From: Desulfotalea psychrophila LSv54
GTDB taxonomy: Bacteria > Desulfobacterota > Desulfobulbia > Desulfobulbales > Desulfocapsaceae
DNA length: 32,000 nt
NCBI RefSeq assembly: GCF_000025945.1
Contig: NC_006138.1
Span: forward strand, 2,640,001 to 2,672,000
Direction of reading: 5' to 3'
Part shown: positions 1-32,000 of the stretch, one piece after another
Layout of the letters: every line of letters begins with the position of its first letter
Position numbering within the stretch: position 1 is the first letter of the stretch
The notes under the pieces: model-generated
Seen by the model: the letters and a program-made list of their open reading frames with translations, nothing else
Databases searched by the model: none
What the model was told of the DNA's origin: nothing
Position numbers and translations under genes: made by a program

Positions 1-2
1 AT

Positions 3-1124
3 ACTGATTCAAACAGCAACCATGCTATTGTTTTAAAAAGAGAAGAAATAATAACTACTATATCATATTATACAAAACTTATCAGTTTATCATTTAACAA
101 AATTGAATTGATCCAAAGAGAAATTTCAGATTGTGATCTTTTCTCAAAAAGTCTTGAATTTAGAATAAAATCACTTGATGAATCTGAAAAAACATATAAA
201 TCTCTAGGGAATATCTCTTTTAATTACTGTCCCTCTTGTTTCAGCCAACTCGACACAGTAGTTGCACATAACCAATGTAAACTTTGCAAAAAAATATTAC
301 CTGATTATGATTTAACTGAAAAATACACAGAAACTCTTGCGGAGTTAAAATACCAGCAAAAGCAGAACACCAATACTATAAATAAGCTTCAAGTAGAATT
401 GCAAAATAATGAAAATGAATACATAAAAAACAATGAAAAAGTAATGCTGCTACAAAATGAACTCAGCAATATCAGTACTCACTCAAACGAGAGAGAACTT
501 ATAATCTCAAATTATACAAAAAGGATATCAAATGTTGAGTCAGGAATAATAGAATTGAATAAGAAAATCCCACTTATTCGGAATTTAGAAAAGTACAATA
601 GAAGTATTTCTATAATTACAAAAGAGATATCTAAACTTGTGGAAGAAATAGATTCATTATCTGAACTCAGCAAAATTAGAAATAGGTCTGTTCTAAATAG
701 TTTAGGTGAAACAGCTAGTGGGTTTTTAGAAAATGGGACTGGCAATGAAGAAGATTTCAAAATTGCTACTCAGAAAACAGTTGAAATTGATTTTGAAAAG
801 GACAGATGGCTTCTTGGAGGCCGTATTAGTTTCTCAGAAAGCTCAAATGCTGAAAAAAAAAGTGCATTACATATTAGTTTTTTACTCCAGTCTCTTAAAG
901 ATAAGCAAACACGTTATCCTCTTTTTTCGATTATGGACTTTGAATGTGCTGACTTAAACGAAGAGAGAAGCAAAAAAATACAAAATAATATCCTAAACTT
1001 ATTAAAAGATAAAGAAGGTTTCCAACTCTTAATAACATCATCCAAAATATCTCAGGAGCTTAATATTGAAGAATATGGGGTTGGACGTTATTACGGCAAA
1101 AATGATTACTTATTCAAAATCTAA
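3..1124 (+). CDS. C-terminal part (5' end lies outside the window) of an SMC/Rad50/RecF-like coiled-coil ABC-type ATPase with an embedded 4-Cys zinc ribbon
   Basis: The frame of ORF 108..1124 stays open back to base 3 (TDSNSNHAIVLKREEIITT...), so the gene enters from the left edge. It contains CPSC-x12-CKLC and ~200 aa of K/E/N/L/I-rich coiled-coil-like sequence. The C-terminus has 'FSESSNAEKKSALHISFLLQSL' (ABC-signature-like) followed by 'YPLFSIMDFECADL' (Walker B/D-loop-like). GC is ~30% versus ~50% in the core. Confidence 0.6.
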   Translation, partial: TDSNSNHAIVLKREEIITTISYYTKLISLSFNKIELIQREISDCDLFSKSLEFRIKSLDESEKTYKSLGNISFNYCPSCFSQLDTVVAHNQCKLCKKILPDYDLTEKYTETLAELKYQQKQNTNTINKLQVELQNNENEYIKNNEKVMLLQNELSNISTHSNERELIISNYTKRISNVESGIIELNKKIPLIRNLEKYNRSISIITKEISKLVEEIDSLSELSKIRNRSVLNSLGETASGFLENGTGNEEDFKIATQKTVEIDFEKDRWLLGGRISFSESSNAEKKSALHISFLLQSLKDKQTRYPLFSIMDFECADLNEERSKKIQNNILNLLKDKEGFQLLITSSKISQELNIEEYGVGRYYGKNDYLFKI

Positions 1125-1328
1125 ACAGCAAAAAAATAATTAGCCCAGATAACAAACACAGGCAGAAGAGTATAAAGAGCCGCTTCTGAAGTACAAAAGT
1201 TTTCGGGAGCGGCAATGTTGCAAAGATCAAATAAGTTAAAGAGGACACAGAAAAAGCAAGCTAATACCTTGCATTAGCTATTTTTCAGTACGGCTAGGCT
1301 TAGTGATATACCTTATTCTAACCATTAC

Positions 1329-1350
1329 CCCCCTCCTCCTCCATAATCAT
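1329..1350. repeat. Copy A of a 22-bp element CCCCCTC(C/T)TCCTCCATAATCAT, 52 nt upstream of the thpR ATG
   Basis: Matches 1949..1970 at 21/22 positions. It contains a CATAAT -10-like hexamer and a CCTCC anti-Shine-Dalgarno-like tract. Confidence 0.8.
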
Positions 1351-1401
1351 GGATAGGCAGCAACTCAAAGAGGAACCTTAGATAATTCGGGGATTTTAAC
1401 C

Positions 1402-1920
1402 ATGAGACTGTTTTTAGCCATAGCCCTGCCCAGAGATGTAGAGAAGGTACTGCGGTCCTATCAACCCACTTCCGAAGCGTATATTAGAATCGTTAGTCAA
1501 CTCCATTTGACCCTGCATTTCCTGGGGGATGTGAAGCTGGCAGAGCTTGAGACGGCAATGTCTGATATCCGCTTTAAGGAGTTCAAGCTCAGCCTGGATG
1601 GCCTTGGCTGTTTTAAGGCAAATGGTAAATGCAGGACTCTGTGGGCCGGGGTGAGGCCAAATGAGGCCCTTCGACAGCTGTATGTCAGGATTGGTAAACG
1701 GCTTGAGGAGGCGGATTTTGAGCTGTATTCCCATCATTATTCTCCCCATATAAGCCTGGCCCGCTGCCAACGGAAGTACTCGGAGGAAAAAATCCAGCAT
1801 TTCCTGCAAATAAGGACCGAACCTTTAGAATTCAGGGTGGATCATTTCCTCTTATATGGTAGCGAGATTATAAATAATGTGCCCTTCTACAGGGCCTTGG
1901 CTAAATATGGGGCAAAATAG
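1402..1920 (+). CDS. thpR: RNA 2',3'-cyclic phosphodiesterase / 2'-5' RNA ligase family (2H phosphoesterase, ThpR/LigT)
   Basis: 172 aa. It has the two H-x-T/S-x motifs of the 2H superfamily (LHLTLHFLG and PHISLARC), the typical MRLFLAI N-terminus, and the typical family size. Confidence 0.85.
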   Translation: MRLFLAIALPRDVEKVLRSYQPTSEAYIRIVSQLHLTLHFLGDVKLAELETAMSDIRFKEFKLSLDGLGCFKANGKCRTLWAGVRPNEALRQLYVRIGKRLEEADFELYSHHYSPHISLARCQRKYSEEKIQHFLQIRTEPLEFRVDHFLLYGSEIINNVPFYRALAKYGAK

Positions 1921-1948
1921 CAAACCTCTCCCACCCCCTTGCCTTTGT

Positions 1949-1970
1949 CCCCCTCTTCCTCCATAATCAT
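1949..1970. repeat. Copy B of the 22-bp element, upstream of the next ORF
   Basis: CCCCCTCTTCCTCCATAATCAT. Its CCTCC tract is complementary to the GGAGGAGG ribosome-binding site at 2003..2010. Confidence 0.8.
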
Positions 1971-2016
1971 AGGTAAACTTAGAAATCAATGAAATGAAGA
2001 CATGGAGGAGGTGCAG

Positions 2017-2367
2017 ATGTTTATCGACATAAAGGCAAACGAGGGCATTTTCAAGACAGGATCCTGCATAGGGAATACAGCAGGTTTGGAATCATACCAT
2101 AGCCTCAGGGCGGATTTCAAATTCAATTTACAGCATGCCAGAGAAGTTTACTTCGGTAAATTCGAGCAAAATCGACTCCCTGAGGTAATTAACCTCATGG
2201 GAGATCATCTGCCCTGGGAGGATATGGTGGGCAACAATTATATCGCCTTTGACTGCAAGGACAGTGACGAAAACAACTCTTACTCATTCACTCTCTTCTT
2301 CAGCTATGAGGCGATGGATCAATACAACAGAATCAAAAAAATAGTGGACGAGCAGACCTGGAAATAG
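2017..2367 (+). CDS. Hypothetical protein (~116 aa), no recognisable domain
   Basis: Open frame with core-like codon usage. GGAGGAGG lies 6 nt upstream of ATG 2017, so this start is preferred over the track start at 2002. Confidence 0.5.
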   Translation: MFIDIKANEGIFKTGSCIGNTAGLESYHSLRADFKFNLQHAREVYFGKFEQNRLPEVINLMGDHLPWEDMVGNNYIAFDCKDSDENNSYSFTLFFSYEAMDQYNRIKKIVDEQTWK

Positions 2368-2668
2368 GCCGGGAAGGAGATTATAAAGGTAAAGGGACTA
2401 TCGCCTTCTTTCTCCTTAGCTCAAGCCTGCTTATCTTCTCGCAGAGTTATGCCTGCATCGAAATCAGACTGACAACAGCCGATGATTTAAGCGAAAGAGG
2501 ATGAGCTGCCGGGTTTGCCAGAGTATCATGTCTACGAATCAAGCAGGCTAAAGTCAAAAAATCACCTTCTCTGGCGCAGACAAGCCAAGCAACCTTTCGC
2601 CCTTGATGAATCAAAAAAGCAGGTTAGAGAAGATAGCAATCCCCTTTAGCAGGTGAGTTCAGCAGACT

Positions 2669-2701
2669 AGAGCACATTATTACCCTACGATAATGTGCTC
2701 T
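2669..2701. other. Perfect 12-bp-stem hairpin (AGAGCACATTAT / ATAATGTGCTCT, 9-nt loop) in a 500-bp intergenic region
   Basis: The inverted repeat was read directly. It is followed by ACCATTTTAAG, only a weak T-tract on the + strand. Confidence 0.6.
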
Positions 2702-2867
2702 ACCATTTTAAGACAAGCTCTAATGAGAGCTGAACGCCCCTATCCAAAGCAAAAGTTACTCTCTTTATTTCATCTGCCACTTTATTTTTTAACGAAGTCA
2801 AGTTACCATACAAGGCTTTAACCCTATCCTACAGACATCATTTTTTTTAGAAGAGTTTGATTTAAGC

Positions 2868-4850
2868 ATGGCAAAGAACAAAAAAGCACCGATACAATAT
2901 TTGTTTCTCAAAGCCGCTATTCCTGCCTGTATCATAATGGGAATTATGATTTTCTTTGTCCACTTTGTCCAAATTTCAGCCGAAAAGAAACTCCTCCTCG
3001 CCCAGGAACAAAATAACATCAAAATTGGCAAAAAAATTATCAGCCAATCTTTTCAATCCATCCTCTCTGACCTACGCTACATTACAAGCTCTGGATATTT
3101 AAAATATTTTATAACTGACCAGAGTGACTCAACGAGAAACAACCTGGAGCAAGAATTTCTGACCATAGTTAATACCAAGAAAATTTATGACCAGATTCGC
3201 TATCTTGACCCGAAGGGGATGGAGCTTATCCGTGTTAATAAAAACCAAGAGCACCCTACTATAGTGGCCAAGGATCTCTTACAAAACAAAAGGGATCGTT
3301 ATTATTTCCAAGATACAATGACAATTCCTTGCAAAGAAATATTTATTTCTCCCCTTGATCTTAATATTGAGCACAAACAAATTGAACGTCCCCTAAAGCC
3401 CATGATTCGTTTTGGCATGCCGGTTTGCAATGCTCAGGGCCACAAAAAGGGAATCGTTTTATCTAACTATCTTGGCTCGAATCTCCTGGACTATGTTCGA
3501 AAATCTCTGGCAAAAGAGAAGAGCCAATTAATGCTTCTCAACGATGAAGGATATTGGCTATTATCACCCAAGCCCAAGGATGAATGGGGGTTTATGTTTA
3601 AAAATGACCTTCGTTTTCAAAATAGCTTTTCCGAGGCTTGGAAAAACATACAGACTGAAGCGAAGGGACAATTTTTCACCTCAAAGGGACTTTTTACCTA
3701 TCAAATAATATACCCCGCTCATGAAGGTGCCTTAGCCAATAAAACGCCTTTGCCGGTTGCCCCAGGACTGCCTGCTCTAGAGACAGAGAACTATCACTGG
3801 ATACTACTGCTCCATCTGCCCCAGGCAGAGATACACACAATACTCAAGAAACATCTCTACTGGGGACTCCTGCAACTGGGTTTTACCTGCCTGATAATAT
3901 TTCCCCTCCTCTGGCTTCTTACCAAGGAACGAATACGCGTGATTAATGCCAGAAAAAGAATGAAGCAGGCAAACGAGTTCAGCAAGGCCATTGCTACCCA
4001 AATTGGAGAGGGTCTCATTGTTTTAGATTTTCATGGTAATTTTTTAATGATTAACCGGATGGCGGAAAAGCTGCTGGGGTGGCAGGAGGCGGAGCTCTTC
4101 CATAAACACATTGGCCTTCTCATTCCTGAGTTTAAAGAATCAGAGAAAGAATCTCTCCTCTCGTCCACTATCAAAGCCAATGCCTGCCGTCGTATAGAGC
4201 CTTTTTACATTCCTCAAAAAGACGGTCAGATCATTCCCGTCTCTCTAACCATTTCCCCCATGTATAACCAGGGAACAGTGACAGGGGCGATCATTATTTT
4301 TCAAGACATAGCTGAAAGACTGTTGGCAGAAGAGCAACTCAAACTGGCTGCAAGCCACGACAGCATGACGGGGGCCAAAAACAGGGCAGAACTTGAAAGA
4401 TTGATGGATTTAGAAATTGAGCAGAGTGCAAGGAAGAAAACAGCTTGCACCTTTCTCATGATTGATATTGATTACTTTAAGAAAATCAACGACAGCTATG
4501 GGCACCTGGTAGGAGATCAGGTTTTAAAAGAGATGAGTCATTATATACGCTCTACCCTACGAAAAAGTGATATTTTCGGAAGATATGGCGGAGAGGAGTT
4601 TGTTATTATTCTTCCCCAAGAGGACCTGCAGCACTCACGAAAAATTGCTGAGAGGCTACGCCTCGGTATTAAAGAAAATTCTCTGCAAAACAATACCCTG
4701 AAAAAAGCAATGACCGTCAGTATTGGCCTTGCAAGTTATCCGGAGCATGGCCGTACCAGCAAAGATATCCTGCTACAGGCCGATGAGGCCCTATACATCG
4801 CCAAAAAGCAGGGAAGAGACCGGATTGTTACGGCCCCCGAAAATCAGTAG
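2868..4850 (+). CDS. Membrane-anchored sensor diguanylate cyclase (TM - periplasmic sensor domain - TM - PAS - GGDEF)
   Basis: N-terminal TM (AAIPACIIMGIMIFFVHFV), a ~290-aa extracytoplasmic region, and a second TM (GLLQLGFTCLIIFPLLWLL). A PAS-like segment follows (GEGLIVLDFHGNFLMINRMAEKLLGW). The GGDEF domain has an intact RYGGEEF active site and an RKSD (RxxD) I-site 5 residues upstream. Confidence 0.9.
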   Translation: MAKNKKAPIQYLFLKAAIPACIIMGIMIFFVHFVQISAEKKLLLAQEQNNIKIGKKIISQSFQSILSDLRYITSSGYLKYFITDQSDSTRNNLEQEFLTIVNTKKIYDQIRYLDPKGMELIRVNKNQEHPTIVAKDLLQNKRDRYYFQDTMTIPCKEIFISPLDLNIEHKQIERPLKPMIRFGMPVCNAQGHKKGIVLSNYLGSNLLDYVRKSLAKEKSQLMLLNDEGYWLLSPKPKDEWGFMFKNDLRFQNSFSEAWKNIQTEAKGQFFTSKGLFTYQIIYPAHEGALANKTPLPVAPGLPALETENYHWILLLHLPQAEIHTILKKHLYWGLLQLGFTCLIIFPLLWLLTKERIRVINARKRMKQANEFSKAIATQIGEGLIVLDFHGNFLMINRMAEKLLGWQEAELFHKHIGLLIPEFKESEKESLLSSTIKANACRRIEPFYIPQKDGQIIPVSLTISPMYNQGTVTGAIIIFQDIAERLLAEEQLKLAASHDSMTGAKNRAELERLMDLEIEQSARKKTACTFLMIDIDYFKKINDSYGHLVGDQVLKEMSHYIRSTLRKSDIFGRYGGEEFVIILPQEDLQHSRKIAERLRLGIKENSLQNNTLKKAMTVSIGLASYPEHGRTSKDILLQADEALYIAKKQGRDRIVTAPENQ

Positions 4851-4852
4851 AT

Positions 4853-4899
4853 AAAAAAGAGGGGCAGGACATAGTCCTATGTTTCGCAGCCCCTGCCCC
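4853..4899 (-). terminator. Rho-independent terminator (minus-strand orientation, possibly bidirectional) between the DGC and the Zn-ribbon gene
   Basis: GGGGCAGG (4861..4868) pairs with CCTGCCCC (4892..4899). An inner ACATA/TATGT pairing is also present. The AAAAAA tract at 4853..4858 gives a U-tract on the minus-strand transcript. Confidence 0.5.
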
Positions 4900-5191
4900 C
4901 CGTGCAACTTATTTCCACGTATCTGTAACTAATTGTTAAGGCAAAGACCTATAAATACCGAAATGAACATCCCCCAGTAAATTTAATAGCACGATAACAA
5001 TGCTTACAGCAGACTAATTTCACCGTACATCTGCCCCCTAGATCAAGATCATTCTGCAAATAGATATATAATAAATAAATTTCTCTTCTATGCGTCACGG
5101 CCTACCTTTTGCCTAAAGAGGGAAGATGATCGTCTGCTCATTGGAAAAATATTCGATGAAGAGGAGTTTGGCTCTTGCCACCACCTTGGTT

Positions 5192-5401
5192 CTAACCCGT
5201 AAAAAAATCAAAGACATTGCCCAGGGTTGAGGCAGAGCCCTTGTAAAACTCCGTATATTGACAGCGCTCACAGGTAATGGCTACGTATTTTTTATTCTGT
5301 ACATCAAAAATCCTTGACCAAAAACCTCCGGAAACTCTGATTTCACCCGCATCGTACTTTGAACTGCCACATTTAGGGCATTGCCAACTATCACCAACCA
5401 T
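5192..5401 (-). CDS. Small zinc-ribbon protein (CPKCG...CERC; DUF2082-like putative nucleic-acid-binding Zn-ribbon family)
   Basis: The sequence WQCPKCGSSKYDAGEIRVSGGFWSRIFDVQNKKYVAITCERCQYTEFY is the family pattern as I recall it. AGGAG lies 8 nt upstream of ATG 5401, which is the internal M8 of the track ORF. Confidence 0.75.
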   Translation of the reverse strand: MVGDSWQCPKCGSSKYDAGEIRVSGGFWSRIFDVQNKKYVAITCERCQYTEFYKGSASTLGNVFDFFTG

Positions 5402-5642
5402 TATTTTTCTCCTATTAAACAATGAACACTGTCTTCCTGTTATTATAACAGGATCATTTCTGTAAATATTCGTCCCGGCCTCACTAACCCTTATTCACCA
5501 ACCAATACGACTTTTTTTAATAAAGACAGAAATAGACTCCAGTGAAAATTTAAATCTTATTTGAAATATATATCTTCCCCTGTAAAAATTGCTGTAAAAA
5601 TCACCAATTGATGACGAGAAGGTAACAACAACATTTGATAGC

Positions 5643-5679
5643 AACGAAGTATCGTCTTGGGTCTCAACGTAATTCCGTT
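5643..5679. promoter_or_regulatory. Two copies of the AACG-N6-CGTT / GAATTACGT-type site, 65-100 nt upstream of the sigma-54 activator gene (putative autoregulatory sites)
   Basis: AACGAAGTATCGTC (5643..5656) and AACGTAATTCCGTT (5666..5679). The same motif family is found upstream of both sigma-54 promoters below. Confidence 0.45.
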
Positions 5680-5742
5680 TATAGTTATATAAAAAAACAT
5701 CAGAGCTCATAAAAATCAACTCCACTTTTTACACTATAAAAT

Positions 5743-7383
5743 ATGATCGACCAGACTCCATTTATCTTCAGTAATGAAGTGATGCACCAGCTACTACTTG
5801 ACATGGCCCAGCAACGAACGACTAGCAACCTGTTTGAGGTCGTTGTCTCACGCCTTGCCACTTTCTCCCATGTTGCTCTGGCAAGAATTTGGGTTCTGCG
5901 GCCGGGAGACATTTGTCATAGCTGTCCGGTCAAGGCAGAATGTCATGATCGCAGCAACTGCTTGCATCTAGTTGCCAGTGCCGGCCAATCAAATACCGAA
6001 GGTGTACAGTGGACAAATATTCATGGGAAGTACAGAAGATTCCCCTTAGGTGCTAGAAAAGTTGGCCATATTGCAGCTACCAGTAAACCCGTGGTTGTTG
6101 AGCACATTAATAAAGACTCTCAATGGATTTTGGATGTCGAATGGGCTCAACAAGAAAAAATTCAGGGCTTTGCTGGCCAGCCTCTAATTTTTCAAGGCAA
6201 GGTCCTGGGTGTATTAGCTGTCTTCACAAAGATCAACCTGACATCTGATGTACTCAAGGTGCTCAGAGTTATCGCCGACCATGTAGCGGCAGCGCTTGCC
6301 AACACTCTGGCTTTTGAGGAAATCGAAATCCTTAAACAGAAGCTTGAACTGGAAAACAGTTACCTTCGAGAAGAGCTTTTTGATGTAGCCTCCATGGGAG
6401 GTTTTGTTGGCAACAGTTATGCCTTACAGCAGGTTCTTAATCAGGTTGACGCCGTTGCTCCTACCAATGCAAGTGTACTTATCTTAGGTGAATCTGGAAC
6501 AGGGAAGGAACTTGTGGCCCGTGAAATCCATCATCGTAGCTCGCGAAAAGATAAACCGATGATCAAGGTCAACTGCGCGTCGATTCCTCGAGATTTATTT
6601 GAAAGCGAATTCTTCGGTCATGCCAAAGGAGCATTTACCGGAGCATTAGCCGACCGAAACGGCAGATTCAGCGCGGCAGATGGTGGCACCCTTTTCCTTG
6701 ATGAGTTGGGAGATATACCCTTGGAACATCAGAGTAAACTGCTCCGGGTACTCCAGGAAGGCGAATATGAAAGAGTAGGAGAAAACCAGACACGAAAAAC
6801 AGATGTCCGCATTATCGCAGCTACAAACAAAAACTTACATGAAGAAATCGTAGCCAAGAAATTTCGCGAAGACCTCTACTTTCGACTTAATGTCTTCCCC
6901 ATCAGAGTCCCCCCACTGAGGGAAAGAAAGGAAGATATCGAATTGCTGGCAAACTATTTTCTGCAGAAAATATTGCAAGAGATGAACATTACCCAACAAC
7001 AATTTAACATGCAACAACTGCAAGAGTTGAAAGAATATGACTGGCCTGGAAATGTAAGGGAGCTACGTAATATCGTTGAACGATCCGCTATTTTTTCTCT
7101 TTCTGGGCCATTACGCCTACATCTCCCGGAAACAGCTGATTCAAGCACCCATTCTCACGCTATTACGACTGAGGACAGCTCAGTGATTCTCTCTGAGAAA
7201 AAGATGCTTGAGCTACAACGAGAAAATACCAGGGCAGCACTGGCACAGTGTAACTGGAAAATTTATGGCATTGACGGAGCAGCTACCCTTCTCGGCATTA
7301 AGCCCACGACACTGGCTACAAGAATAAAAAAAATGAACTTGAAGCGCCCCGTGGCAAACAATAGGGCTGATATTTGCGATTAA
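5743..7383 (+). CDS. Sigma-54-dependent transcriptional activator (GAF sensor with Cys/His-rich insert - AAA+ - Fis-type HTH)
   Basis: Walker A GESGTGKE, sigma-54 contact loop GAFTGA, Walker B LFLDELG, and ESEFFGH. The C-terminal HTH is AATLLGIKPTTLATRIKKMNL. The N-terminal ~190 aa is GAF-like and contains CHSCPVKAECHDRSNCLH. Confidence 0.9.
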   Translation: MIDQTPFIFSNEVMHQLLLDMAQQRTTSNLFEVVVSRLATFSHVALARIWVLRPGDICHSCPVKAECHDRSNCLHLVASAGQSNTEGVQWTNIHGKYRRFPLGARKVGHIAATSKPVVVEHINKDSQWILDVEWAQQEKIQGFAGQPLIFQGKVLGVLAVFTKINLTSDVLKVLRVIADHVAAALANTLAFEEIEILKQKLELENSYLREELFDVASMGGFVGNSYALQQVLNQVDAVAPTNASVLILGESGTGKELVAREIHHRSSRKDKPMIKVNCASIPRDLFESEFFGHAKGAFTGALADRNGRFSAADGGTLFLDELGDIPLEHQSKLLRVLQEGEYERVGENQTRKTDVRIIAATNKNLHEEIVAKKFREDLYFRLNVFPIRVPPLRERKEDIELLANYFLQKILQEMNITQQQFNMQQLQELKEYDWPGNVRELRNIVERSAIFSLSGPLRLHLPETADSSTHSHAITTEDSSVILSEKKMLELQRENTRAALAQCNWKIYGIDGAATLLGIKPTTLATRIKKMNLKRPVANNRADICD

Positions 7384-7522
7384 GAAGTCCACCCGCAAAA
7401 AAAAGAGCTCAGCGGCTCCAGCTCAGGGCGAATCATATCATGAGCACCTTCAACCTGTTACACTATGAGATAGCCTATTGATACATGAATCATCTTCTGG
7501 GACTTTGTGATCGTATCAAAAA

Positions 7523-7576
7523 AGCAGAATTACGTTCCTATTTAACACGGAATTACGTTTTTAACGAAATATCGTT
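7523..7576 (+). promoter_or_regulatory. Triple upstream-activator-site cluster for promoter P1
   Basis: AGCAGAATTACGTT (7523..7536), CACGGAATTACGTT (7546..7559), AACGAAATATCGTT (7563..7576). Centre-to-centre spacing is 23 then 17 bp. The proximal centre is ~72 bp upstream of the TGGCAC. Confidence 0.55.
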
Positions 7577-7640
7577 TTTACTAAGCTGCTGGCAAAACAA
7601 ACAACAGCGCTACAGTAAGCACTTAGATATTATCAAGGTT

Positions 7641-7656
7641 TGGCACAGCATGTGCA
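7641..7656 (+). promoter_or_regulatory. Sigma-54 (-24/-12) promoter P1, with no ORF downstream
   Basis: TGGCAC-AGCAT-GTGCA has correct GG-N10-GC spacing. The consensus is TGGCAC-N5-TTGCW. Confidence 0.6.
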
Positions 7657-7994
7657 TTATATCTAATATGCTTCGTACCAGTAGGTAACTGAAGTATCGC
7701 CAAACAACTGGACATGGAGGGGCATAGCCAAAATTACAGCCCCGACCAGGCATATTTCATGCTTAGACGGTAAACCTTGAGTACTGGGCAAGCCAGGACA
7801 CTAAACGTCAATTTTGTTTGAGCGCTACAAACGACACCAAGATAAAAATAACTCGAAGATTTTGTTGAAAAAACTGATGTAGCTGTTTGGCCGTCTCCCA
7901 AGGATAATCTTTACTGAGCTATTAACCATTTATAATTGTTTAGACCTCTACCAATAGTTTCACCTCAATAGCTGAGGATCTTTATCTAAAGGAG

Positions 7995-8207
7995 ATGGCT
8001 GAATCTCTCTCGTGGCAGAAGCCAAGGCAGCAGCGATTTCAATGCCGAGAATACCATAAAACCTTTCAACTTGTGTGCCTGGCAAGGGCCTAGAAGCCAA
8101 GGACGAAGCGAATCAAGAGAAAAACAATCGGTTTTGCCAGAAGCACTGAATTACATGGAGCTTTGGTAAAAGCACGAGCTTTGCTACAAAAGTTGGCGCC
8201 CACCTGA
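7995..8207 (+). pseudogene. Possible decayed IS1-type (InsA-like zinc-finger) transposase N-terminal fragment
   Basis: AAGGAG then ATG gives MAESLSWQKPRQQRFQCREYHKTFQLVCLARA*, which resembles the InsA pattern QRY-x-C-xxC-x-KT-W/F-QL but has lost a Cys. An in-frame stop is followed by more basic sequence. The match is made from memory only. Confidence 0.3.
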
Positions 8208-8235
8208 TCGTTCATAAAAGAAAGAACTCTCAAAG

Positions 8236-8261
8236 GGAAGTCTGACCTCTTCCAGACTTCC
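8236..8261 (-). terminator. Hairpin terminator downstream of the FGE-like gene (potentially bidirectional)
   Basis: GGAAGTCTG (8236..8244) pairs with CAGACTTCC (8253..8261) across an 8-nt loop. The minus-strand transcript continues CUUUGAGAGUUCUUUCUUUU. The + strand continues UCUCUGAUUUCUC. Confidence 0.5.
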
Positions 8262-8281
8262 TCTCTGATTTCTCATCTAGA

Positions 8282-8983
8282 TCAGAATGCAAGGCGAAAA
8301 CCAATGTTGTAATAGGCAAAGGTTTTCGGTCTGTGGTAACGATATGCTGACCGGACAAAACGCGCGCTTGCATTCCATGCACCGCCACGATAGACCTTGT
8401 GATCGGTACTGTCATCCACCCATGCTGAACCGTCCGCAGGTGCCCCCTCGTAGTTGCCATGCCATGTGTCCTCGCACCACTCAAAAACATTGCCATGCAT
8501 ATCGTAGAGCCCGAAACCATTGGCGGGATGCCCCCCTACCGGAGAATTCTGACAGGAAATCTTTGTGCCATAATTCACCTGCTCTATGGTAATAGCGTCC
8601 CCGAAGAAAAAACGAGTAGTGGTATGAGCCCGACAGGCATATTCCCATTCCGCCTCGCTCGGAAGACGATATCTGCTGTCATTGACCGCATTCAATTTTT
8701 TAATAAATTCCTGAGCATCCTCCCAGCTCACACCATCTGCAGGGCAGTTCTCACGGATAAGATCACTGGGATTTTCCCCCATTATTTTCAGATACTGCTC
8801 CTGAGTCACCTCGAAGCAGGCCATGTGAAAATCATCGACATGAACATTGTGCTGAGGGCCCTCAACCGCCTGCCGCTCCTTTTCCGCCACAGGGCTTCCC
8901 ATCATAAAATCACCGCCTGCTATAGGTGCGAATTTAATTCCCGTTACTTCATCGATAATAATCTGACTGATATTTTTACTCAT
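8282..8983 (-). CDS. Formylglycine-generating-enzyme (SUMF1/EgtB/PvdO) family protein, cytoplasmic, lacking the FGE catalytic Cys pair
   Basis: Motifs: GGDFMMGS, VSWEDAQEFIKKLN, YRLPSEAEWEYACRA, NGFGLYDMHGNVFEWCED, RGGAWNASARFVRSAYRY...NIGFRLA. No signal peptide. GAAGG lies upstream of ATG 8983 (internal M6 of the track ORF). Confidence 0.85.
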   Translation of the reverse strand: MSKNISQIIIDEVTGIKFAPIAGGDFMMGSPVAEKERQAVEGPQHNVHVDDFHMACFEVTQEQYLKIMGENPSDLIRENCPADGVSWEDAQEFIKKLNAVNDSRYRLPSEAEWEYACRAHTTTRFFFGDAITIEQVNYGTKISCQNSPVGGHPANGFGLYDMHGNVFEWCEDTWHGNYEGAPADGSAWVDDSTDHKVYRGGAWNASARFVRSAYRYHRPKTFAYYNIGFRLAF

Positions 8984-8994
8984 TATATTAACCT

Positions 8995-9021
8995 TCACAA
9001 AAATAAAACCGCTTGAGCGGT
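8995..9021 (-). terminator. Terminator-like hairpin plus U-tract inside the 5' leader of the FGE-like gene (possible attenuator)
   Basis: The minus strand reads ACCGC-UCAA-GCGGU followed by UUUAUUUUUG, immediately before the RBS. The stem is only 5-6 bp. Confidence 0.3.
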
Positions 9022-9181
9022 GGTTGAACTTCCCGTGGCGATGGCAGAGTTGCAGACAACCCTGCTATCTACTTTTTAAGACTCCACCCTTGATGGCGAC
9101 ATTAATATAACAAACCGACATAACAAAATTTATTCAGTAAGAGACGGTCCATTAACCAACGTTTTCATTTCACTCTTATTT

Positions 9182-9197
9182 AGCAAAGGTTGTGCCA
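9182..9197 (-). promoter_or_regulatory. Sigma-54 (-24/-12) promoter P2 driving the FGE-like gene
   Basis: The minus strand reads TGGCAC-AACCT-TTGCT, a near-perfect match to TGGCAC-N5-TTGCW. It lies ~185 nt upstream of the start codon at 8983. Confidence 0.7.
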
Positions 9198-9212
9198 GAT
9201 AGCCAAAGGAGG

Positions 9213-9225
9213 CAAGAGTTTGATA
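9213..9225 (-). promoter_or_regulatory. IHF-like site between the UAS cluster and P2
   Basis: The minus strand reads TATCAA-ACTC-TTG, matching WATCAANNNNTTR. It is centred at about -48 relative to the predicted TSS. Confidence 0.3.
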
Positions 9226-9262
9226 TTGCGTCTATAGTTAAAGGAAATAATTTGTAGCAAGA

Positions 9263-9316
9263 AACGGAATTACGTCGCCAACGAAATTCCGAGCTGAGCA
9301 GCAACGTAATTTCGTT
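9263..9316 (-). promoter_or_regulatory. Triple upstream-activator-site cluster for promoter P2
   Basis: AACGGAATTACGTC (9263..9276), AACGAAATTCCGAG (9280..9293), AACGTAATTTCGTT (9303..9316). Read from the distal end on the minus strand the spacing is 23 then 17 bp, the same as at P1. The proximal centre is ~72 bp from the TGGCAC. Confidence 0.55.
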
Positions 9317-9441
9317 CACATTGAGTTCAAAACTACCTTTGCAGTCAGCAATGAATTTGGATAAGGGTTATTATCAAGATTAAATGGGAAAGAGAGGGGG
9401 AAGGGTGGGCAAGGCTCATTAAAAGAATAGGAATTTTGCAT

Positions 9442-9477
9442 AAAAAAAGCCCTGCCGAACCTTTATTTCGACAAGGC
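9442..9477 (-). terminator. Rho-independent terminator of the flavoprotein gene
   Basis: The minus-strand RNA reads GCCUUGUCGA-(10 nt)-UCGGCAGGGC, a 10-bp stem including 2 G.U pairs, followed by UUUUUUUAU. Confidence 0.6.
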
Positions 9478-9501
9478 ATAGCTAGAGAGAAAATGACTGA
9501 A

Positions 9502-10137
9502 TTACCGAATAAAATTGGTCATAATTTTCTCTACTGGTTCAGGGGCGGGGATGTGCTCTTTTCCGTGTTCAATAAGCCTCATAATCCAGGCCATGTTTTT
9601 GCCTAGCACCTCCATTACCTGCTTACCTTCGCCATCCTGCTCCATTTCTCCAGGCTTAAGGCCATGGGCCACATTCCAATAGTTCGAGGATGGCATAATC
9701 ATCTCAGAGTAGTTAATATAATGATTTAACGTGTCAACTACGGGAATCCCGCCGGATCGCCTGACCGCAGCCACAGCAGCTCCGACCTTATGCCGGAAGA
9801 GATTTCCATTGACCGAAGAAACGAAAAAAGCTCTATCAAGAAAGGATTTCATTGTCCCTGCCACACCGGCAAAATGGACAGGAGATCCAAGCAGAATCCC
9901 ATCGGCCGCCTTCATCTTCTGAATCCATTCATTGACTGGATCGTTTTTTATGGCACACGCTTCATTTTGATTTTTCACACAGCCGTAACAGGCAATGCAG
10001 CCCTGTATTTTTTTCTTGCCGACATGAATCATTTCCGTCTCAATCCCAGCACCTTCCAGCTGATCAAGAACTATCTGCAATGAACAAGCGGTATTCCCTT
10101 CTTTATTAGGGCTGCCGTTAAATGCAATAACTTTCAA
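9502..10137 (-). CDS. Iron-sulfur flavoprotein (Isf-like NADPH-dependent FMN reductase / flavodoxin fold)
   Basis: (M)KVIAFNGSPNKEGNT is the flavodoxin-like FMN loop. A compact C-x2-C-x2-C-x7-C motif (CIACYGCVKNQNEAC) is typical of Isf. AAGGAG lies 7 nt upstream of TTG 10137, so the track start at 10233 is probably too long. Confidence 0.8.
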   Translation of the reverse strand: MKVIAFNGSPNKEGNTACSLQIVLDQLEGAGIETEMIHVGKKKIQGCIACYGCVKNQNEACAIKNDPVNEWIQKMKAADGILLGSPVHFAGVAGTMKSFLDRAFFVSSVNGNLFRHKVGAAVAAVRRSGGIPVVDTLNHYINYSEMIMPSSNYWNVAHGLKPGEMEQDGEGKQVMEVLGKNMAWIMRLIEHGKEHIPAPEPVEKIMTNFIR

Positions 10138-10286
10138 TTGTATTCTCCTTTTTTCTAGATTAGTTCCTACTCTGGCAAGTTCCTGTTCTGCTTGCATTGC
10201 ATCGAGCCGCCCCTTACGACGGAGATGGGACAAGCATTACAGGCCTCGTATTCAAGAATCTGGCCTTCCTTTTTTTCACACTTTTT

Positions 10287-10302
10287 TATACCGAACGGTA
10301 TA
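10287..10302. promoter_or_regulatory. Palindromic operator candidate TATACCG-AA-CGGTATA between the TetR gene and the flavoprotein gene
   Basis: Perfect 7-bp arms with a 2-bp spacer, located in the 180-bp gap upstream of the Isf-like gene and just after the TetR stop codon. Confidence 0.45.
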
Positions 10303-10319
10303 TTTTATAACAAAAAAAA

Positions 10320-10904
10320 TTACATCTTTCTGATAAGATCCTCTATATAGCCCAGAGCGTTTTCAATATAGCTTTTGTCTTGTGTTACTTTACTCATGGC
10401 AAAACCACCTTCAACAAGACAGATGAGTATATAAGCTGTTTGAGAGGCATTCGTCTTTTTAGAAAATTCCCCCTCACTCATTCCGTCTTCAATAAAGGAA
10501 ATTATTGATTGCCTCCATGAGGCAATAGTCTTCTGCACTGCGACTTGCAACTGTTCATTCACATCATAACTGTCAACAGCAGTGTTAAGAACAGGACAGC
10601 CACCATTATGGAGGATATGTTGATGAATGGCCAGGTACGTTTTTGGGTATGCAAGCAACTTTCCACGGTTAGTTTTTGCAGCCAAAATATTGTCCTGCAA
10701 GGCATTATAAACAAAGAGCACATTATATTTGTACGCACACAATGCGACCTCATCTTTGTTTTTAAAATTACCGTATATAGAACCCTTAGTCAGCCCTGTC
10801 GCATCGACAAGATCTTTAAGGCTGGTTGCGGCATAACCCTTTTTATTAAAAACCGGAGCTACTTGCTCAATAACAAATTGTTTAGTCTTTTCTGCTTTAC
10901 TCAT
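10320..10904 (-). CDS. TetR/AcrR family transcriptional regulator
   Basis: N-terminal HTH GYAATSLKDLVDATGLTKGSIYGNFKNKDEV, followed by an all-helical C-terminal domain. The start is taken at MSKAEKTK; alternative upstream starts run up to 10934. Confidence 0.85.
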   Translation of the reverse strand: MSKAEKTKQFVIEQVAPVFNKKGYAATSLKDLVDATGLTKGSIYGNFKNKDEVALCAYKYNVLFVYNALQDNILAAKTNRGKLLAYPKTYLAIHQHILHNGGCPVLNTAVDSYDVNEQLQVAVQKTIASWRQSIISFIEDGMSEGEFSKKTNASQTAYILICLVEGGFAMSKVTQDKSYIENALGYIEDLIRKM

Positions 10905-11032
10905 GGCTAAATTTAACATTAAGAAGGAGATCAAAACAGCTCAAGCTGTAAAACAATCGAGTTCCCCCGAAAGATAGATCGATAATTTTACTAAAAAACT
11001 GGAAGCACAACCGTAACAACAAGCCGGCCCCC

Positions 11033-11524
11033 TTACCCGAGCAAGCTCTTACTAGCCGCAGCTATTTGCAACTGACTGAAGACCTCAATGCCGTTGGCCC
11101 TGAGGAGGGCTGCAGTAACGCCCATTCCGGTTTTTTTAAGAGCAGAAAAGCTACCGTCATAGATGCTGCTGCTCCCGCAGGAAGGGCTCGACTCTGCCAG
11201 GATGGCAATCCTGATATCCCGTTGCAGACAGAGGGACAAAGCGGCCTCTGCCCCCGCAATAAAATAGGAGGAGACATCTTGGCCTGTATTTTCCTGGACC
11301 CGGGCCCGCCCGCCCAGCACGGCCACTCCATCACCGCCTAGGATTTCAGAGGGGTTTCGGGGAGTAGACATCCCGGAAATCACCTCAGGACAGACAGCCA
11401 CAACCCGCCCCTCCTCCAGCCAGCGATCCATGGTTTCATTATCCATGGCCAATGAGCCACCATTATACCTCACCTTCTGCCCAAGCAAACAGGCGCTTAC
11501 CAATATCTCTTTCATAAATCTCAT
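11033..11524 (-). CDS. DUF523 family protein (TudS-like thiouracil desulfidase family)
   Basis: Family hallmarks as I recall them: ILVSACLLGQKVRYNGG, VAVCPEVISGMSTPRNPSEI, AILAESSPSCGSSSIYDGSF, GMGVTAALL. Confidence 0.8.
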   Translation of the reverse strand: MRFMKEILVSACLLGQKVRYNGGSLAMDNETMDRWLEEGRVVAVCPEVISGMSTPRNPSEILGGDGVAVLGGRARVQENTGQDVSSYFIAGAEAALSLCLQRDIRIAILAESSPSCGSSSIYDGSFSALKKTGMGVTAALLRANGIEVFSQLQIAAASKSLLG

Positions 11525-11597
11525 AAAACTTAATAGGATAAAAAAAGCTGCAGAGGATCACCCTCCACAGCTCACACTTCTCTTCTTTAAGGGAGGC

Positions 11598-12190
11598 CTA
11601 TACTTCGTTTTCCCAATCACCGATAATAGAACCGGGCAGAGCACTGAGATCTATCCGCCGCGCCTCGGCAATACCAGCTTGCAGGGCATCACGGTTCATA
11701 TTCTCTGTACCCTTGGGCACCCGGCTCAGGAGGGCCATTTCCAGATGTTTCAGATCAACCTGACCTGAGAGATATCCGACGGCACCAAGGGCCACCATAT
11801 TGGCCACCAACTCACGGCCGATATCCTGTCTGGCAATTTTAGTAAAGGGAATAGCCACCGCCCGACTGGTGGGAATTTGCTCCACATAGGTGGAATCAAC
11901 CACCAAAAGGCCATCGGTCTTTGTCTCATAAAAATAGGCATCACAGGCCGCCTGAGTCATGGCCAAAAGCAGATCCACCTGAAGTGCCTTCGGGTAATCA
12001 ATGGGTTCATTTGAGATGACAAGCTCTGCCTTACTCTTACCACCTCGGGCCTCCGGACCATAGCTCTGCGTTTGACAGACATGTTTACCATCATAGGCAC
12101 CGACGGCATCGGCCATGACAACGGCGGCGGTGATAATACCCTGGCCCCAGAACCACTAAAACGAATTTCATAACGGGAGTTTATGTTCAT
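11598..12190 (-). pseudogene. 2-oxoacid:ferredoxin oxidoreductase gamma subunit, split by a 1-nt frameshift in a G4 run (true pseudogene or homopolymer sequencing error)
   Basis: Frame 1 from ATG 12190 reads MNINSRYEIRFSGSG and then nonsense. The adjacent frame reads GQGIITAAVVMADAVGAYDGKHVCQTQSYGPEARGGKSKAELVIS... One extra G at 12145..12148 (CCCC on the + strand) restores the canonical FSG-S-GGQG motif. Confidence 0.8.
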
Positions 12191-13026
12191 TATTTCATCT
12201 CCTTCTGGCTTTCCCTACGCAGACGGTCATACTCCTCTGTCAGTACCGGTTTATCCAGATCACAGAGTACACCGATGGAAAATTTACCCTCCATCTCTTC
12301 AGGACTCATCTTTGCGGCCTGGGCGACGGTAACTGCATTTTCCTTATAGGATTGAATCATGGTGGCGGCACTGCCGAGTTTATTCCTGCGGCCATGCTGA
12401 ACATGACAGTTGGAGATAATTTCCACCACAGAAAAGCCCCGCTTGCTGATGGCCTTTTTTATAATACCATCCAACTGGGCAGCATGATAAACGGTGCCGC
12501 GGGCAACAAAGGCTGCCCCCGCCGTTACCGCCAGCTCAGCAATATTAAAAGAGTGCTCCACATGACCATATACAGAGGTCGTTGACTTACTTCCATATGG
12601 GGTGGTCGGTGAATACTGACCACCGGTCATGCCGTAGGTACTGTTATTGACAATAATGGCAGTGATATCAAGATTGCGACGGGCGGCATGGATAAAGTGG
12701 TTGCCCCCAATTGCGGTGGCATCACCATCACCCATAATGGTAATAACATTAAGTTCCGGCTTAGCAAGTTTTATGCCCGTGGAAAAGGTCAGGGCCCGGC
12801 CATGGGTTGTATGCATGGTATTAAAATCTACATAGGTAGTCATCCGGCCTGAACAGCCTATACCCGAGGCCAGAACAATGTCATCCTTGGGAATTTGCAA
12901 ACCATGAATGGCCCTAAGGAGGGAGCCAAGAACAATCCCATTACCACAACCCGGACACCAGACATGGGGAAACTTCTTATTATGCCGTAAATATTCCTGG
13001 CGAATAACTTCTGCGCTTTCCAACAT
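12190..13026 (-). CDS. 2-oxoacid:ferredoxin oxidoreductase beta subunit (TPP-binding)
   Basis: Motifs: HVWCPGCGNGIV, GIGCSGR, MGDGDATAIGGNHFIHAARRN (TPP motif GDG...N). GAAGGAG RBS present. Substrate (2-oxoglutarate, pyruvate or 2-oxoisovalerate) cannot be assigned by eye. Confidence 0.9.
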   Translation of the reverse strand: MLESAEVIRQEYLRHNKKFPHVWCPGCGNGIVLGSLLRAIHGLQIPKDDIVLASGIGCSGRMTTYVDFNTMHTTHGRALTFSTGIKLAKPELNVITIMGDGDATAIGGNHFIHAARRNLDITAIIVNNSTYGMTGGQYSPTTPYGSKSTTSVYGHVEHSFNIAELAVTAGAAFVARGTVYHAAQLDGIIKKAISKRGFSVVEIISNCHVQHGRRNKLGSAATMIQSYKENAVTVAQAAKMSPEEMEGKFSIGVLCDLDKPVLTEEYDRLRRESQKEMK

Positions 13027-13208
13027 ATTTCACTCCTTCACAGATCCTCTGATTGAGGATAAATTGAAGGGAACCTTGAAAAATGGGCCTCTCTTTAAAG
13101 TTCAACCTTATTATGCCTCACAATCGAGGCCAGGCTGAGCTTTATCGAAATTTTCATTTTTTCAAACTACCCTGAAACTAAAGAAATAGCATGTACTCTC
13201 GCAAGTCA

Positions 13209-14354
13209 CTACTGAAGGTTCACCAGCTTATGGAGAATCTCCTCTGGAGTGATCAGGGTGCCGTCAACCTTATTGAGTTTGACTACCCGGGCATCACCTG
13301 GATTAACCCGGCTCACCTCACGGCTTATCTGACCGAAATTCATCTCTGGCACGATCACAGTCCGACACTGCCTGAGAGCCGCATCAACCACCCTTCTGGG
13401 AAAGGGAAAGAGCGTTACGAGCTGGATCAGACCCGCCTTCACGCCCTGCTGCCGAGCCTCCTTTACCGCCCTCTGGGCAGATCTGGACACAGATCCATAG
13501 GCAATGACGCAAATTTCCGCATCTTCCATCTCAAATGCCTTATGGAGAACAATCTCAGAAAAGCCCTTGGTGATCTTCTCATGAATACGGGTGAGAAACT
13601 GCTTTACCTCCTGAGGTTTTTGGGTAGGAAAACCCTTCTCATCATGAACAAGACCCGTTACATGATGCCGATAACCATCACCAAAGGAGGCCATATCAGG
13701 AACACTGCGATTATTATTGGCATAGGGTTTATACCAATCACTGGGGACAGTGGGAGCAATCCGATCAAAAATAAGCAGCTCTTCCGGGGATGGCAGATTA
13801 ACCGACTCCCGGGTATGACCCACCACCTCATCGGAGAGGATGATAACAGGGGTTCTAAATTTTTCGGCAATATTAAAGGCCTTTACTGTTATGGAAAAAC
13901 ACTCGCTCACCGAAGAAACCGAGAGAACCACAATGGGGTGATCGCCATGGGTGCCCCAGCGGGCCATCTGCACATCTCCCTGGGCAACACAGGTGGGCAG
14001 GCCAGTACTAGGCCCACCGCGCATGACATTAACCACAACACAGGGGGCCTCGGTAATACAGGCATAGCCCAGATTTTCCTGGATAAGGGAAAAACCGGGA
14101 CCACTGGTGGCAGTCATGGCCTTTGCTCCGGCCAGAGAGGCACCGACAATGGCCCCCATGGAGGCAATCTCATCTTCCATCTGAATAAAGGTGCCACCTT
14201 CCTGGGGTAACTTTTCCGAGAGTACTTCGCTTATTTCAGTAGCTGGGGTTATGGGATAGCCGGCAAAGAAATTACAGCCGGCAGCAAGGGCACCATAGGC
14301 TATAGCCTCATTCCCCTGAAGCAAAACACGTTTTTGTCCATCAGCGTTTTCCAT
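13209..14354 (-). CDS. 2-oxoacid:ferredoxin oxidoreductase alpha subunit
   Basis: GNEAIAYGALAAGCNFFAGYPITPATEI and SGPGFSLIQENLGYA are typical alpha-subunit motifs. The gene overlaps the delta gene by 14 nt. Confidence 0.9.
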   Translation of the reverse strand: MENADGQKRVLLQGNEAIAYGALAAGCNFFAGYPITPATEISEVLSEKLPQEGGTFIQMEDEIASMGAIVGASLAGAKAMTATSGPGFSLIQENLGYACITEAPCVVVNVMRGGPSTGLPTCVAQGDVQMARWGTHGDHPIVVLSVSSVSECFSITVKAFNIAEKFRTPVIILSDEVVGHTRESVNLPSPEELLIFDRIAPTVPSDWYKPYANNNRSVPDMASFGDGYRHHVTGLVHDEKGFPTQKPQEVKQFLTRIHEKITKGFSEIVLHKAFEMEDAEICVIAYGSVSRSAQRAVKEARQQGVKAGLIQLVTLFPFPRRVVDAALRQCRTVIVPEMNFGQISREVSRVNPGDARVVKLNKVDGTLITPEEILHKLVNLQ

Positions 14355-14685
14355 CGGTACTCCTCCTCGTATCTTTTCTCTTTTTCACAGTTATTGCAAA
14401 ATCAGGGCAGTGAATCTCACAAATTCGGCAACCGATACAGGCATCAGGATTTTCCACCCGGGGCTTTCCTGTTTCGTCTGTACTTATTACCTGCTTAGGA
14501 CAGAGAGCAGAGCAGAGGCCACATGATTTACACCACTCATAGAAGAACTTTACACTATACAGGATTCGCTTCTTCTCTTTCGGGGCTACGGAGCCTGTCT
14601 CTTTGGCAGGGACTTCACTCTTTTTGGCTTTTGCACCTTTTTGAGGGGCAGAAGCTTTGGGAGACGCAGAAACTTTTTTTTCCAT
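14341..14685 (-). CDS. 2-oxoacid:ferredoxin oxidoreductase delta subunit (2x[4Fe-4S] ferredoxin) with a ~40-aa Lys/Ala/Pro-rich N-terminal tail
   Basis: CKSCGLCSALCP and CIGCRICEIHCP cluster motifs. GAGGGA RBS precedes ATG 14685 (MEKKVSASPKASAPQKGAKAKKSEVPAKE...). Confidence 0.8.
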   Translation of the reverse strand: MEKKVSASPKASAPQKGAKAKKSEVPAKETGSVAPKEKKRILYSVKFFYEWCKSCGLCSALCPKQVISTDETGKPRVENPDACIGCRICEIHCPDFAITVKKRKDTRRSTDGKR

Positions 14686-14827
14686 TTTTCCCTCAAACAG
14701 CGTTAAAGGTAGATAAAAAACACTTACAGAACAGCGCATTCACAAACTTCATCTAAAATTTTTACTATAACAGGAGGTAGTGTCAACAAGAATAGCACAG
14801 GAAGACAAAAAAGAGGGGTATTCTATC

Positions 14828-14866
14828 AATAAAACAGGGCAAGCTCTCTGGAAGAGACCACCCTGT
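14828..14866 (-). terminator. Terminator-like hairpin after the MFS transporter gene
   Basis: The minus strand reads ACAGGG...CCCUGU, with inner pairing, followed by UUUAUUG. Confidence 0.4.
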
Positions 14867-14894
14867 AAAATCACACCTACAATGAGCAGACCTG

Positions 14895-16085
14895 CTAAGG
14901 CTGAACAAGTCTATCCCTTCCCGCCTTGAGGACAAAGAAGAAAAGGAGAATATTGGAGGCGACAAGAATAAGAATGGGAATATCCCACGAGCCAGTTACC
15001 TCATACACTACTCCCAACAGGATCGGCCCTATTGCGGCAAAGAGATAACCCGCCGACTGAGCCATACCGGACAGCTCTGCTGCCAGCCGGGCATGGGGCG
15101 TACGCAAAGAGATAAAGGCAATAGCCAAACTAATGCTCCCGCCCTGACCAATGCTGAGAAGGATTATAGAACAGATAAGGACAGGCTTGGTGGTCGCATA
15201 AAAGAGGAGTAACATGCCAACAAGATAGATCGTGGCCTTAACGGTACCAATGAGCCTCTGATTTTTAAATTTATCGGCAATAATCGGAATAACAAGGGTT
15301 GCCGGCAGACCCACCAGTTGAAAGGTGAGGGCCATTGTCCCGGCAAAACTACTCTCCATGCCCCTTGCCATAATTATAGAGGGAAGCCAGGCAACCAGAG
15401 AATAAAAAAGCAGGGATTGGATTCCCATAAAAAGGGTTACCCACCAGGCCATGGGCGAGGTCCAAATAGATTTTTCGCTAGGAGGAGCACTAGCTCCATT
15501 GGAGTTCGTTCGATCAGCATCTGCCTTTTTAAGCTGAGGCAGCCAGACAATAATGGTAAAAACAACGAGGATAGCCCAAAGGGCAAGACCATGTCGCCAA
15601 CCGAAACCATAGCCAGAAGCCATGGGCACACTTAGCCCGGCCCCCACCGCTGCAAAGACACACATACTGGTGGTATAGATACTGGTTAGTCTGCCAACAT
15701 GAGTGGAGAATTTTTGCTTTATTATAGAGGGGATAAGGACATTACCTATGGCAATACCCAGGCCCATCAGAGCTGTGCCGACAAAGAGGCCAGAAGAGTT
15801 GGTATAGGATCGAACTAACTCCCCGACAAAAATAAAAATAAGTCCAAAGAGCATGGTATAGCCAGAGCCAAATCTCTTACTTATCTTAGACACAAAGGGA
15901 GAAAAGAGAGCAAATGCCAGCAGTGGAAGGGTGGTGATAAATCCTGCCTGGACATTATTAAGCCCCAGATCTTCCTTGATAAGATCAATAATAGGGCCGA
16001 CGCCTGTAATGGGAGCCCGAAGGTTAAAGGCTATAAAGATAATACCTATTACCAGGACAACACGAGGGGAAAATATTTTTTTCAT
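14895..16085 (-). CDS. MFS transporter (CynX/YeaN-like subfamily)
   Basis: About 12 predicted TM segments. The N-terminus MKKIFSPRVVLVIGIIFIAFNLRAPITGVGPIIDLIKEDLGL is typical of the CynX-type. Start set at M73 of the track ORF, 8 nt after the GntR stop. The upstream 72 codons overlap the GntR gene. Confidence 0.8.
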   Translation of the reverse strand: MKKIFSPRVVLVIGIIFIAFNLRAPITGVGPIIDLIKEDLGLNNVQAGFITTLPLLAFALFSPFVSKISKRFGSGYTMLFGLIFIFVGELVRSYTNSSGLFVGTALMGLGIAIGNVLIPSIIKQKFSTHVGRLTSIYTTSMCVFAAVGAGLSVPMASGYGFGWRHGLALWAILVVFTIIVWLPQLKKADADRTNSNGASAPPSEKSIWTSPMAWWVTLFMGIQSLLFYSLVAWLPSIIMARGMESSFAGTMALTFQLVGLPATLVIPIIADKFKNQRLIGTVKATIYLVGMLLLFYATTKPVLICSIILLSIGQGGSISLAIAFISLRTPHARLAAELSGMAQSAGYLFAAIGPILLGVVYEVTGSWDIPILILVASNILLFFFVLKAGRDRLVQP

Positions 16086-16092
16086 TGTGACT

Positions 16093-16752
16093 CTAGTGGA
16101 GGGAAAGAATTTGATTAAGAAGGGTAACTGCCTGCCTGCCGTCTCTGTCTGTAATCGCCTGAAAAAGCTCCTTATGGAGCTGCGAGAACTCCACCTCTTG
16201 TCTATCGCCAAGACAGACCTTCTGCTCAACAGAGATACAGATAAACTTAGAGATCGAGCTGTAGAGATCGTAAAGAATTGTGTTACCGGCAGCCCTGGCA
16301 ATTGTCAGGTGAAATTCGATATCTGCCTCGCCATACTCTTTTGAGGAGAAGTGAGCAGAGTTCCTCGCCAACAGGGCCCTCTCAATACGAACAAGATCTG
16401 CCGCGGTACGTCTTTGGGCGGCAAGCTGGACAATTTCCCGTTCGATTACAAGGCGCGCCTCATCCACCTCACTCTCCCGAGAGCCACTTAAGCGATTGAA
16501 GATATTACCCTCGAATCTGCCGGAGGAGACAACATAGGTACCATCTCCCTGGCGTGCCTCAAGGACACCCGCCTGAATCAGTGATTGAATCGCCTCCCGT
16601 ATGGTATTTCTGCTGACAGAAAATTGCCGGACAAGATCTGGCTCCGAGGGAATCTTACTACCAAGCTTAAGATCACCACTTTGAATGTTTTCCTCTATCT
16701 GCTGAGATATCTGCTTAGGCAGGGACTGTTTTATAGGACGTGCAAGTTTCAC
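16093..16752 (-). CDS. GntR family transcriptional regulator (FadR/FCD subfamily)
   Basis: Winged HTH LGSKIPSEPDLVRQFSVSRNTIREAIQSLIQAGVLEARQGDGTYV, followed by a helical FCD-like C-terminal domain. AAGGAG precedes the GTG start. Confidence 0.85.
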   Translation of the reverse strand: MKLARPIKQSLPKQISQQIEENIQSGDLKLGSKIPSEPDLVRQFSVSRNTIREAIQSLIQAGVLEARQGDGTYVVSSGRFEGNIFNRLSGSRESEVDEARLVIEREIVQLAAQRRTAADLVRIERALLARNSAHFSSKEYGEADIEFHLTIARAAGNTILYDLYSSISKFICISVEQKVCLGDRQEVEFSQLHKELFQAITDRDGRQAVTLLNQILSLH

Positions 16753-16775
16753 TCTCTCTCCTTATAGGATTTCTA

Positions 16776-16796
16776 CTTGTCCAATGTTTGGACAAG
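16776..16796. promoter_or_regulatory. GntR-type operator: perfect inverted repeat CTTGTCCAA-TGT-TTGGACAAG
   Basis: 9-bp arms located 24 bp upstream of the GntR start. It contains the GT...AC core expected for FadR-subfamily operators. An extra half-site TGGACAAG lies at 16816..16823. Confidence 0.55.
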
Positions 16797-17167
16797 CGAA
16801 GATAGCTATGGAGAATGGACAAGTCAATGAATATTTTATAAAAATAGCCACCGACGTTACAGTGGCAGGGGAGTGGTGAGAGTCTTTTAAGAGATCGTTC
16901 TGACAGAAGAAGAGTTGCAAGAGAGGGCCAAAGGCTCTTACCTTCCCCTTGCCTATTTTCTACCCAGGTAATAATTTTACCGGGTAATTTCTATCCATCC
17001 TCCCCTCTCGCCACTCTGCTCGCAAATGTTCTATTAACGGCAAAAGGATTTTTTTGCCGTAATTACAGTTACTTTCAACTGTACACAAATATGGAATAAA
17101 ACTTGCAATAACCTCACTTATATCAACACGAACTACGTTAACAACACAATAAGAAAGGAAAAAAATC

Positions 17168-17500
17168 ATGAAAAGATCATTGATCAGTCCATTTATCGCG
17201 GTAACATATATCACGGTGGCCATCACGGGAATCCTGATGATGTTTCACCTCAGAATACAGGGAATAGGTGCCCTGCATCAATGGGGTGGCGTGCTTTTCA
17301 TTATTGGAGGTATGATTCATCTCAGTTTGAACTGGCGGGTGTTTACCTCATATTTCAAAAGTAACAGGTCAGTTTTGAGTGTATGCGCAGGAGTTCTGGC
17401 CCTGCTCCTCATTCTTCTTGTAGCTCCACACCAGGAGCATAGGAGGGGGCAGCAGGGTGGCATGATCCATAAGGTTTTTTACGAAAGGCACCATCGATAA
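17168..17500 (+). CDS. Small membrane protein, DUF4405-like (3 TM, conserved His residues)
   Basis: MKRSLISPFIAVTYITVAITGILMMFHL...LHQWGGVLFIIGGMIHLSLNWRVF matches the DUF4405 pattern from memory. RBS AAGGAAA. Confidence 0.55.
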   Translation: MKRSLISPFIAVTYITVAITGILMMFHLRIQGIGALHQWGGVLFIIGGMIHLSLNWRVFTSYFKSNRSVLSVCAGVLALLLILLVAPHQEHRRGQQGGMIHKVFYERHHR

Positions 17501-17644
17501 AAAGAAAGTACGGGACGATAAAAAGGCCAGGATTTCAAACAAAATTTAAGCCAGAAAGATCGTTCCTATTCCATCTACTCTCTTCAGCGCTTGGGCTCCA
17601 GCCTCGGTAAAGGCCGATACGATCTCCCCGCTTGGTCCCCATGC

Positions 17645-18607
17645 CTAAGCATCGTCTCCAGCGAACGCCCGAAAGGTCTCCATGGCAAAGAGGGCTCTTG
17701 CAGACGGGCTTCTTCTCTTCTGTCCTTCCCCATCGATGAGATCAACCCGGGGCTGAAGGCCATAGCCGTTGGCAACCTGAATGGCGAGGCCGGGCCTGGC
17801 GTTCAGCTCCAGAATCATGGGGCCCTTATTCATATCCAGGACGATATCCACCCCGAGGTAACCGAGACCGGTGATTTCATAACACCTGGCGGCCAAATCT
17901 ACAAAGGCAGACCAATCAGGAACCGAAAAGGTGGAGAGGTCTTTGCCGGTATCCGGATGACGAGTCACAGGACGGTCAAACTGAACGGCCTTGAGGGCAT
18001 GGCCGGTGCCGATATCGATACCCACTCCCACGGCGCCCTGGTGCAGGTTGGCCTTGCCATCCGAATCTTCTGTGGAGAGACGGGTCATGGCCATTATCGG
18101 GTATCCCTTGTAGACAATGACGCGGATATCGGGCACGCCCTGGTAAGAAAAGCCTGTAAAGGCAGAGGAGAACTCAACCATCTCCTCAATCATGGCCACG
18201 TCGTTATTACCACCAAGGCTGAAGAGACCACTGAGGGTGTTCGAGGCATGACGTTTAACCTCCTGAAGGGTGACCCTCGCCCCGCCTGGTTTGAGGAACG
18301 CCTTACCGTCGCGTCCGCCGATGACGAGGATCCCCTTACCACCACTGCCCCGGGCCGGTTTGATGACAAAGGGAGGACAGGTTTCCAGAAATGCTTCAAG
18401 CTCCCTGACATTGCCCTGGGTCTTAACCACCCCGAGAAGCCTGGGCGCGGAGATCCCGGCCTTTGCCAGAATTACCTTGGTCTTCAGTTTGTCATCCACC
18501 AAGGGATAGAGTTTTCTCGGGTTGTTTTGCGCGATCAGAACCACATTGCGTCTGTTCATACCCACAATACCGGCCTTTTTCAGTTGGGCGGGAGAGGCAA
18601 AAAACAT
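17645..18607 (-). CDS. Alpha-L-glutamate ligase-related ATP-grasp protein (RimK-related amidoligase)
   Basis: The N-terminus GIVGMNRRNVVLIAQNNPRKLYPLVDDKLKTKVILAKAGISAP is characteristic of the rimK-related E-ligase family. ATP-grasp motifs FVIKPARGSGGKGI and LGVDIVLD...ILELNARPG are present. Confidence 0.85.
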   Translation of the reverse strand: MFFASPAQLKKAGIVGMNRRNVVLIAQNNPRKLYPLVDDKLKTKVILAKAGISAPRLLGVVKTQGNVRELEAFLETCPPFVIKPARGSGGKGILVIGGRDGKAFLKPGGARVTLQEVKRHASNTLSGLFSLGGNNDVAMIEEMVEFSSAFTGFSYQGVPDIRVIVYKGYPIMAMTRLSTEDSDGKANLHQGAVGVGIDIGTGHALKAVQFDRPVTRHPDTGKDLSTFSVPDWSAFVDLAARCYEITGLGYLGVDIVLDMNKGPMILELNARPGLAIQVANGYGLQPRVDLIDGEGQKRRSPSARALFAMETFRAFAGDDA

Positions 18608-18609
18608 AC

Positions 18610-20124
18610 TTACTTGCCCCCGGACAGAGGTTCAAATCGTCGCAACTCGGTCAGCCTGTAACCGGAGTAACTTCCAATCATAATGATCACAGCCAGAACC
18701 ACCAGCAAAAGCTCGGGGAAGGAATAGGTCAGGTGGCCTACATAGGGGTTTTTCATAACCAGAAAGATAATTGATGCTGAAAAGAGGCTACCTCCACCCT
18801 GAATGAAAACATCCCTGGGGCCCTCTTCTTCCCAGAGAACAGACATGCGCTCAATGGTCCAGGAAATAATGATCATGGGAAAAAAGGTCACCCTTAAGCC
18901 CGCCTCTATCCCCATCTTGATACTAATAACGCTAATGGCCACATAGATAATGATGACAAAGACAAGTACCGCCGAGATCCTCGGCACAAGGAGCAAGTTC
19001 AGGCTACTCAGATAGTAACGGAGAATCAAACCAATCCCGACGATAATAATAAAGAGTGACAGCCCTGCCAGAAGATTAACCTGCAAGAAAACCAAGGCAA
19101 TAAGAATAGGCATAAATGTGCCTGAGGTTTGCACCCCCACAAGGTTCCTAAGGATCACAATGATGAGGGCGCCGATGGGAATGAGGAGCAAGAGTTTAAA
19201 GGTGTTCTGCTGAGAGACGGGAAGACTGTAGATGGAGAAATCAATGAACTTGCTACCGCTGTACCTACCGTGCTGCACAGCAGCTCTTTGGGCCGAGATC
19301 TCTCCTGTCAGGGTGGAATACCTGATCTTTCCGCCTGTGCCGCCCATAATCTCAAGGATAGACTCACTGCCATGCTGCCACTGCAGGAACTGATCCCGAT
19401 TTTCCAGCTCTGCGGTTCTTGGGTTGATCAACTGCACCTGCCGTCCGTTCTGGATTTCAATAAAGCTTCTCAGCTTCTGCTTTTTCTTTGACACTGCTAA
19501 ATTGAGCCCCTTAACAGAGCGTGACTTCACCCCGGCTCTGTTCAGCAAGCTACAGGCAAGATTTACCTTCCCGCCGTATTCGTCCGCGTCGGTGAGGAGC
19601 AACGAGGCGTCCTGATTGATGGGGTCATTAAGGGACACAAGGATTGCCCTTGCCAGCCCCAACTCCGAGGTCTCTTTGCCAAGGGCCTCGGTGACAATAT
19701 GATCGGCTGCCACCTCATGGGCTCCGCTGAAAATAATCACTGCTGCCGGTTCTATCTCCTTCTGGCTAACCTCTCCTCCATCACTGCGCCTATAGGCCGT
19801 GGACCTGAAAAAAATCTTCTGCCGGCCACTTACATCAGCGGCACGCCAGACAGCCCGGCTTCCCTTTCGCTCAAAGCTATACCCTTCAGCAATAGATTTT
19901 CTACCCAGGACTGCGATGGCATCATTGGGGTCGGGCGTATTAACCGAGATCTGCACCGGCCCACCGTCAGCGATAAAGGAGATGGTCGCCTCAACGGTCC
20001 AGGCCATCTCTTTTTTTCCTGGAAGCAGGGGAAAGCCCAACTCTATATGCTTGTATATGGTGGCACCTACCCCCAACACGACCAGAACAGCAACAATGAC
20101 AATAATCTGAATTTGCTGTTTCAT
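18610..20124 (-). CDS. Inactive-transglutaminase domain fused to a 7-TM module (partner of the ATP-grasp ligase)
   Basis: N-terminal TM, then a ~290-aa extracytoplasmic domain, then ~7 hydrophobic helices in the C-terminal 200 aa. The gene has an ATGA overlap with the upstream gene and a 2-nt gap to the ATP-grasp gene. This architecture matches the conserved three-gene amidoligase system described by comparative genomics. Confidence 0.7.
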   Translation of the reverse strand: MKQQIQIIVIVAVLVVLGVGATIYKHIELGFPLLPGKKEMAWTVEATISFIADGGPVQISVNTPDPNDAIAVLGRKSIAEGYSFERKGSRAVWRAADVSGRQKIFFRSTAYRRSDGGEVSQKEIEPAAVIIFSGAHEVAADHIVTEALGKETSELGLARAILVSLNDPINQDASLLLTDADEYGGKVNLACSLLNRAGVKSRSVKGLNLAVSKKKQKLRSFIEIQNGRQVQLINPRTAELENRDQFLQWQHGSESILEIMGGTGGKIRYSTLTGEISAQRAAVQHGRYSGSKFIDFSIYSLPVSQQNTFKLLLLIPIGALIIVILRNLVGVQTSGTFMPILIALVFLQVNLLAGLSLFIIIVGIGLILRYYLSSLNLLLVPRISAVLVFVIIIYVAISVISIKMGIEAGLRVTFFPMIIISWTIERMSVLWEEEGPRDVFIQGGGSLFSASIIFLVMKNPYVGHLTYSFPELLLVVLAVIIMIGSYSGYRLTELRRFEPLSGGK

Positions 20125-20858
20125 CTCTGTTTCTCACTCATGGGGGTAGTTACGTTTTTACGATTTACGTCGACCACAAATTCGCCCTGAAGGAAATTTC
20201 GACCTATGAGAATCTGGTATGCAAAATCAGAGCGATCGGCCAGAGAAAATTCCCTAACAAGCCTGACGCCCCCCATCATACTCTTTACCGTGACCACAGG
20301 TCTTTTCAGCGACTTCTCTCCATGGCGCTTAATCGTTACATTACGAGAGAGACGACATTTCATCTCTTTTTTCTGACCGCTTCTCCTATCTCTCACCATA
20401 AAACGAACCCATTTTTCCCCATCACGCTCAAAGCGCCTTATATCCTTAGCATCAAGGGAAGAGGTCGTTGCCCCAGTATCGATCCTGGCAGGCATTGTCA
20501 CCCCGGACTTAATAAGGGTGACCGGTTCCACCTCACCAATGAGGCGAAGACCGGCAGAGGGCTGAAAAACCGGTTTTATACCGGTCTCAGGGCCCGGTTT
20601 AACTTCGATTCCGACAGCCGGTTTAACTTCGATTCCGACAGCCGGTTTAGCTTCAATGCCGACAGCCGGTTTAGCTTCAATTCCGACAGCCGGTTTAGCT
20701 TCAATTCCGACAGCCGGTTTAGCTTCAATTCCGACAGCCGGTTTAACCCCGGCTTCAATGTCCGGCCTGGATAGGGTACATGAACAAAGTAGCACCGGAA
20801 CCAATAAAAGCATCACTATTCTCTGCCAGCCAAAGATGGCTTTCCTGATCTGAACCAT
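20121..20858 (-). CDS. Retropepsin-like 'ATP-dependent Zn protease' (PF05618/RimB-like) with a signal/lipoprotein-like N-terminus and a (KPAVGIEA)n repeat linker
   Basis: The probable start M21 gives MVQIRKAIFGWQRIVMLLLVPVLLCSC. About six and a half KPAVGIE[AV] repeats follow. The catalytic-type motif is ARIDTGATTSSL, followed by VRFMV...ILIGRNFL. Confidence 0.75.
   Translation of the reverse strand: MVQIRKAIFGWQRIVMLLLVPVLLCSCTLSRPDIEAGVKPAVGIEAKPAVGIEAKPAVGIEAKPAVGIEAKPAVGIEVKPAVGIEVKPGPETGIKPVFQPSAGLRLIGEVEPVTLIKSGVTMPARIDTGATTSSLDAKDIRRFERDGEKWVRFMVRDRRSGQKKEMKCRLSRNVTIKRHGEKSLKRPVVTVKSMMGGVRLVREFSLADRSDFAYQILIGRNFLQGEFVVDVNRKNVTTPMSEKQR
20594..20760 (-). repeat. 24-bp head-to-tail tandem repeat (6 full units plus 1 degenerate) inside the protease gene
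   Basis: On the + strand, units CCGGTTTA(A/G)CTTC(G/A)AT(T/G)CCGACAG lie at 20594, 20618, 20642, 20666, 20690 and 20714. A degenerate unit starts at 20738. Units 4-6 are identical. Confidence 0.95.
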
Positions 20859-21221
20859 TTTTACTCTTTTCACCTGAAAATATATTAACATTCGCCAATT
20901 ATCATTGCCGAAACTCATTCAGCACCGGGCCTGTCATAAACCGCAAGAAGGTTGCCTCCAACCAATCTTGCGGCGACGCCCCCACGAGGACCCCTCTTTT
21001 CCCAGCTCACCTTTTGCCATATTGCCAGTCTGAGGCATGCAGATCTCACTGCCCATATAACATTGTTCTTGTCAATCAGCAACACCACTGATAGAAAGCT
21101 ACCTATTTACAGATGCTTGGAAGAAGACCATCCCCCATTTACACCTGAAGATAATACCTTTACAGATTAGTGAGATTTTATTTCCATAGCTCTCACGGTT
21201 CACACCTGCACATTTATTTAC

Positions 21222-21626
21222 TGGATTTTAGAAAAAAACGGCCCCAAAAGGACTAATGCGGTCAATGAGAACTTGCGCTTCATGAGCTATCTGAAGAATT
21301 TGAACAAAATATTTTACAAATGAGGGAGAAAGCGACGTCTGCAGAAGGCAATAGTGTCGTAATCAGGATGATTATTGCCAGTGATATAGCGAAAAGCAAC
21401 AGAGTCATAGGTGGCTTTTTCAATTTTACGCAGAAAAACACTCCTGTCGCATATCCTTAGAACAAAAGGGCTGTCATCATTTCTGAAAAATATACCTTAC
21501 TGCCTCGACCACCATATGCCTTCTTAATTGCAAAAATGTCCAATTGTCCCACTCTTGCAATGACAAAACGTACCAAATGGCCTTTCGATAGCAAATCTTA
21601 CACGTTGGCAGAAACATAAAAATCTG
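21222..21626 (-). pseudogene. IS1182-family (IS5-like, DUF772 N-terminal domain) transposase remnant
   Basis: The minus strand reads FLPT...LLSKGHLVRFVIARVGQLDIFAIKKAYGGRGSKVYFSEMMTALLF*GYATGVF, then a frameshift, then RKIEKATYDSVAFRYITGNNHPDYDTIAFCRRRFLPHL*. The classic YGxGRxxYxPxMM...SSRKIE...AFRY...PDxxTIxxFRRRF pattern is interrupted by a stop and frameshifts. The catalytic C-terminal part is absent. Confidence 0.6.
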
Positions 21627-21902
21627 CTATCGACTACCACCTGTGAAGGTTACACTCATACCTACCTAACCTCTTATTATAAATTGATTACTGGCAACAG
21701 TATAGCATGATTTTGAAAAAGGCCGACAGACTCTAGACCCTGCATGGTAAGGCTTCAACAACCCCGCACCCAGAGAGATTAAGGCCCCGCCTCCCTGCCA
21801 TCACTGACCTTCATCCCCCCTAACTAATATCATCGAGTTACACGATCTGGCAAGAGACCGCCCCTTCGCTCAATGATCTACTCGATGAGCCCATACCACC
21901 TT

Positions 21903-23543
21903 TCACTTATAAAGAGTGGCAATAGAGTCGGCCAGTCTCTGCGCTAGTTCAGAGGCTTCATATTTATCTGTCACAACTTCGATATAGGCACCGCTACCAC
22001 AGGCCTCGGCCTTCCTGATCGCCTCATCAAGTTCACCGCAAGTCGTCACCCGGGCGCTAAACCAACCGTCACAACCCAGTACTTCAGGAAGGTCTTTATA
22101 GTGCCACTGGGCAAGATCGTTATAGTAGATATCGGGGTCGCGGCAGAGCAATCGCTCAATCAGATAACCATCGTTGCTGAGCACGAAAATGATTGGTTTG
22201 AGACCATAGCGATGAAACTGACTGATTTCCTGGGCCGTAAACTGATGCGAACCCTCACCGGTGATGAGGATCGTTCGACGATCCGGGGCTGCCAAAGCAG
22301 CACCTAACGCGGCGGGGGTGGCCCAGCCGATCGATCCCCACAGGCTCTGATTGAGAAAGAGCGAGCCATTGGGCATCTTAGCGAAACCGAGCCCCATCGA
22401 GCATGTTCCGGTTTCGGCAACCAGTATATCGTCGGCCTTCAGCATCTGTTCCCAGCGTGGGTAGAGATAATCCACCGTGATCTTATCGTCCTCGCCACCG
22501 ACCGGCTCTCCGAGCCCCTCCACCCTGGGGCCCAGACCATACTTACGGGGCAGTTTTTCGGCCAGCATGACCAAGACATCCTTCATTTCGATATTGTGGT
22601 AGATGGCAGTCCCTACCCGCACCCTATGTGGCATGATATTGATACTTGCGGCAGGATCGATGTTGGCCGTAAAAGAGCCGGAGTTAAAATCTGTGAGCAT
22701 CATGCCGATAGCAAGCAGGCAGTCACTGCCCTCGACAAAGGCCCGAACCTGCTCATTCATCAGCTCGCCGTTGTAGATACCTATATAGCTAGGGTGCGCC
22801 TCATTGAGTACACACTTGTCCATGAACATGGTGGCGAAGGGCAGGCCTGAAGCCTCGACCACGGCGGCAGCCTGGTCTCGAAGCCCGAAACGGGTAGCCA
22901 TGATACCGGGCAGGATACAGGCCCTCTTACTTACGGAAACGGCATGACAAATCGCCTCTACCGCGGCCGCCAGGGTGCCCACCTCGCTTGTTGCCACAAC
23001 CACTGCCTCTGCCTGCCCCACAACCGGCATATCCGCATAGTCTCCCGGGAATGCCATATATACCGGCCGACGGTGATAGAAAGCCGCGGCAATGAGACGT
23101 TCAGTCTCGGCCACACAGTTATCCGGGGTCATGATAGCTCGAGCGCAGACCACCGGCTCCGTCATTTTATAAAAGAGGTCGAACTCACCGTTACCGAGGG
23201 TGTGATGCACTAGGCGGTGAGCGGCCTGAACCCTGCTCGCAGGCATTCCCACCAGATGAAATATTGGCAGATGTTCAGCATAGGCTCCGGCAATGCCGTT
23301 AATGGCGCTGAGCTCTCCTACCCCATAGGCGGTACTGAGCGCAGCAAGACCGTGGATCCGGGCGTAACCATCGGCTGCATAGGCGGCATTAAGTTCGTTA
23401 CAGTTGCCAATCCAGCGCAGCTCCTTATCATTACAAACAGCATCGTTAATGGGGAATGCATAGTCACCCGGTACCCCGAAAACATCCTTCACTCCAAGAT
23501 CTTTCAATCGGGAAAGTACATATTCTATTACGGTCTGTTCCAT
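21903..23543 (-). CDS. Thiamine-diphosphate-dependent 2-keto-acid decarboxylase (indolepyruvate/phenylpyruvate/pyruvate decarboxylase family)
   Basis: The N-terminus VKDVFGVPGDYAFPINDAV...NELNAAYAADGYAR...VGELSAINGIAGAYAEHLPIFHLVGMP is typical of the PDC/IPDC family. The TPP motif is TGEGSHQFTAQEI...VLSNDGY. Confidence 0.9.
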   Translation of the reverse strand: MEQTVIEYVLSRLKDLGVKDVFGVPGDYAFPINDAVCNDKELRWIGNCNELNAAYAADGYARIHGLAALSTAYGVGELSAINGIAGAYAEHLPIFHLVGMPASRVQAAHRLVHHTLGNGEFDLFYKMTEPVVCARAIMTPDNCVAETERLIAAAFYHRRPVYMAFPGDYADMPVVGQAEAVVVATSEVGTLAAAVEAICHAVSVSKRACILPGIMATRFGLRDQAAAVVEASGLPFATMFMDKCVLNEAHPSYIGIYNGELMNEQVRAFVEGSDCLLAIGMMLTDFNSGSFTANIDPAASINIMPHRVRVGTAIYHNIEMKDVLVMLAEKLPRKYGLGPRVEGLGEPVGGEDDKITVDYLYPRWEQMLKADDILVAETGTCSMGLGFAKMPNGSLFLNQSLWGSIGWATPAALGAALAAPDRRTILITGEGSHQFTAQEISQFHRYGLKPIIFVLSNDGYLIERLLCRDPDIYYNDLAQWHYKDLPEVLGCDGWFSARVTTCGELDEAIRKAEACGSGAYIEVVTDKYEASELAQRLADSIATLYK

Positions 23544-24580
23544 AACTCCTCTCCTTACTTGTTAGCTGTTAGCTTGTCGATTTTAGAGCTAAGGCCTGCA
23601 ATAGGGTGTGTGCTGTGACTTAGCTAAACTAAAAGAACAAGTCATGCCGGCCTGTTCATCATTGATAGCTGACAATTTTTATTCTTACAGTTGCTTAAAA
23701 TAAATTTGATAAAAAAAAGCACCTAAACATTCCACCGTTGAAAAACATTAGACGATTTCCTCCAACCAATATGCAGGGATAATTTTGGAAGATAGAATCT
23801 TCTGTCCATGGCCCAAGAAAGGGCAACTATAAGAAACAACAGGGTGTATGGGACAGGTATAGGTCGTTAACTCATCCTGGCTTGCAAGAGAGGATGAAGC
23901 CCCCCATTCAGATACTCTCTGGATCTTCTTTTGTCTTTATTTTTTGCGCAAATATCTCCATATCCCCTGTGCTTGATTAAGACTTAAGTTCAGCGAAAGC
24001 TCTGCCCGAAAAATTTCAATCTCAACCTCTTGACCATGTGCTACAGATCATATCACAGATATTATGCTAAGTACCAAAGCCTCAACGAATGAATCAGCTT
24101 CCAAAGAAACTCTGGACCCTTATTATTATAGCATGGCAAGAGCGGAGGGTGGATTGCAGAAGAGTGTTAGGGGGTGTGAGTGTAGGATACTTGAACAGGA
24201 TTTTTTTATGTCATCTCCAAGCAACTTGTCGCACCTATTCTACCAACTCAGCTACCATAAAAAATCCGACAGACTCCTAATGGGACTCTATGTGACCCTG
24301 TAATTAATTACAGCGCCAATACTACCTCTTATGCAAACAAGAGCTACAGGGGAGACAGCTAAGAGTCAAATAAATCTTTACTCACAGACGAGAAAGAGTG
24401 TGTAGCCGGGACCAATTGAAGACAAATCCATCCTGACAGAGAGAGCACCTGTCAAGGGCATATTTATTTAAGAACCGACCGACCAAGCAGAGGAGAGCAA
24501 AACAATGTGCCCCTTCTCACTTGATTTCGCCTGCCTGATTCACCTAGCATGTTAATAGGTCTTTCAATTTTCATGATCTC

Positions 24581-24610
24581 CCTCTGCCAGCCATACTCTC
24601 CTGGCAGAGG
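24581..24610 (+). other. Perfect 10-bp-stem hairpin in the 5' leader, 22 nt upstream of the aldehyde dehydrogenase start codon
   Basis: CCTCTGCCAG (24581..24590) pairs with CTGGCAGAGG (24601..24610) across a 10-nt loop. No U-tract follows, so it is not a classical terminator. Confidence 0.5.
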
Positions 24611-24632
24611 AGTCACAAGCTACGAGGACAAT

Positions 24633-26165
24633 ATGGAAAGTATAAAAAAACTACATATAAAGAAAGCCAACAGCGGTATTTGCACCGGCACAGAGTGGAT
24701 CTCCCCCGCAGGTAGCAAGGTCATAGAATCCATCTCACCTGTGGACGGAAGGATCATCGCCAAAATCCAAGCAGGAGGAGCGCCTGAATATAAGCGAATT
24801 ATTACTCAGGCCCAAAAGGCCTTTCCCCTCTGGCGGAAAATCCCTGCCCCTGAGCGTGGAGAAATTGTCCGACAGATTGGCGAGGCCCTGCGCAAAGATA
24901 AGGAGAACCTTGGCAGGATGATTTGCCTGGAGATGGGGAAATCTCTTCAGGAGGGATATGGAGAGGTACAGGAAATGATCGATGTCTGTGACTTTGCCGT
25001 GGGCCAGTCACGCATGTTATACGGCGCCACCATGCCCTCGGAAAGACCCTCCCACAGACTCTACGATCAGTATCATCCCCTTGGTGTTGTCGGCATTATT
25101 ACTGCCTTTAATTTTCCTGCCGCAGTTTGGGCCTGGAACGCCATGCTCTCGACTGTCTGTGGCAATGTCTTGGTATGGAAGCCCTCTTCCCAGGTAGGCC
25201 TAACCGCCATTGCCATCCAGCATATCATCGCCCGGGTCCTCAAGAAAAACAAGCTGCCCGAAGGCATTTTTTCTCTTATCTGTGGTAGTGGCAAGGACAT
25301 AGGCGACCTGATGCTTGCAGATACCCGCCTGCCCCTTATCTCCTTTACCGGTTCTGTTCGTACCGGTCGACATGCCGCCCAAATCATTGCCGGGCGCCTC
25401 GGTAAATCCCTCCTAGAGCTGGGAGGAAATAACAGTATCATTATCAGCCCAGAGGCAGATCTTGCTATTGCCATCCCCGCCGTGGTCTTTGGCGCTGTCG
25501 GTACTGCTGGACAACGCTGCACCACCACCCGTCGCCTGATTATTCATGAATCTATCTATGACAAGGTAAGAGATGGTCTGACAAAGGCCTATAAAAGTCT
25601 GCGTATTGGCAGCCCCCTCAACCAAGATAACCATATGGGGCCCCTGGTAAACCAGGATGCCGTCGCCAATTATCTCGCAGCAGTAGAGACCATCAAAGAC
25701 CAAGGGGGAGAGATACTATGCGGTGGCCATGCCCTACAAGGAGAGGGCTTTGAATCTGGCTGCTATGTTGCCCCCACCCTGGTTGAGGTGAAAAGCGATA
25801 TCCCCATTATCAAGGAGGAGACCTTTGCTCCCATCCTCTATTTAATTAGGTATAGCGGAGATATTAACCAGGCCATAGAGATCAATAACAGTGCCCATGA
25901 GGGACTCTCCTCTGCCATTTTTTCCAACAACCTGCGGGAGGCTGAAACCTTCCTCTCGCCATGGGGTTCTGACTGTGGCATTGCCAATGTCAATATCGGT
26001 ACCTCGGGGGCTGAGATTGGCGGCGCCTTTGGCGGAGAAAAAGACACCGGAGGTGGGCGTGAATCCGGTTCAGACGCCTGGAAGGCCTATATGCGCCGAC
26101 AAACGGTGACCATAAACTATGGCCACGAACTGCCCCTGGCCCAGGGGATAAACTTTACCATCTAA
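24633..26165 (+). CDS. amaB: ALDH7-type aldehyde dehydrogenase (alpha-aminoadipate semialdehyde / piperideine-6-carboxylate dehydrogenase)
   Basis: EGYGEVQEMIDVCDFAVGQSRMLYGATMPSERPSHRLYDQYHPLGVVGIITAFNFPAAVWAWN closely follows the antiquitin/ALDH7 signature. The catalytic region ELGGNN...GTAGQRCTT is present. Start at ATG 24633 (GAGGA RBS) is preferred over 24549. Confidence 0.85.
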   Translation: MESIKKLHIKKANSGICTGTEWISPAGSKVIESISPVDGRIIAKIQAGGAPEYKRIITQAQKAFPLWRKIPAPERGEIVRQIGEALRKDKENLGRMICLEMGKSLQEGYGEVQEMIDVCDFAVGQSRMLYGATMPSERPSHRLYDQYHPLGVVGIITAFNFPAAVWAWNAMLSTVCGNVLVWKPSSQVGLTAIAIQHIIARVLKKNKLPEGIFSLICGSGKDIGDLMLADTRLPLISFTGSVRTGRHAAQIIAGRLGKSLLELGGNNSIIISPEADLAIAIPAVVFGAVGTAGQRCTTTRRLIIHESIYDKVRDGLTKAYKSLRIGSPLNQDNHMGPLVNQDAVANYLAAVETIKDQGGEILCGGHALQGEGFESGCYVAPTLVEVKSDIPIIKEETFAPILYLIRYSGDINQAIEINNSAHEGLSSAIFSNNLREAETFLSPWGSDCGIANVNIGTSGAEIGGAFGGEKDTGGGRESGSDAWKAYMRRQTVTINYGHELPLAQGINFTI

Positions 26166-26204
26166 GACGGGACAAGCTCCCCTCTCATATACTGGAGATT
26201 ATCT

Positions 26205-27515
26205 ATGACATCTCGCGTAAGCTCTACTCTGGCCCGACATATACTGGCGGACGGCCTGCCCTTGGTTTTTGATCTGAAAAAATCCCGGGGATCGCAGTTG
26301 GTAGATAAAAATAGCGGCGACAGTTTTTTAGATTTTTTCTCCATGTTCGCCTCCATGGCCGTGGGGCACAACCACCCAAGCCTCTTGGCAATACAGGAGC
26401 AACTTGGGGCCGTGGCCATCCAAAAGCCTTCCAGCTCGGATGTCTACACCGAAGAGTTTGCTGAATTTGTCGACACCTTCGCCCAGCTGGCAATGCCTGC
26501 GTTCATGCCCCATGCCTTCTTTATCGAAGGAGGGGCCCTGGCCGTTGAGAACAGCCTCAAAACTGCCTTCGACTGGAAAACCCGCCTCAACCAAGCGAGA
26601 GGCATAGCCACACCTAAGGGCACAAAAATCATCCATTTCCAGCAGGCCTTTCACGGTCGTTCCGGCTATACCCTCTCTTTAACCAATACCCATGACCCGA
26701 GAAAGACAAAGTTCTTCCCCATAATGGACTGGCCACGAATCCTCAATCCCAAAATCACCTTCCCACTTAATCGAGAAAACCTTGGACAGGTCATCGAACT
26801 GGAGGAGAGGGCTCTTGCCCAGATTCACCAGGTTATTGGCAGGGAAGGTGATGATATTGCTGGCCTCATCATTGAGCCTATCCAGGGAGAAGGCGGTGAC
26901 AACCACTTCCGCCCGATTTTTTTCCGGCAACTACGCAAGATCTGCGATGACCATGATATTTTGTTCATCGTAGATGAGATCCAAAGCGGAATGGGCATAA
27001 CCGGAAAGATGTGGGCCCATGAACATTTAGAGATTGAACCGGATATCCTCTGCTTTGGTAAGAAGACTCAGGTCTGCGGCATTATGGCAAGCAAAAGAAT
27101 CGACAAGGTTGAAAACAATGTCTTTAAAGAGTCCAGCCGACTCAACTCCACCTTCGGGGGCAATCTGGTAGACATGGTGCGCTGTACCCATATTCTCAGA
27201 ATTATTGAAGAGGAGAGACTGGTGGACAATGCCCGAGTCCAGGGAAATCATCTTCTCCGTCAGCTTGAAGGCCTGGGAGAAGAGTTCCCCCACCTTGTCT
27301 CCAACCCCCGGGGTAGAGGCCTTATGTGCGCCTTTGACCTACCCTCAGAGACCATGCGCAATCAATTTATCGAGGATATGTATAAGGCGCGGGTACTGCT
27401 CCTCGGCTGCGGAGAAAAAGCCATCAGGTTCCGGCCCCACCTCGTGGTTCGTCGGGAAGAGATTGACGAAGGCATGGATATTATCCGTCGGACCATCAAA
27501 AAAACAATGGGTTAA
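26205..27515 (+). CDS. lat: L-lysine 6-(epsilon)-aminotransferase (class III PLP aminotransferase)
   Basis: The N-terminus HILADGLPLVFDLKKSRGSQLVDKNSGDSFLDFFSMFASMAVGHNHP matches the LAT family pattern. Also present: IIEPIQGEGGDNHF, VDEIQSGMGITGKMWA, and the PLP-lysine region FGKKTQVCG. Confidence 0.85.
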   Translation: MTSRVSSTLARHILADGLPLVFDLKKSRGSQLVDKNSGDSFLDFFSMFASMAVGHNHPSLLAIQEQLGAVAIQKPSSSDVYTEEFAEFVDTFAQLAMPAFMPHAFFIEGGALAVENSLKTAFDWKTRLNQARGIATPKGTKIIHFQQAFHGRSGYTLSLTNTHDPRKTKFFPIMDWPRILNPKITFPLNRENLGQVIELEERALAQIHQVIGREGDDIAGLIIEPIQGEGGDNHFRPIFFRQLRKICDDHDILFIVDEIQSGMGITGKMWAHEHLEIEPDILCFGKKTQVCGIMASKRIDKVENNVFKESSRLNSTFGGNLVDMVRCTHILRIIEEERLVDNARVQGNHLLRQLEGLGEEFPHLVSNPRGRGLMCAFDLPSETMRNQFIEDMYKARVLLLGCGEKAIRFRPHLVVRREEIDEGMDIIRRTIKKTMG

Positions 27516-27522
27516 TCCTGCA

Positions 27523-29112
27523 ATGAAAAGTTCAAAGAGAAAGAGACTGGCCCTCCACCTCGACCAGCAGATCGAGGGTACGGTCTATACCGACCAGACA
27601 ACCCTGCAGCGCTATTCCACCGATAAATCCATTTATCAGGTGGTACCGCAAATGGTTGTAAGCCCTGCCTCAATGGAGGATCTTACTACCATAGTGAGCA
27701 CGGCCAGAGACGAGAACCTGTCTGTCACCGCCCGAGGTGGTGGTTCCGGAACGGCAGGTGCAGCCCTCGGTGAGGGTATTGTTATCCATCTGCCCCGCAA
27801 TGGTTTCCTAGGTAATATAGTTGACTTCAGCACCGGGGCTGGCAAGGACTATATTACTGTTGAAGCCGGTGTCTACCATGATACCATCCAGACATTTTTA
27901 AAAAAGGAGGGCTATTATCTGCCGGCAGACCCCTCCAGCTCCCCCCTCTGCCAGATAGGTGGCAATATTGCTACCAAGGCAAGCGGGCCACATGGCTTTT
28001 CCCATGGCAGTATCGACAGATTTTTACAGGATATCGAATATATCTCGGCCCGGGGTGAGCATATCGATTCGGCCCGGCCAAAGAGCATCCCGCCAACTCT
28101 CAGGGCAGCCCTTACCCAACTACAAGAGAAGGTTCGAGCTGATAAGGCAACGGTCTCCCTGCTAAAAAAACGGCGCAATTTCAAGACAGCAAGTGGCTAT
28201 AACCTCTTTGCCCTTATGGCTGAGCTGCAACCAGAAAAAATCCTGGCCCAGCTTTTCGCCGGCAGTGTCGGCAGTCTTGGCCTCATCACCCGAGCGACGT
28301 TGCGCGTTGAGCCCTATACCCCCGAAAAGGCGGCCCTCCTCCTCTACTTCACCGACCTCCATGCTCTCAGCCTGGCTACTCAGGAGGCAATTGCGGCAGA
28401 GGTAACTGCCATCGAGGTGATCAGTCAAGCCACCATCAGGCTCCTGAAAAGGAGGAAGGGAGCAGGAAGCGATGAACTCCATAACGGCCATCTGCTCTTT
28501 ATTGAATGTGAGGGGCCAATGCGGCAGGCCCGACTGGCGCAACTTAAGGAGAAGCTCAGAAAAAGCCCAAACCTCCTCGTCCCTCCCCAAGAGGCACAGA
28601 CAGAGGAAGAGCTTGCCAAACTGTGGAAAATCCGCAAACAGATCCTACCGGTACTTCTCCGACCCGGGGCTGGAATGAAGGCCCTCTCAATCGTCAATGA
28701 TGTTGGGGTTCCACCTCAGCACCTGGCCCACTTTATCGAGGACATTGAGACTTTTTTCAGAAAGAAGGGTCTGGAAACGGTGATCTATGGCCATGCGGGC
28801 AATGGCAATCTTCATCTCCGCCCTCTAATCAATATTAAAGAGACAGATCTGAAAGAGCGCATTCAGGCCATTGCCGACGGAGTCTACGAGATAGTCTTCC
28901 GCTATAAGGGTACCATCACCGCCGAACATGCCATGGGACGACTACGCACTCCCTATCTTGAACGGGAATGGGGCTCGTCCATATACAGGCACATGAAGAG
29001 GGTCAAAGATATTTTCGATCCAGATAATATCTTAAACCCCGAGGCAATGTTTGGCAGGGGAGCCATTACCGATAAGATGCGCCATGACCTATTTGAACCA
29101 GTTCAAAAATAA
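27523..29112 (+). CDS. FAD-binding oxidoreductase (PCMH-type FAD domain, GlcD/YdiJ-N-terminal-like); candidate D-2-hydroxyacid dehydrogenase
   Basis: YSTDKSIYQVVPQMVVSPAS...ARGGGSGTAGAALGEGIVI...VEAGV...CQIGGNIATKASGPHG...GHAGNGNLHLRP...GTITAEHAMGR. The ATG is 8 nt after the lat stop. The 5' 106 codons of the track ORF overlap lat in another frame and are rejected. Confidence 0.8.
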   Translation: MKSSKRKRLALHLDQQIEGTVYTDQTTLQRYSTDKSIYQVVPQMVVSPASMEDLTTIVSTARDENLSVTARGGGSGTAGAALGEGIVIHLPRNGFLGNIVDFSTGAGKDYITVEAGVYHDTIQTFLKKEGYYLPADPSSSPLCQIGGNIATKASGPHGFSHGSIDRFLQDIEYISARGEHIDSARPKSIPPTLRAALTQLQEKVRADKATVSLLKKRRNFKTASGYNLFALMAELQPEKILAQLFAGSVGSLGLITRATLRVEPYTPEKAALLLYFTDLHALSLATQEAIAAEVTAIEVISQATIRLLKRRKGAGSDELHNGHLLFIECEGPMRQARLAQLKEKLRKSPNLLVPPQEAQTEEELAKLWKIRKQILPVLLRPGAGMKALSIVNDVGVPPQHLAHFIEDIETFFRKKGLETVIYGHAGNGNLHLRPLINIKETDLKERIQAIADGVYEIVFRYKGTITAEHAMGRLRTPYLEREWGSSIYRHMKRVKDIFDPDNILNPEAMFGRGAITDKMRHDLFEPVQK

Positions 29113-29151
29113 GTTCCCTGATACATCTCATGTAAAGATGGAGAGAACATA

Positions 29152-30546
29152 ATGAAAAATGTAGATAGATTTGCCTGGCAACGACAGCCCCGGACAGAGA
29201 CCTACCTGGTAAGTTTAATAACAGATCTGGCAGAAAAAAATCCGCTCATTGGTAAACTTGATAATAAATTACAGACCATTACCTCGACAAGGATGCTCGA
29301 CTGGCTGGATCATATTGTGGCCGAGGATTCGCTGCTGCTTCGTCAACGTCTTAGTCAGTTGGGCTTTACCGAAAAAAGATCCCCTACAGGGAGCATTTTT
29401 TCCCCTCATGGCGTGAGCCTACCCAAAATTATTCTACCAGAATCAGTGAAAAGATCTCCTCCGGGTATCGCCCTAAAGGTAGACTCCATCGCTGATTTTC
29501 TCCAGTGCAACAGTCTCAGCGGTGAAATTGAGGGTACCCCCTTGGCCCAGGTACGAAAGTGCACGGCCTCCCGCAAGAATGGCACAGCCCTTTATGCGGT
29601 GGAACGCAGGGGCAGTGATGCTCTACCCCCAGCCCATATTGAAATTGATCCAGCCCGATATCTGCAGGCAATAGAAAAATGGCAGCGCCTGCCCAGGTCA
29701 GGGCCTGATCGCGATCAGACCTTTGCCCTGATAGTTCATACTGCCCAAGAGTTGGTTGAGAGCATGGGCCAAAACCTTGCCGCCCATATTGTCTGTGAAG
29801 CCGAGCGACGTTACTGGATGTCACGCAATCAGGCTGGGCGTATACAAAAGATGCGTCAGGATATTATGGGAATGGGATGGGCAAATCATGATCACCATAC
29901 CTTTCGCAGTTCAAGGAAACACTTTAATCAACTGATCAACCTCTTCACCCTCCTTGGCTTTCATAAGCGGGAAAGATTCTACGCAGGTGCTGAAGCGGGA
30001 TGGGGCGCCCAGGTAATGGAGAACCCCACAGCAGGCATCTCCCTCTTTCTCGATGTAGACCTGGCCCCGGAGGAGATGGAAGTTGATTTTTCCAGACAGG
30101 AACTGGCTGAGCGGGAAGAACTTGGCAGCGTAGGCCTGTGGTGCGCACTACACGGAGACTCGATTCTCGGTGCCGGCATGCACCATCTGGCGGCAGCCTT
30201 TCTCTTTGCTGATCTCCCCACCGACCTGGCAGGCTATAATATTAACTTTATGGAACCGTTTAGCGATTTTCCCTATCTCAAACAGGCATTTAGTTCGGGA
30301 GAGCGCTGGGACACTGATCCGGAGGTGGTACAAGGCCTGCTTAAAGATAGGCTTATCAGCGAAAAGCAGGCAGATCGATTCCTCGACAAGGGGGCCATTG
30401 GCAGCCATTTGGAGAATATTCAGCGCCGGGATGGCTATAAGGGCTTTAACCAAGAGAACGTCAGCGTCATCATAGCGGAAACTGATCCCCGAAGGGTTGC
30501 TGATGTTAGAGGGGACCTGCCCCATCACTGGTCGAAAATGCCGTAA
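29152..30546 (+). CDS. Uncharacterised 464-aa protein; the C-terminal half carries DUF1338/HglS-like (VOC-fold Fe(II) 2-oxoadipate dioxygenase/decarboxylase family) motifs
   Basis: A GGAGAG RBS precedes the ATG. Three motifs occur in the same order as in DUF1338: NHDHHTFRS...LINLFTLLGF (H-x3-R), GMHHLAAAF (cf. NHLT), and HLENIQRRDGYKGFNQENVSVIIAET (cf. GEIEQRG...GF..NA..IFEST). The comparison is from memory of YdcJ/HglS. Coding confidence is high; functional assignment is ~0.4. Confidence 0.7.
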   Translation: MKNVDRFAWQRQPRTETYLVSLITDLAEKNPLIGKLDNKLQTITSTRMLDWLDHIVAEDSLLLRQRLSQLGFTEKRSPTGSIFSPHGVSLPKIILPESVKRSPPGIALKVDSIADFLQCNSLSGEIEGTPLAQVRKCTASRKNGTALYAVERRGSDALPPAHIEIDPARYLQAIEKWQRLPRSGPDRDQTFALIVHTAQELVESMGQNLAAHIVCEAERRYWMSRNQAGRIQKMRQDIMGMGWANHDHHTFRSSRKHFNQLINLFTLLGFHKRERFYAGAEAGWGAQVMENPTAGISLFLDVDLAPEEMEVDFSRQELAEREELGSVGLWCALHGDSILGAGMHHLAAAFLFADLPTDLAGYNINFMEPFSDFPYLKQAFSSGERWDTDPEVVQGLLKDRLISEKQADRFLDKGAIGSHLENIQRRDGYKGFNQENVSVIIAETDPRRVADVRGDLPHHWSKMP

Positions 30547-30718
30547 CTTCTTTGTTGTAAGGGCATGCCCTACAGGTTTTCAACCGGCATAAGCATGGTT
30601 GATATCAAAAAAAAGTCTATCAGATCATGGATCTTCAACCTTTGTAATCTTAACCGAAAAGAGGGGCACTGGCTGGGGGCTACAAGATCAGCCTCTCAGC
30701 AGCTCCGGTCGGTTCCAC

Positions 30719-30841
30719 AGACAATACGAGCAACAAATGCTGAGCCTGGAGAGGATGAAAGGCCTGCTTGAGAACAGGTTCATTAGCGGGACCACGTTGA
30801 ACAATTTCCTAGCTACATGTTTGATTATCTGTGGATTATTT
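30719..30841 (+). pseudogene. Possible IS5-family transposase C-terminal remnant at the core/island junction
   Basis: RQYEQQMLSLERMKGLLENRFISGT--TLNNFLATCLIICGL resembles the IS5/IS427 C-terminal pattern YRQRNxIERxFxxLKxFRRIATRYDKxxxNFLAxxxLAxxxxWL with the RYDK segment deleted. The match is from memory only. Confidence 0.3.
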
Positions 30842-31283
30842 AAACAAAAACCTTTCTCTAAACCACCCAAGTTGCAACGTTGGTAAAAAGAATATCTTTA
30901 AACCATATTTGTATTGAAATGGTCGGTATTTATTTAGAGTATCGGTAAAATTTAACAATTTTTTCTCATCTTCGTCATAGCCTTGTTCTATTTTTATTTC
31001 TATGACCAAAAGATTATTCTCAAGTTCAAGCCTTCCACGTTTATGTATAACGATATCTGGTCTCTTATGATTTTTGTGAGAATCATGTTTCGGGTCAAGT
31101 TCTTCACCCATTTCGTTGTATTCACAATCAACATTAAATCCAGAGAAATACTCTTCTAGATTAACAGCATAACCTATGCGCAGTTGCCCATTCCAGTTTA
31201 TTGCATATCAGTTCCAGATCGTTGATCTGAACCTTTTTTATTGCCCCTAAGATAATTTTTTCTAAAATTTCGTGTTCCATCAT
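30836..31283 (-). pseudogene. PD-(D/E)xK nuclease-fold protein, apparently frameshifted near its N-terminus
   Basis: The 91-aa ORF contains RPDIVIH...NNLLVIEIK (D...E-x-K core). Its frame stays open upstream (YAINWNGQLRIGYAVNLEEYFSGFNVDCEYNE) as far as a stop at 31208..31210. A separate frame from ATG 31283 reads MMEHEILEKIILGAIKKVQINDLEL... A 1-nt shift near 31185-31225 would fuse the two. Confidence 0.45.
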
Positions 31284-31341
31284 TTTTTTATCCAATGCAC
31301 TTCATCTTTTATTTAGATAACGCCAAGTTAAATAGCGCACG

Positions 31342-31707
31342 TTAACGCATCTCAGCTTTAGTCCTTATTGGCTTCTTGAACTTCGAAGCTAGTTTAAATT
31401 TTAAGTTGCTTACGGTCTCTTCTCTATCAAAAGAGGCTTGAACTGCAATAATTGGGATACAATTTCTTTTAGCCTCACGCAACTCCCATTGAACCCATTC
31501 AGACTCATTAATAGAGTTGGATGACATTAGCAGTAACAATTGAGCTTGCGATAGCATCTGTTCTACGTGGCGTTGCTTGTCTATTGAGTCGTTATGTAAC
31601 AAGTCGATGTAATAAGACCCGTATTCTGAAAGCACCTCGGACACACTCTCTAATAGTTTACGATCAATATAGTGATCTCTAGTGGTATAACTAACGAATA
31701 TTCCCAT
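31342..31707 (-). CDS. Small TIR-like domain protein (ThsB/DUF1863-like)
   Basis: MGIFVSYTTRD (TIR betaA/box 1-like), LLLLMSSNSINSEWVQWELREA-type motif (S-x-W-x3-E-L-x-x-A), and CIPIIAV. 121 aa. The ATG begins 1 nt after the stop of the upstream small ORF. ~33% GC. Confidence 0.65.
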   Translation of the reverse strand: MGIFVSYTTRDHYIDRKLLESVSEVLSEYGSYYIDLLHNDSIDKQRHVEQMLSQAQLLLLMSSNSINESEWVQWELREAKRNCIPIIAVQASFDREETVSNLKFKLASKFKKPIRTKAEMR

Positions 31708-31708
31708 G

Positions 31709-31888
31709 TCACTTACCAATCCAATTCATAAAAAATGCAAACCAGCCTATAAGCCCTAGTGTCGATAAAGCATAGTAAAGAGACATTGAATGATTAAATG
31801 CCGCACCTAGCCAGCTTACTCCTAATTGTTCAGGTTGATAGTTGTCAATTAAATTTCTTTGAGCTATTGCTTGCAGTTTCCTGTTCAT
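31709..31888 (-). CDS. 59-aa ORF with a single C-terminal TM helix (below the ORF-track size cut-off)
   Basis: MNRKLQAIAQRNLIDNYQPEQLGVSWLGAAFNHSMSLYYALSTLGLIGWFAFFMNWIGK. Its stop TGA abuts the TIR-like ATG (TGAcATG). No strong RBS. Confidence 0.35.
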   Translation of the reverse strand: MNRKLQAIAQRNLIDNYQPEQLGVSWLGAAFNHSMSLYYALSTLGLIGWFAFFMNWIGK

Positions 31889-32000
31889 GGCAATTCTCGT
31901 TTTTCTTTGAAAGTAATATGCTGAAAAAATCTGCGACCCAAAACCCGAAGCAAATTAATAGCGGTATGAGAAAATATGTATGATCAAGTTGGTTGTCAGT
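31845..32000 (-). CDS. 3' end of an ORF entering from the right window edge (TM-like segment)
   Basis: The frame is open from base 32000: TDNQLDHTYFLIPLLICFGFWVADFFSILLSKKNENCHEQETASNSSKKFN*. It overlaps the 59-aa ORF by 44 nt, so only one of the two may be real. Confidence 0.25.
   Translation of the reverse strand, partial: TDNQLDHTYFLIPLLICFGFWVADFFSILLSKKNENCHEQETASNSSKKFN

What the first reader, a model, noticed from the sequence alone, without database searches (positions are those of the whole stretch)
5643..9316. Self-contained sigma-54 regulon readable from the DNA: GAF-EBP, eight GAATTACGT/AACG-N6-CGTT sites, and two convergent -24/-12 promoters with mirrored architecture
- **Motif occurrences.** The 9-mer GAATTACGT or its complement occurs exactly at 5668, 7528, 7550 and 9268. 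One-mismatch variants lie at 7565, 9282 and 9305. All fall in three short clusters. About 0.25 exact copies would be expected by chance in 2x32 kb.
- **Shared geometry.** Two clusters contain three sites each, with centre spacings of 23 then 17 bp. In both, the proximal site is ~72 bp upstream of a sigma-54 promoter: TGGCAC-N5-GTGCA at 7641 (+) and TGGCAC-N5-TTGCT at 9197 (-). The two regulatory regions therefore have the same geometry on opposite strands and face each other.
- **Third cluster.** It has two sites and sits 65-100 bp upstream of the adjacent sigma-54 activator gene, which suggests autoregulation.

Together this gives a regulator, its probable DNA site and its targets within 4 kb.
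Basis: partly seen in the sequence, partly recalled or inferred. Interest (0 to 1): 0.7.

Follow-up and report, generated by a model that had tools for sequence, protein, structure and literature searches.

The report
Sigma-54 activator, enhancers, two promoters
This stretch of the Desulfotalea psychrophila genome holds a sigma-54 activator gene, eight copies of its DNA site and two facing promoters; the same layout recurs across several phyla in an unstudied activator family with a four-cysteine sensor, but one promoter here has no gene behind it.

Summary
Eight (A/C)ACG-N6-CGT(T/G) dyads lie in three clusters. Two clusters are triplets with centres 23 and 17 bp apart. In each, the nearest site is centred 72 bp upstream of one of the two best sigma-54 promoter matches in the window, and the two promoters face each other.

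The regulator is a GAF/AAA+/HTH enhancer-binding protein. Its family was found in 519 species genomes, and all 86 related copies examined carry an invariant C-x2-C-x5-C-x5-C-x-H loop. About 70% of the 84 sources examined (the window plus 83 related loci) carry the same dyads next to the gene, and where a promoter is detected the geometry is the same.

Three corrections:
- The minus-strand promoter drives a PvdO-like, FGE-fold gene that lacks the FGE cysteines.
- The plus-strand promoter matches, by position, the promoter of a CO-dehydrogenase-like (CooS-like) plus HPP operon in relatives. That operon is absent here, and about 0.6 kb of non-coding DNA follows.
- "Self-contained" could not be tested.

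The system works like NorR and PexR (three enhancers, GAF-gated) but belongs to neither. The signal is inferred to be redox or thiol stress. I rate it a new variant of a known kind, of moderate interest.

The parts
5643..5656 (.). Enhancer dyad 1a, AACGAAGTATCGTC (one mismatch to AACG-N6-CGTT)
5666..5679 (.). Enhancer dyad 1b, AACGTAATTCCGTT (perfect). It lies 23 bp from 1a and 64 bp upstream of the regulator's ATG. A third dyad is not recognisable.
5743..7383 (+). Sigma-54 enhancer-binding protein, 546 aa. It has a GAF domain with invariant C58, C61, C67, C73 and H75, an AAA+ domain with GAFTGA, and a C-terminal Fis-type HTH. It is 100% identical to a Desulfotalea psychrophila protein.
7523..7536 (.). 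Enhancer dyad 2a (farthest from the promoter), AGCAGAATTACGTT. The left half is degenerate.
7546..7559 (.). Enhancer dyad 2b, CACGGAATTACGTT
7563..7576 (.). Enhancer dyad 2c (nearest the promoter), AACGAAATATCGTT. Its centre is 71.5 bp upstream of TGGCAC.
7641..7656 (+). Sigma-54 promoter, TGGCACAGCATGTGCA. The predicted transcription start is about 7667. By position it corresponds to the CooS-like/HPP operon promoter of relatives.
7667..8270 (+). Predicted non-coding transcript of about 0.6 kb. It has no ORF of 50 aa or more, stop codons in all frames, and no Rfam, tRNA or protein similarity.
8235..8262 (.). GC-rich hairpin between the convergent units. It is a candidate two-way terminator.
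8282..8983 (-). PvdO-like, FGE-fold protein of 233 aa. The ATG at 8983 is set by homology. It lacks the FGE cysteine pair and is the only coding target in the window.
8984..9171 (-). Predicted 188-nt 5' leader. It contains a terminator-like hairpin (9021-9008) followed by a U-run just before the ribosome-binding site.
9182..9197 (-). Sigma-54 promoter, TGGCACAACCTTTGCT (perfect consensus). The predicted transcription start is about 9171.
9263..9276 (.). Enhancer dyad 3a (nearest the promoter), AACGGAATTACGTC. Its centre is 72.5 bp upstream of TGGCAC.
9280..9293 (.). Enhancer dyad 3b, AACGAAATTCCGAG. The right half is degenerate.
9303..9316 (.). Enhancer dyad 3c (farthest from the promoter), AACGTAATTTCGTT (perfect)

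Best explanation
**What it is.** The locus is a small sigma-54 regulon run by a one-component GAF/AAA+/HTH enhancer-binding protein (5743-7383). That protein belongs to a widespread, apparently uncharacterised family.

**Shown by the sequence and by comparison with relatives**
- The (A/C)ACG-N6-CGT(T/G) dyads are the family's enhancer sites.
- They come as three tandem dyads, enough for three dimers, which is one hexamer's worth of protein.
- The nearest dyad sits about 72 bp upstream of the -24 element.
- In this window two such modules face each other.
- The minus-strand module drives a cytoplasmic PvdO-like, FGE-fold gene (8983-8282) through a 188-nt leader.
- The plus-strand module is the counterpart of the promoter of a CooS-like CO-dehydrogenase/HPP operon in relatives. 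That operon is gone here, so the intact promoter points into about 0.6 kb of non-coding DNA that ends at the shared hairpin.
- Two further dyads upstream of the regulator gene are what remains of the ancestral layout, in which the regulator and the FGE-like gene were transcribed in opposite directions from one enhancer region.

**Inferred, not shown**
- By analogy with NorR and PexR, the GAF domain holds the AAA+ ATPase off until a signal arrives.
- The sensor is a metal or iron-sulfur centre on the invariant C-x2-C-x5-C-x5-C-x-H loop.
- The signal is an oxidant, NO or a thiol-reactive stress.
- The protein then assembles as a hexamer on the three dyads and remodels the sigma-54 RNA polymerase.
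- Binding at cluster 1 gives autoregulation, of unknown sign.
- Whether the plus-strand RNA has a function, or is a by-product of a retained promoter, is open.
For: **Sites and promoters in the window**
- The motif counts are far above chance.
- The two best sigma-54 promoter matches in 32 kb are exactly the two flanked by dyad triplets.
- The mirror arrangement is recovered independently as inverted repeats.

**The regulator**
- Its domains are GAF, Sigma54_activat and an AAA lid.
- GAFTGA and the Walker motifs are readable in the sequence.

**Family-wide conservation**
- 519 species genomes encode the GAF type.
- The four cysteines and the histidine are present in 86 of 86 copies.
- 39 of 84 sources have a sigma-54 promoter with at least two dyads 62-125 bp upstream. 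The nearest dyad is centred 70.5-78.5 bp away.
- 20 more have dyad pairs at 16-18, 21-23 or 38-40 bp spacing next to the gene.
- The HTH residues are nearly invariant.

**Targets elsewhere**
- CMD/AhpD-like genes in 38 loci. The genes that follow them encode DUF1348, SnoaL, isochorismatase, Zn-ADH and thioredoxin domains.
- CooS-like genes.
- FGE-like genes.

**History of the plus-strand promoter**
- Relatives L085, L004 and L005 share the order FGE-like, regulator, DUF169, Mem_trans, then dyad triplet plus promoter, CooS-like, HPP.
- The window and L004 share sequence through the spacer between the two nearest dyads.

**Precedent for three enhancers and GAF gating**
- NorR (PMC2831303, PMC2941729).
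- PexR (PMC12754779).
Against: - There are no expression or binding data for this organism.
- rpoN is not in the window, so sigma-54 itself is assumed.
- The plus-strand promoter has no gene. It is unique among the 39 promoter modules examined, so it may be a relic.
- The non-coding stretch is not conserved in the nearest relatives. Those relatives are only 68-77% identical in protein, so this test is weak.
- The stretch is only weakly structured in 150-nt windows, even though the whole-length fold has a z-score of -4.87 (only 20 shuffles).
- The cysteine loop is the least confident part of the AlphaFold model (pLDDT about 65-68), and no solved structure covers it.
- The target genes differ between clades, so the signal cannot be read from them with confidence.
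- Cluster 1 lies upstream of any plausible -35 element, so it would not obviously repress.
Confidence: 0.72

Rival explanations
1. The plus-strand module (7523-7656) is a non-functional relic. After the CooS-like/HPP operon was lost or rearranged, the promoter and its three dyads were simply left behind. On this reading the real regulon here is only the PvdO-like gene, perhaps with autoregulation.
For: - Relatives place a CooS-like/HPP operon behind the equivalent promoter.
- The window has no such genes.
- No D. psychrophila protein appears among the 120 best homologues of the CooS-like protein, all of which are at least 57% identical.
- The downstream 0.6 kb has no ORF, Rfam hit or homologue.
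- Local RNA structure is weak.
- It is the only orphan among the 39 modules examined.
Against: - The promoter has one mismatch to the consensus. Two of its three dyads are as good as those of the working minus-strand module.
- Everything around the module has diverged beyond recognition from relatives. Unselected 14-mers would be expected to have decayed too.
- No remnant of CooS, DUF169, Mem_trans or HPP is detectable, so the loss is not recent.
- The dyads might also be kept as extra binding sites for the regulator.
Confidence: 0.35
2. The plus-strand promoter makes a functional sigma-54-dependent non-coding RNA. It would act either as a trans-acting or structural RNA, or by convergent transcription (antisense read-through) that damps the PvdO-like gene switched on by the same regulator.
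For: - The enhancer triplet and promoter are intact.
- The whole-length fold has a z-score of -4.87.
- A hairpin at 7851-8000 has a z-score of -2.2, and a stable hairpin closes the end.
- G+C is 43%, against 32-41% (one at 44%) for the neighbouring intergenic stretches.
- The U-tract after the plus-strand side of the terminator is poor, so read-through into the antisense of 8282-8983 is possible.
- Sigma-54-dependent non-coding RNAs are known in Desulfovibrio (PMC4641369).
Against: - There are no homologues, so no covariation test is possible.
- Rfam finds nothing.
- The z-score rests on 20 shuffles and on long-range pairs.
- No other locus in the family shows such a target.
Confidence: 0.35
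3. The regulator is an orthologue of NorR (NO sensor) or PexR (H2O2 sensor) and senses its signal through a mononuclear iron or zinc site in the GAF pocket.
For: - It has the same domain order and a three-enhancer layout (PMC2831303; PMC12754779).
- Antioxidant-type neighbours (AhpD-like, thioredoxin) occur in other phyla.
- The AAA+ domain is 40% identical to that of NorR.
Against: - The NCBIfam NorR model scores 372, against a cut-off of 476.
- The GAF domains do not align by BLASTP.
- NorR sites are GT-N7-AC with 22/24 bp spacing, and the nearest lies 60 bp from TGGCAC.
- PexR repeats (CACCG-N6-CGGTG) are absent next to the regulator gene in all 87 loci.
- The PexR pocket contains a single cysteine, C122. 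This family has four invariant cysteines in one loop.
Confidence: 0.07
4. The regulator is a carbon monoxide sensor, because in Desulfobulbales and Desulfovibrionales it controls a CooS-type CO dehydrogenase.
For: - CooS-like genes sit behind the enhancer triplet in 12 or more loci.
- The NCBIfam CO_DH_cata model scores 476.8, against a cut-off of 478.
- Public sources name these proteins anaerobic CO dehydrogenase catalytic subunit.
Against: - In most of the family (38 loci, largely from Planctomycetota and Nitrospirota, clades I know as mostly aerobic) the target is a CMD/AhpD-like operon with thioredoxin or quinone-reductase-like genes, not a CO dehydrogenase.
- D. psychrophila keeps the regulator but lacks this CooS-like gene.
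Confidence: 0.1
5. The dyads are bound by some other transcription factor, and their closeness to the regulator gene is incidental.
For: None found. The only basis is the general caution that a motif is not proof of binding.
Against: - The dyads travel with the regulator gene across at least six phyla, whatever the neighbouring target is.
- They keep a fixed distance to sigma-54 promoters, which by established knowledge need an enhancer-binding protein.
Confidence: 0.03

Closest known systems
NorR of Escherichia coli (NO-sensing GAF enhancer-binding protein; norR-norVW)
   Same: - The domain order is GAF, AAA+, HTH.
- Three tandem dyad enhancers lie upstream of a sigma-54 promoter, and all three are needed for activity (PMC2831303).
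- The GAF domain represses the ATPase until the signal arrives (PMC2941729).
- The regulator gene lies beside its target.
- The AAA+ domain is 40% identical.
   Different: - The GAF domain is not alignable.
- The protein scores below the NorR model cut-off.
- The enhancer is GT-N7-AC with 22/24 bp spacing, and the nearest site is 60 bp from TGGCAC. Here it is ACG-N6-CGT with 23/17 bp spacing, 72 bp away.
- This family has a Cys4-His loop rather than an Asp/Cys/Arg mononuclear iron site.
PexR of Myxococcus xanthus (MXAN_1565; H2O2-sensing GAF enhancer-binding protein; PMC12754779)
   Same: - It has three interrupted palindromes with a 6-nt spacer upstream of sigma-54 promoters.
- It is transcribed divergently from an antioxidant gene.
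- Its GAF domain is auto-inhibitory and binds metal.
- Homologues are reported in Acidobacteriota, Nitrospirota and Planctomycetota.
- Extra repeats lie near the regulator's own promoter.
   Different: - The repeat sequence is CACCG-N6-CGGTG, which is absent beside the regulator in all 87 loci.
- The PexR metal ligands are H102, H120, C122 and D140, with a single cysteine in the pocket. Here there are four invariant cysteines and one histidine within 18 residues.
- The Myxococcota member of this family (Archangium, L060) lies beside a DUF1348-type gene, not ahpC.
- I had no PexR sequence to align directly.
Rrf2-type Fe-S sensors (NsrR; IscR, the latter from my own knowledge)
   Same: The C-x5-C-x5-C spacing of the three cluster-binding cysteines in ScNsrR (Cys93, Cys99, Cys105; PMC5411485) recurs here as C61-x5-C67-x5-C73. 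Here it is preceded by C58 and followed by H75.
   Different: The fold is unrelated (winged helix against GAF) and so is the output (repressor against sigma-54 activator). The resemblance is in spacing only, and cluster binding is untested.
Sigma-54 regulons of Desulfovibrio vulgaris Hildenborough (PMC4641369)
   Same: They show the same kind of organisation. One-component regulators lie next to sigma-54 promoters, have palindromic enhancer sites, and some drive non-coding RNAs.
   Different: No D. vulgaris regulator in that paper's table has the CooS-like, FGE-like or AhpD-like targets seen here. D. vulgaris does not appear among the 120 best homologues of this regulator.
PvdO of Pseudomonas aeruginosa (PDB 5hha), for the target gene
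   Same: It is the best solved relative (E = 2.5e-29, matching residues 21-232) and shares the FGE fold without the catalytic cysteine pair.
   Different: - From my own knowledge, PvdO is periplasmic and acts in pyoverdine maturation.
- This protein starts without an obvious signal peptide.
- It sits in a sulfate reducer, with no siderophore genes in the window.
- It scores 137 against the 500 cut-off of the PvdO model.

Membership tests
Bacterial enhancer-binding protein, group III (GAF-AAA+-HTH) | Sigma-54 interaction AAA+ domain with Walker A, Walker B and the GAFTGA loop | tested here: met
   PF00158 scores E = 1.8e-72. GESGTGKE, LFLDE and KGAFTGA can be read in the protein sequence.
Bacterial enhancer-binding protein, group III (GAF-AAA+-HTH) | N-terminal GAF sensory domain | tested here: met
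   PF01590 and PF13185 are hit. The AlphaFold model has the GAF fold, and Foldseek matches GAF domains (3ci6, 5w10) at E about 1e-9.
Bacterial enhancer-binding protein, group III (GAF-AAA+-HTH) | C-terminal Fis-type HTH | tested here: inconclusive
   Pfam HTH_8 is not reported for the window protein, but it is precomputed for several relatives. The C-terminal GAAxLLGxKPTTLxxRIKK is nearly invariant.
Sigma-54 promoter | GG and GC ten bases apart within TGGCAC-N5-TTGCW, with an enhancer upstream | tested here: met
   The match at 9197(-) has 0 mismatches and the one at 7641(+) has 1. They are the two best matches in 32 kb. Their placement relative to the dyads is conserved in 39 sources.
Sigma-54 promoter | Transcription start about 12 nt after the -12 GC, dependent on rpoN | not testable with these tools
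   No transcript data exist, and rpoN is not in the window.
NorR | Reaches the NCBIfam equivalog score | tested here: not met
   It scores 372.4 against a cut-off of 476. The GAF domain is not aligned by BLASTP.
NorR | Three GT-N7-AC enhancers | tested here: not met
   There are three enhancers, but the sequence is ACG-N6-CGT and the geometry differs from E. coli norR-norV.
PexR | CACCG-N6-CGGTG repeats in threes | tested here: not met
   Only 3 isolated matches occur in 87 loci, none beside the regulator gene.
PexR | Metal ligands H102, H120, C122 and D140 in the GAF pocket | not testable with these tools
   No PexR sequence was at hand and no supplements are held. The family's invariant residues in the second half of the GAF domain include no His, Cys or Asp set of that kind, which argues against membership.
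NifA / FhlA | Reaches the NCBIfam equivalog score | tested here: not met
   NifA scores 396.8 against 528.85, and FhlA scores 388.1 against 830. The "formate hydrogenlyase activator" names given by some sources are therefore unfounded.
Formylglycine-generating enzyme (target gene) | FGE-sulfatase fold | tested here: met
   PF03781 scores E = 1.7e-46.
Formylglycine-generating enzyme (target gene) | Copper-binding cysteine pair after the RGGS(W/Y) motif | tested here: not met
   The sequence reads RGGAWNASARFVRSAYRY, with no cysteine. The best solved relative is PvdO, not FGE. The position of the cysteine pair in true FGE is from my own knowledge.
Fe-S or Zn-Cys4 redox sensor (proposed for the GAF loop) | Four invariant cysteines suitably spaced | tested here: met
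   C-x2-C-x5-C-x5-C-x-H is present in 86 of 86 copies. Three of the four cysteines were not part of the pattern used to fetch the loci.
Fe-S or Zn-Cys4 redox sensor (proposed for the GAF loop) | Actual metal or cluster binding and a response to signal | not testable with these tools
   The loop has pLDDT of only about 65-68, and no solved homologue covers it.

The most novel reading that the evidence does not exclude
The regulator would be the founding example of a third branch of GAF-gated sigma-54 activators, spanning several phyla, beside NorR (NO) and PexR (H2O2). The branch is defined by an invariant Cys4-His loop and its own ACG-N6-CGT triple enhancer. It would sense thiol-reactive, oxidant or NO stress through an Fe-S or Zn-Cys4 centre. 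In D. psychrophila, the promoter orphaned by loss of the CooS-like operon would have been kept because it now makes a sigma-54-dependent non-coding RNA. That RNA would converge on, and tune, the remaining target gene.
Probability: 0.3. Interest if true: 0.7.

Novelty: new variant of a known kind. Interest (0 to 1): 0.5.

Why it matters
- If the family senses its signal through the Cys4-His loop, it adds a new sensor chemistry to the GAF-gated sigma-54 activators. It does so in clades where stress regulation is poorly known: sulfate reducers, nitrite oxidisers, planctomycetes and acidobacteria.
- It comes with a ready-made site model and a fixed promoter geometry, so its regulons can be predicted in hundreds of genomes.
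- It assigns a regulatory context to several families of unknown role: the PvdO-like FGE-fold protein, DUF1348, and a His-rich CooS-like CO dehydrogenase with HPP.
- The orphan promoter is a small natural experiment on what happens to an enhancer-dependent promoter when its operon is lost.
- For D. psychrophila alone, the result is an ordinary though neat regulon prediction.

Tried and rejected
**A hidden gene behind the plus-strand promoter.** None was found.
- There is no ORF of 50 aa or more, and all three frames are full of stops, so a selenoprotein or read-through gene is unlikely.
- The 32-aa ORF at 7995-8093 has its GGAG directly against the ATG, so I did not accept it.
- blastx against the CooS-like, DUF169, Mem_trans, HPP, FGE-like and regulator proteins of L085 gave only noise (best E = 0.42).

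**A known RNA.**
- Rfam found nothing at the gathering threshold and only noise at the E-value threshold.
- No tRNA or tmRNA was found.
- No tandem repeats of note were found.

**A CsrA-sponge idea.** I counted about 7 GGA triplets by hand in 600 nt, roughly what base composition predicts, and dropped the idea.

**Conservation of the non-coding stretch.** blastn and tblastx against L001 and L004-L007 found only the dyads.

**A repeated or mobile element.** The stretch has no other copy in the window.

**Membership of NorR, NifA or FhlA.** All score below their cut-offs.

**PexR-type repeats.** They are absent beside the regulator.

**Literature.**
- No orthologue was evident in the D. vulgaris sigma-54 regulome paper.
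- Searches for the family, and for D. psychrophila transcript data, found nothing specific.
- No supplements are held for the PexR paper.

**Other look-ups.**
- An exact-match look-up of the regulator found no contig.
- I looked by eye for a sigma-54 promoter on the minus strand left of cluster 1, as a remnant of the ancestral divergent promoter. Only a badly spaced TGGTGA...AGC was there.

Full report
**Source and observation.** The window comes from Desulfotalea psychrophila. The 546-aa protein encoded at 5743-7383 is 100% identical to a protein of that organism on a 3.52-Mb contig.

- GAATTACGT occurs exactly four times against 0.19 expected.
- AACG-N6-CGTT occurs exactly three times against 0.15 expected.
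- The core ACG-N6-CGT occurs nine times against 1.42 expected, and six of the nine lie in the three clusters.

Read as 14-mers there are eight sites:
- cluster 1: 5643 and 5666;
- cluster 2: 7523, 7546 and 7563;
- cluster 3: 9263, 9280 and 9303.

The "one-mismatch" 9-mer at 7565 in fact has three mismatches, although that site is a perfect palindrome. Centre spacings are 23/17 bp in cluster 2 and the mirror image in cluster 3. The nearest site is centred 71.5 bp from TGGCAC at 7641(+) and 72.5 bp from TGGCAC at 9197(-). These are the two best sigma-54 promoter matches in the whole window. The repeat finder reports the mirror independently as a 50-nt inverted repeat together with the promoter pair.

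**The regulator.**
- Pfam finds GAF, the sigma-54 interaction domain and an AAA lid. GAFTGA and the Walker motifs are readable.
- NCBIfam places it below the cut-offs for NifA, FhlA and NorR, so the "FhlA" names some sources give it are not justified.
- An alignment of 19 relatives at 55-76% identity shows four invariant cysteines and a histidine (C58, C61, C67, C73, H75) in one loop, and a nearly invariant HTH.
- A scan of one genome per species, using the GAF domain alone, found 519 relatives. They include Desulfobulbales, Desulfovibrionales, Nitrospira, Planctomycetota, Acidobacteriota, Nitrospinota, Nitrosomonas, Archangium and Limisphaerales.
- The motif C-x2-C-x5-C-x5-C-x-H is present in 86 of 86 fetched copies. 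Three of the four cysteines were not part of the search pattern.
- An AlphaFold model is a GAF fold (pLDDT 81) in which the cysteine loop is the weakest part. Neither Foldseek nor a sequence search of the PDB finds anything covering that loop.

**The sites belong to this regulator.**
- In 39 of 84 sources, a TGGCAC-N5-TTGC-type promoter has at least two AACG-N6-CGTT-like dyads 62-125 bp upstream. The nearest dyad is centred 70.5-78.5 bp from TGGCAC, and the others follow at +17-20 and +21-23 bp. The aligned upstream regions show three dyads in nearly every case.
- Twenty of the remaining loci have ACG-N6-CGT pairs at the same spacings just upstream of the regulator gene. The Archangium copy has three.
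- The dyads therefore follow the regulator across phyla whatever the neighbouring gene is.

**The targets.**
- The minus-strand promoter drives 8983-8282. The start codon is fixed by 80% identity to the relative in L085.
- That protein has the FGE-sulfatase fold. Its best solved relative is PvdO, and it lacks cysteines after RGGAW, so it is not a formylglycine-generating enzyme.
- In other Desulfobulbales this gene is transcribed divergently from the regulator.
- In other clades the target next to the regulator is most often a CMD/AhpD-like gene (38 loci). It is followed by genes with DUF1348, SnoaL, isochorismatase, Zn-ADH, alpha/beta-hydrolase or thioredoxin domains.
- In Desulfovibrionales and Desulforhopalus the target is a 644-688-aa CooS-like protein with a His-rich N-terminus, followed by an HPP membrane protein.
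- In Geomonas it is an MSMEG_0572/Sll0783 cluster.
- In one Desulfovibrio (L014) the regulator gene itself has the full enhancer-promoter module.

**The plus-strand promoter.**
- Behind it there is no ORF of 50 aa or more. All frames are full of stops. There is no Rfam, tRNA or protein similarity.
- In relatives the order is FGE-like, regulator, DUF169, Mem_trans, then dyad triplet plus promoter, CooS-like, HPP.
- The window's plus-strand module shares even the spacer between the two nearest dyads with the Desulforhopalus CooS-like promoter.
- The window holds none of those genes. No D. psychrophila protein is among the 120 best homologues of the CooS-like protein.
- So this promoter is the positional counterpart of one whose operon has been lost.
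- The minus-strand module is orthologous to the FGE-like promoter of the Desulfotalea sp. genome (L007), including flanking bases. Cluster 1 is the two-site remainder of the old divergent region.
- Whether the transcript matters is open. The 609-nt stretch folds better than shuffles (z = -4.87, 20 shuffles). Local 150-nt windows are unremarkable apart from a hairpin at 7851-8000 and the terminal hairpin. There is no homologue to test covariation.
- The promoter and dyads are still intact although all surrounding sequence has diverged. That argues for some retained use.

**How it most likely works.**
- By analogy with NorR (PMC2831303, PMC2941729) and PexR (PMC12754779), dimers occupy the three dyads.
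- The GAF domain blocks the AAA+ domain until the signal arrives.
- A hexamer then forms and activates sigma-54 RNA polymerase about 72 bp away.
- The sensor is inferred to be the Cys4-His loop. Its C-x5-C-x5-C spacing matches the cluster ligands of the [4Fe-4S] NO sensor NsrR (PMC5411485). A Zn-Cys4 thiol switch is equally possible.
- The mix of targets (AhpD-like, thioredoxin, quinone-reductase-like) points to oxidant, NO or thiol-reactive stress rather than CO. This is inference only.

**Comparison with known systems.**
- It works like NorR and PexR but fails their membership tests. It scores below the NorR cut-off and its GAF domain is not alignable.
- The E. coli norR-norV enhancers are GT-N7-AC at 22/24 bp spacing, with the nearest 60 bp from TGGCAC.
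- PexR repeats are absent beside the regulator, and the PexR pocket has a single cysteine.
- I found no paper describing this family in the held library.

**Verdict.** This is a new variant of a known kind, of moderate interest.

Noticed in passing
window 9008-9021 (minus strand), within the leader 8984-9171: A terminator-like hairpin, ACCGCUCAAGCGGU followed by UUUUAUUUUU, lies about 25 nt before the start codon of the PvdO-like gene. The Desulfotalea sp. relative (L007) has only a 65-nt leader. It could be an attenuator, or the end of a short leader RNA.
   Followed up: partly
window 7064-7077: A ninth good dyad, TACGTAATATCGTT, lies inside the regulator's own coding sequence, in the region encoding RELRNIVER. 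It may be a by-product of that conserved peptide or a real internal site.
   Followed up: no
window 7404-7419 (minus strand): A hairpin followed by eight T's lies just after the regulator's stop codon, but it is oriented to terminate minus-strand transcription, and no minus-strand gene ends there. It hints at minus-strand transcripts crossing the non-coding stretch.
   Followed up: no
window 8017-8036 and 8092-8111; 7885-8005: Inside the non-coding stretch there is a 20-nt direct repeat, AGAAGCCAAGG(C/A)(A/C)G(C/A)AGCGA, 75 bp apart. There is also a long imperfect hairpin whose arms lie at about 7890-7925 and 7965-8005.
   Followed up: partly
window 5700-5745: The regulator's ATG has no Shine-Dalgarno sequence, and A/T-rich -10-like hexamers (TACACT, TATAAA) lie directly before it. 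This suggests a leaderless or near-leaderless mRNA, as was proposed for pexR in PMC12754779.
   Followed up: no
L014 5874(+) and 7755(+): In Desulfovibrio sp. PCE-4 the regulator gene itself is preceded by a full three-dyad sigma-54 module, and the CooS-like gene follows it with a second module. This implies positive autoregulation in that lineage.
   Followed up: partly
L003, L004, L085 and other loci: the CooS-like genes: The regulated CooS-like proteins carry a His-rich N-terminal extension (for example HHVHDHDHNHGHHHHNH) and are followed by an HPP-family membrane protein. They score 476.8 against the 478 cut-off of the CO-dehydrogenase model. The closest non-Desulfobacterota copy is 87% identical, in Desulfosporosinus sp. 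BG, which suggests lateral transfer.
   Followed up: partly
L001 3397-4827: In an uncultured Desulfobulbus, the FGE-like gene is followed by three similar-sized small genes (127-131 aa) with no Pfam match.
   Followed up: no
window 9502-10934: A TetR-family regulator gene and an FMN-reductase gene lie on the same strand, one after the other, immediately beyond cluster 3. They have their own terminator at 9449-9477. They look like an unrelated small detoxification unit.
   Followed up: no
window 17645-20918: Three adjacent minus-strand genes encode an ATP-grasp protein, an inactive transglutaminase fused to seven transmembrane helices, and a putative zinc protease. This is a conserved-looking trio of unknown role.
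   Followed up: no

Follow-up and report, generated by a model that had tools for sequence, protein, structure and literature searches.

An unnamed HPPD-like protein family in a lysine catabolic operon of Desulfotalea psychrophila, a candidate replacement for HglS

Which enzyme would turn 2-oxoadipate into 2-hydroxyglutarate in a lysine operon that lacks a recognizable HglS? In Pseudomonas putida, the D-lysine/2-aminoadipate branch of lysine catabolism is the lat-amaB-lysN-hglS-ydiJ route (GapMind pathway definition), and the step is performed by HglS (YdcJ; DUF1338, PF07063; PP_5260; PDB 6w1g), an Fe(II)- and O2-dependent enzyme that strictly prefers 2-oxoadipate. The question is raised by four co-directional ORFs at 24633-30546 of the window, by which we mean the whole 32,000-nucleotide stretch of the Desulfotalea psychrophila LSv54 genome that was analysed (NC_006138.1:2640001-2672000). 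These genes and two neighboring features of the window are as follows:

24633..26165, + strand: gene 1, 510 aa; ALDH7-type L-piperideine-6-carboxylate (P6C)/2-aminoadipate-semialdehyde dehydrogenase
26205..27515, + strand: gene 2, 436 aa; L-lysine 6-transaminase (LAT)
27523..29112, + strand: gene 3, 529 aa; FAD-linked D-2-hydroxyacid dehydrogenase of the GlcD/D-LDH/D-2-HGDH family, candidate D-2-hydroxyglutarate dehydrogenase
29152..30546, + strand: gene 4, here called X, 464 aa; member of an unnamed family with a predicted two-barrel HPPD-like VOC fold, candidate Fe(II) 2-oxoadipate decarboxylating hydroxylase
21903-23543, divergent from the operon: TPP decarboxylase resembling indolepyruvate decarboxylase (461 bits, under the cut-off of 946)
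11598-14739, - strand: 2-oxoacid:ferredoxin oxidoreductase (OFOR), four subunits

The operon is real. The ORF calls give gaps of 39, 7 and 39 nt, exactly the tight linkage described in the original prediction, which had been made from the sequence alone, and ribosome-binding sites of the GGAG type lie upstream of genes 1, 2 and 4 (for gene 1, a GAGGA 7 nt 5' of the ATG). Rfam found no lysine riboswitch or other RNA across the whole window at the gathering score or in the 1.1-kb upstream gap at E<=1, and a promoter and terminator scan returned no terminators above shuffled expectation and no usable operon boundary signal. The surroundings were also correctly described: the divergent TPP decarboxylase and the four-subunit OFOR operon are both present, and a Pfam scan detected no class-I/II aminotransferase among the largest ORFs of the window, in agreement with the predicted lack of a 2-aminoadipate aminotransferase. 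We rejected the TPP decarboxylase as a pathway member; no relative locus carries such a gene beside the cluster, including the two closest (X identity 70% and 66%), and nothing links the two.

The first two genes are readily assigned. Gene 1 exceeds, over its full length, the equivalog cut-off of NF050084 (L-piperideine-6-carboxylate dehydrogenase; 776.2 bits, cut-off 730) and matches Pfam Aldedh (E 8e-140). Gene 2 matches Pfam Aminotran_3 and exceeds the equivalog cut-off of TIGR03251 (LAT_fam, L-lysine 6-transaminase; 773.2 bits, cut-off 520.8), with residues 3-432 spanning model positions 2-433. By these sequence models both are bona fide members of the families first proposed for them. From family membership, LAT would transfer the epsilon-amino group of lysine to 2-oxoglutarate, yielding 2-aminoadipate semialdehyde in equilibrium with P6C, and the ALDH7-type enzyme would oxidize semialdehyde/P6C to 2-aminoadipate. 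The pathway logic of the original prediction, from lysine through 2-aminoadipate, 2-oxoadipate and D-2-hydroxyglutarate to 2-oxoglutarate, fits these two genes.

Gene 3 had been described as a YdiJ/GlcD-like FAD dehydrogenase, and we find that it is a member of the GlcD-type FAD family and not a YdiJ equivalog. It carries Pfam FAD_binding_4 and FAD-oxidase_C, as do YdiJ (PP_4493) and the human and bacterial D-2-HGDH enzymes. Among NCBIfam models it scores best against YdiJ (NF049975; 227.2 bits, cut-off 1350), with the match confined to the N-terminal half (model positions 24-537 of 1018) and no C-terminal Fe-S (CCG) half. The score against TIGR00387 (glycolate oxidase subunit GlcD) is 200.8 bits, under the equivalog cut-off of 567.9, and PDB sequence matches include glycolate oxidase, LctD, LDHD and human D-2-HGDH. 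In the alignment with human D-2-HGDH, which has a gap around gene 3 K386, human R386, K401, Y432, H434, H441, E475 and H476 are conserved as gene 3 R371, K386, Y422, H424, H431, E468 and H469, so that the R, H, H, E, H equivalents of the Zn/2-hydroxyacid site are shared with YdiJ and D-2-HGDH. Among the C5-carboxylate residues of the human enzyme, K401 and Y432 are kept, whereas Leu (L375) stands in place of T390 and Arg (R433) in place of N443. Gene 3 appears to have a 2-hydroxyacid active site with dicarboxylate-type residues, and the K401 and Y432 equivalents together with an Arg at the N443 position favor a dicarboxylic D-2-hydroxyacid as the probable substrate. D-malate is a further substrate of both human and bacterial D-2-HGDH (PMC7801405).

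The family of X is large, has no name and is absent from Pfam and NCBIfam, and neither collection holds a model that matches X even at E<=10. The family comprises more than 6,224 homologues at 90% identity clustering and 995 clusters at 50% identity, with a range that includes Desulfobacterota, Nitrospirota, Chlamydiae, Planctomycetota and Chloroflexota; the closest relatives among named organisms are from Desulfogranum species. Homologues are named 'hypothetical' or unnamed, with the exception of two JGI entries ('4-hydroxyphenylpyruvate dioxygenase-like putative hemolysin'), and our literature search found no paper describing the family. The DUF1338-like motifs originally reported for gene 4 were not borne out beyond a motif-level H-x3-R likeness: PF07063 is absent from X and from all 36 homologues scanned at E<=10, PDB sequences including HglS 6w1g and 2rjb gave no match by phmmer or profile, and hhalign against YdcJ alone or YdcJ plus HglS gave nothing (probability <=0.3%). 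Hence, of the Pfam domains expected in the last two genes, FAD_binding_4 is found in gene 3 and PF07063 is missing from X. A control comparison of 4-hydroxyphenylpyruvate dioxygenase (HPPD) with DUF1338 by hhalign was also non-significant, so negative results with such shallow profiles exclude X from the DUF1338 family itself and not from very remote homology to it. Pfam Glyoxalase and HPPD models likewise matched nothing significantly in the family (best Glyoxalase E 0.058, in two of 36 members), and no HPPD is found among the matches listed (150 of 995) in the X-family profile search.

The AlphaFold (AF2) model of X (pLDDT 85.4, pTM 0.85) was compared to the PDB with Foldseek, and the top 50 matches are all HPPD or hydroxymandelate synthase (HMS), with E from 5.9e-9 to 3e-6 and probability 1.00; TM-scores are low (0.2-0.36) and the rmsd is about 20 A, such that the similarity shown is local and modular only. 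The DSSP string of the model contains four beta-alpha-beta-beta-beta-like modules arranged in two pairs as in HPPD, from which X differs by a pair of helices at the N terminus and a helical insert of about 70 residues between the domains. A separate model of the C-terminal domain (residues 236-452) reached a pLDDT of only 54 and was not used for the fold search. Sequence evidence for homology between X and HPPD is weak: hhalign against HPPD profiles gave P values of 0.14 and 0.014, the latter over 280 collinear columns that include both domains. In structure and mechanism HglS is closest to HPPD and HMS, and it folds as one seven-stranded barrel (PMC7286885). Judged by the model, X clearly has a predicted VOC-superfamily fold of the same mechanistic class as HglS, and its nearest structural relatives are HPPD and HMS. 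The original prediction had staked its account of gene 4 on a match or structural similarity to DUF1338 or VOC proteins, and similarity to VOC enzymes is what the model displays. Three motifs of X could supply a metal site:

29890..29916, + strand: X residues 247-255, DHHTFRSSR; proposed first metal His H248 and substrate-binding Arg R252 (+4)
30175..30192, + strand: X residues 342-347, GMHHLA; proposed second metal His H345
30403..30429, + strand: X residues 418-426, SHLENIQRR; proposed metal Glu E421

The first motif is invariant in 36 of 36 close homologues and in the AF2 model falls on strand 1 of VOC module 3, with R252 changed to D or E in divergent X subgroups only. Its H-x3-R spacing is that of RH70GAIR74 on the first ligand strand of HglS, in which Arg74 has a 2-oxoadipate-specific role (PMC7286885); aligned HPPDs instead carry N or G at this +4 position. 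The second motif places H345 where strand 1 of module 4 begins in the model and is paired by hhalign with HPPD G(I/V)QH(I/L)A. The third corresponds to F-L-E-V-I-Q-R of HPPD with G-F...N after it (PDB entries 1sqi, 3isq and 5ec3 confirm the motif for human HPPD), and hhalign pairs E421 with the HPPD Glu. H345 and E421 are 76 residues apart, versus 79 for the equivalent residues in the HPPD alignment. All three motifs (DH..., G.HH.A and LE.IQR..G..GF..N) occur in HPPD order and spacing, and the invariant H248-x3-R252, H345 and E421 align with HPPD, not with HglS. Additionally, H248, H345 and E421 disappear as a set in divergent members; for instance, six of the seven divergent members without H248 also lack H345. 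We propose that H248, H345 and E421 form the predicted Fe(II) triad. The family has further invariant His, Asp and Glu residues, more than a triad needs (H334, D336, H344, H419, D301 and D303).

Genomic context was compared at 80 loci, the closest relatives among at least 575 found in the scan. The order ALDH-LAT-FAD-X recurs in at least ten genomes or contigs, the window included, and partial versions of the cluster occur at further loci. Within the sample, the four-gene cluster is found only in Desulfobulbales, Desulfuromonadales, Syntrophotaleaceae and Nitrospirota MAGs, lineages known mainly as anaerobes. LAT and/or P6CDH genes lie beside X at 14 of the 80 loci (in Desulfobacterota, Nitrospirota, one Verrucomicrobiae MAG and one Aminicenantes MAG), a short FAD gene is directly upstream of X at 17, and a long FAD/Fe-S gene is convergent with X at 13, mostly chlamydial. 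The neighbors of X include lysine-catabolism genes and never tyrosine-catabolism genes. They are of the same kinds as those of DUF1338 HglS genes, which are ALDH (amaB), aminotransferase and glycolate-dehydrogenase-like genes (10.1101/450254). Using sequence inspection and partial Pfam labels, we read the hldD/hldE-like and ribosomal genes 5' of X in Chlamydiae as lineage synteny and rejected them as a functional link.

Taking these data together, we propose, with a probability of roughly one half, that the operon encodes catabolism of L-lysine to 2-oxoglutarate and that X, a protein of predicted HPPD fold, stands in for HglS without being its orthologue. After the LAT and P6C dehydrogenase steps, 2-aminoadipate would be converted to 2-oxoadipate by an aminotransferase encoded elsewhere. 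In X, His248, His345 and Glu421 would form the predicted Fe(II) site, and Arg252 may hold the distal carboxylate of the alpha-keto acid. Fold, motifs and context suggest that X would use O2 to decarboxylate and hydroxylate 2-oxoadipate to 2-hydroxyglutarate, the HglS reaction in an unrelated-looking family. Lastly, the FAD dehydrogenase would oxidize 2-hydroxyglutarate to 2-oxoglutarate, regenerating the amino acceptor. The steps and order of chemistry would be those of the P. putida route, and in both a D-2-hydroxyacid dehydrogenase closes the pathway. The two differ in that the operon fills the hglS slot with a family that has no detectable sequence relationship to HglS, four predicted modules in two barrels and a different taxonomic range; has no linked lysN; uses a 529-aa single-module dehydrogenase without the Fe-S half; and resides mainly in anaerobes. 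Several points count against the proposal. Besides the weak sequence evidence for HPPD homology, the low TM-scores and the surplus of invariant residues described above, an O2-dependent step would be unusual in mainly anaerobic lineages, a valid concern of the original prediction; no 2-aminoadipate aminotransferase is linked to the operon; and about 47 of the 80 loci have X with none of these neighbors.

Two alternatives, both of them unlikely, deserve comparison with this proposal. In the first, X is an HPPD/HMS-type Fe(II)/O2 alpha-keto-acid oxygenase acting on a substrate other than 2-oxoadipate (for example, 2-oxoglutarate, with malate as the product, or a different keto acid that is dicarboxylic or derived from lysine), and the FAD enzyme oxidizes the resulting D-2-hydroxyacid. 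The HPPD/HMS-like fold and motifs suit this reading as well as our own, D-2-HGDH enzymes accept D-malate, and in many Chlamydiae, Planctomycetota and Chloroflexota X is alone or with a YdiJ-type gene only, with no LAT/P6CDH nearby. However, X recurs beside LAT and P6CDH genes in several phyla, which points to a lysine-derived C6 keto acid, and the invariant +4 Arg mirrors the 2-oxoadipate-specific Arg of HglS.

The second alternative turns on O2. Some members of the VOC superfamily, glyoxalase I and methylmalonyl-CoA epimerase among them, work without O2, and X might catalyze an O2-independent isomerization, epimerization or lyase step on a lysine-pathway intermediate, in which case its oxygenase-like fold would be misleading. 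The weak Glyoxalase matches in two family members are consistent with this, as are the restriction of the sampled clusters to mainly anaerobic lineages, near anaerobe-typical genes such as OFOR, and the invariant D301/D303 on the last strand of module 3, which would make a four-ligand, glyoxalase-type site. We nevertheless regard it as improbable: the best fold matches are all two-barrel alpha-keto-acid dioxygenases with no glyoxalases or epimerases, the LE.IQR...GF..N motif is specific to HPPD-type enzymes, and no chemically obvious O2-free step leads from 2-aminoadipate or 2-oxoadipate to a GlcD-type dehydrogenase substrate. Still more doubtful is an HPPD-type-fold family that performs the 2-oxoadipate to 2-hydroxyglutarate conversion, or an equivalent one, without O2 in strict anaerobes.

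The least probable reading, that X is a true but very divergent DUF1338/HglS member, could draw on its equal length (464 aa, as in chain 6w1g_A), its H-x3-R and E..QR motifs, its HglS-type genomic neighbors and the failure of shallow-profile hhalign to recover even the known HPPD-HglS relationship, yet X shows none of the DUF1338 sequence matches sought above, its top 50 Foldseek matches contain no DUF1338 structure, and its predicted two paired barrels with a helical insert differ from the single barrel of HglS.

If X does catalyze the HglS reaction, as we propose, a function would be gained for a 'hypothetical' family that numbers over 6,000 clusters at 90% identity. For this step, the VOC keto-acid oxygenase scaffold would have been recruited a second, independent time. 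In Desulfobacterota, Nitrospirota and probably further phyla, the 2-oxoadipate step would presumably escape pathway predictors that rely on DUF1338 only. Either an O2-dependent step of amino-acid catabolism has been kept by sulfate and metal reducers for spells of exposure to oxygen, or the scaffold has a new, O2-free activity; the latter would be new chemistry for a VOC 'oxygenase' scaffold and would provide an anaerobic route from lysine to 2-oxoglutarate.

A final observation concerns the Chlamydiae, for which we know of no description of D-2-hydroxyacid metabolism. The long neighbor of X in this phylum, unlike gene 3, has the full YdiJ architecture, and the one such gene tested has YdiJ as its best family match (545 bits). 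That X has a YdiJ-type partner here suggests that Chlamydiae metabolize D-2-hydroxyacids.

The original prediction described four tightly linked genes, and ORF analysis of the window found them co-directional, with the same gaps of 39, 7 (gene 2 stop to gene 3 start) and 39 nt. GGAG-type ribosome-binding sites lie ahead of genes 1, 2 and 4. The divergent TPP decarboxylase upstream and the 2-oxoacid:ferredoxin oxidoreductase (OFOR) operon noticed earlier were both located.

24633-26165, plus strand: gene 1, ALDH7-type P6C dehydrogenase
26205-27515, plus strand: gene 2, L-lysine 6-transaminase (LAT)
27523-29112, plus strand: gene 3, FAD dehydrogenase
29152-30546, plus strand: gene 4, encoding the 464-aa protein X
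21903-23543, divergent from the operon: TPP decarboxylase (indolepyruvate decarboxylase model: 461 bits, cut-off 946)
11598-14739, minus strand: OFOR, four subunits

The lysine pathway itself is already known. Gene 1 scores 776 bits against the NCBIfam equivalog for L-piperideine-6-carboxylate dehydrogenase (cut-off 730) and gene 2 scores 773 bits against that for L-lysine 6-transaminase (cut-off 521). Both exceed their cut-offs, and the conversion of lysine to 2-aminoadipate, as originally assigned to these two genes, is therefore well founded. In agreement with the reported absence of a 2-aminoadipate aminotransferase, no class-I/II aminotransferase was found among the window's largest ORFs scanned against Pfam, and we infer the missing transamination step. 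Gene 3 had been called a YdiJ/GlcD-like FAD dehydrogenase. The broad family stands, with Pfam domains FAD_binding_4 and FAD-oxidase_C, but the specific names do not: the closest family model, YdiJ, is matched only in its N-terminal half, with 227 bits (cut-off 1350), and GlcD reaches 201 bits (cut-off 568). Gene 3 therefore encodes a member of the D-2-hydroxyacid dehydrogenase family without further assignment and without the Fe-S half of YdiJ. In a HMMER alignment with human D-2-hydroxyglutarate dehydrogenase, the Zn/2-hydroxyacid residues R386, H434, H441, E475 and H476 are kept (R371, H424, H431, E468 and H469); among the four that contact the C5 carboxylate, two are kept (K401 as K386, Y432 as Y422) and two differ (Arg433 for N443, Leu375 for T390). 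Enzymes acting on D-lactate or glycolate carry small or hydrophobic side chains where the human enzyme has K401, Y432 and N443 (PMC7801405), and by this comparison gene 3 leans towards a dicarboxylic D-2-hydroxyacid, with D-2-hydroxyglutarate itself a candidate rather than a proven substrate.

The fourth gene was said to carry motifs like those of DUF1338 (PF07063), the family of the Pseudomonas putida enzyme HglS, which converts 2-oxoadipate to D-2-hydroxyglutarate. This assignment failed. X has zero Pfam or NCBIfam matches even at E ≤ 10, and across 36 homologues the best match is a non-significant one to Glyoxalase (E 0.058, in 2 of 36). Neither X (phmmer) nor the family profile matched any PDB sequence in a library that included HglS (6w1g) and YdcJ (2rjb), and hhalign of X against E. 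coli YdcJ alone or YdcJ plus HglS gave a probability of ≤0.3%. On these negatives we rejected X as a DUF1338 member. The top 50 Foldseek PDB matches of the X model also include no DUF1338 structure.

X instead represents a family with more than 6,224 matches among clusters at 90% identity and 995 clusters at 50% identity, without a large tail of distant relatives. Its members have no family or domain annotation and are nearly all “hypothetical” or unnamed, apart from two JGI entries called “HPPD-like putative hemolysin”. The family has no Pfam or NCBIfam description and no solved structure detectable by sequence, and it was not found in the literature that could be searched. What is new here is a candidate enzyme family for the pathway's fourth step, proposed from sequence and a structural model. 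The AlphaFold model, computed from a 36-sequence alignment, is confident (pLDDT 85.4, pTM 0.85) and has four VOC-type modules in two pairs (52-96 and 105-152; 246-303 and 345-425), with a helical insert (167-237) between the pairs. 4-Hydroxyphenylpyruvate dioxygenases (HPPDs) and hydroxymandelate synthases make up the entire top 50 of Foldseek hits in the PDB (E 5.9e-9 to 3e-6, probability 1.00); with TM-scores of only 0.2-0.36, the resemblance is modular and not a rigid global superposition.

Profile-profile comparison with five annotated bacterial hppD genes from plasmids points the same way. The alignment of close X homologues gave P 0.14 in hhalign, pairing GMHHLA with HPPD G(I/V)QH(I/L)A, and a more diverse alignment gave P 0.014 with 280 collinear columns across both domains, pairing E421 of X with the glutamate of HPPD F(F/L)E.IQR. 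The 22-residue human HPPD motif was confirmed in PDB chains, and the corresponding stretch of X is SHLENIQRRDGYKGFNQENV. In HPPD we take the metal ligands as the histidines of the DH and QH motifs together with the LEVIQR glutamate (human H183, H266 and E349); their predicted counterparts in X are H248, H345 and E421. In the model, H248 and H345 fall on the opening strands of modules 3 and 4, respectively, and E421 on the closing strand of module 4; H345 and E421 are 76 residues apart, compared to 79 in the aligned HPPDs.

The three candidate ligands tend to be lost together. In an alignment of 24 divergent X relatives, where co-loss counts ignore kinship, H345 is also gone in 6 of the 7 relatives without H248, as is E421 (6/7), and H345 is kept in 16 of the 17 with H248. 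H54 and H344 are unlikely ligands, as both differ among members that are canonical in other respects. R252, at +4 from H248 and facing the same side of the strand, does not vary among close homologues. The His-to-Arg spacing is equal in HglS (RH70GAIR74), whose specificity is set by Arg74, the residue that binds the 2-oxoadipate distal carboxylate (PMC7286885). Three divergent relatives (P0206, P0221, P0241) carry Asp or Glu in place of R252, two of them together with Asn in place of H344, behavior that would be expected of a specificity determinant. Joint loss of H248, H345 and E421 marks further subgroups (P0210, P0214, P0225, P0230, P0238, P0266, P0270). The R252-substituted and ligand-less subgroups may be altered-specificity and non-catalytic paralogues, respectively.

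In a genome scan covering a single genome for each species, at least 575 X relatives were found, of which the closest 80 were examined by tblastn with the window's proteins; our counts refer to that sample. LAT and/or P6C dehydrogenase genes lie beside X at 14 of these 80 loci, a short FAD gene is directly upstream of X at 17, and the complete four-gene order of the window is present at 6. With loci from an exact-protein look-up added, the full order, whose co-occurrence elsewhere had been proposed as a check, is present in the window and at L006, L009, L012, L013, L014, L026, L067, L094 and L095, in Desulfobulbales, Desulfuromonadales, Syntrophotaleaceae and Nitrospirota. The two closest relatives (X 70% and 66% identical) have different flanks without the TPP decarboxylase; therefore, the four genes are the conserved unit. 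At the closest, L094, the cluster is closely preceded on its own strand by an NAD-dependent D-isomer 2-hydroxyacid dehydrogenase gene (1531-2481).

Variants include ALDH-LAT-X (Geoalkalibacter, Desulfogranum marinum), FAD-X alone and, in an Aminicenantes MAG, X followed by a P6C dehydrogenase gene. In a Verrucomicrobiae MAG (L082, 6832-12594), LAT-ALDH-X precedes a 3-oxoadipyl-CoA-thiolase-like gene (579 bits, cut-off 597), a hint that the C6 skeleton is processed differently downstream in that MAG. L023, a contig assigned to a Pedobacter MAG, carries LAT-FAD-X with flanking clusters common to Pelobacter/Desulfuromonadales loci (L022, L073) and may be mis-binned. At about 45 chlamydial loci X is downstream of heptose-synthesis and ribosomal genes, which we read as lineage synteny. 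At 13 mostly chlamydial loci X and a long FAD/Fe-S gene converge. The single such protein compared with family models, the 955-aa product at L039 (convergent pair at 11844-16074), matches YdiJ best (545 bits, short of the cut-off), and its C-terminal half is GlpC-like. A gene of about 955 aa with this YdiJ architecture, convergent with X, also occurs at L017, L036, L043, L046, L056, L065, L068 and L079. Through the FAD genes of window-type and chlamydial loci, X is thus tied to two D-2-hydroxyacid dehydrogenase lineages, as well as to both 2-aminoadipate-making enzymes. These are the neighbor types given for DUF1338 genes in the HglS discovery paper: aldehyde dehydrogenases, aminotransferases and glycolate-dehydrogenase-like genes (10.1101/450254). 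At several of the convergent chlamydial loci, astB (N-succinylarginine dihydrolase) and further genes resembling the arginine-succinyltransferase pathway follow.

The reading with most support, at a probability of about 0.5, makes X a non-orthologous counterpart of HglS with an HPPD fold. X would bind 2-oxoadipate through its keto-acid group at Fe(II) on the predicted H248/H345/E421 site, R252 would grip the distal carboxylate, and reaction with O2 would yield 2-hydroxyglutarate and CO2; gene 3 would then oxidize 2-hydroxyglutarate to 2-oxoglutarate. The analysis establishes who genes 1 and 2 are, the fold class of X, its conserved motifs and the linkage of the genes, whereas substrate, product, metal and O2 use are inferred along with the transamination. 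The same chemistry on another keto acid would fit the conserved site equally, but alongside the HglS-like R252 spacing and the lysine genes we consider it unlikely. We are just as doubtful of an O2-independent VOC reaction. A hidden DUF1338 member is, after the profile and PDB searches, very improbable, and some function outside these readings takes the remaining probability. The four-gene cluster is confined, in this sample, to lineages known mainly as anaerobes, and the window also has the OFOR operon; the wider X family extends to Chlamydiae, Planctomycetota, Chloroflexota and Verrucomicrobiota. X may work only during oxygen exposure, or may need no O2 at all.

Other features of the window include a 1,089-nt gap (23544-24632) between the TPP decarboxylase and the operon, with no convincing ORF and zero Rfam matches even at E ≤ 1; across the whole window, the Rfam scan was likewise empty, riboswitches included. 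A GAF-domain sigma-54-dependent activator (5743-7383) and, directly upstream of the OFOR operon, a GntR/FCD regulator and MFS transporter (14895-16752) showed no link to the lysine operon. A three-gene set at 17645-20918 (minus strand) encodes an ATP-grasp protein (PF14397), a 7TM-inactive transglutaminase fusion (PF14402/PF14400) and a PF05618 “Zn_protease” protein, whose gene contains a tandem repeat (20594-20745; 24-nt unit, 6.3 copies, 96% identity) encoding KPAVGIEA repeats. Directly downstream of the lysine operon, a TIR-domain ORF (PF13676; ThsB-like PF08937, weak) and a small neighboring ORF (30836-31719, minus strand) lie in low-GC DNA (0.37) and may be a fragment of a defence island.

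Follow-up and report, generated by a model that had tools for sequence, protein, structure and literature searches.

Which reaction, if any, is catalysed by the product of the last gene in a lysine-degradation operon of Desulfotalea psychrophila LSv54? The gene, here called X, lies in a window of 32,000 nucleotides, the whole stretch of DNA that was analysed. An earlier note had described its product as a divergent protein in which an unrecognised N-terminal region is fused to a short DUF1338-like metal-binding module. The open reading frame reported there is genuine and ATG-initiated, with the Shine-Dalgarno-like sequence GGAGAG about 6 nt 5' of the start. Every one of the ordered motifs quoted in that note was found in the translation: HHTFR (residues 248-252), HHLA (344-347) and E421-N-I-Q-R425, and further G431-F...N436...E443-T444, WLDHIV (51-56) and GIALKVDSIADF (105-116).

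Operon organization

The four genes of the operon are arranged in the order Pcd-LAT-FAD oxidase-X and are separated by 39, 7 and 39 nt, the last being the distance from the stop codon of the FAD oxidase to X (Table 1). The assignment to lysine degradation, also made in the earlier note, is borne out by the Pcd and LAT genes upstream of X, both of which score above curated equivalog cut-offs. The product of the third gene has its best NCBIfam match, below the cut-off, in the N-terminal half of the D-2-hydroxyglutarate dehydrogenase YdiJ, and among PDB entries it is related to glycolate oxidase, LctD, D-LDH and human D2HGDH; on the basis of these similarities we propose that it is a D-2-hydroxyglutarate dehydrogenase. 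No Rfam match, lysine riboswitch or other RNA element was found upstream of the operon (search of positions 20000-32000), and a consensus scan revealed no intrinsic terminator directly after X.

Table 1. Positions of the operon genes and of the domains and motifs of X, counted from the first nucleotide of the window.
Feature	Position	Strand	Details
L-piperideine-6-carboxylate (2-aminoadipate semialdehyde) dehydrogenase, Pcd/AmaB	24549..26165	+	NF050084 equivalog, 776 bits vs cut-off 730
L-lysine 6-transaminase, LAT	26205..27515	+	TIGR03251 equivalog, 773 bits vs cut-off 521
FAD-linked oxidase, GlcD/D-2-hydroxyacid-dehydrogenase type	27523..29112	+	Pfam FAD_binding_4 and FAD-oxidase_C; ATG at 27523
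Gene X, two-domain VOC-superfamily protein	29152..30546	+	464-aa ORF, ATG start
Two N-terminal helices and VOC-like beta-alpha-beta-beta-beta domain, residues 1-165	29152..29646	+	strands 52-56 to 145-152
Four-helix linker or cap before the catalytic barrel, residues 166-237	29647..29862	+	helices 167-178, 187-205, 207-223, 227-237
Predicted catalytic VOC barrel, two beta-alpha-beta-beta-beta modules, residues 238-447	29863..30492	+	
H248-H-T-F-R252, H-x3-R motif, beta-1 of module A	29893..29907	+	H248 95%, R252 93%
H344-H345, beta-1 of module B	30181..30186	+	H344 92%, H345 93%; strand 345-349
H419-L-E421-N-I-Q-R425, last barrel strand	30406..30426	+	E421 91%, H419 90%, R425 95%; strand 421-425

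Size and distribution of the family

X belongs to a family of unannotated proteins of about 450 aa. More than 6000 full-length homologues of this size were retrieved by a word-indexed search, all of them hypothetical proteins and none with a Pfam domain, and an exhaustive search gave 678 clusters at 50% identity. Because the best matches span the whole length, the two-domain architecture is the norm of the family and not an occasional fusion. The two parts described in the earlier note are present, and their combination is the architecture conserved in a large family of its own. No part of X was matched in sequence searches of Pfam, NCBIfam and the PDB, whether the query was the single protein or a profile built from 40 sequences, in agreement with the earlier statement that the N-terminal region has no recognisable family. 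We found no publication that describes the family or an alternative HglS.

In a scan of one genome per species, relatives of X were confirmed in at least 529 species from about ten phyla. The best 80 of these show 44-58% identity to the query and come from Desulfobacterota, Nitrospirota, Desulfuromonadales, many Chlamydiota, Verrucomicrobiota, Planctomycetota, Chloroflexota, KSB1, Aminicenantes, Caldithrix and Brocadiales. Within the host phylum X is present in two of 401 genomes, and a genome of the same genus is without it.

Predicted structure

Fold prediction and Foldseek both gave a VOC fold for X, as the earlier note had anticipated, and not a non-VOC one. In the AF2 model of the full-length protein (pLDDT 85.9, pTM 0.87) the possible N-terminal VOC-like module of that note is present as a domain of the beta-alpha-beta-beta-beta type, with residues ~46-155 forming the domain itself. 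Its conserved residues are D53, H54 (79%), E151 and R152. By analogy with HPPD this domain is probably structural, and R152 and E151 could contribute to the active-site entrance. The helical linker superposes on the N-terminal helices of DUF1338 structures, and the alignment with 3iuz starts at residue 166 in the full-length model, equivalent to residue 6 in the domain model. In the predicted catalytic barrel the modules cover residues 246-425 and are followed by a low-confidence loop (~430-445), which may be a mobile lid, and then by a helix.

With the full-length model, Foldseek aligned the whole chain to the two-barrel enzymes HMS and HPPD with E values of 1e-9 to 1e-6. X thus has tandem VOC barrels with conserved His and Glu in the C-terminal one, the HPPD/HMS-type layout, in which a non-catalytic N-terminal VOC domain precedes a catalytic C-terminal VOC barrel (predicted in X). 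By analogy, the same 2-His-1-Glu site and 2-oxo-acid chemistry would be expected in X as in these enzymes. X differs from them in its long inter-domain helical linker, in an H-x3-R motif that would select a dicarboxylate, and in its gene context, which is lysine catabolism rather than the tyrosine catabolism of HMS and HPPD. It has no match to the HPPD-type Pfam domains Glyoxalase and Glyoxalase_5 and no PDB sequence match to these proteins.

Structural comparison scores were obtained with a separate model of residues 160-464 (pLDDT 90.2). The DUF1338 structure 3iuz and rice HglS with 2-oxoadipate (6w1k) both scored 15.8 and the DUF1338 structure 3lho 15.4, ahead of HMS 2r5v (14.1), YdcJ 2rjb (11.5), glyoxalase I and methylmalonyl-CoA epimerase (MMCE; 9.4-10.7) and HPPD (8.2-9.6). 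Foldseek placed 3lho first and 6w1k second with the same model, a ranking that shows in X a central, partially closed VOC beta-barrel with surrounding helices of the DUF1338 type, and the structural neighbours of X in the ESM Atlas include a PF07063 cluster (TM 0.72). HMS trails HglS by only some 1.5 Z units, a margin too small for the fold by itself to specify the substrate of X. The X family is a separate VOC family that combines an HPPD-like two-domain layout with an HglS-like catalytic barrel and motif set.

Conserved residues and candidate metal site

Residue conservation was assessed in 120 members of the family, the most distant with about 30% identity. As the motifs of X are 91-95% conserved over this set, their occurrence is more than chance. 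The first metal ligand had earlier been placed at H249 (90% conserved). H248 is the likelier residue, since it provides the His of the H-x3-R motif, shows the higher conservation and lies on the same strand face as R252. By analogy with HglS, we propose H248, H345 and E421 as candidate metal ligands, and R252 as a candidate binder of the distal carboxylate of the substrate; conservation of candidate ligands among homologues, which the earlier note had looked for, was found for all three. In VOC enzymes the metal ligands are borne by beta-1 of both modules and by the final strand of module B; H248, H345 and E421 occupy these strands in the AF2 model. Other strongly conserved residues are R255 (98%), R273 (97%), E290 (97%), D301 (90%), D303 (100%) and H334 (96%). 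H344, H419, H334, D301 and D303 are conserved as strongly as H248, H345 and E421 and are alternative ligand candidates.

Some VOC proteins merely bind ligands, and X, which has no sequence match to any characterised enzyme, might be a non-catalytic VOC-fold binding or regulatory protein comparable to the bleomycin-binding proteins, or an inactive relic. However, His, Glu and Arg are kept at the catalytic positions, sequence conservation across phyla is very high (45-58% identity), and the gene is located within a catabolic operon at gaps of translational-coupling scale. We consider a non-catalytic role very improbable.

A second alternative arises from D301 and D303. These are on beta-4 of module A, at what we take to be the fourth-ligand place of glyoxalase I and MMCE, and a fourth ligand there, which is possible, would argue for a non-oxygenase site. 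This location is the main structural reason for keeping the alternative of an O2-independent VOC metalloenzyme, for example an isomerase, epimerase or lyase comparable to glyoxalase I and MMCE. The substrate of such an enzyme would be an intermediate derived from lysine, or a 2-hydroxy or 2-oxo acid, and the reaction would make or consume the substrate of the FAD-dependent D-2-hydroxyacid dehydrogenase. D303 and D301, together with the conserved H419 and H334, could provide the four-ligand site typical of non-oxygenase VOC enzymes. Against this, oxygenases are the best structural matches to X, with the DUF1338 structures 4-5 Z units above glyoxalase I and MMCE. Both of the latter are much smaller than X and have neither the helical cap nor the H-x3-R motif, two features that are specific to DUF1338.

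Relationship to HglS and DUF1338

The structures 3LHO, 3IUZ and 2RJB belong to DUF1338, and HglS, HMS and HPPD have a common barrel (PMC7286885). These three enzymes are O2-dependent and decarboxylate and hydroxylate 2-oxo acids (PMC7286885). The hallmark of the HglS family is the H70/H226/E294 triad with R74, the Arg four residues after the first His; R74 binds the distal carboxylate of 2-oxoadipate, and H-x3-R is the specificity determinant (PMC7286885). In Pfam, PF07063 is the 2-oxoadipate dioxygenase/decarboxylase family, with P. putida HglS, E. coli YdcJ and rice FLO7 among its members and PDB entries 6W1G/H/K, 2RJB, 3IUZ and 3LHO.

The candidate ligands of X follow the order known from HglS and DUF1338 (H-x3-R, second His, Glu), and the Arg four residues after the first His is present as R252. 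H248/R252 of X correspond to H70/R74 of HglS and to H68/R72 of YdcJ (H68-x3-R72, H224, E292), and the HLENIQR sequence around E421 resembles G-E-I-E-Q-R of YdcJ. The differences are also clear. As the earlier note had observed, the two His residues are 96-97 residues apart in X, compared with 156 in long-form DUF1338 proteins such as YdcJ (H68 to H224). X alone has a further VOC-like domain at its N terminus (about 165 residues), which is absent from DUF1338 proteins, and it has invariant residues additional to those of DUF1338 (D301, D303, H334, H419, R255 and R273).

At the sequence level, a Pfam search gave no PF07063 match to X even at E <= 1. The X family had an hhalign probability of 0.2% against the single YdcJ sequence and of 0.35% against a profile of nine long-form plasmid DUF1338 proteins, a comparison to be read with the fact that the best structural matches are short forms; overall, whole-length and domain-level comparisons with DUF1338 gave 0.2-2%. 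Module-level hhalign gave the expected register, weakly aligning H248/R252 with H68/R72 and MHHL with INHL, which places H345 on H224 of YdcJ. These scores are just 2-3 SD above column-shuffled controls (P ~0.025) and too weak to establish homology. A homologue search seeded with YdcJ returned near-identical E. coli copies alone. Because there is no significant sequence-level link to DUF1338, X is a distinct family, tied to HglS solely at the level of fold and motifs. Of the DUF1338-like module described earlier, the fold and the motifs are retained, while membership of PF07063 by sequence is not (no HMM match, hhalign below 2%).

The two families also differ in distribution, X occurring mostly in phyla where PF07063 is not found. 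PF07063 was detected neither in the host, by a whole-genome six-frame search, nor in 301 genomes from its phylum, and canonical HglS is encoded in none of 50 X-bearing genomes from many phyla. Canonical HglS genes carried on plasmids have an aminotransferase, an FAD-binding oxidoreductase and an aldehyde dehydrogenase as neighbours. These are the same kinds of gene neighbour as those of X, which would take the same place in the pathway.

Gene context and co-occurrence

The neighbourhoods of X were compared at 80 loci from other species, those of the best relatives. A GlcD-like FAD oxidase ortholog (41-53% identity) is directly upstream of X at 15-16 of the 80 loci, Pcd is near X at 13 and LAT at 11-12. 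The order Pcd-LAT-FAD oxidase-X occurs in Desulfobacterota, Nitrospirota and Desulfuromonadales. Verrucomicrobiota have the orders LAT-Pcd-small ORF-X-thiolase and Pcd-X-acyl-CoA dehydrogenase, Aminicenantes the order X-Pcd, and Geoalkalibacter the order Aldedh-aminotransferase-X. Pcd, LAT or both are thus linked to X across at least four phyla, in three different gene orders, and this conserved position in lysine-catabolic operons suggests that it fills the HglS step. No 2-aminoadipate aminotransferase is encoded in any of the operon variants examined. Among the 401 genomes of the host phylum, LAT scores above the cut-off in exactly the two that carry X, and the genome of the same genus has neither gene.

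A gene for a YdiJ-like FAD/Fe-S oxidoreductase of 946 aa is convergent to X at 13 other loci, which belong to Chlamydiota and one Verrucomicrobium, and some of these loci fall within an arginine-succinyltransferase cluster. X of Chlamydiota either stands alone or adjoins the YdiJ-like oxidoreductase gene. As LAT is present in only 10 of 50 X-bearing genomes, and all Chlamydiota are among the 40 without it, the X family is not exclusively tied to LAT-type lysine catabolism. Where LAT is absent, either 2-oxoadipate comes from elsewhere or the general substrate of the family is a different one.

The latter would make X an intramolecular 2-oxo-acid dioxygenase of the HglS/HMS/HPPD type with a different substrate or product. 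Candidate substrates would be an aromatic 2-oxo acid or a 2-oxo-dicarboxylate other than 2-oxoadipate, and the lysine operon would represent one recruitment of a general enzyme. Besides the frequent absence of LAT and the chlamydial loci, this is favoured by the JGI annotation of some family members as HPPD-like and by conserved Arg residues (R255, R273 and R425) beyond the single Arg of HglS. On the other hand, the tie to Pcd and/or LAT recurs across phyla and gene orders, X and LAT co-occur without exception in the host phylum, and H-x3-R is the determinant of specificity for the distal carboxylate in HglS (PMC7286885). Furthermore, chlamydial members (47-54% identity) and operon-type members (50-58%) are about equally similar to the query, which argues for one conserved function. 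A different substrate therefore seems rather unlikely to us.

Proposed function

The route from lysine through 2-aminoadipate, 2-oxoadipate and D-2-hydroxyglutarate to 2-oxoglutarate is recognised in genomes today via PF07063.

The best explanation of the data, for which we judge the case evenly balanced, is that X is a sequence-divergent 2-oxoadipate dioxygenase/decarboxylase making D-2-hydroxyglutarate. In the proposed mechanism we infer the substrate, product, metal, O2 requirement and ligand geometry wholly by analogy with HglS, HMS and HPPD. The metal, probably non-haem Fe(II), would be held by H248, H345 and E421 and chelated by the 2-oxo and C1-carboxylate oxygens of 2-oxoadipate, with the distal carboxylate bound by R252. 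Attack by O2 would lead to decarboxylation, and the resulting ferryl species would then hydroxylate the new C2, releasing D-2-hydroxyglutarate and CO2. In the operon, LAT would convert lysine to 2-aminoadipate semialdehyde, which Pcd would oxidise to L-2-aminoadipate. An aminotransferase encoded outside the operon would form 2-oxoadipate, X would convert this to D-2-hydroxyglutarate, and the FAD oxidase would yield 2-oxoglutarate, regenerating the amino acceptor of LAT.

If so, X would probably be a second family for the HglS step, one that sequence searches do not link to HglS, and it would fill the missing step in the lysine operons of Desulfobacterota, Nitrospirota, Desulfuromonadales and Verrucomicrobiota. 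It would also provide a testable function for thousands of hypothetical proteins that lack a Pfam domain, including those of environmental Chlamydiota.

Oxygen and the host lineages

The HglS step is odd in a sulfate-reducing anaerobe because the reaction needs oxygen, and no haem-copper oxidase was found in the host. The host does encode a cytochrome bd oxidase, which indicates that it encounters low O2. Many carriers of X belong to mostly anaerobic lineages (such as Desulfobulbaceae, Geobacteraceae, Anaerolineae, Brocadiales and Aminicenantes), and an obligately O2-dependent catabolic step in them is unexpected. This raises the question of whether an O2-dependent oxygenase serves catabolism in supposed strict anaerobes when conditions are micro-oxic, or whether the fold has evolved O2-independent chemistry.

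The many anaerobic hosts, with a sulfate reducer lacking haem-copper oxidase among them, are consistent with the O2-independent metalloenzyme introduced above, and the recurrent D-2-hydroxyacid dehydrogenase partner also fits a logic of the glyoxalase-to-D-lactate type. However, the cytochrome bd of the host and the aerobic or microaerophilic nature of many family hosts, such as Chlamydiota, Verrucomicrobiota and Planctomycetota, speak against it, and we know of no O2-free reaction that converts 2-aminoadipate or 2-oxoadipate to a D-2-hydroxy acid. Overall, we regard an O2-independent isomerase, epimerase or lyase as unlikely. Its more specific form, in which the whole family performs an O2-independent transformation on a four-ligand VOC metal centre (H248, D301 or D303, H345 and E421), is quite doubtful. 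If true, strict anaerobes would turn 2-aminoadipate, 2-oxoadipate or a different 2-oxo acid into a D-2-hydroxy acid for oxidation by the partner FAD dehydrogenase, and X would represent chemistry new to the VOC superfamily as well as an anaerobic step of lysine catabolism that was not known before.

Additional features of the locus

A functional tie of the operon to the divergent gene for a TPP-dependent decarboxylase (21903-23543) was considered and rejected, as the arrangement is conserved at none of the 80 loci. The alignment of Pcd to NF050084 begins at residue 62, and the true start of this gene may be a later in-frame codon. The operon has a GC content of 0.48-0.53 and its flanks a lower one, a difference in composition that is no more than suggestive of horizontal transfer.

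N-terminal domain of the predicted HglS-like protein

The N-terminal VOC-like domain of the predicted HglS-like protein, a two-domain member of the VOC superfamily, carries three near-invariant residues, D53 (95%), E151 (94%) and R152 (98%), while H54 is conserved in 79% of the same 120 family members, which reach down to about 30% identity. They may make up a second site or belong to the active-site entrance.

Genomic context in other species and in the window

In two Verrucomicrobiota loci (L087 and L094) the gene of the HglS-like protein is followed by a thiolase or acyl-CoA dehydrogenase gene and is not preceded by the FAD oxidase; the thiolase gene is similar to 3-oxoadipyl-CoA thiolase (pcaF; 579 bits vs a cut-off of 597). 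Such downstream genes hint at a CoA-dependent downstream branch. In four further loci from Verrucomicrobiota and Chlamydiota, a gene for a YdiJ-like FAD/Fe-S oxidoreductase of 946 aa lies near the homologue and convergent to it, and is transcribed in the same direction as astB, astD and astA of the arginine succinyltransferase (AST) pathway. An oxidoreductase of this type is not known to be required at any AST step.

In the window, the lysine operon is transcribed divergently from a gene for a TPP-dependent 2-oxo-acid decarboxylase; the roughly 1-kb gap between them is AT-rich (GC 0.41). The decarboxylase resembles indolepyruvate decarboxylase, with a TIGR03393 score of 461 bits, far under the 946-bit cut-off, and no counterpart of it was found adjoining the HglS-like gene in any of 80 loci from other species (the best 80 of at least 529 relatives). 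Immediately past the operon, an AT-rich block begins. Elsewhere in the window lie three consecutive genes: one for an ATP-grasp protein of the ATPgrasp_ST/RimK-like kind, one for an inactive transglutaminase with seven TM helices fused to it, and one for a putative ATP-dependent zinc protease. The set resembles a known gene trio predicted to modify peptides.

Coordinates of the features discussed (window positions unless a locus is named)
Feature	Position	Strand	Remark
Three consecutive genes	17645-20918	-	Domain content
TPP-dependent 2-oxo-acid decarboxylase gene	21903-23543	-	Likeness to TIGR03393
79-aa ORF	24064-24303	+	Intergenic region upstream of lysine operon
N-terminal VOC-like domain	29152-29646	+	Residues 1-165
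AT-rich block	30830-32000		GC 0.37-0.38
Small TIR-domain gene	31342-31719	-	Inside AT-rich block
Genes downstream of HglS-like gene, Verrucomicrobiota	L087:9389-10594 and L094:5578-6741		Thiolase or acyl-CoA dehydrogenase
YdiJ-like oxidoreductase/AST gene region	L026:7700-14501		Likewise in L042, L060, L069
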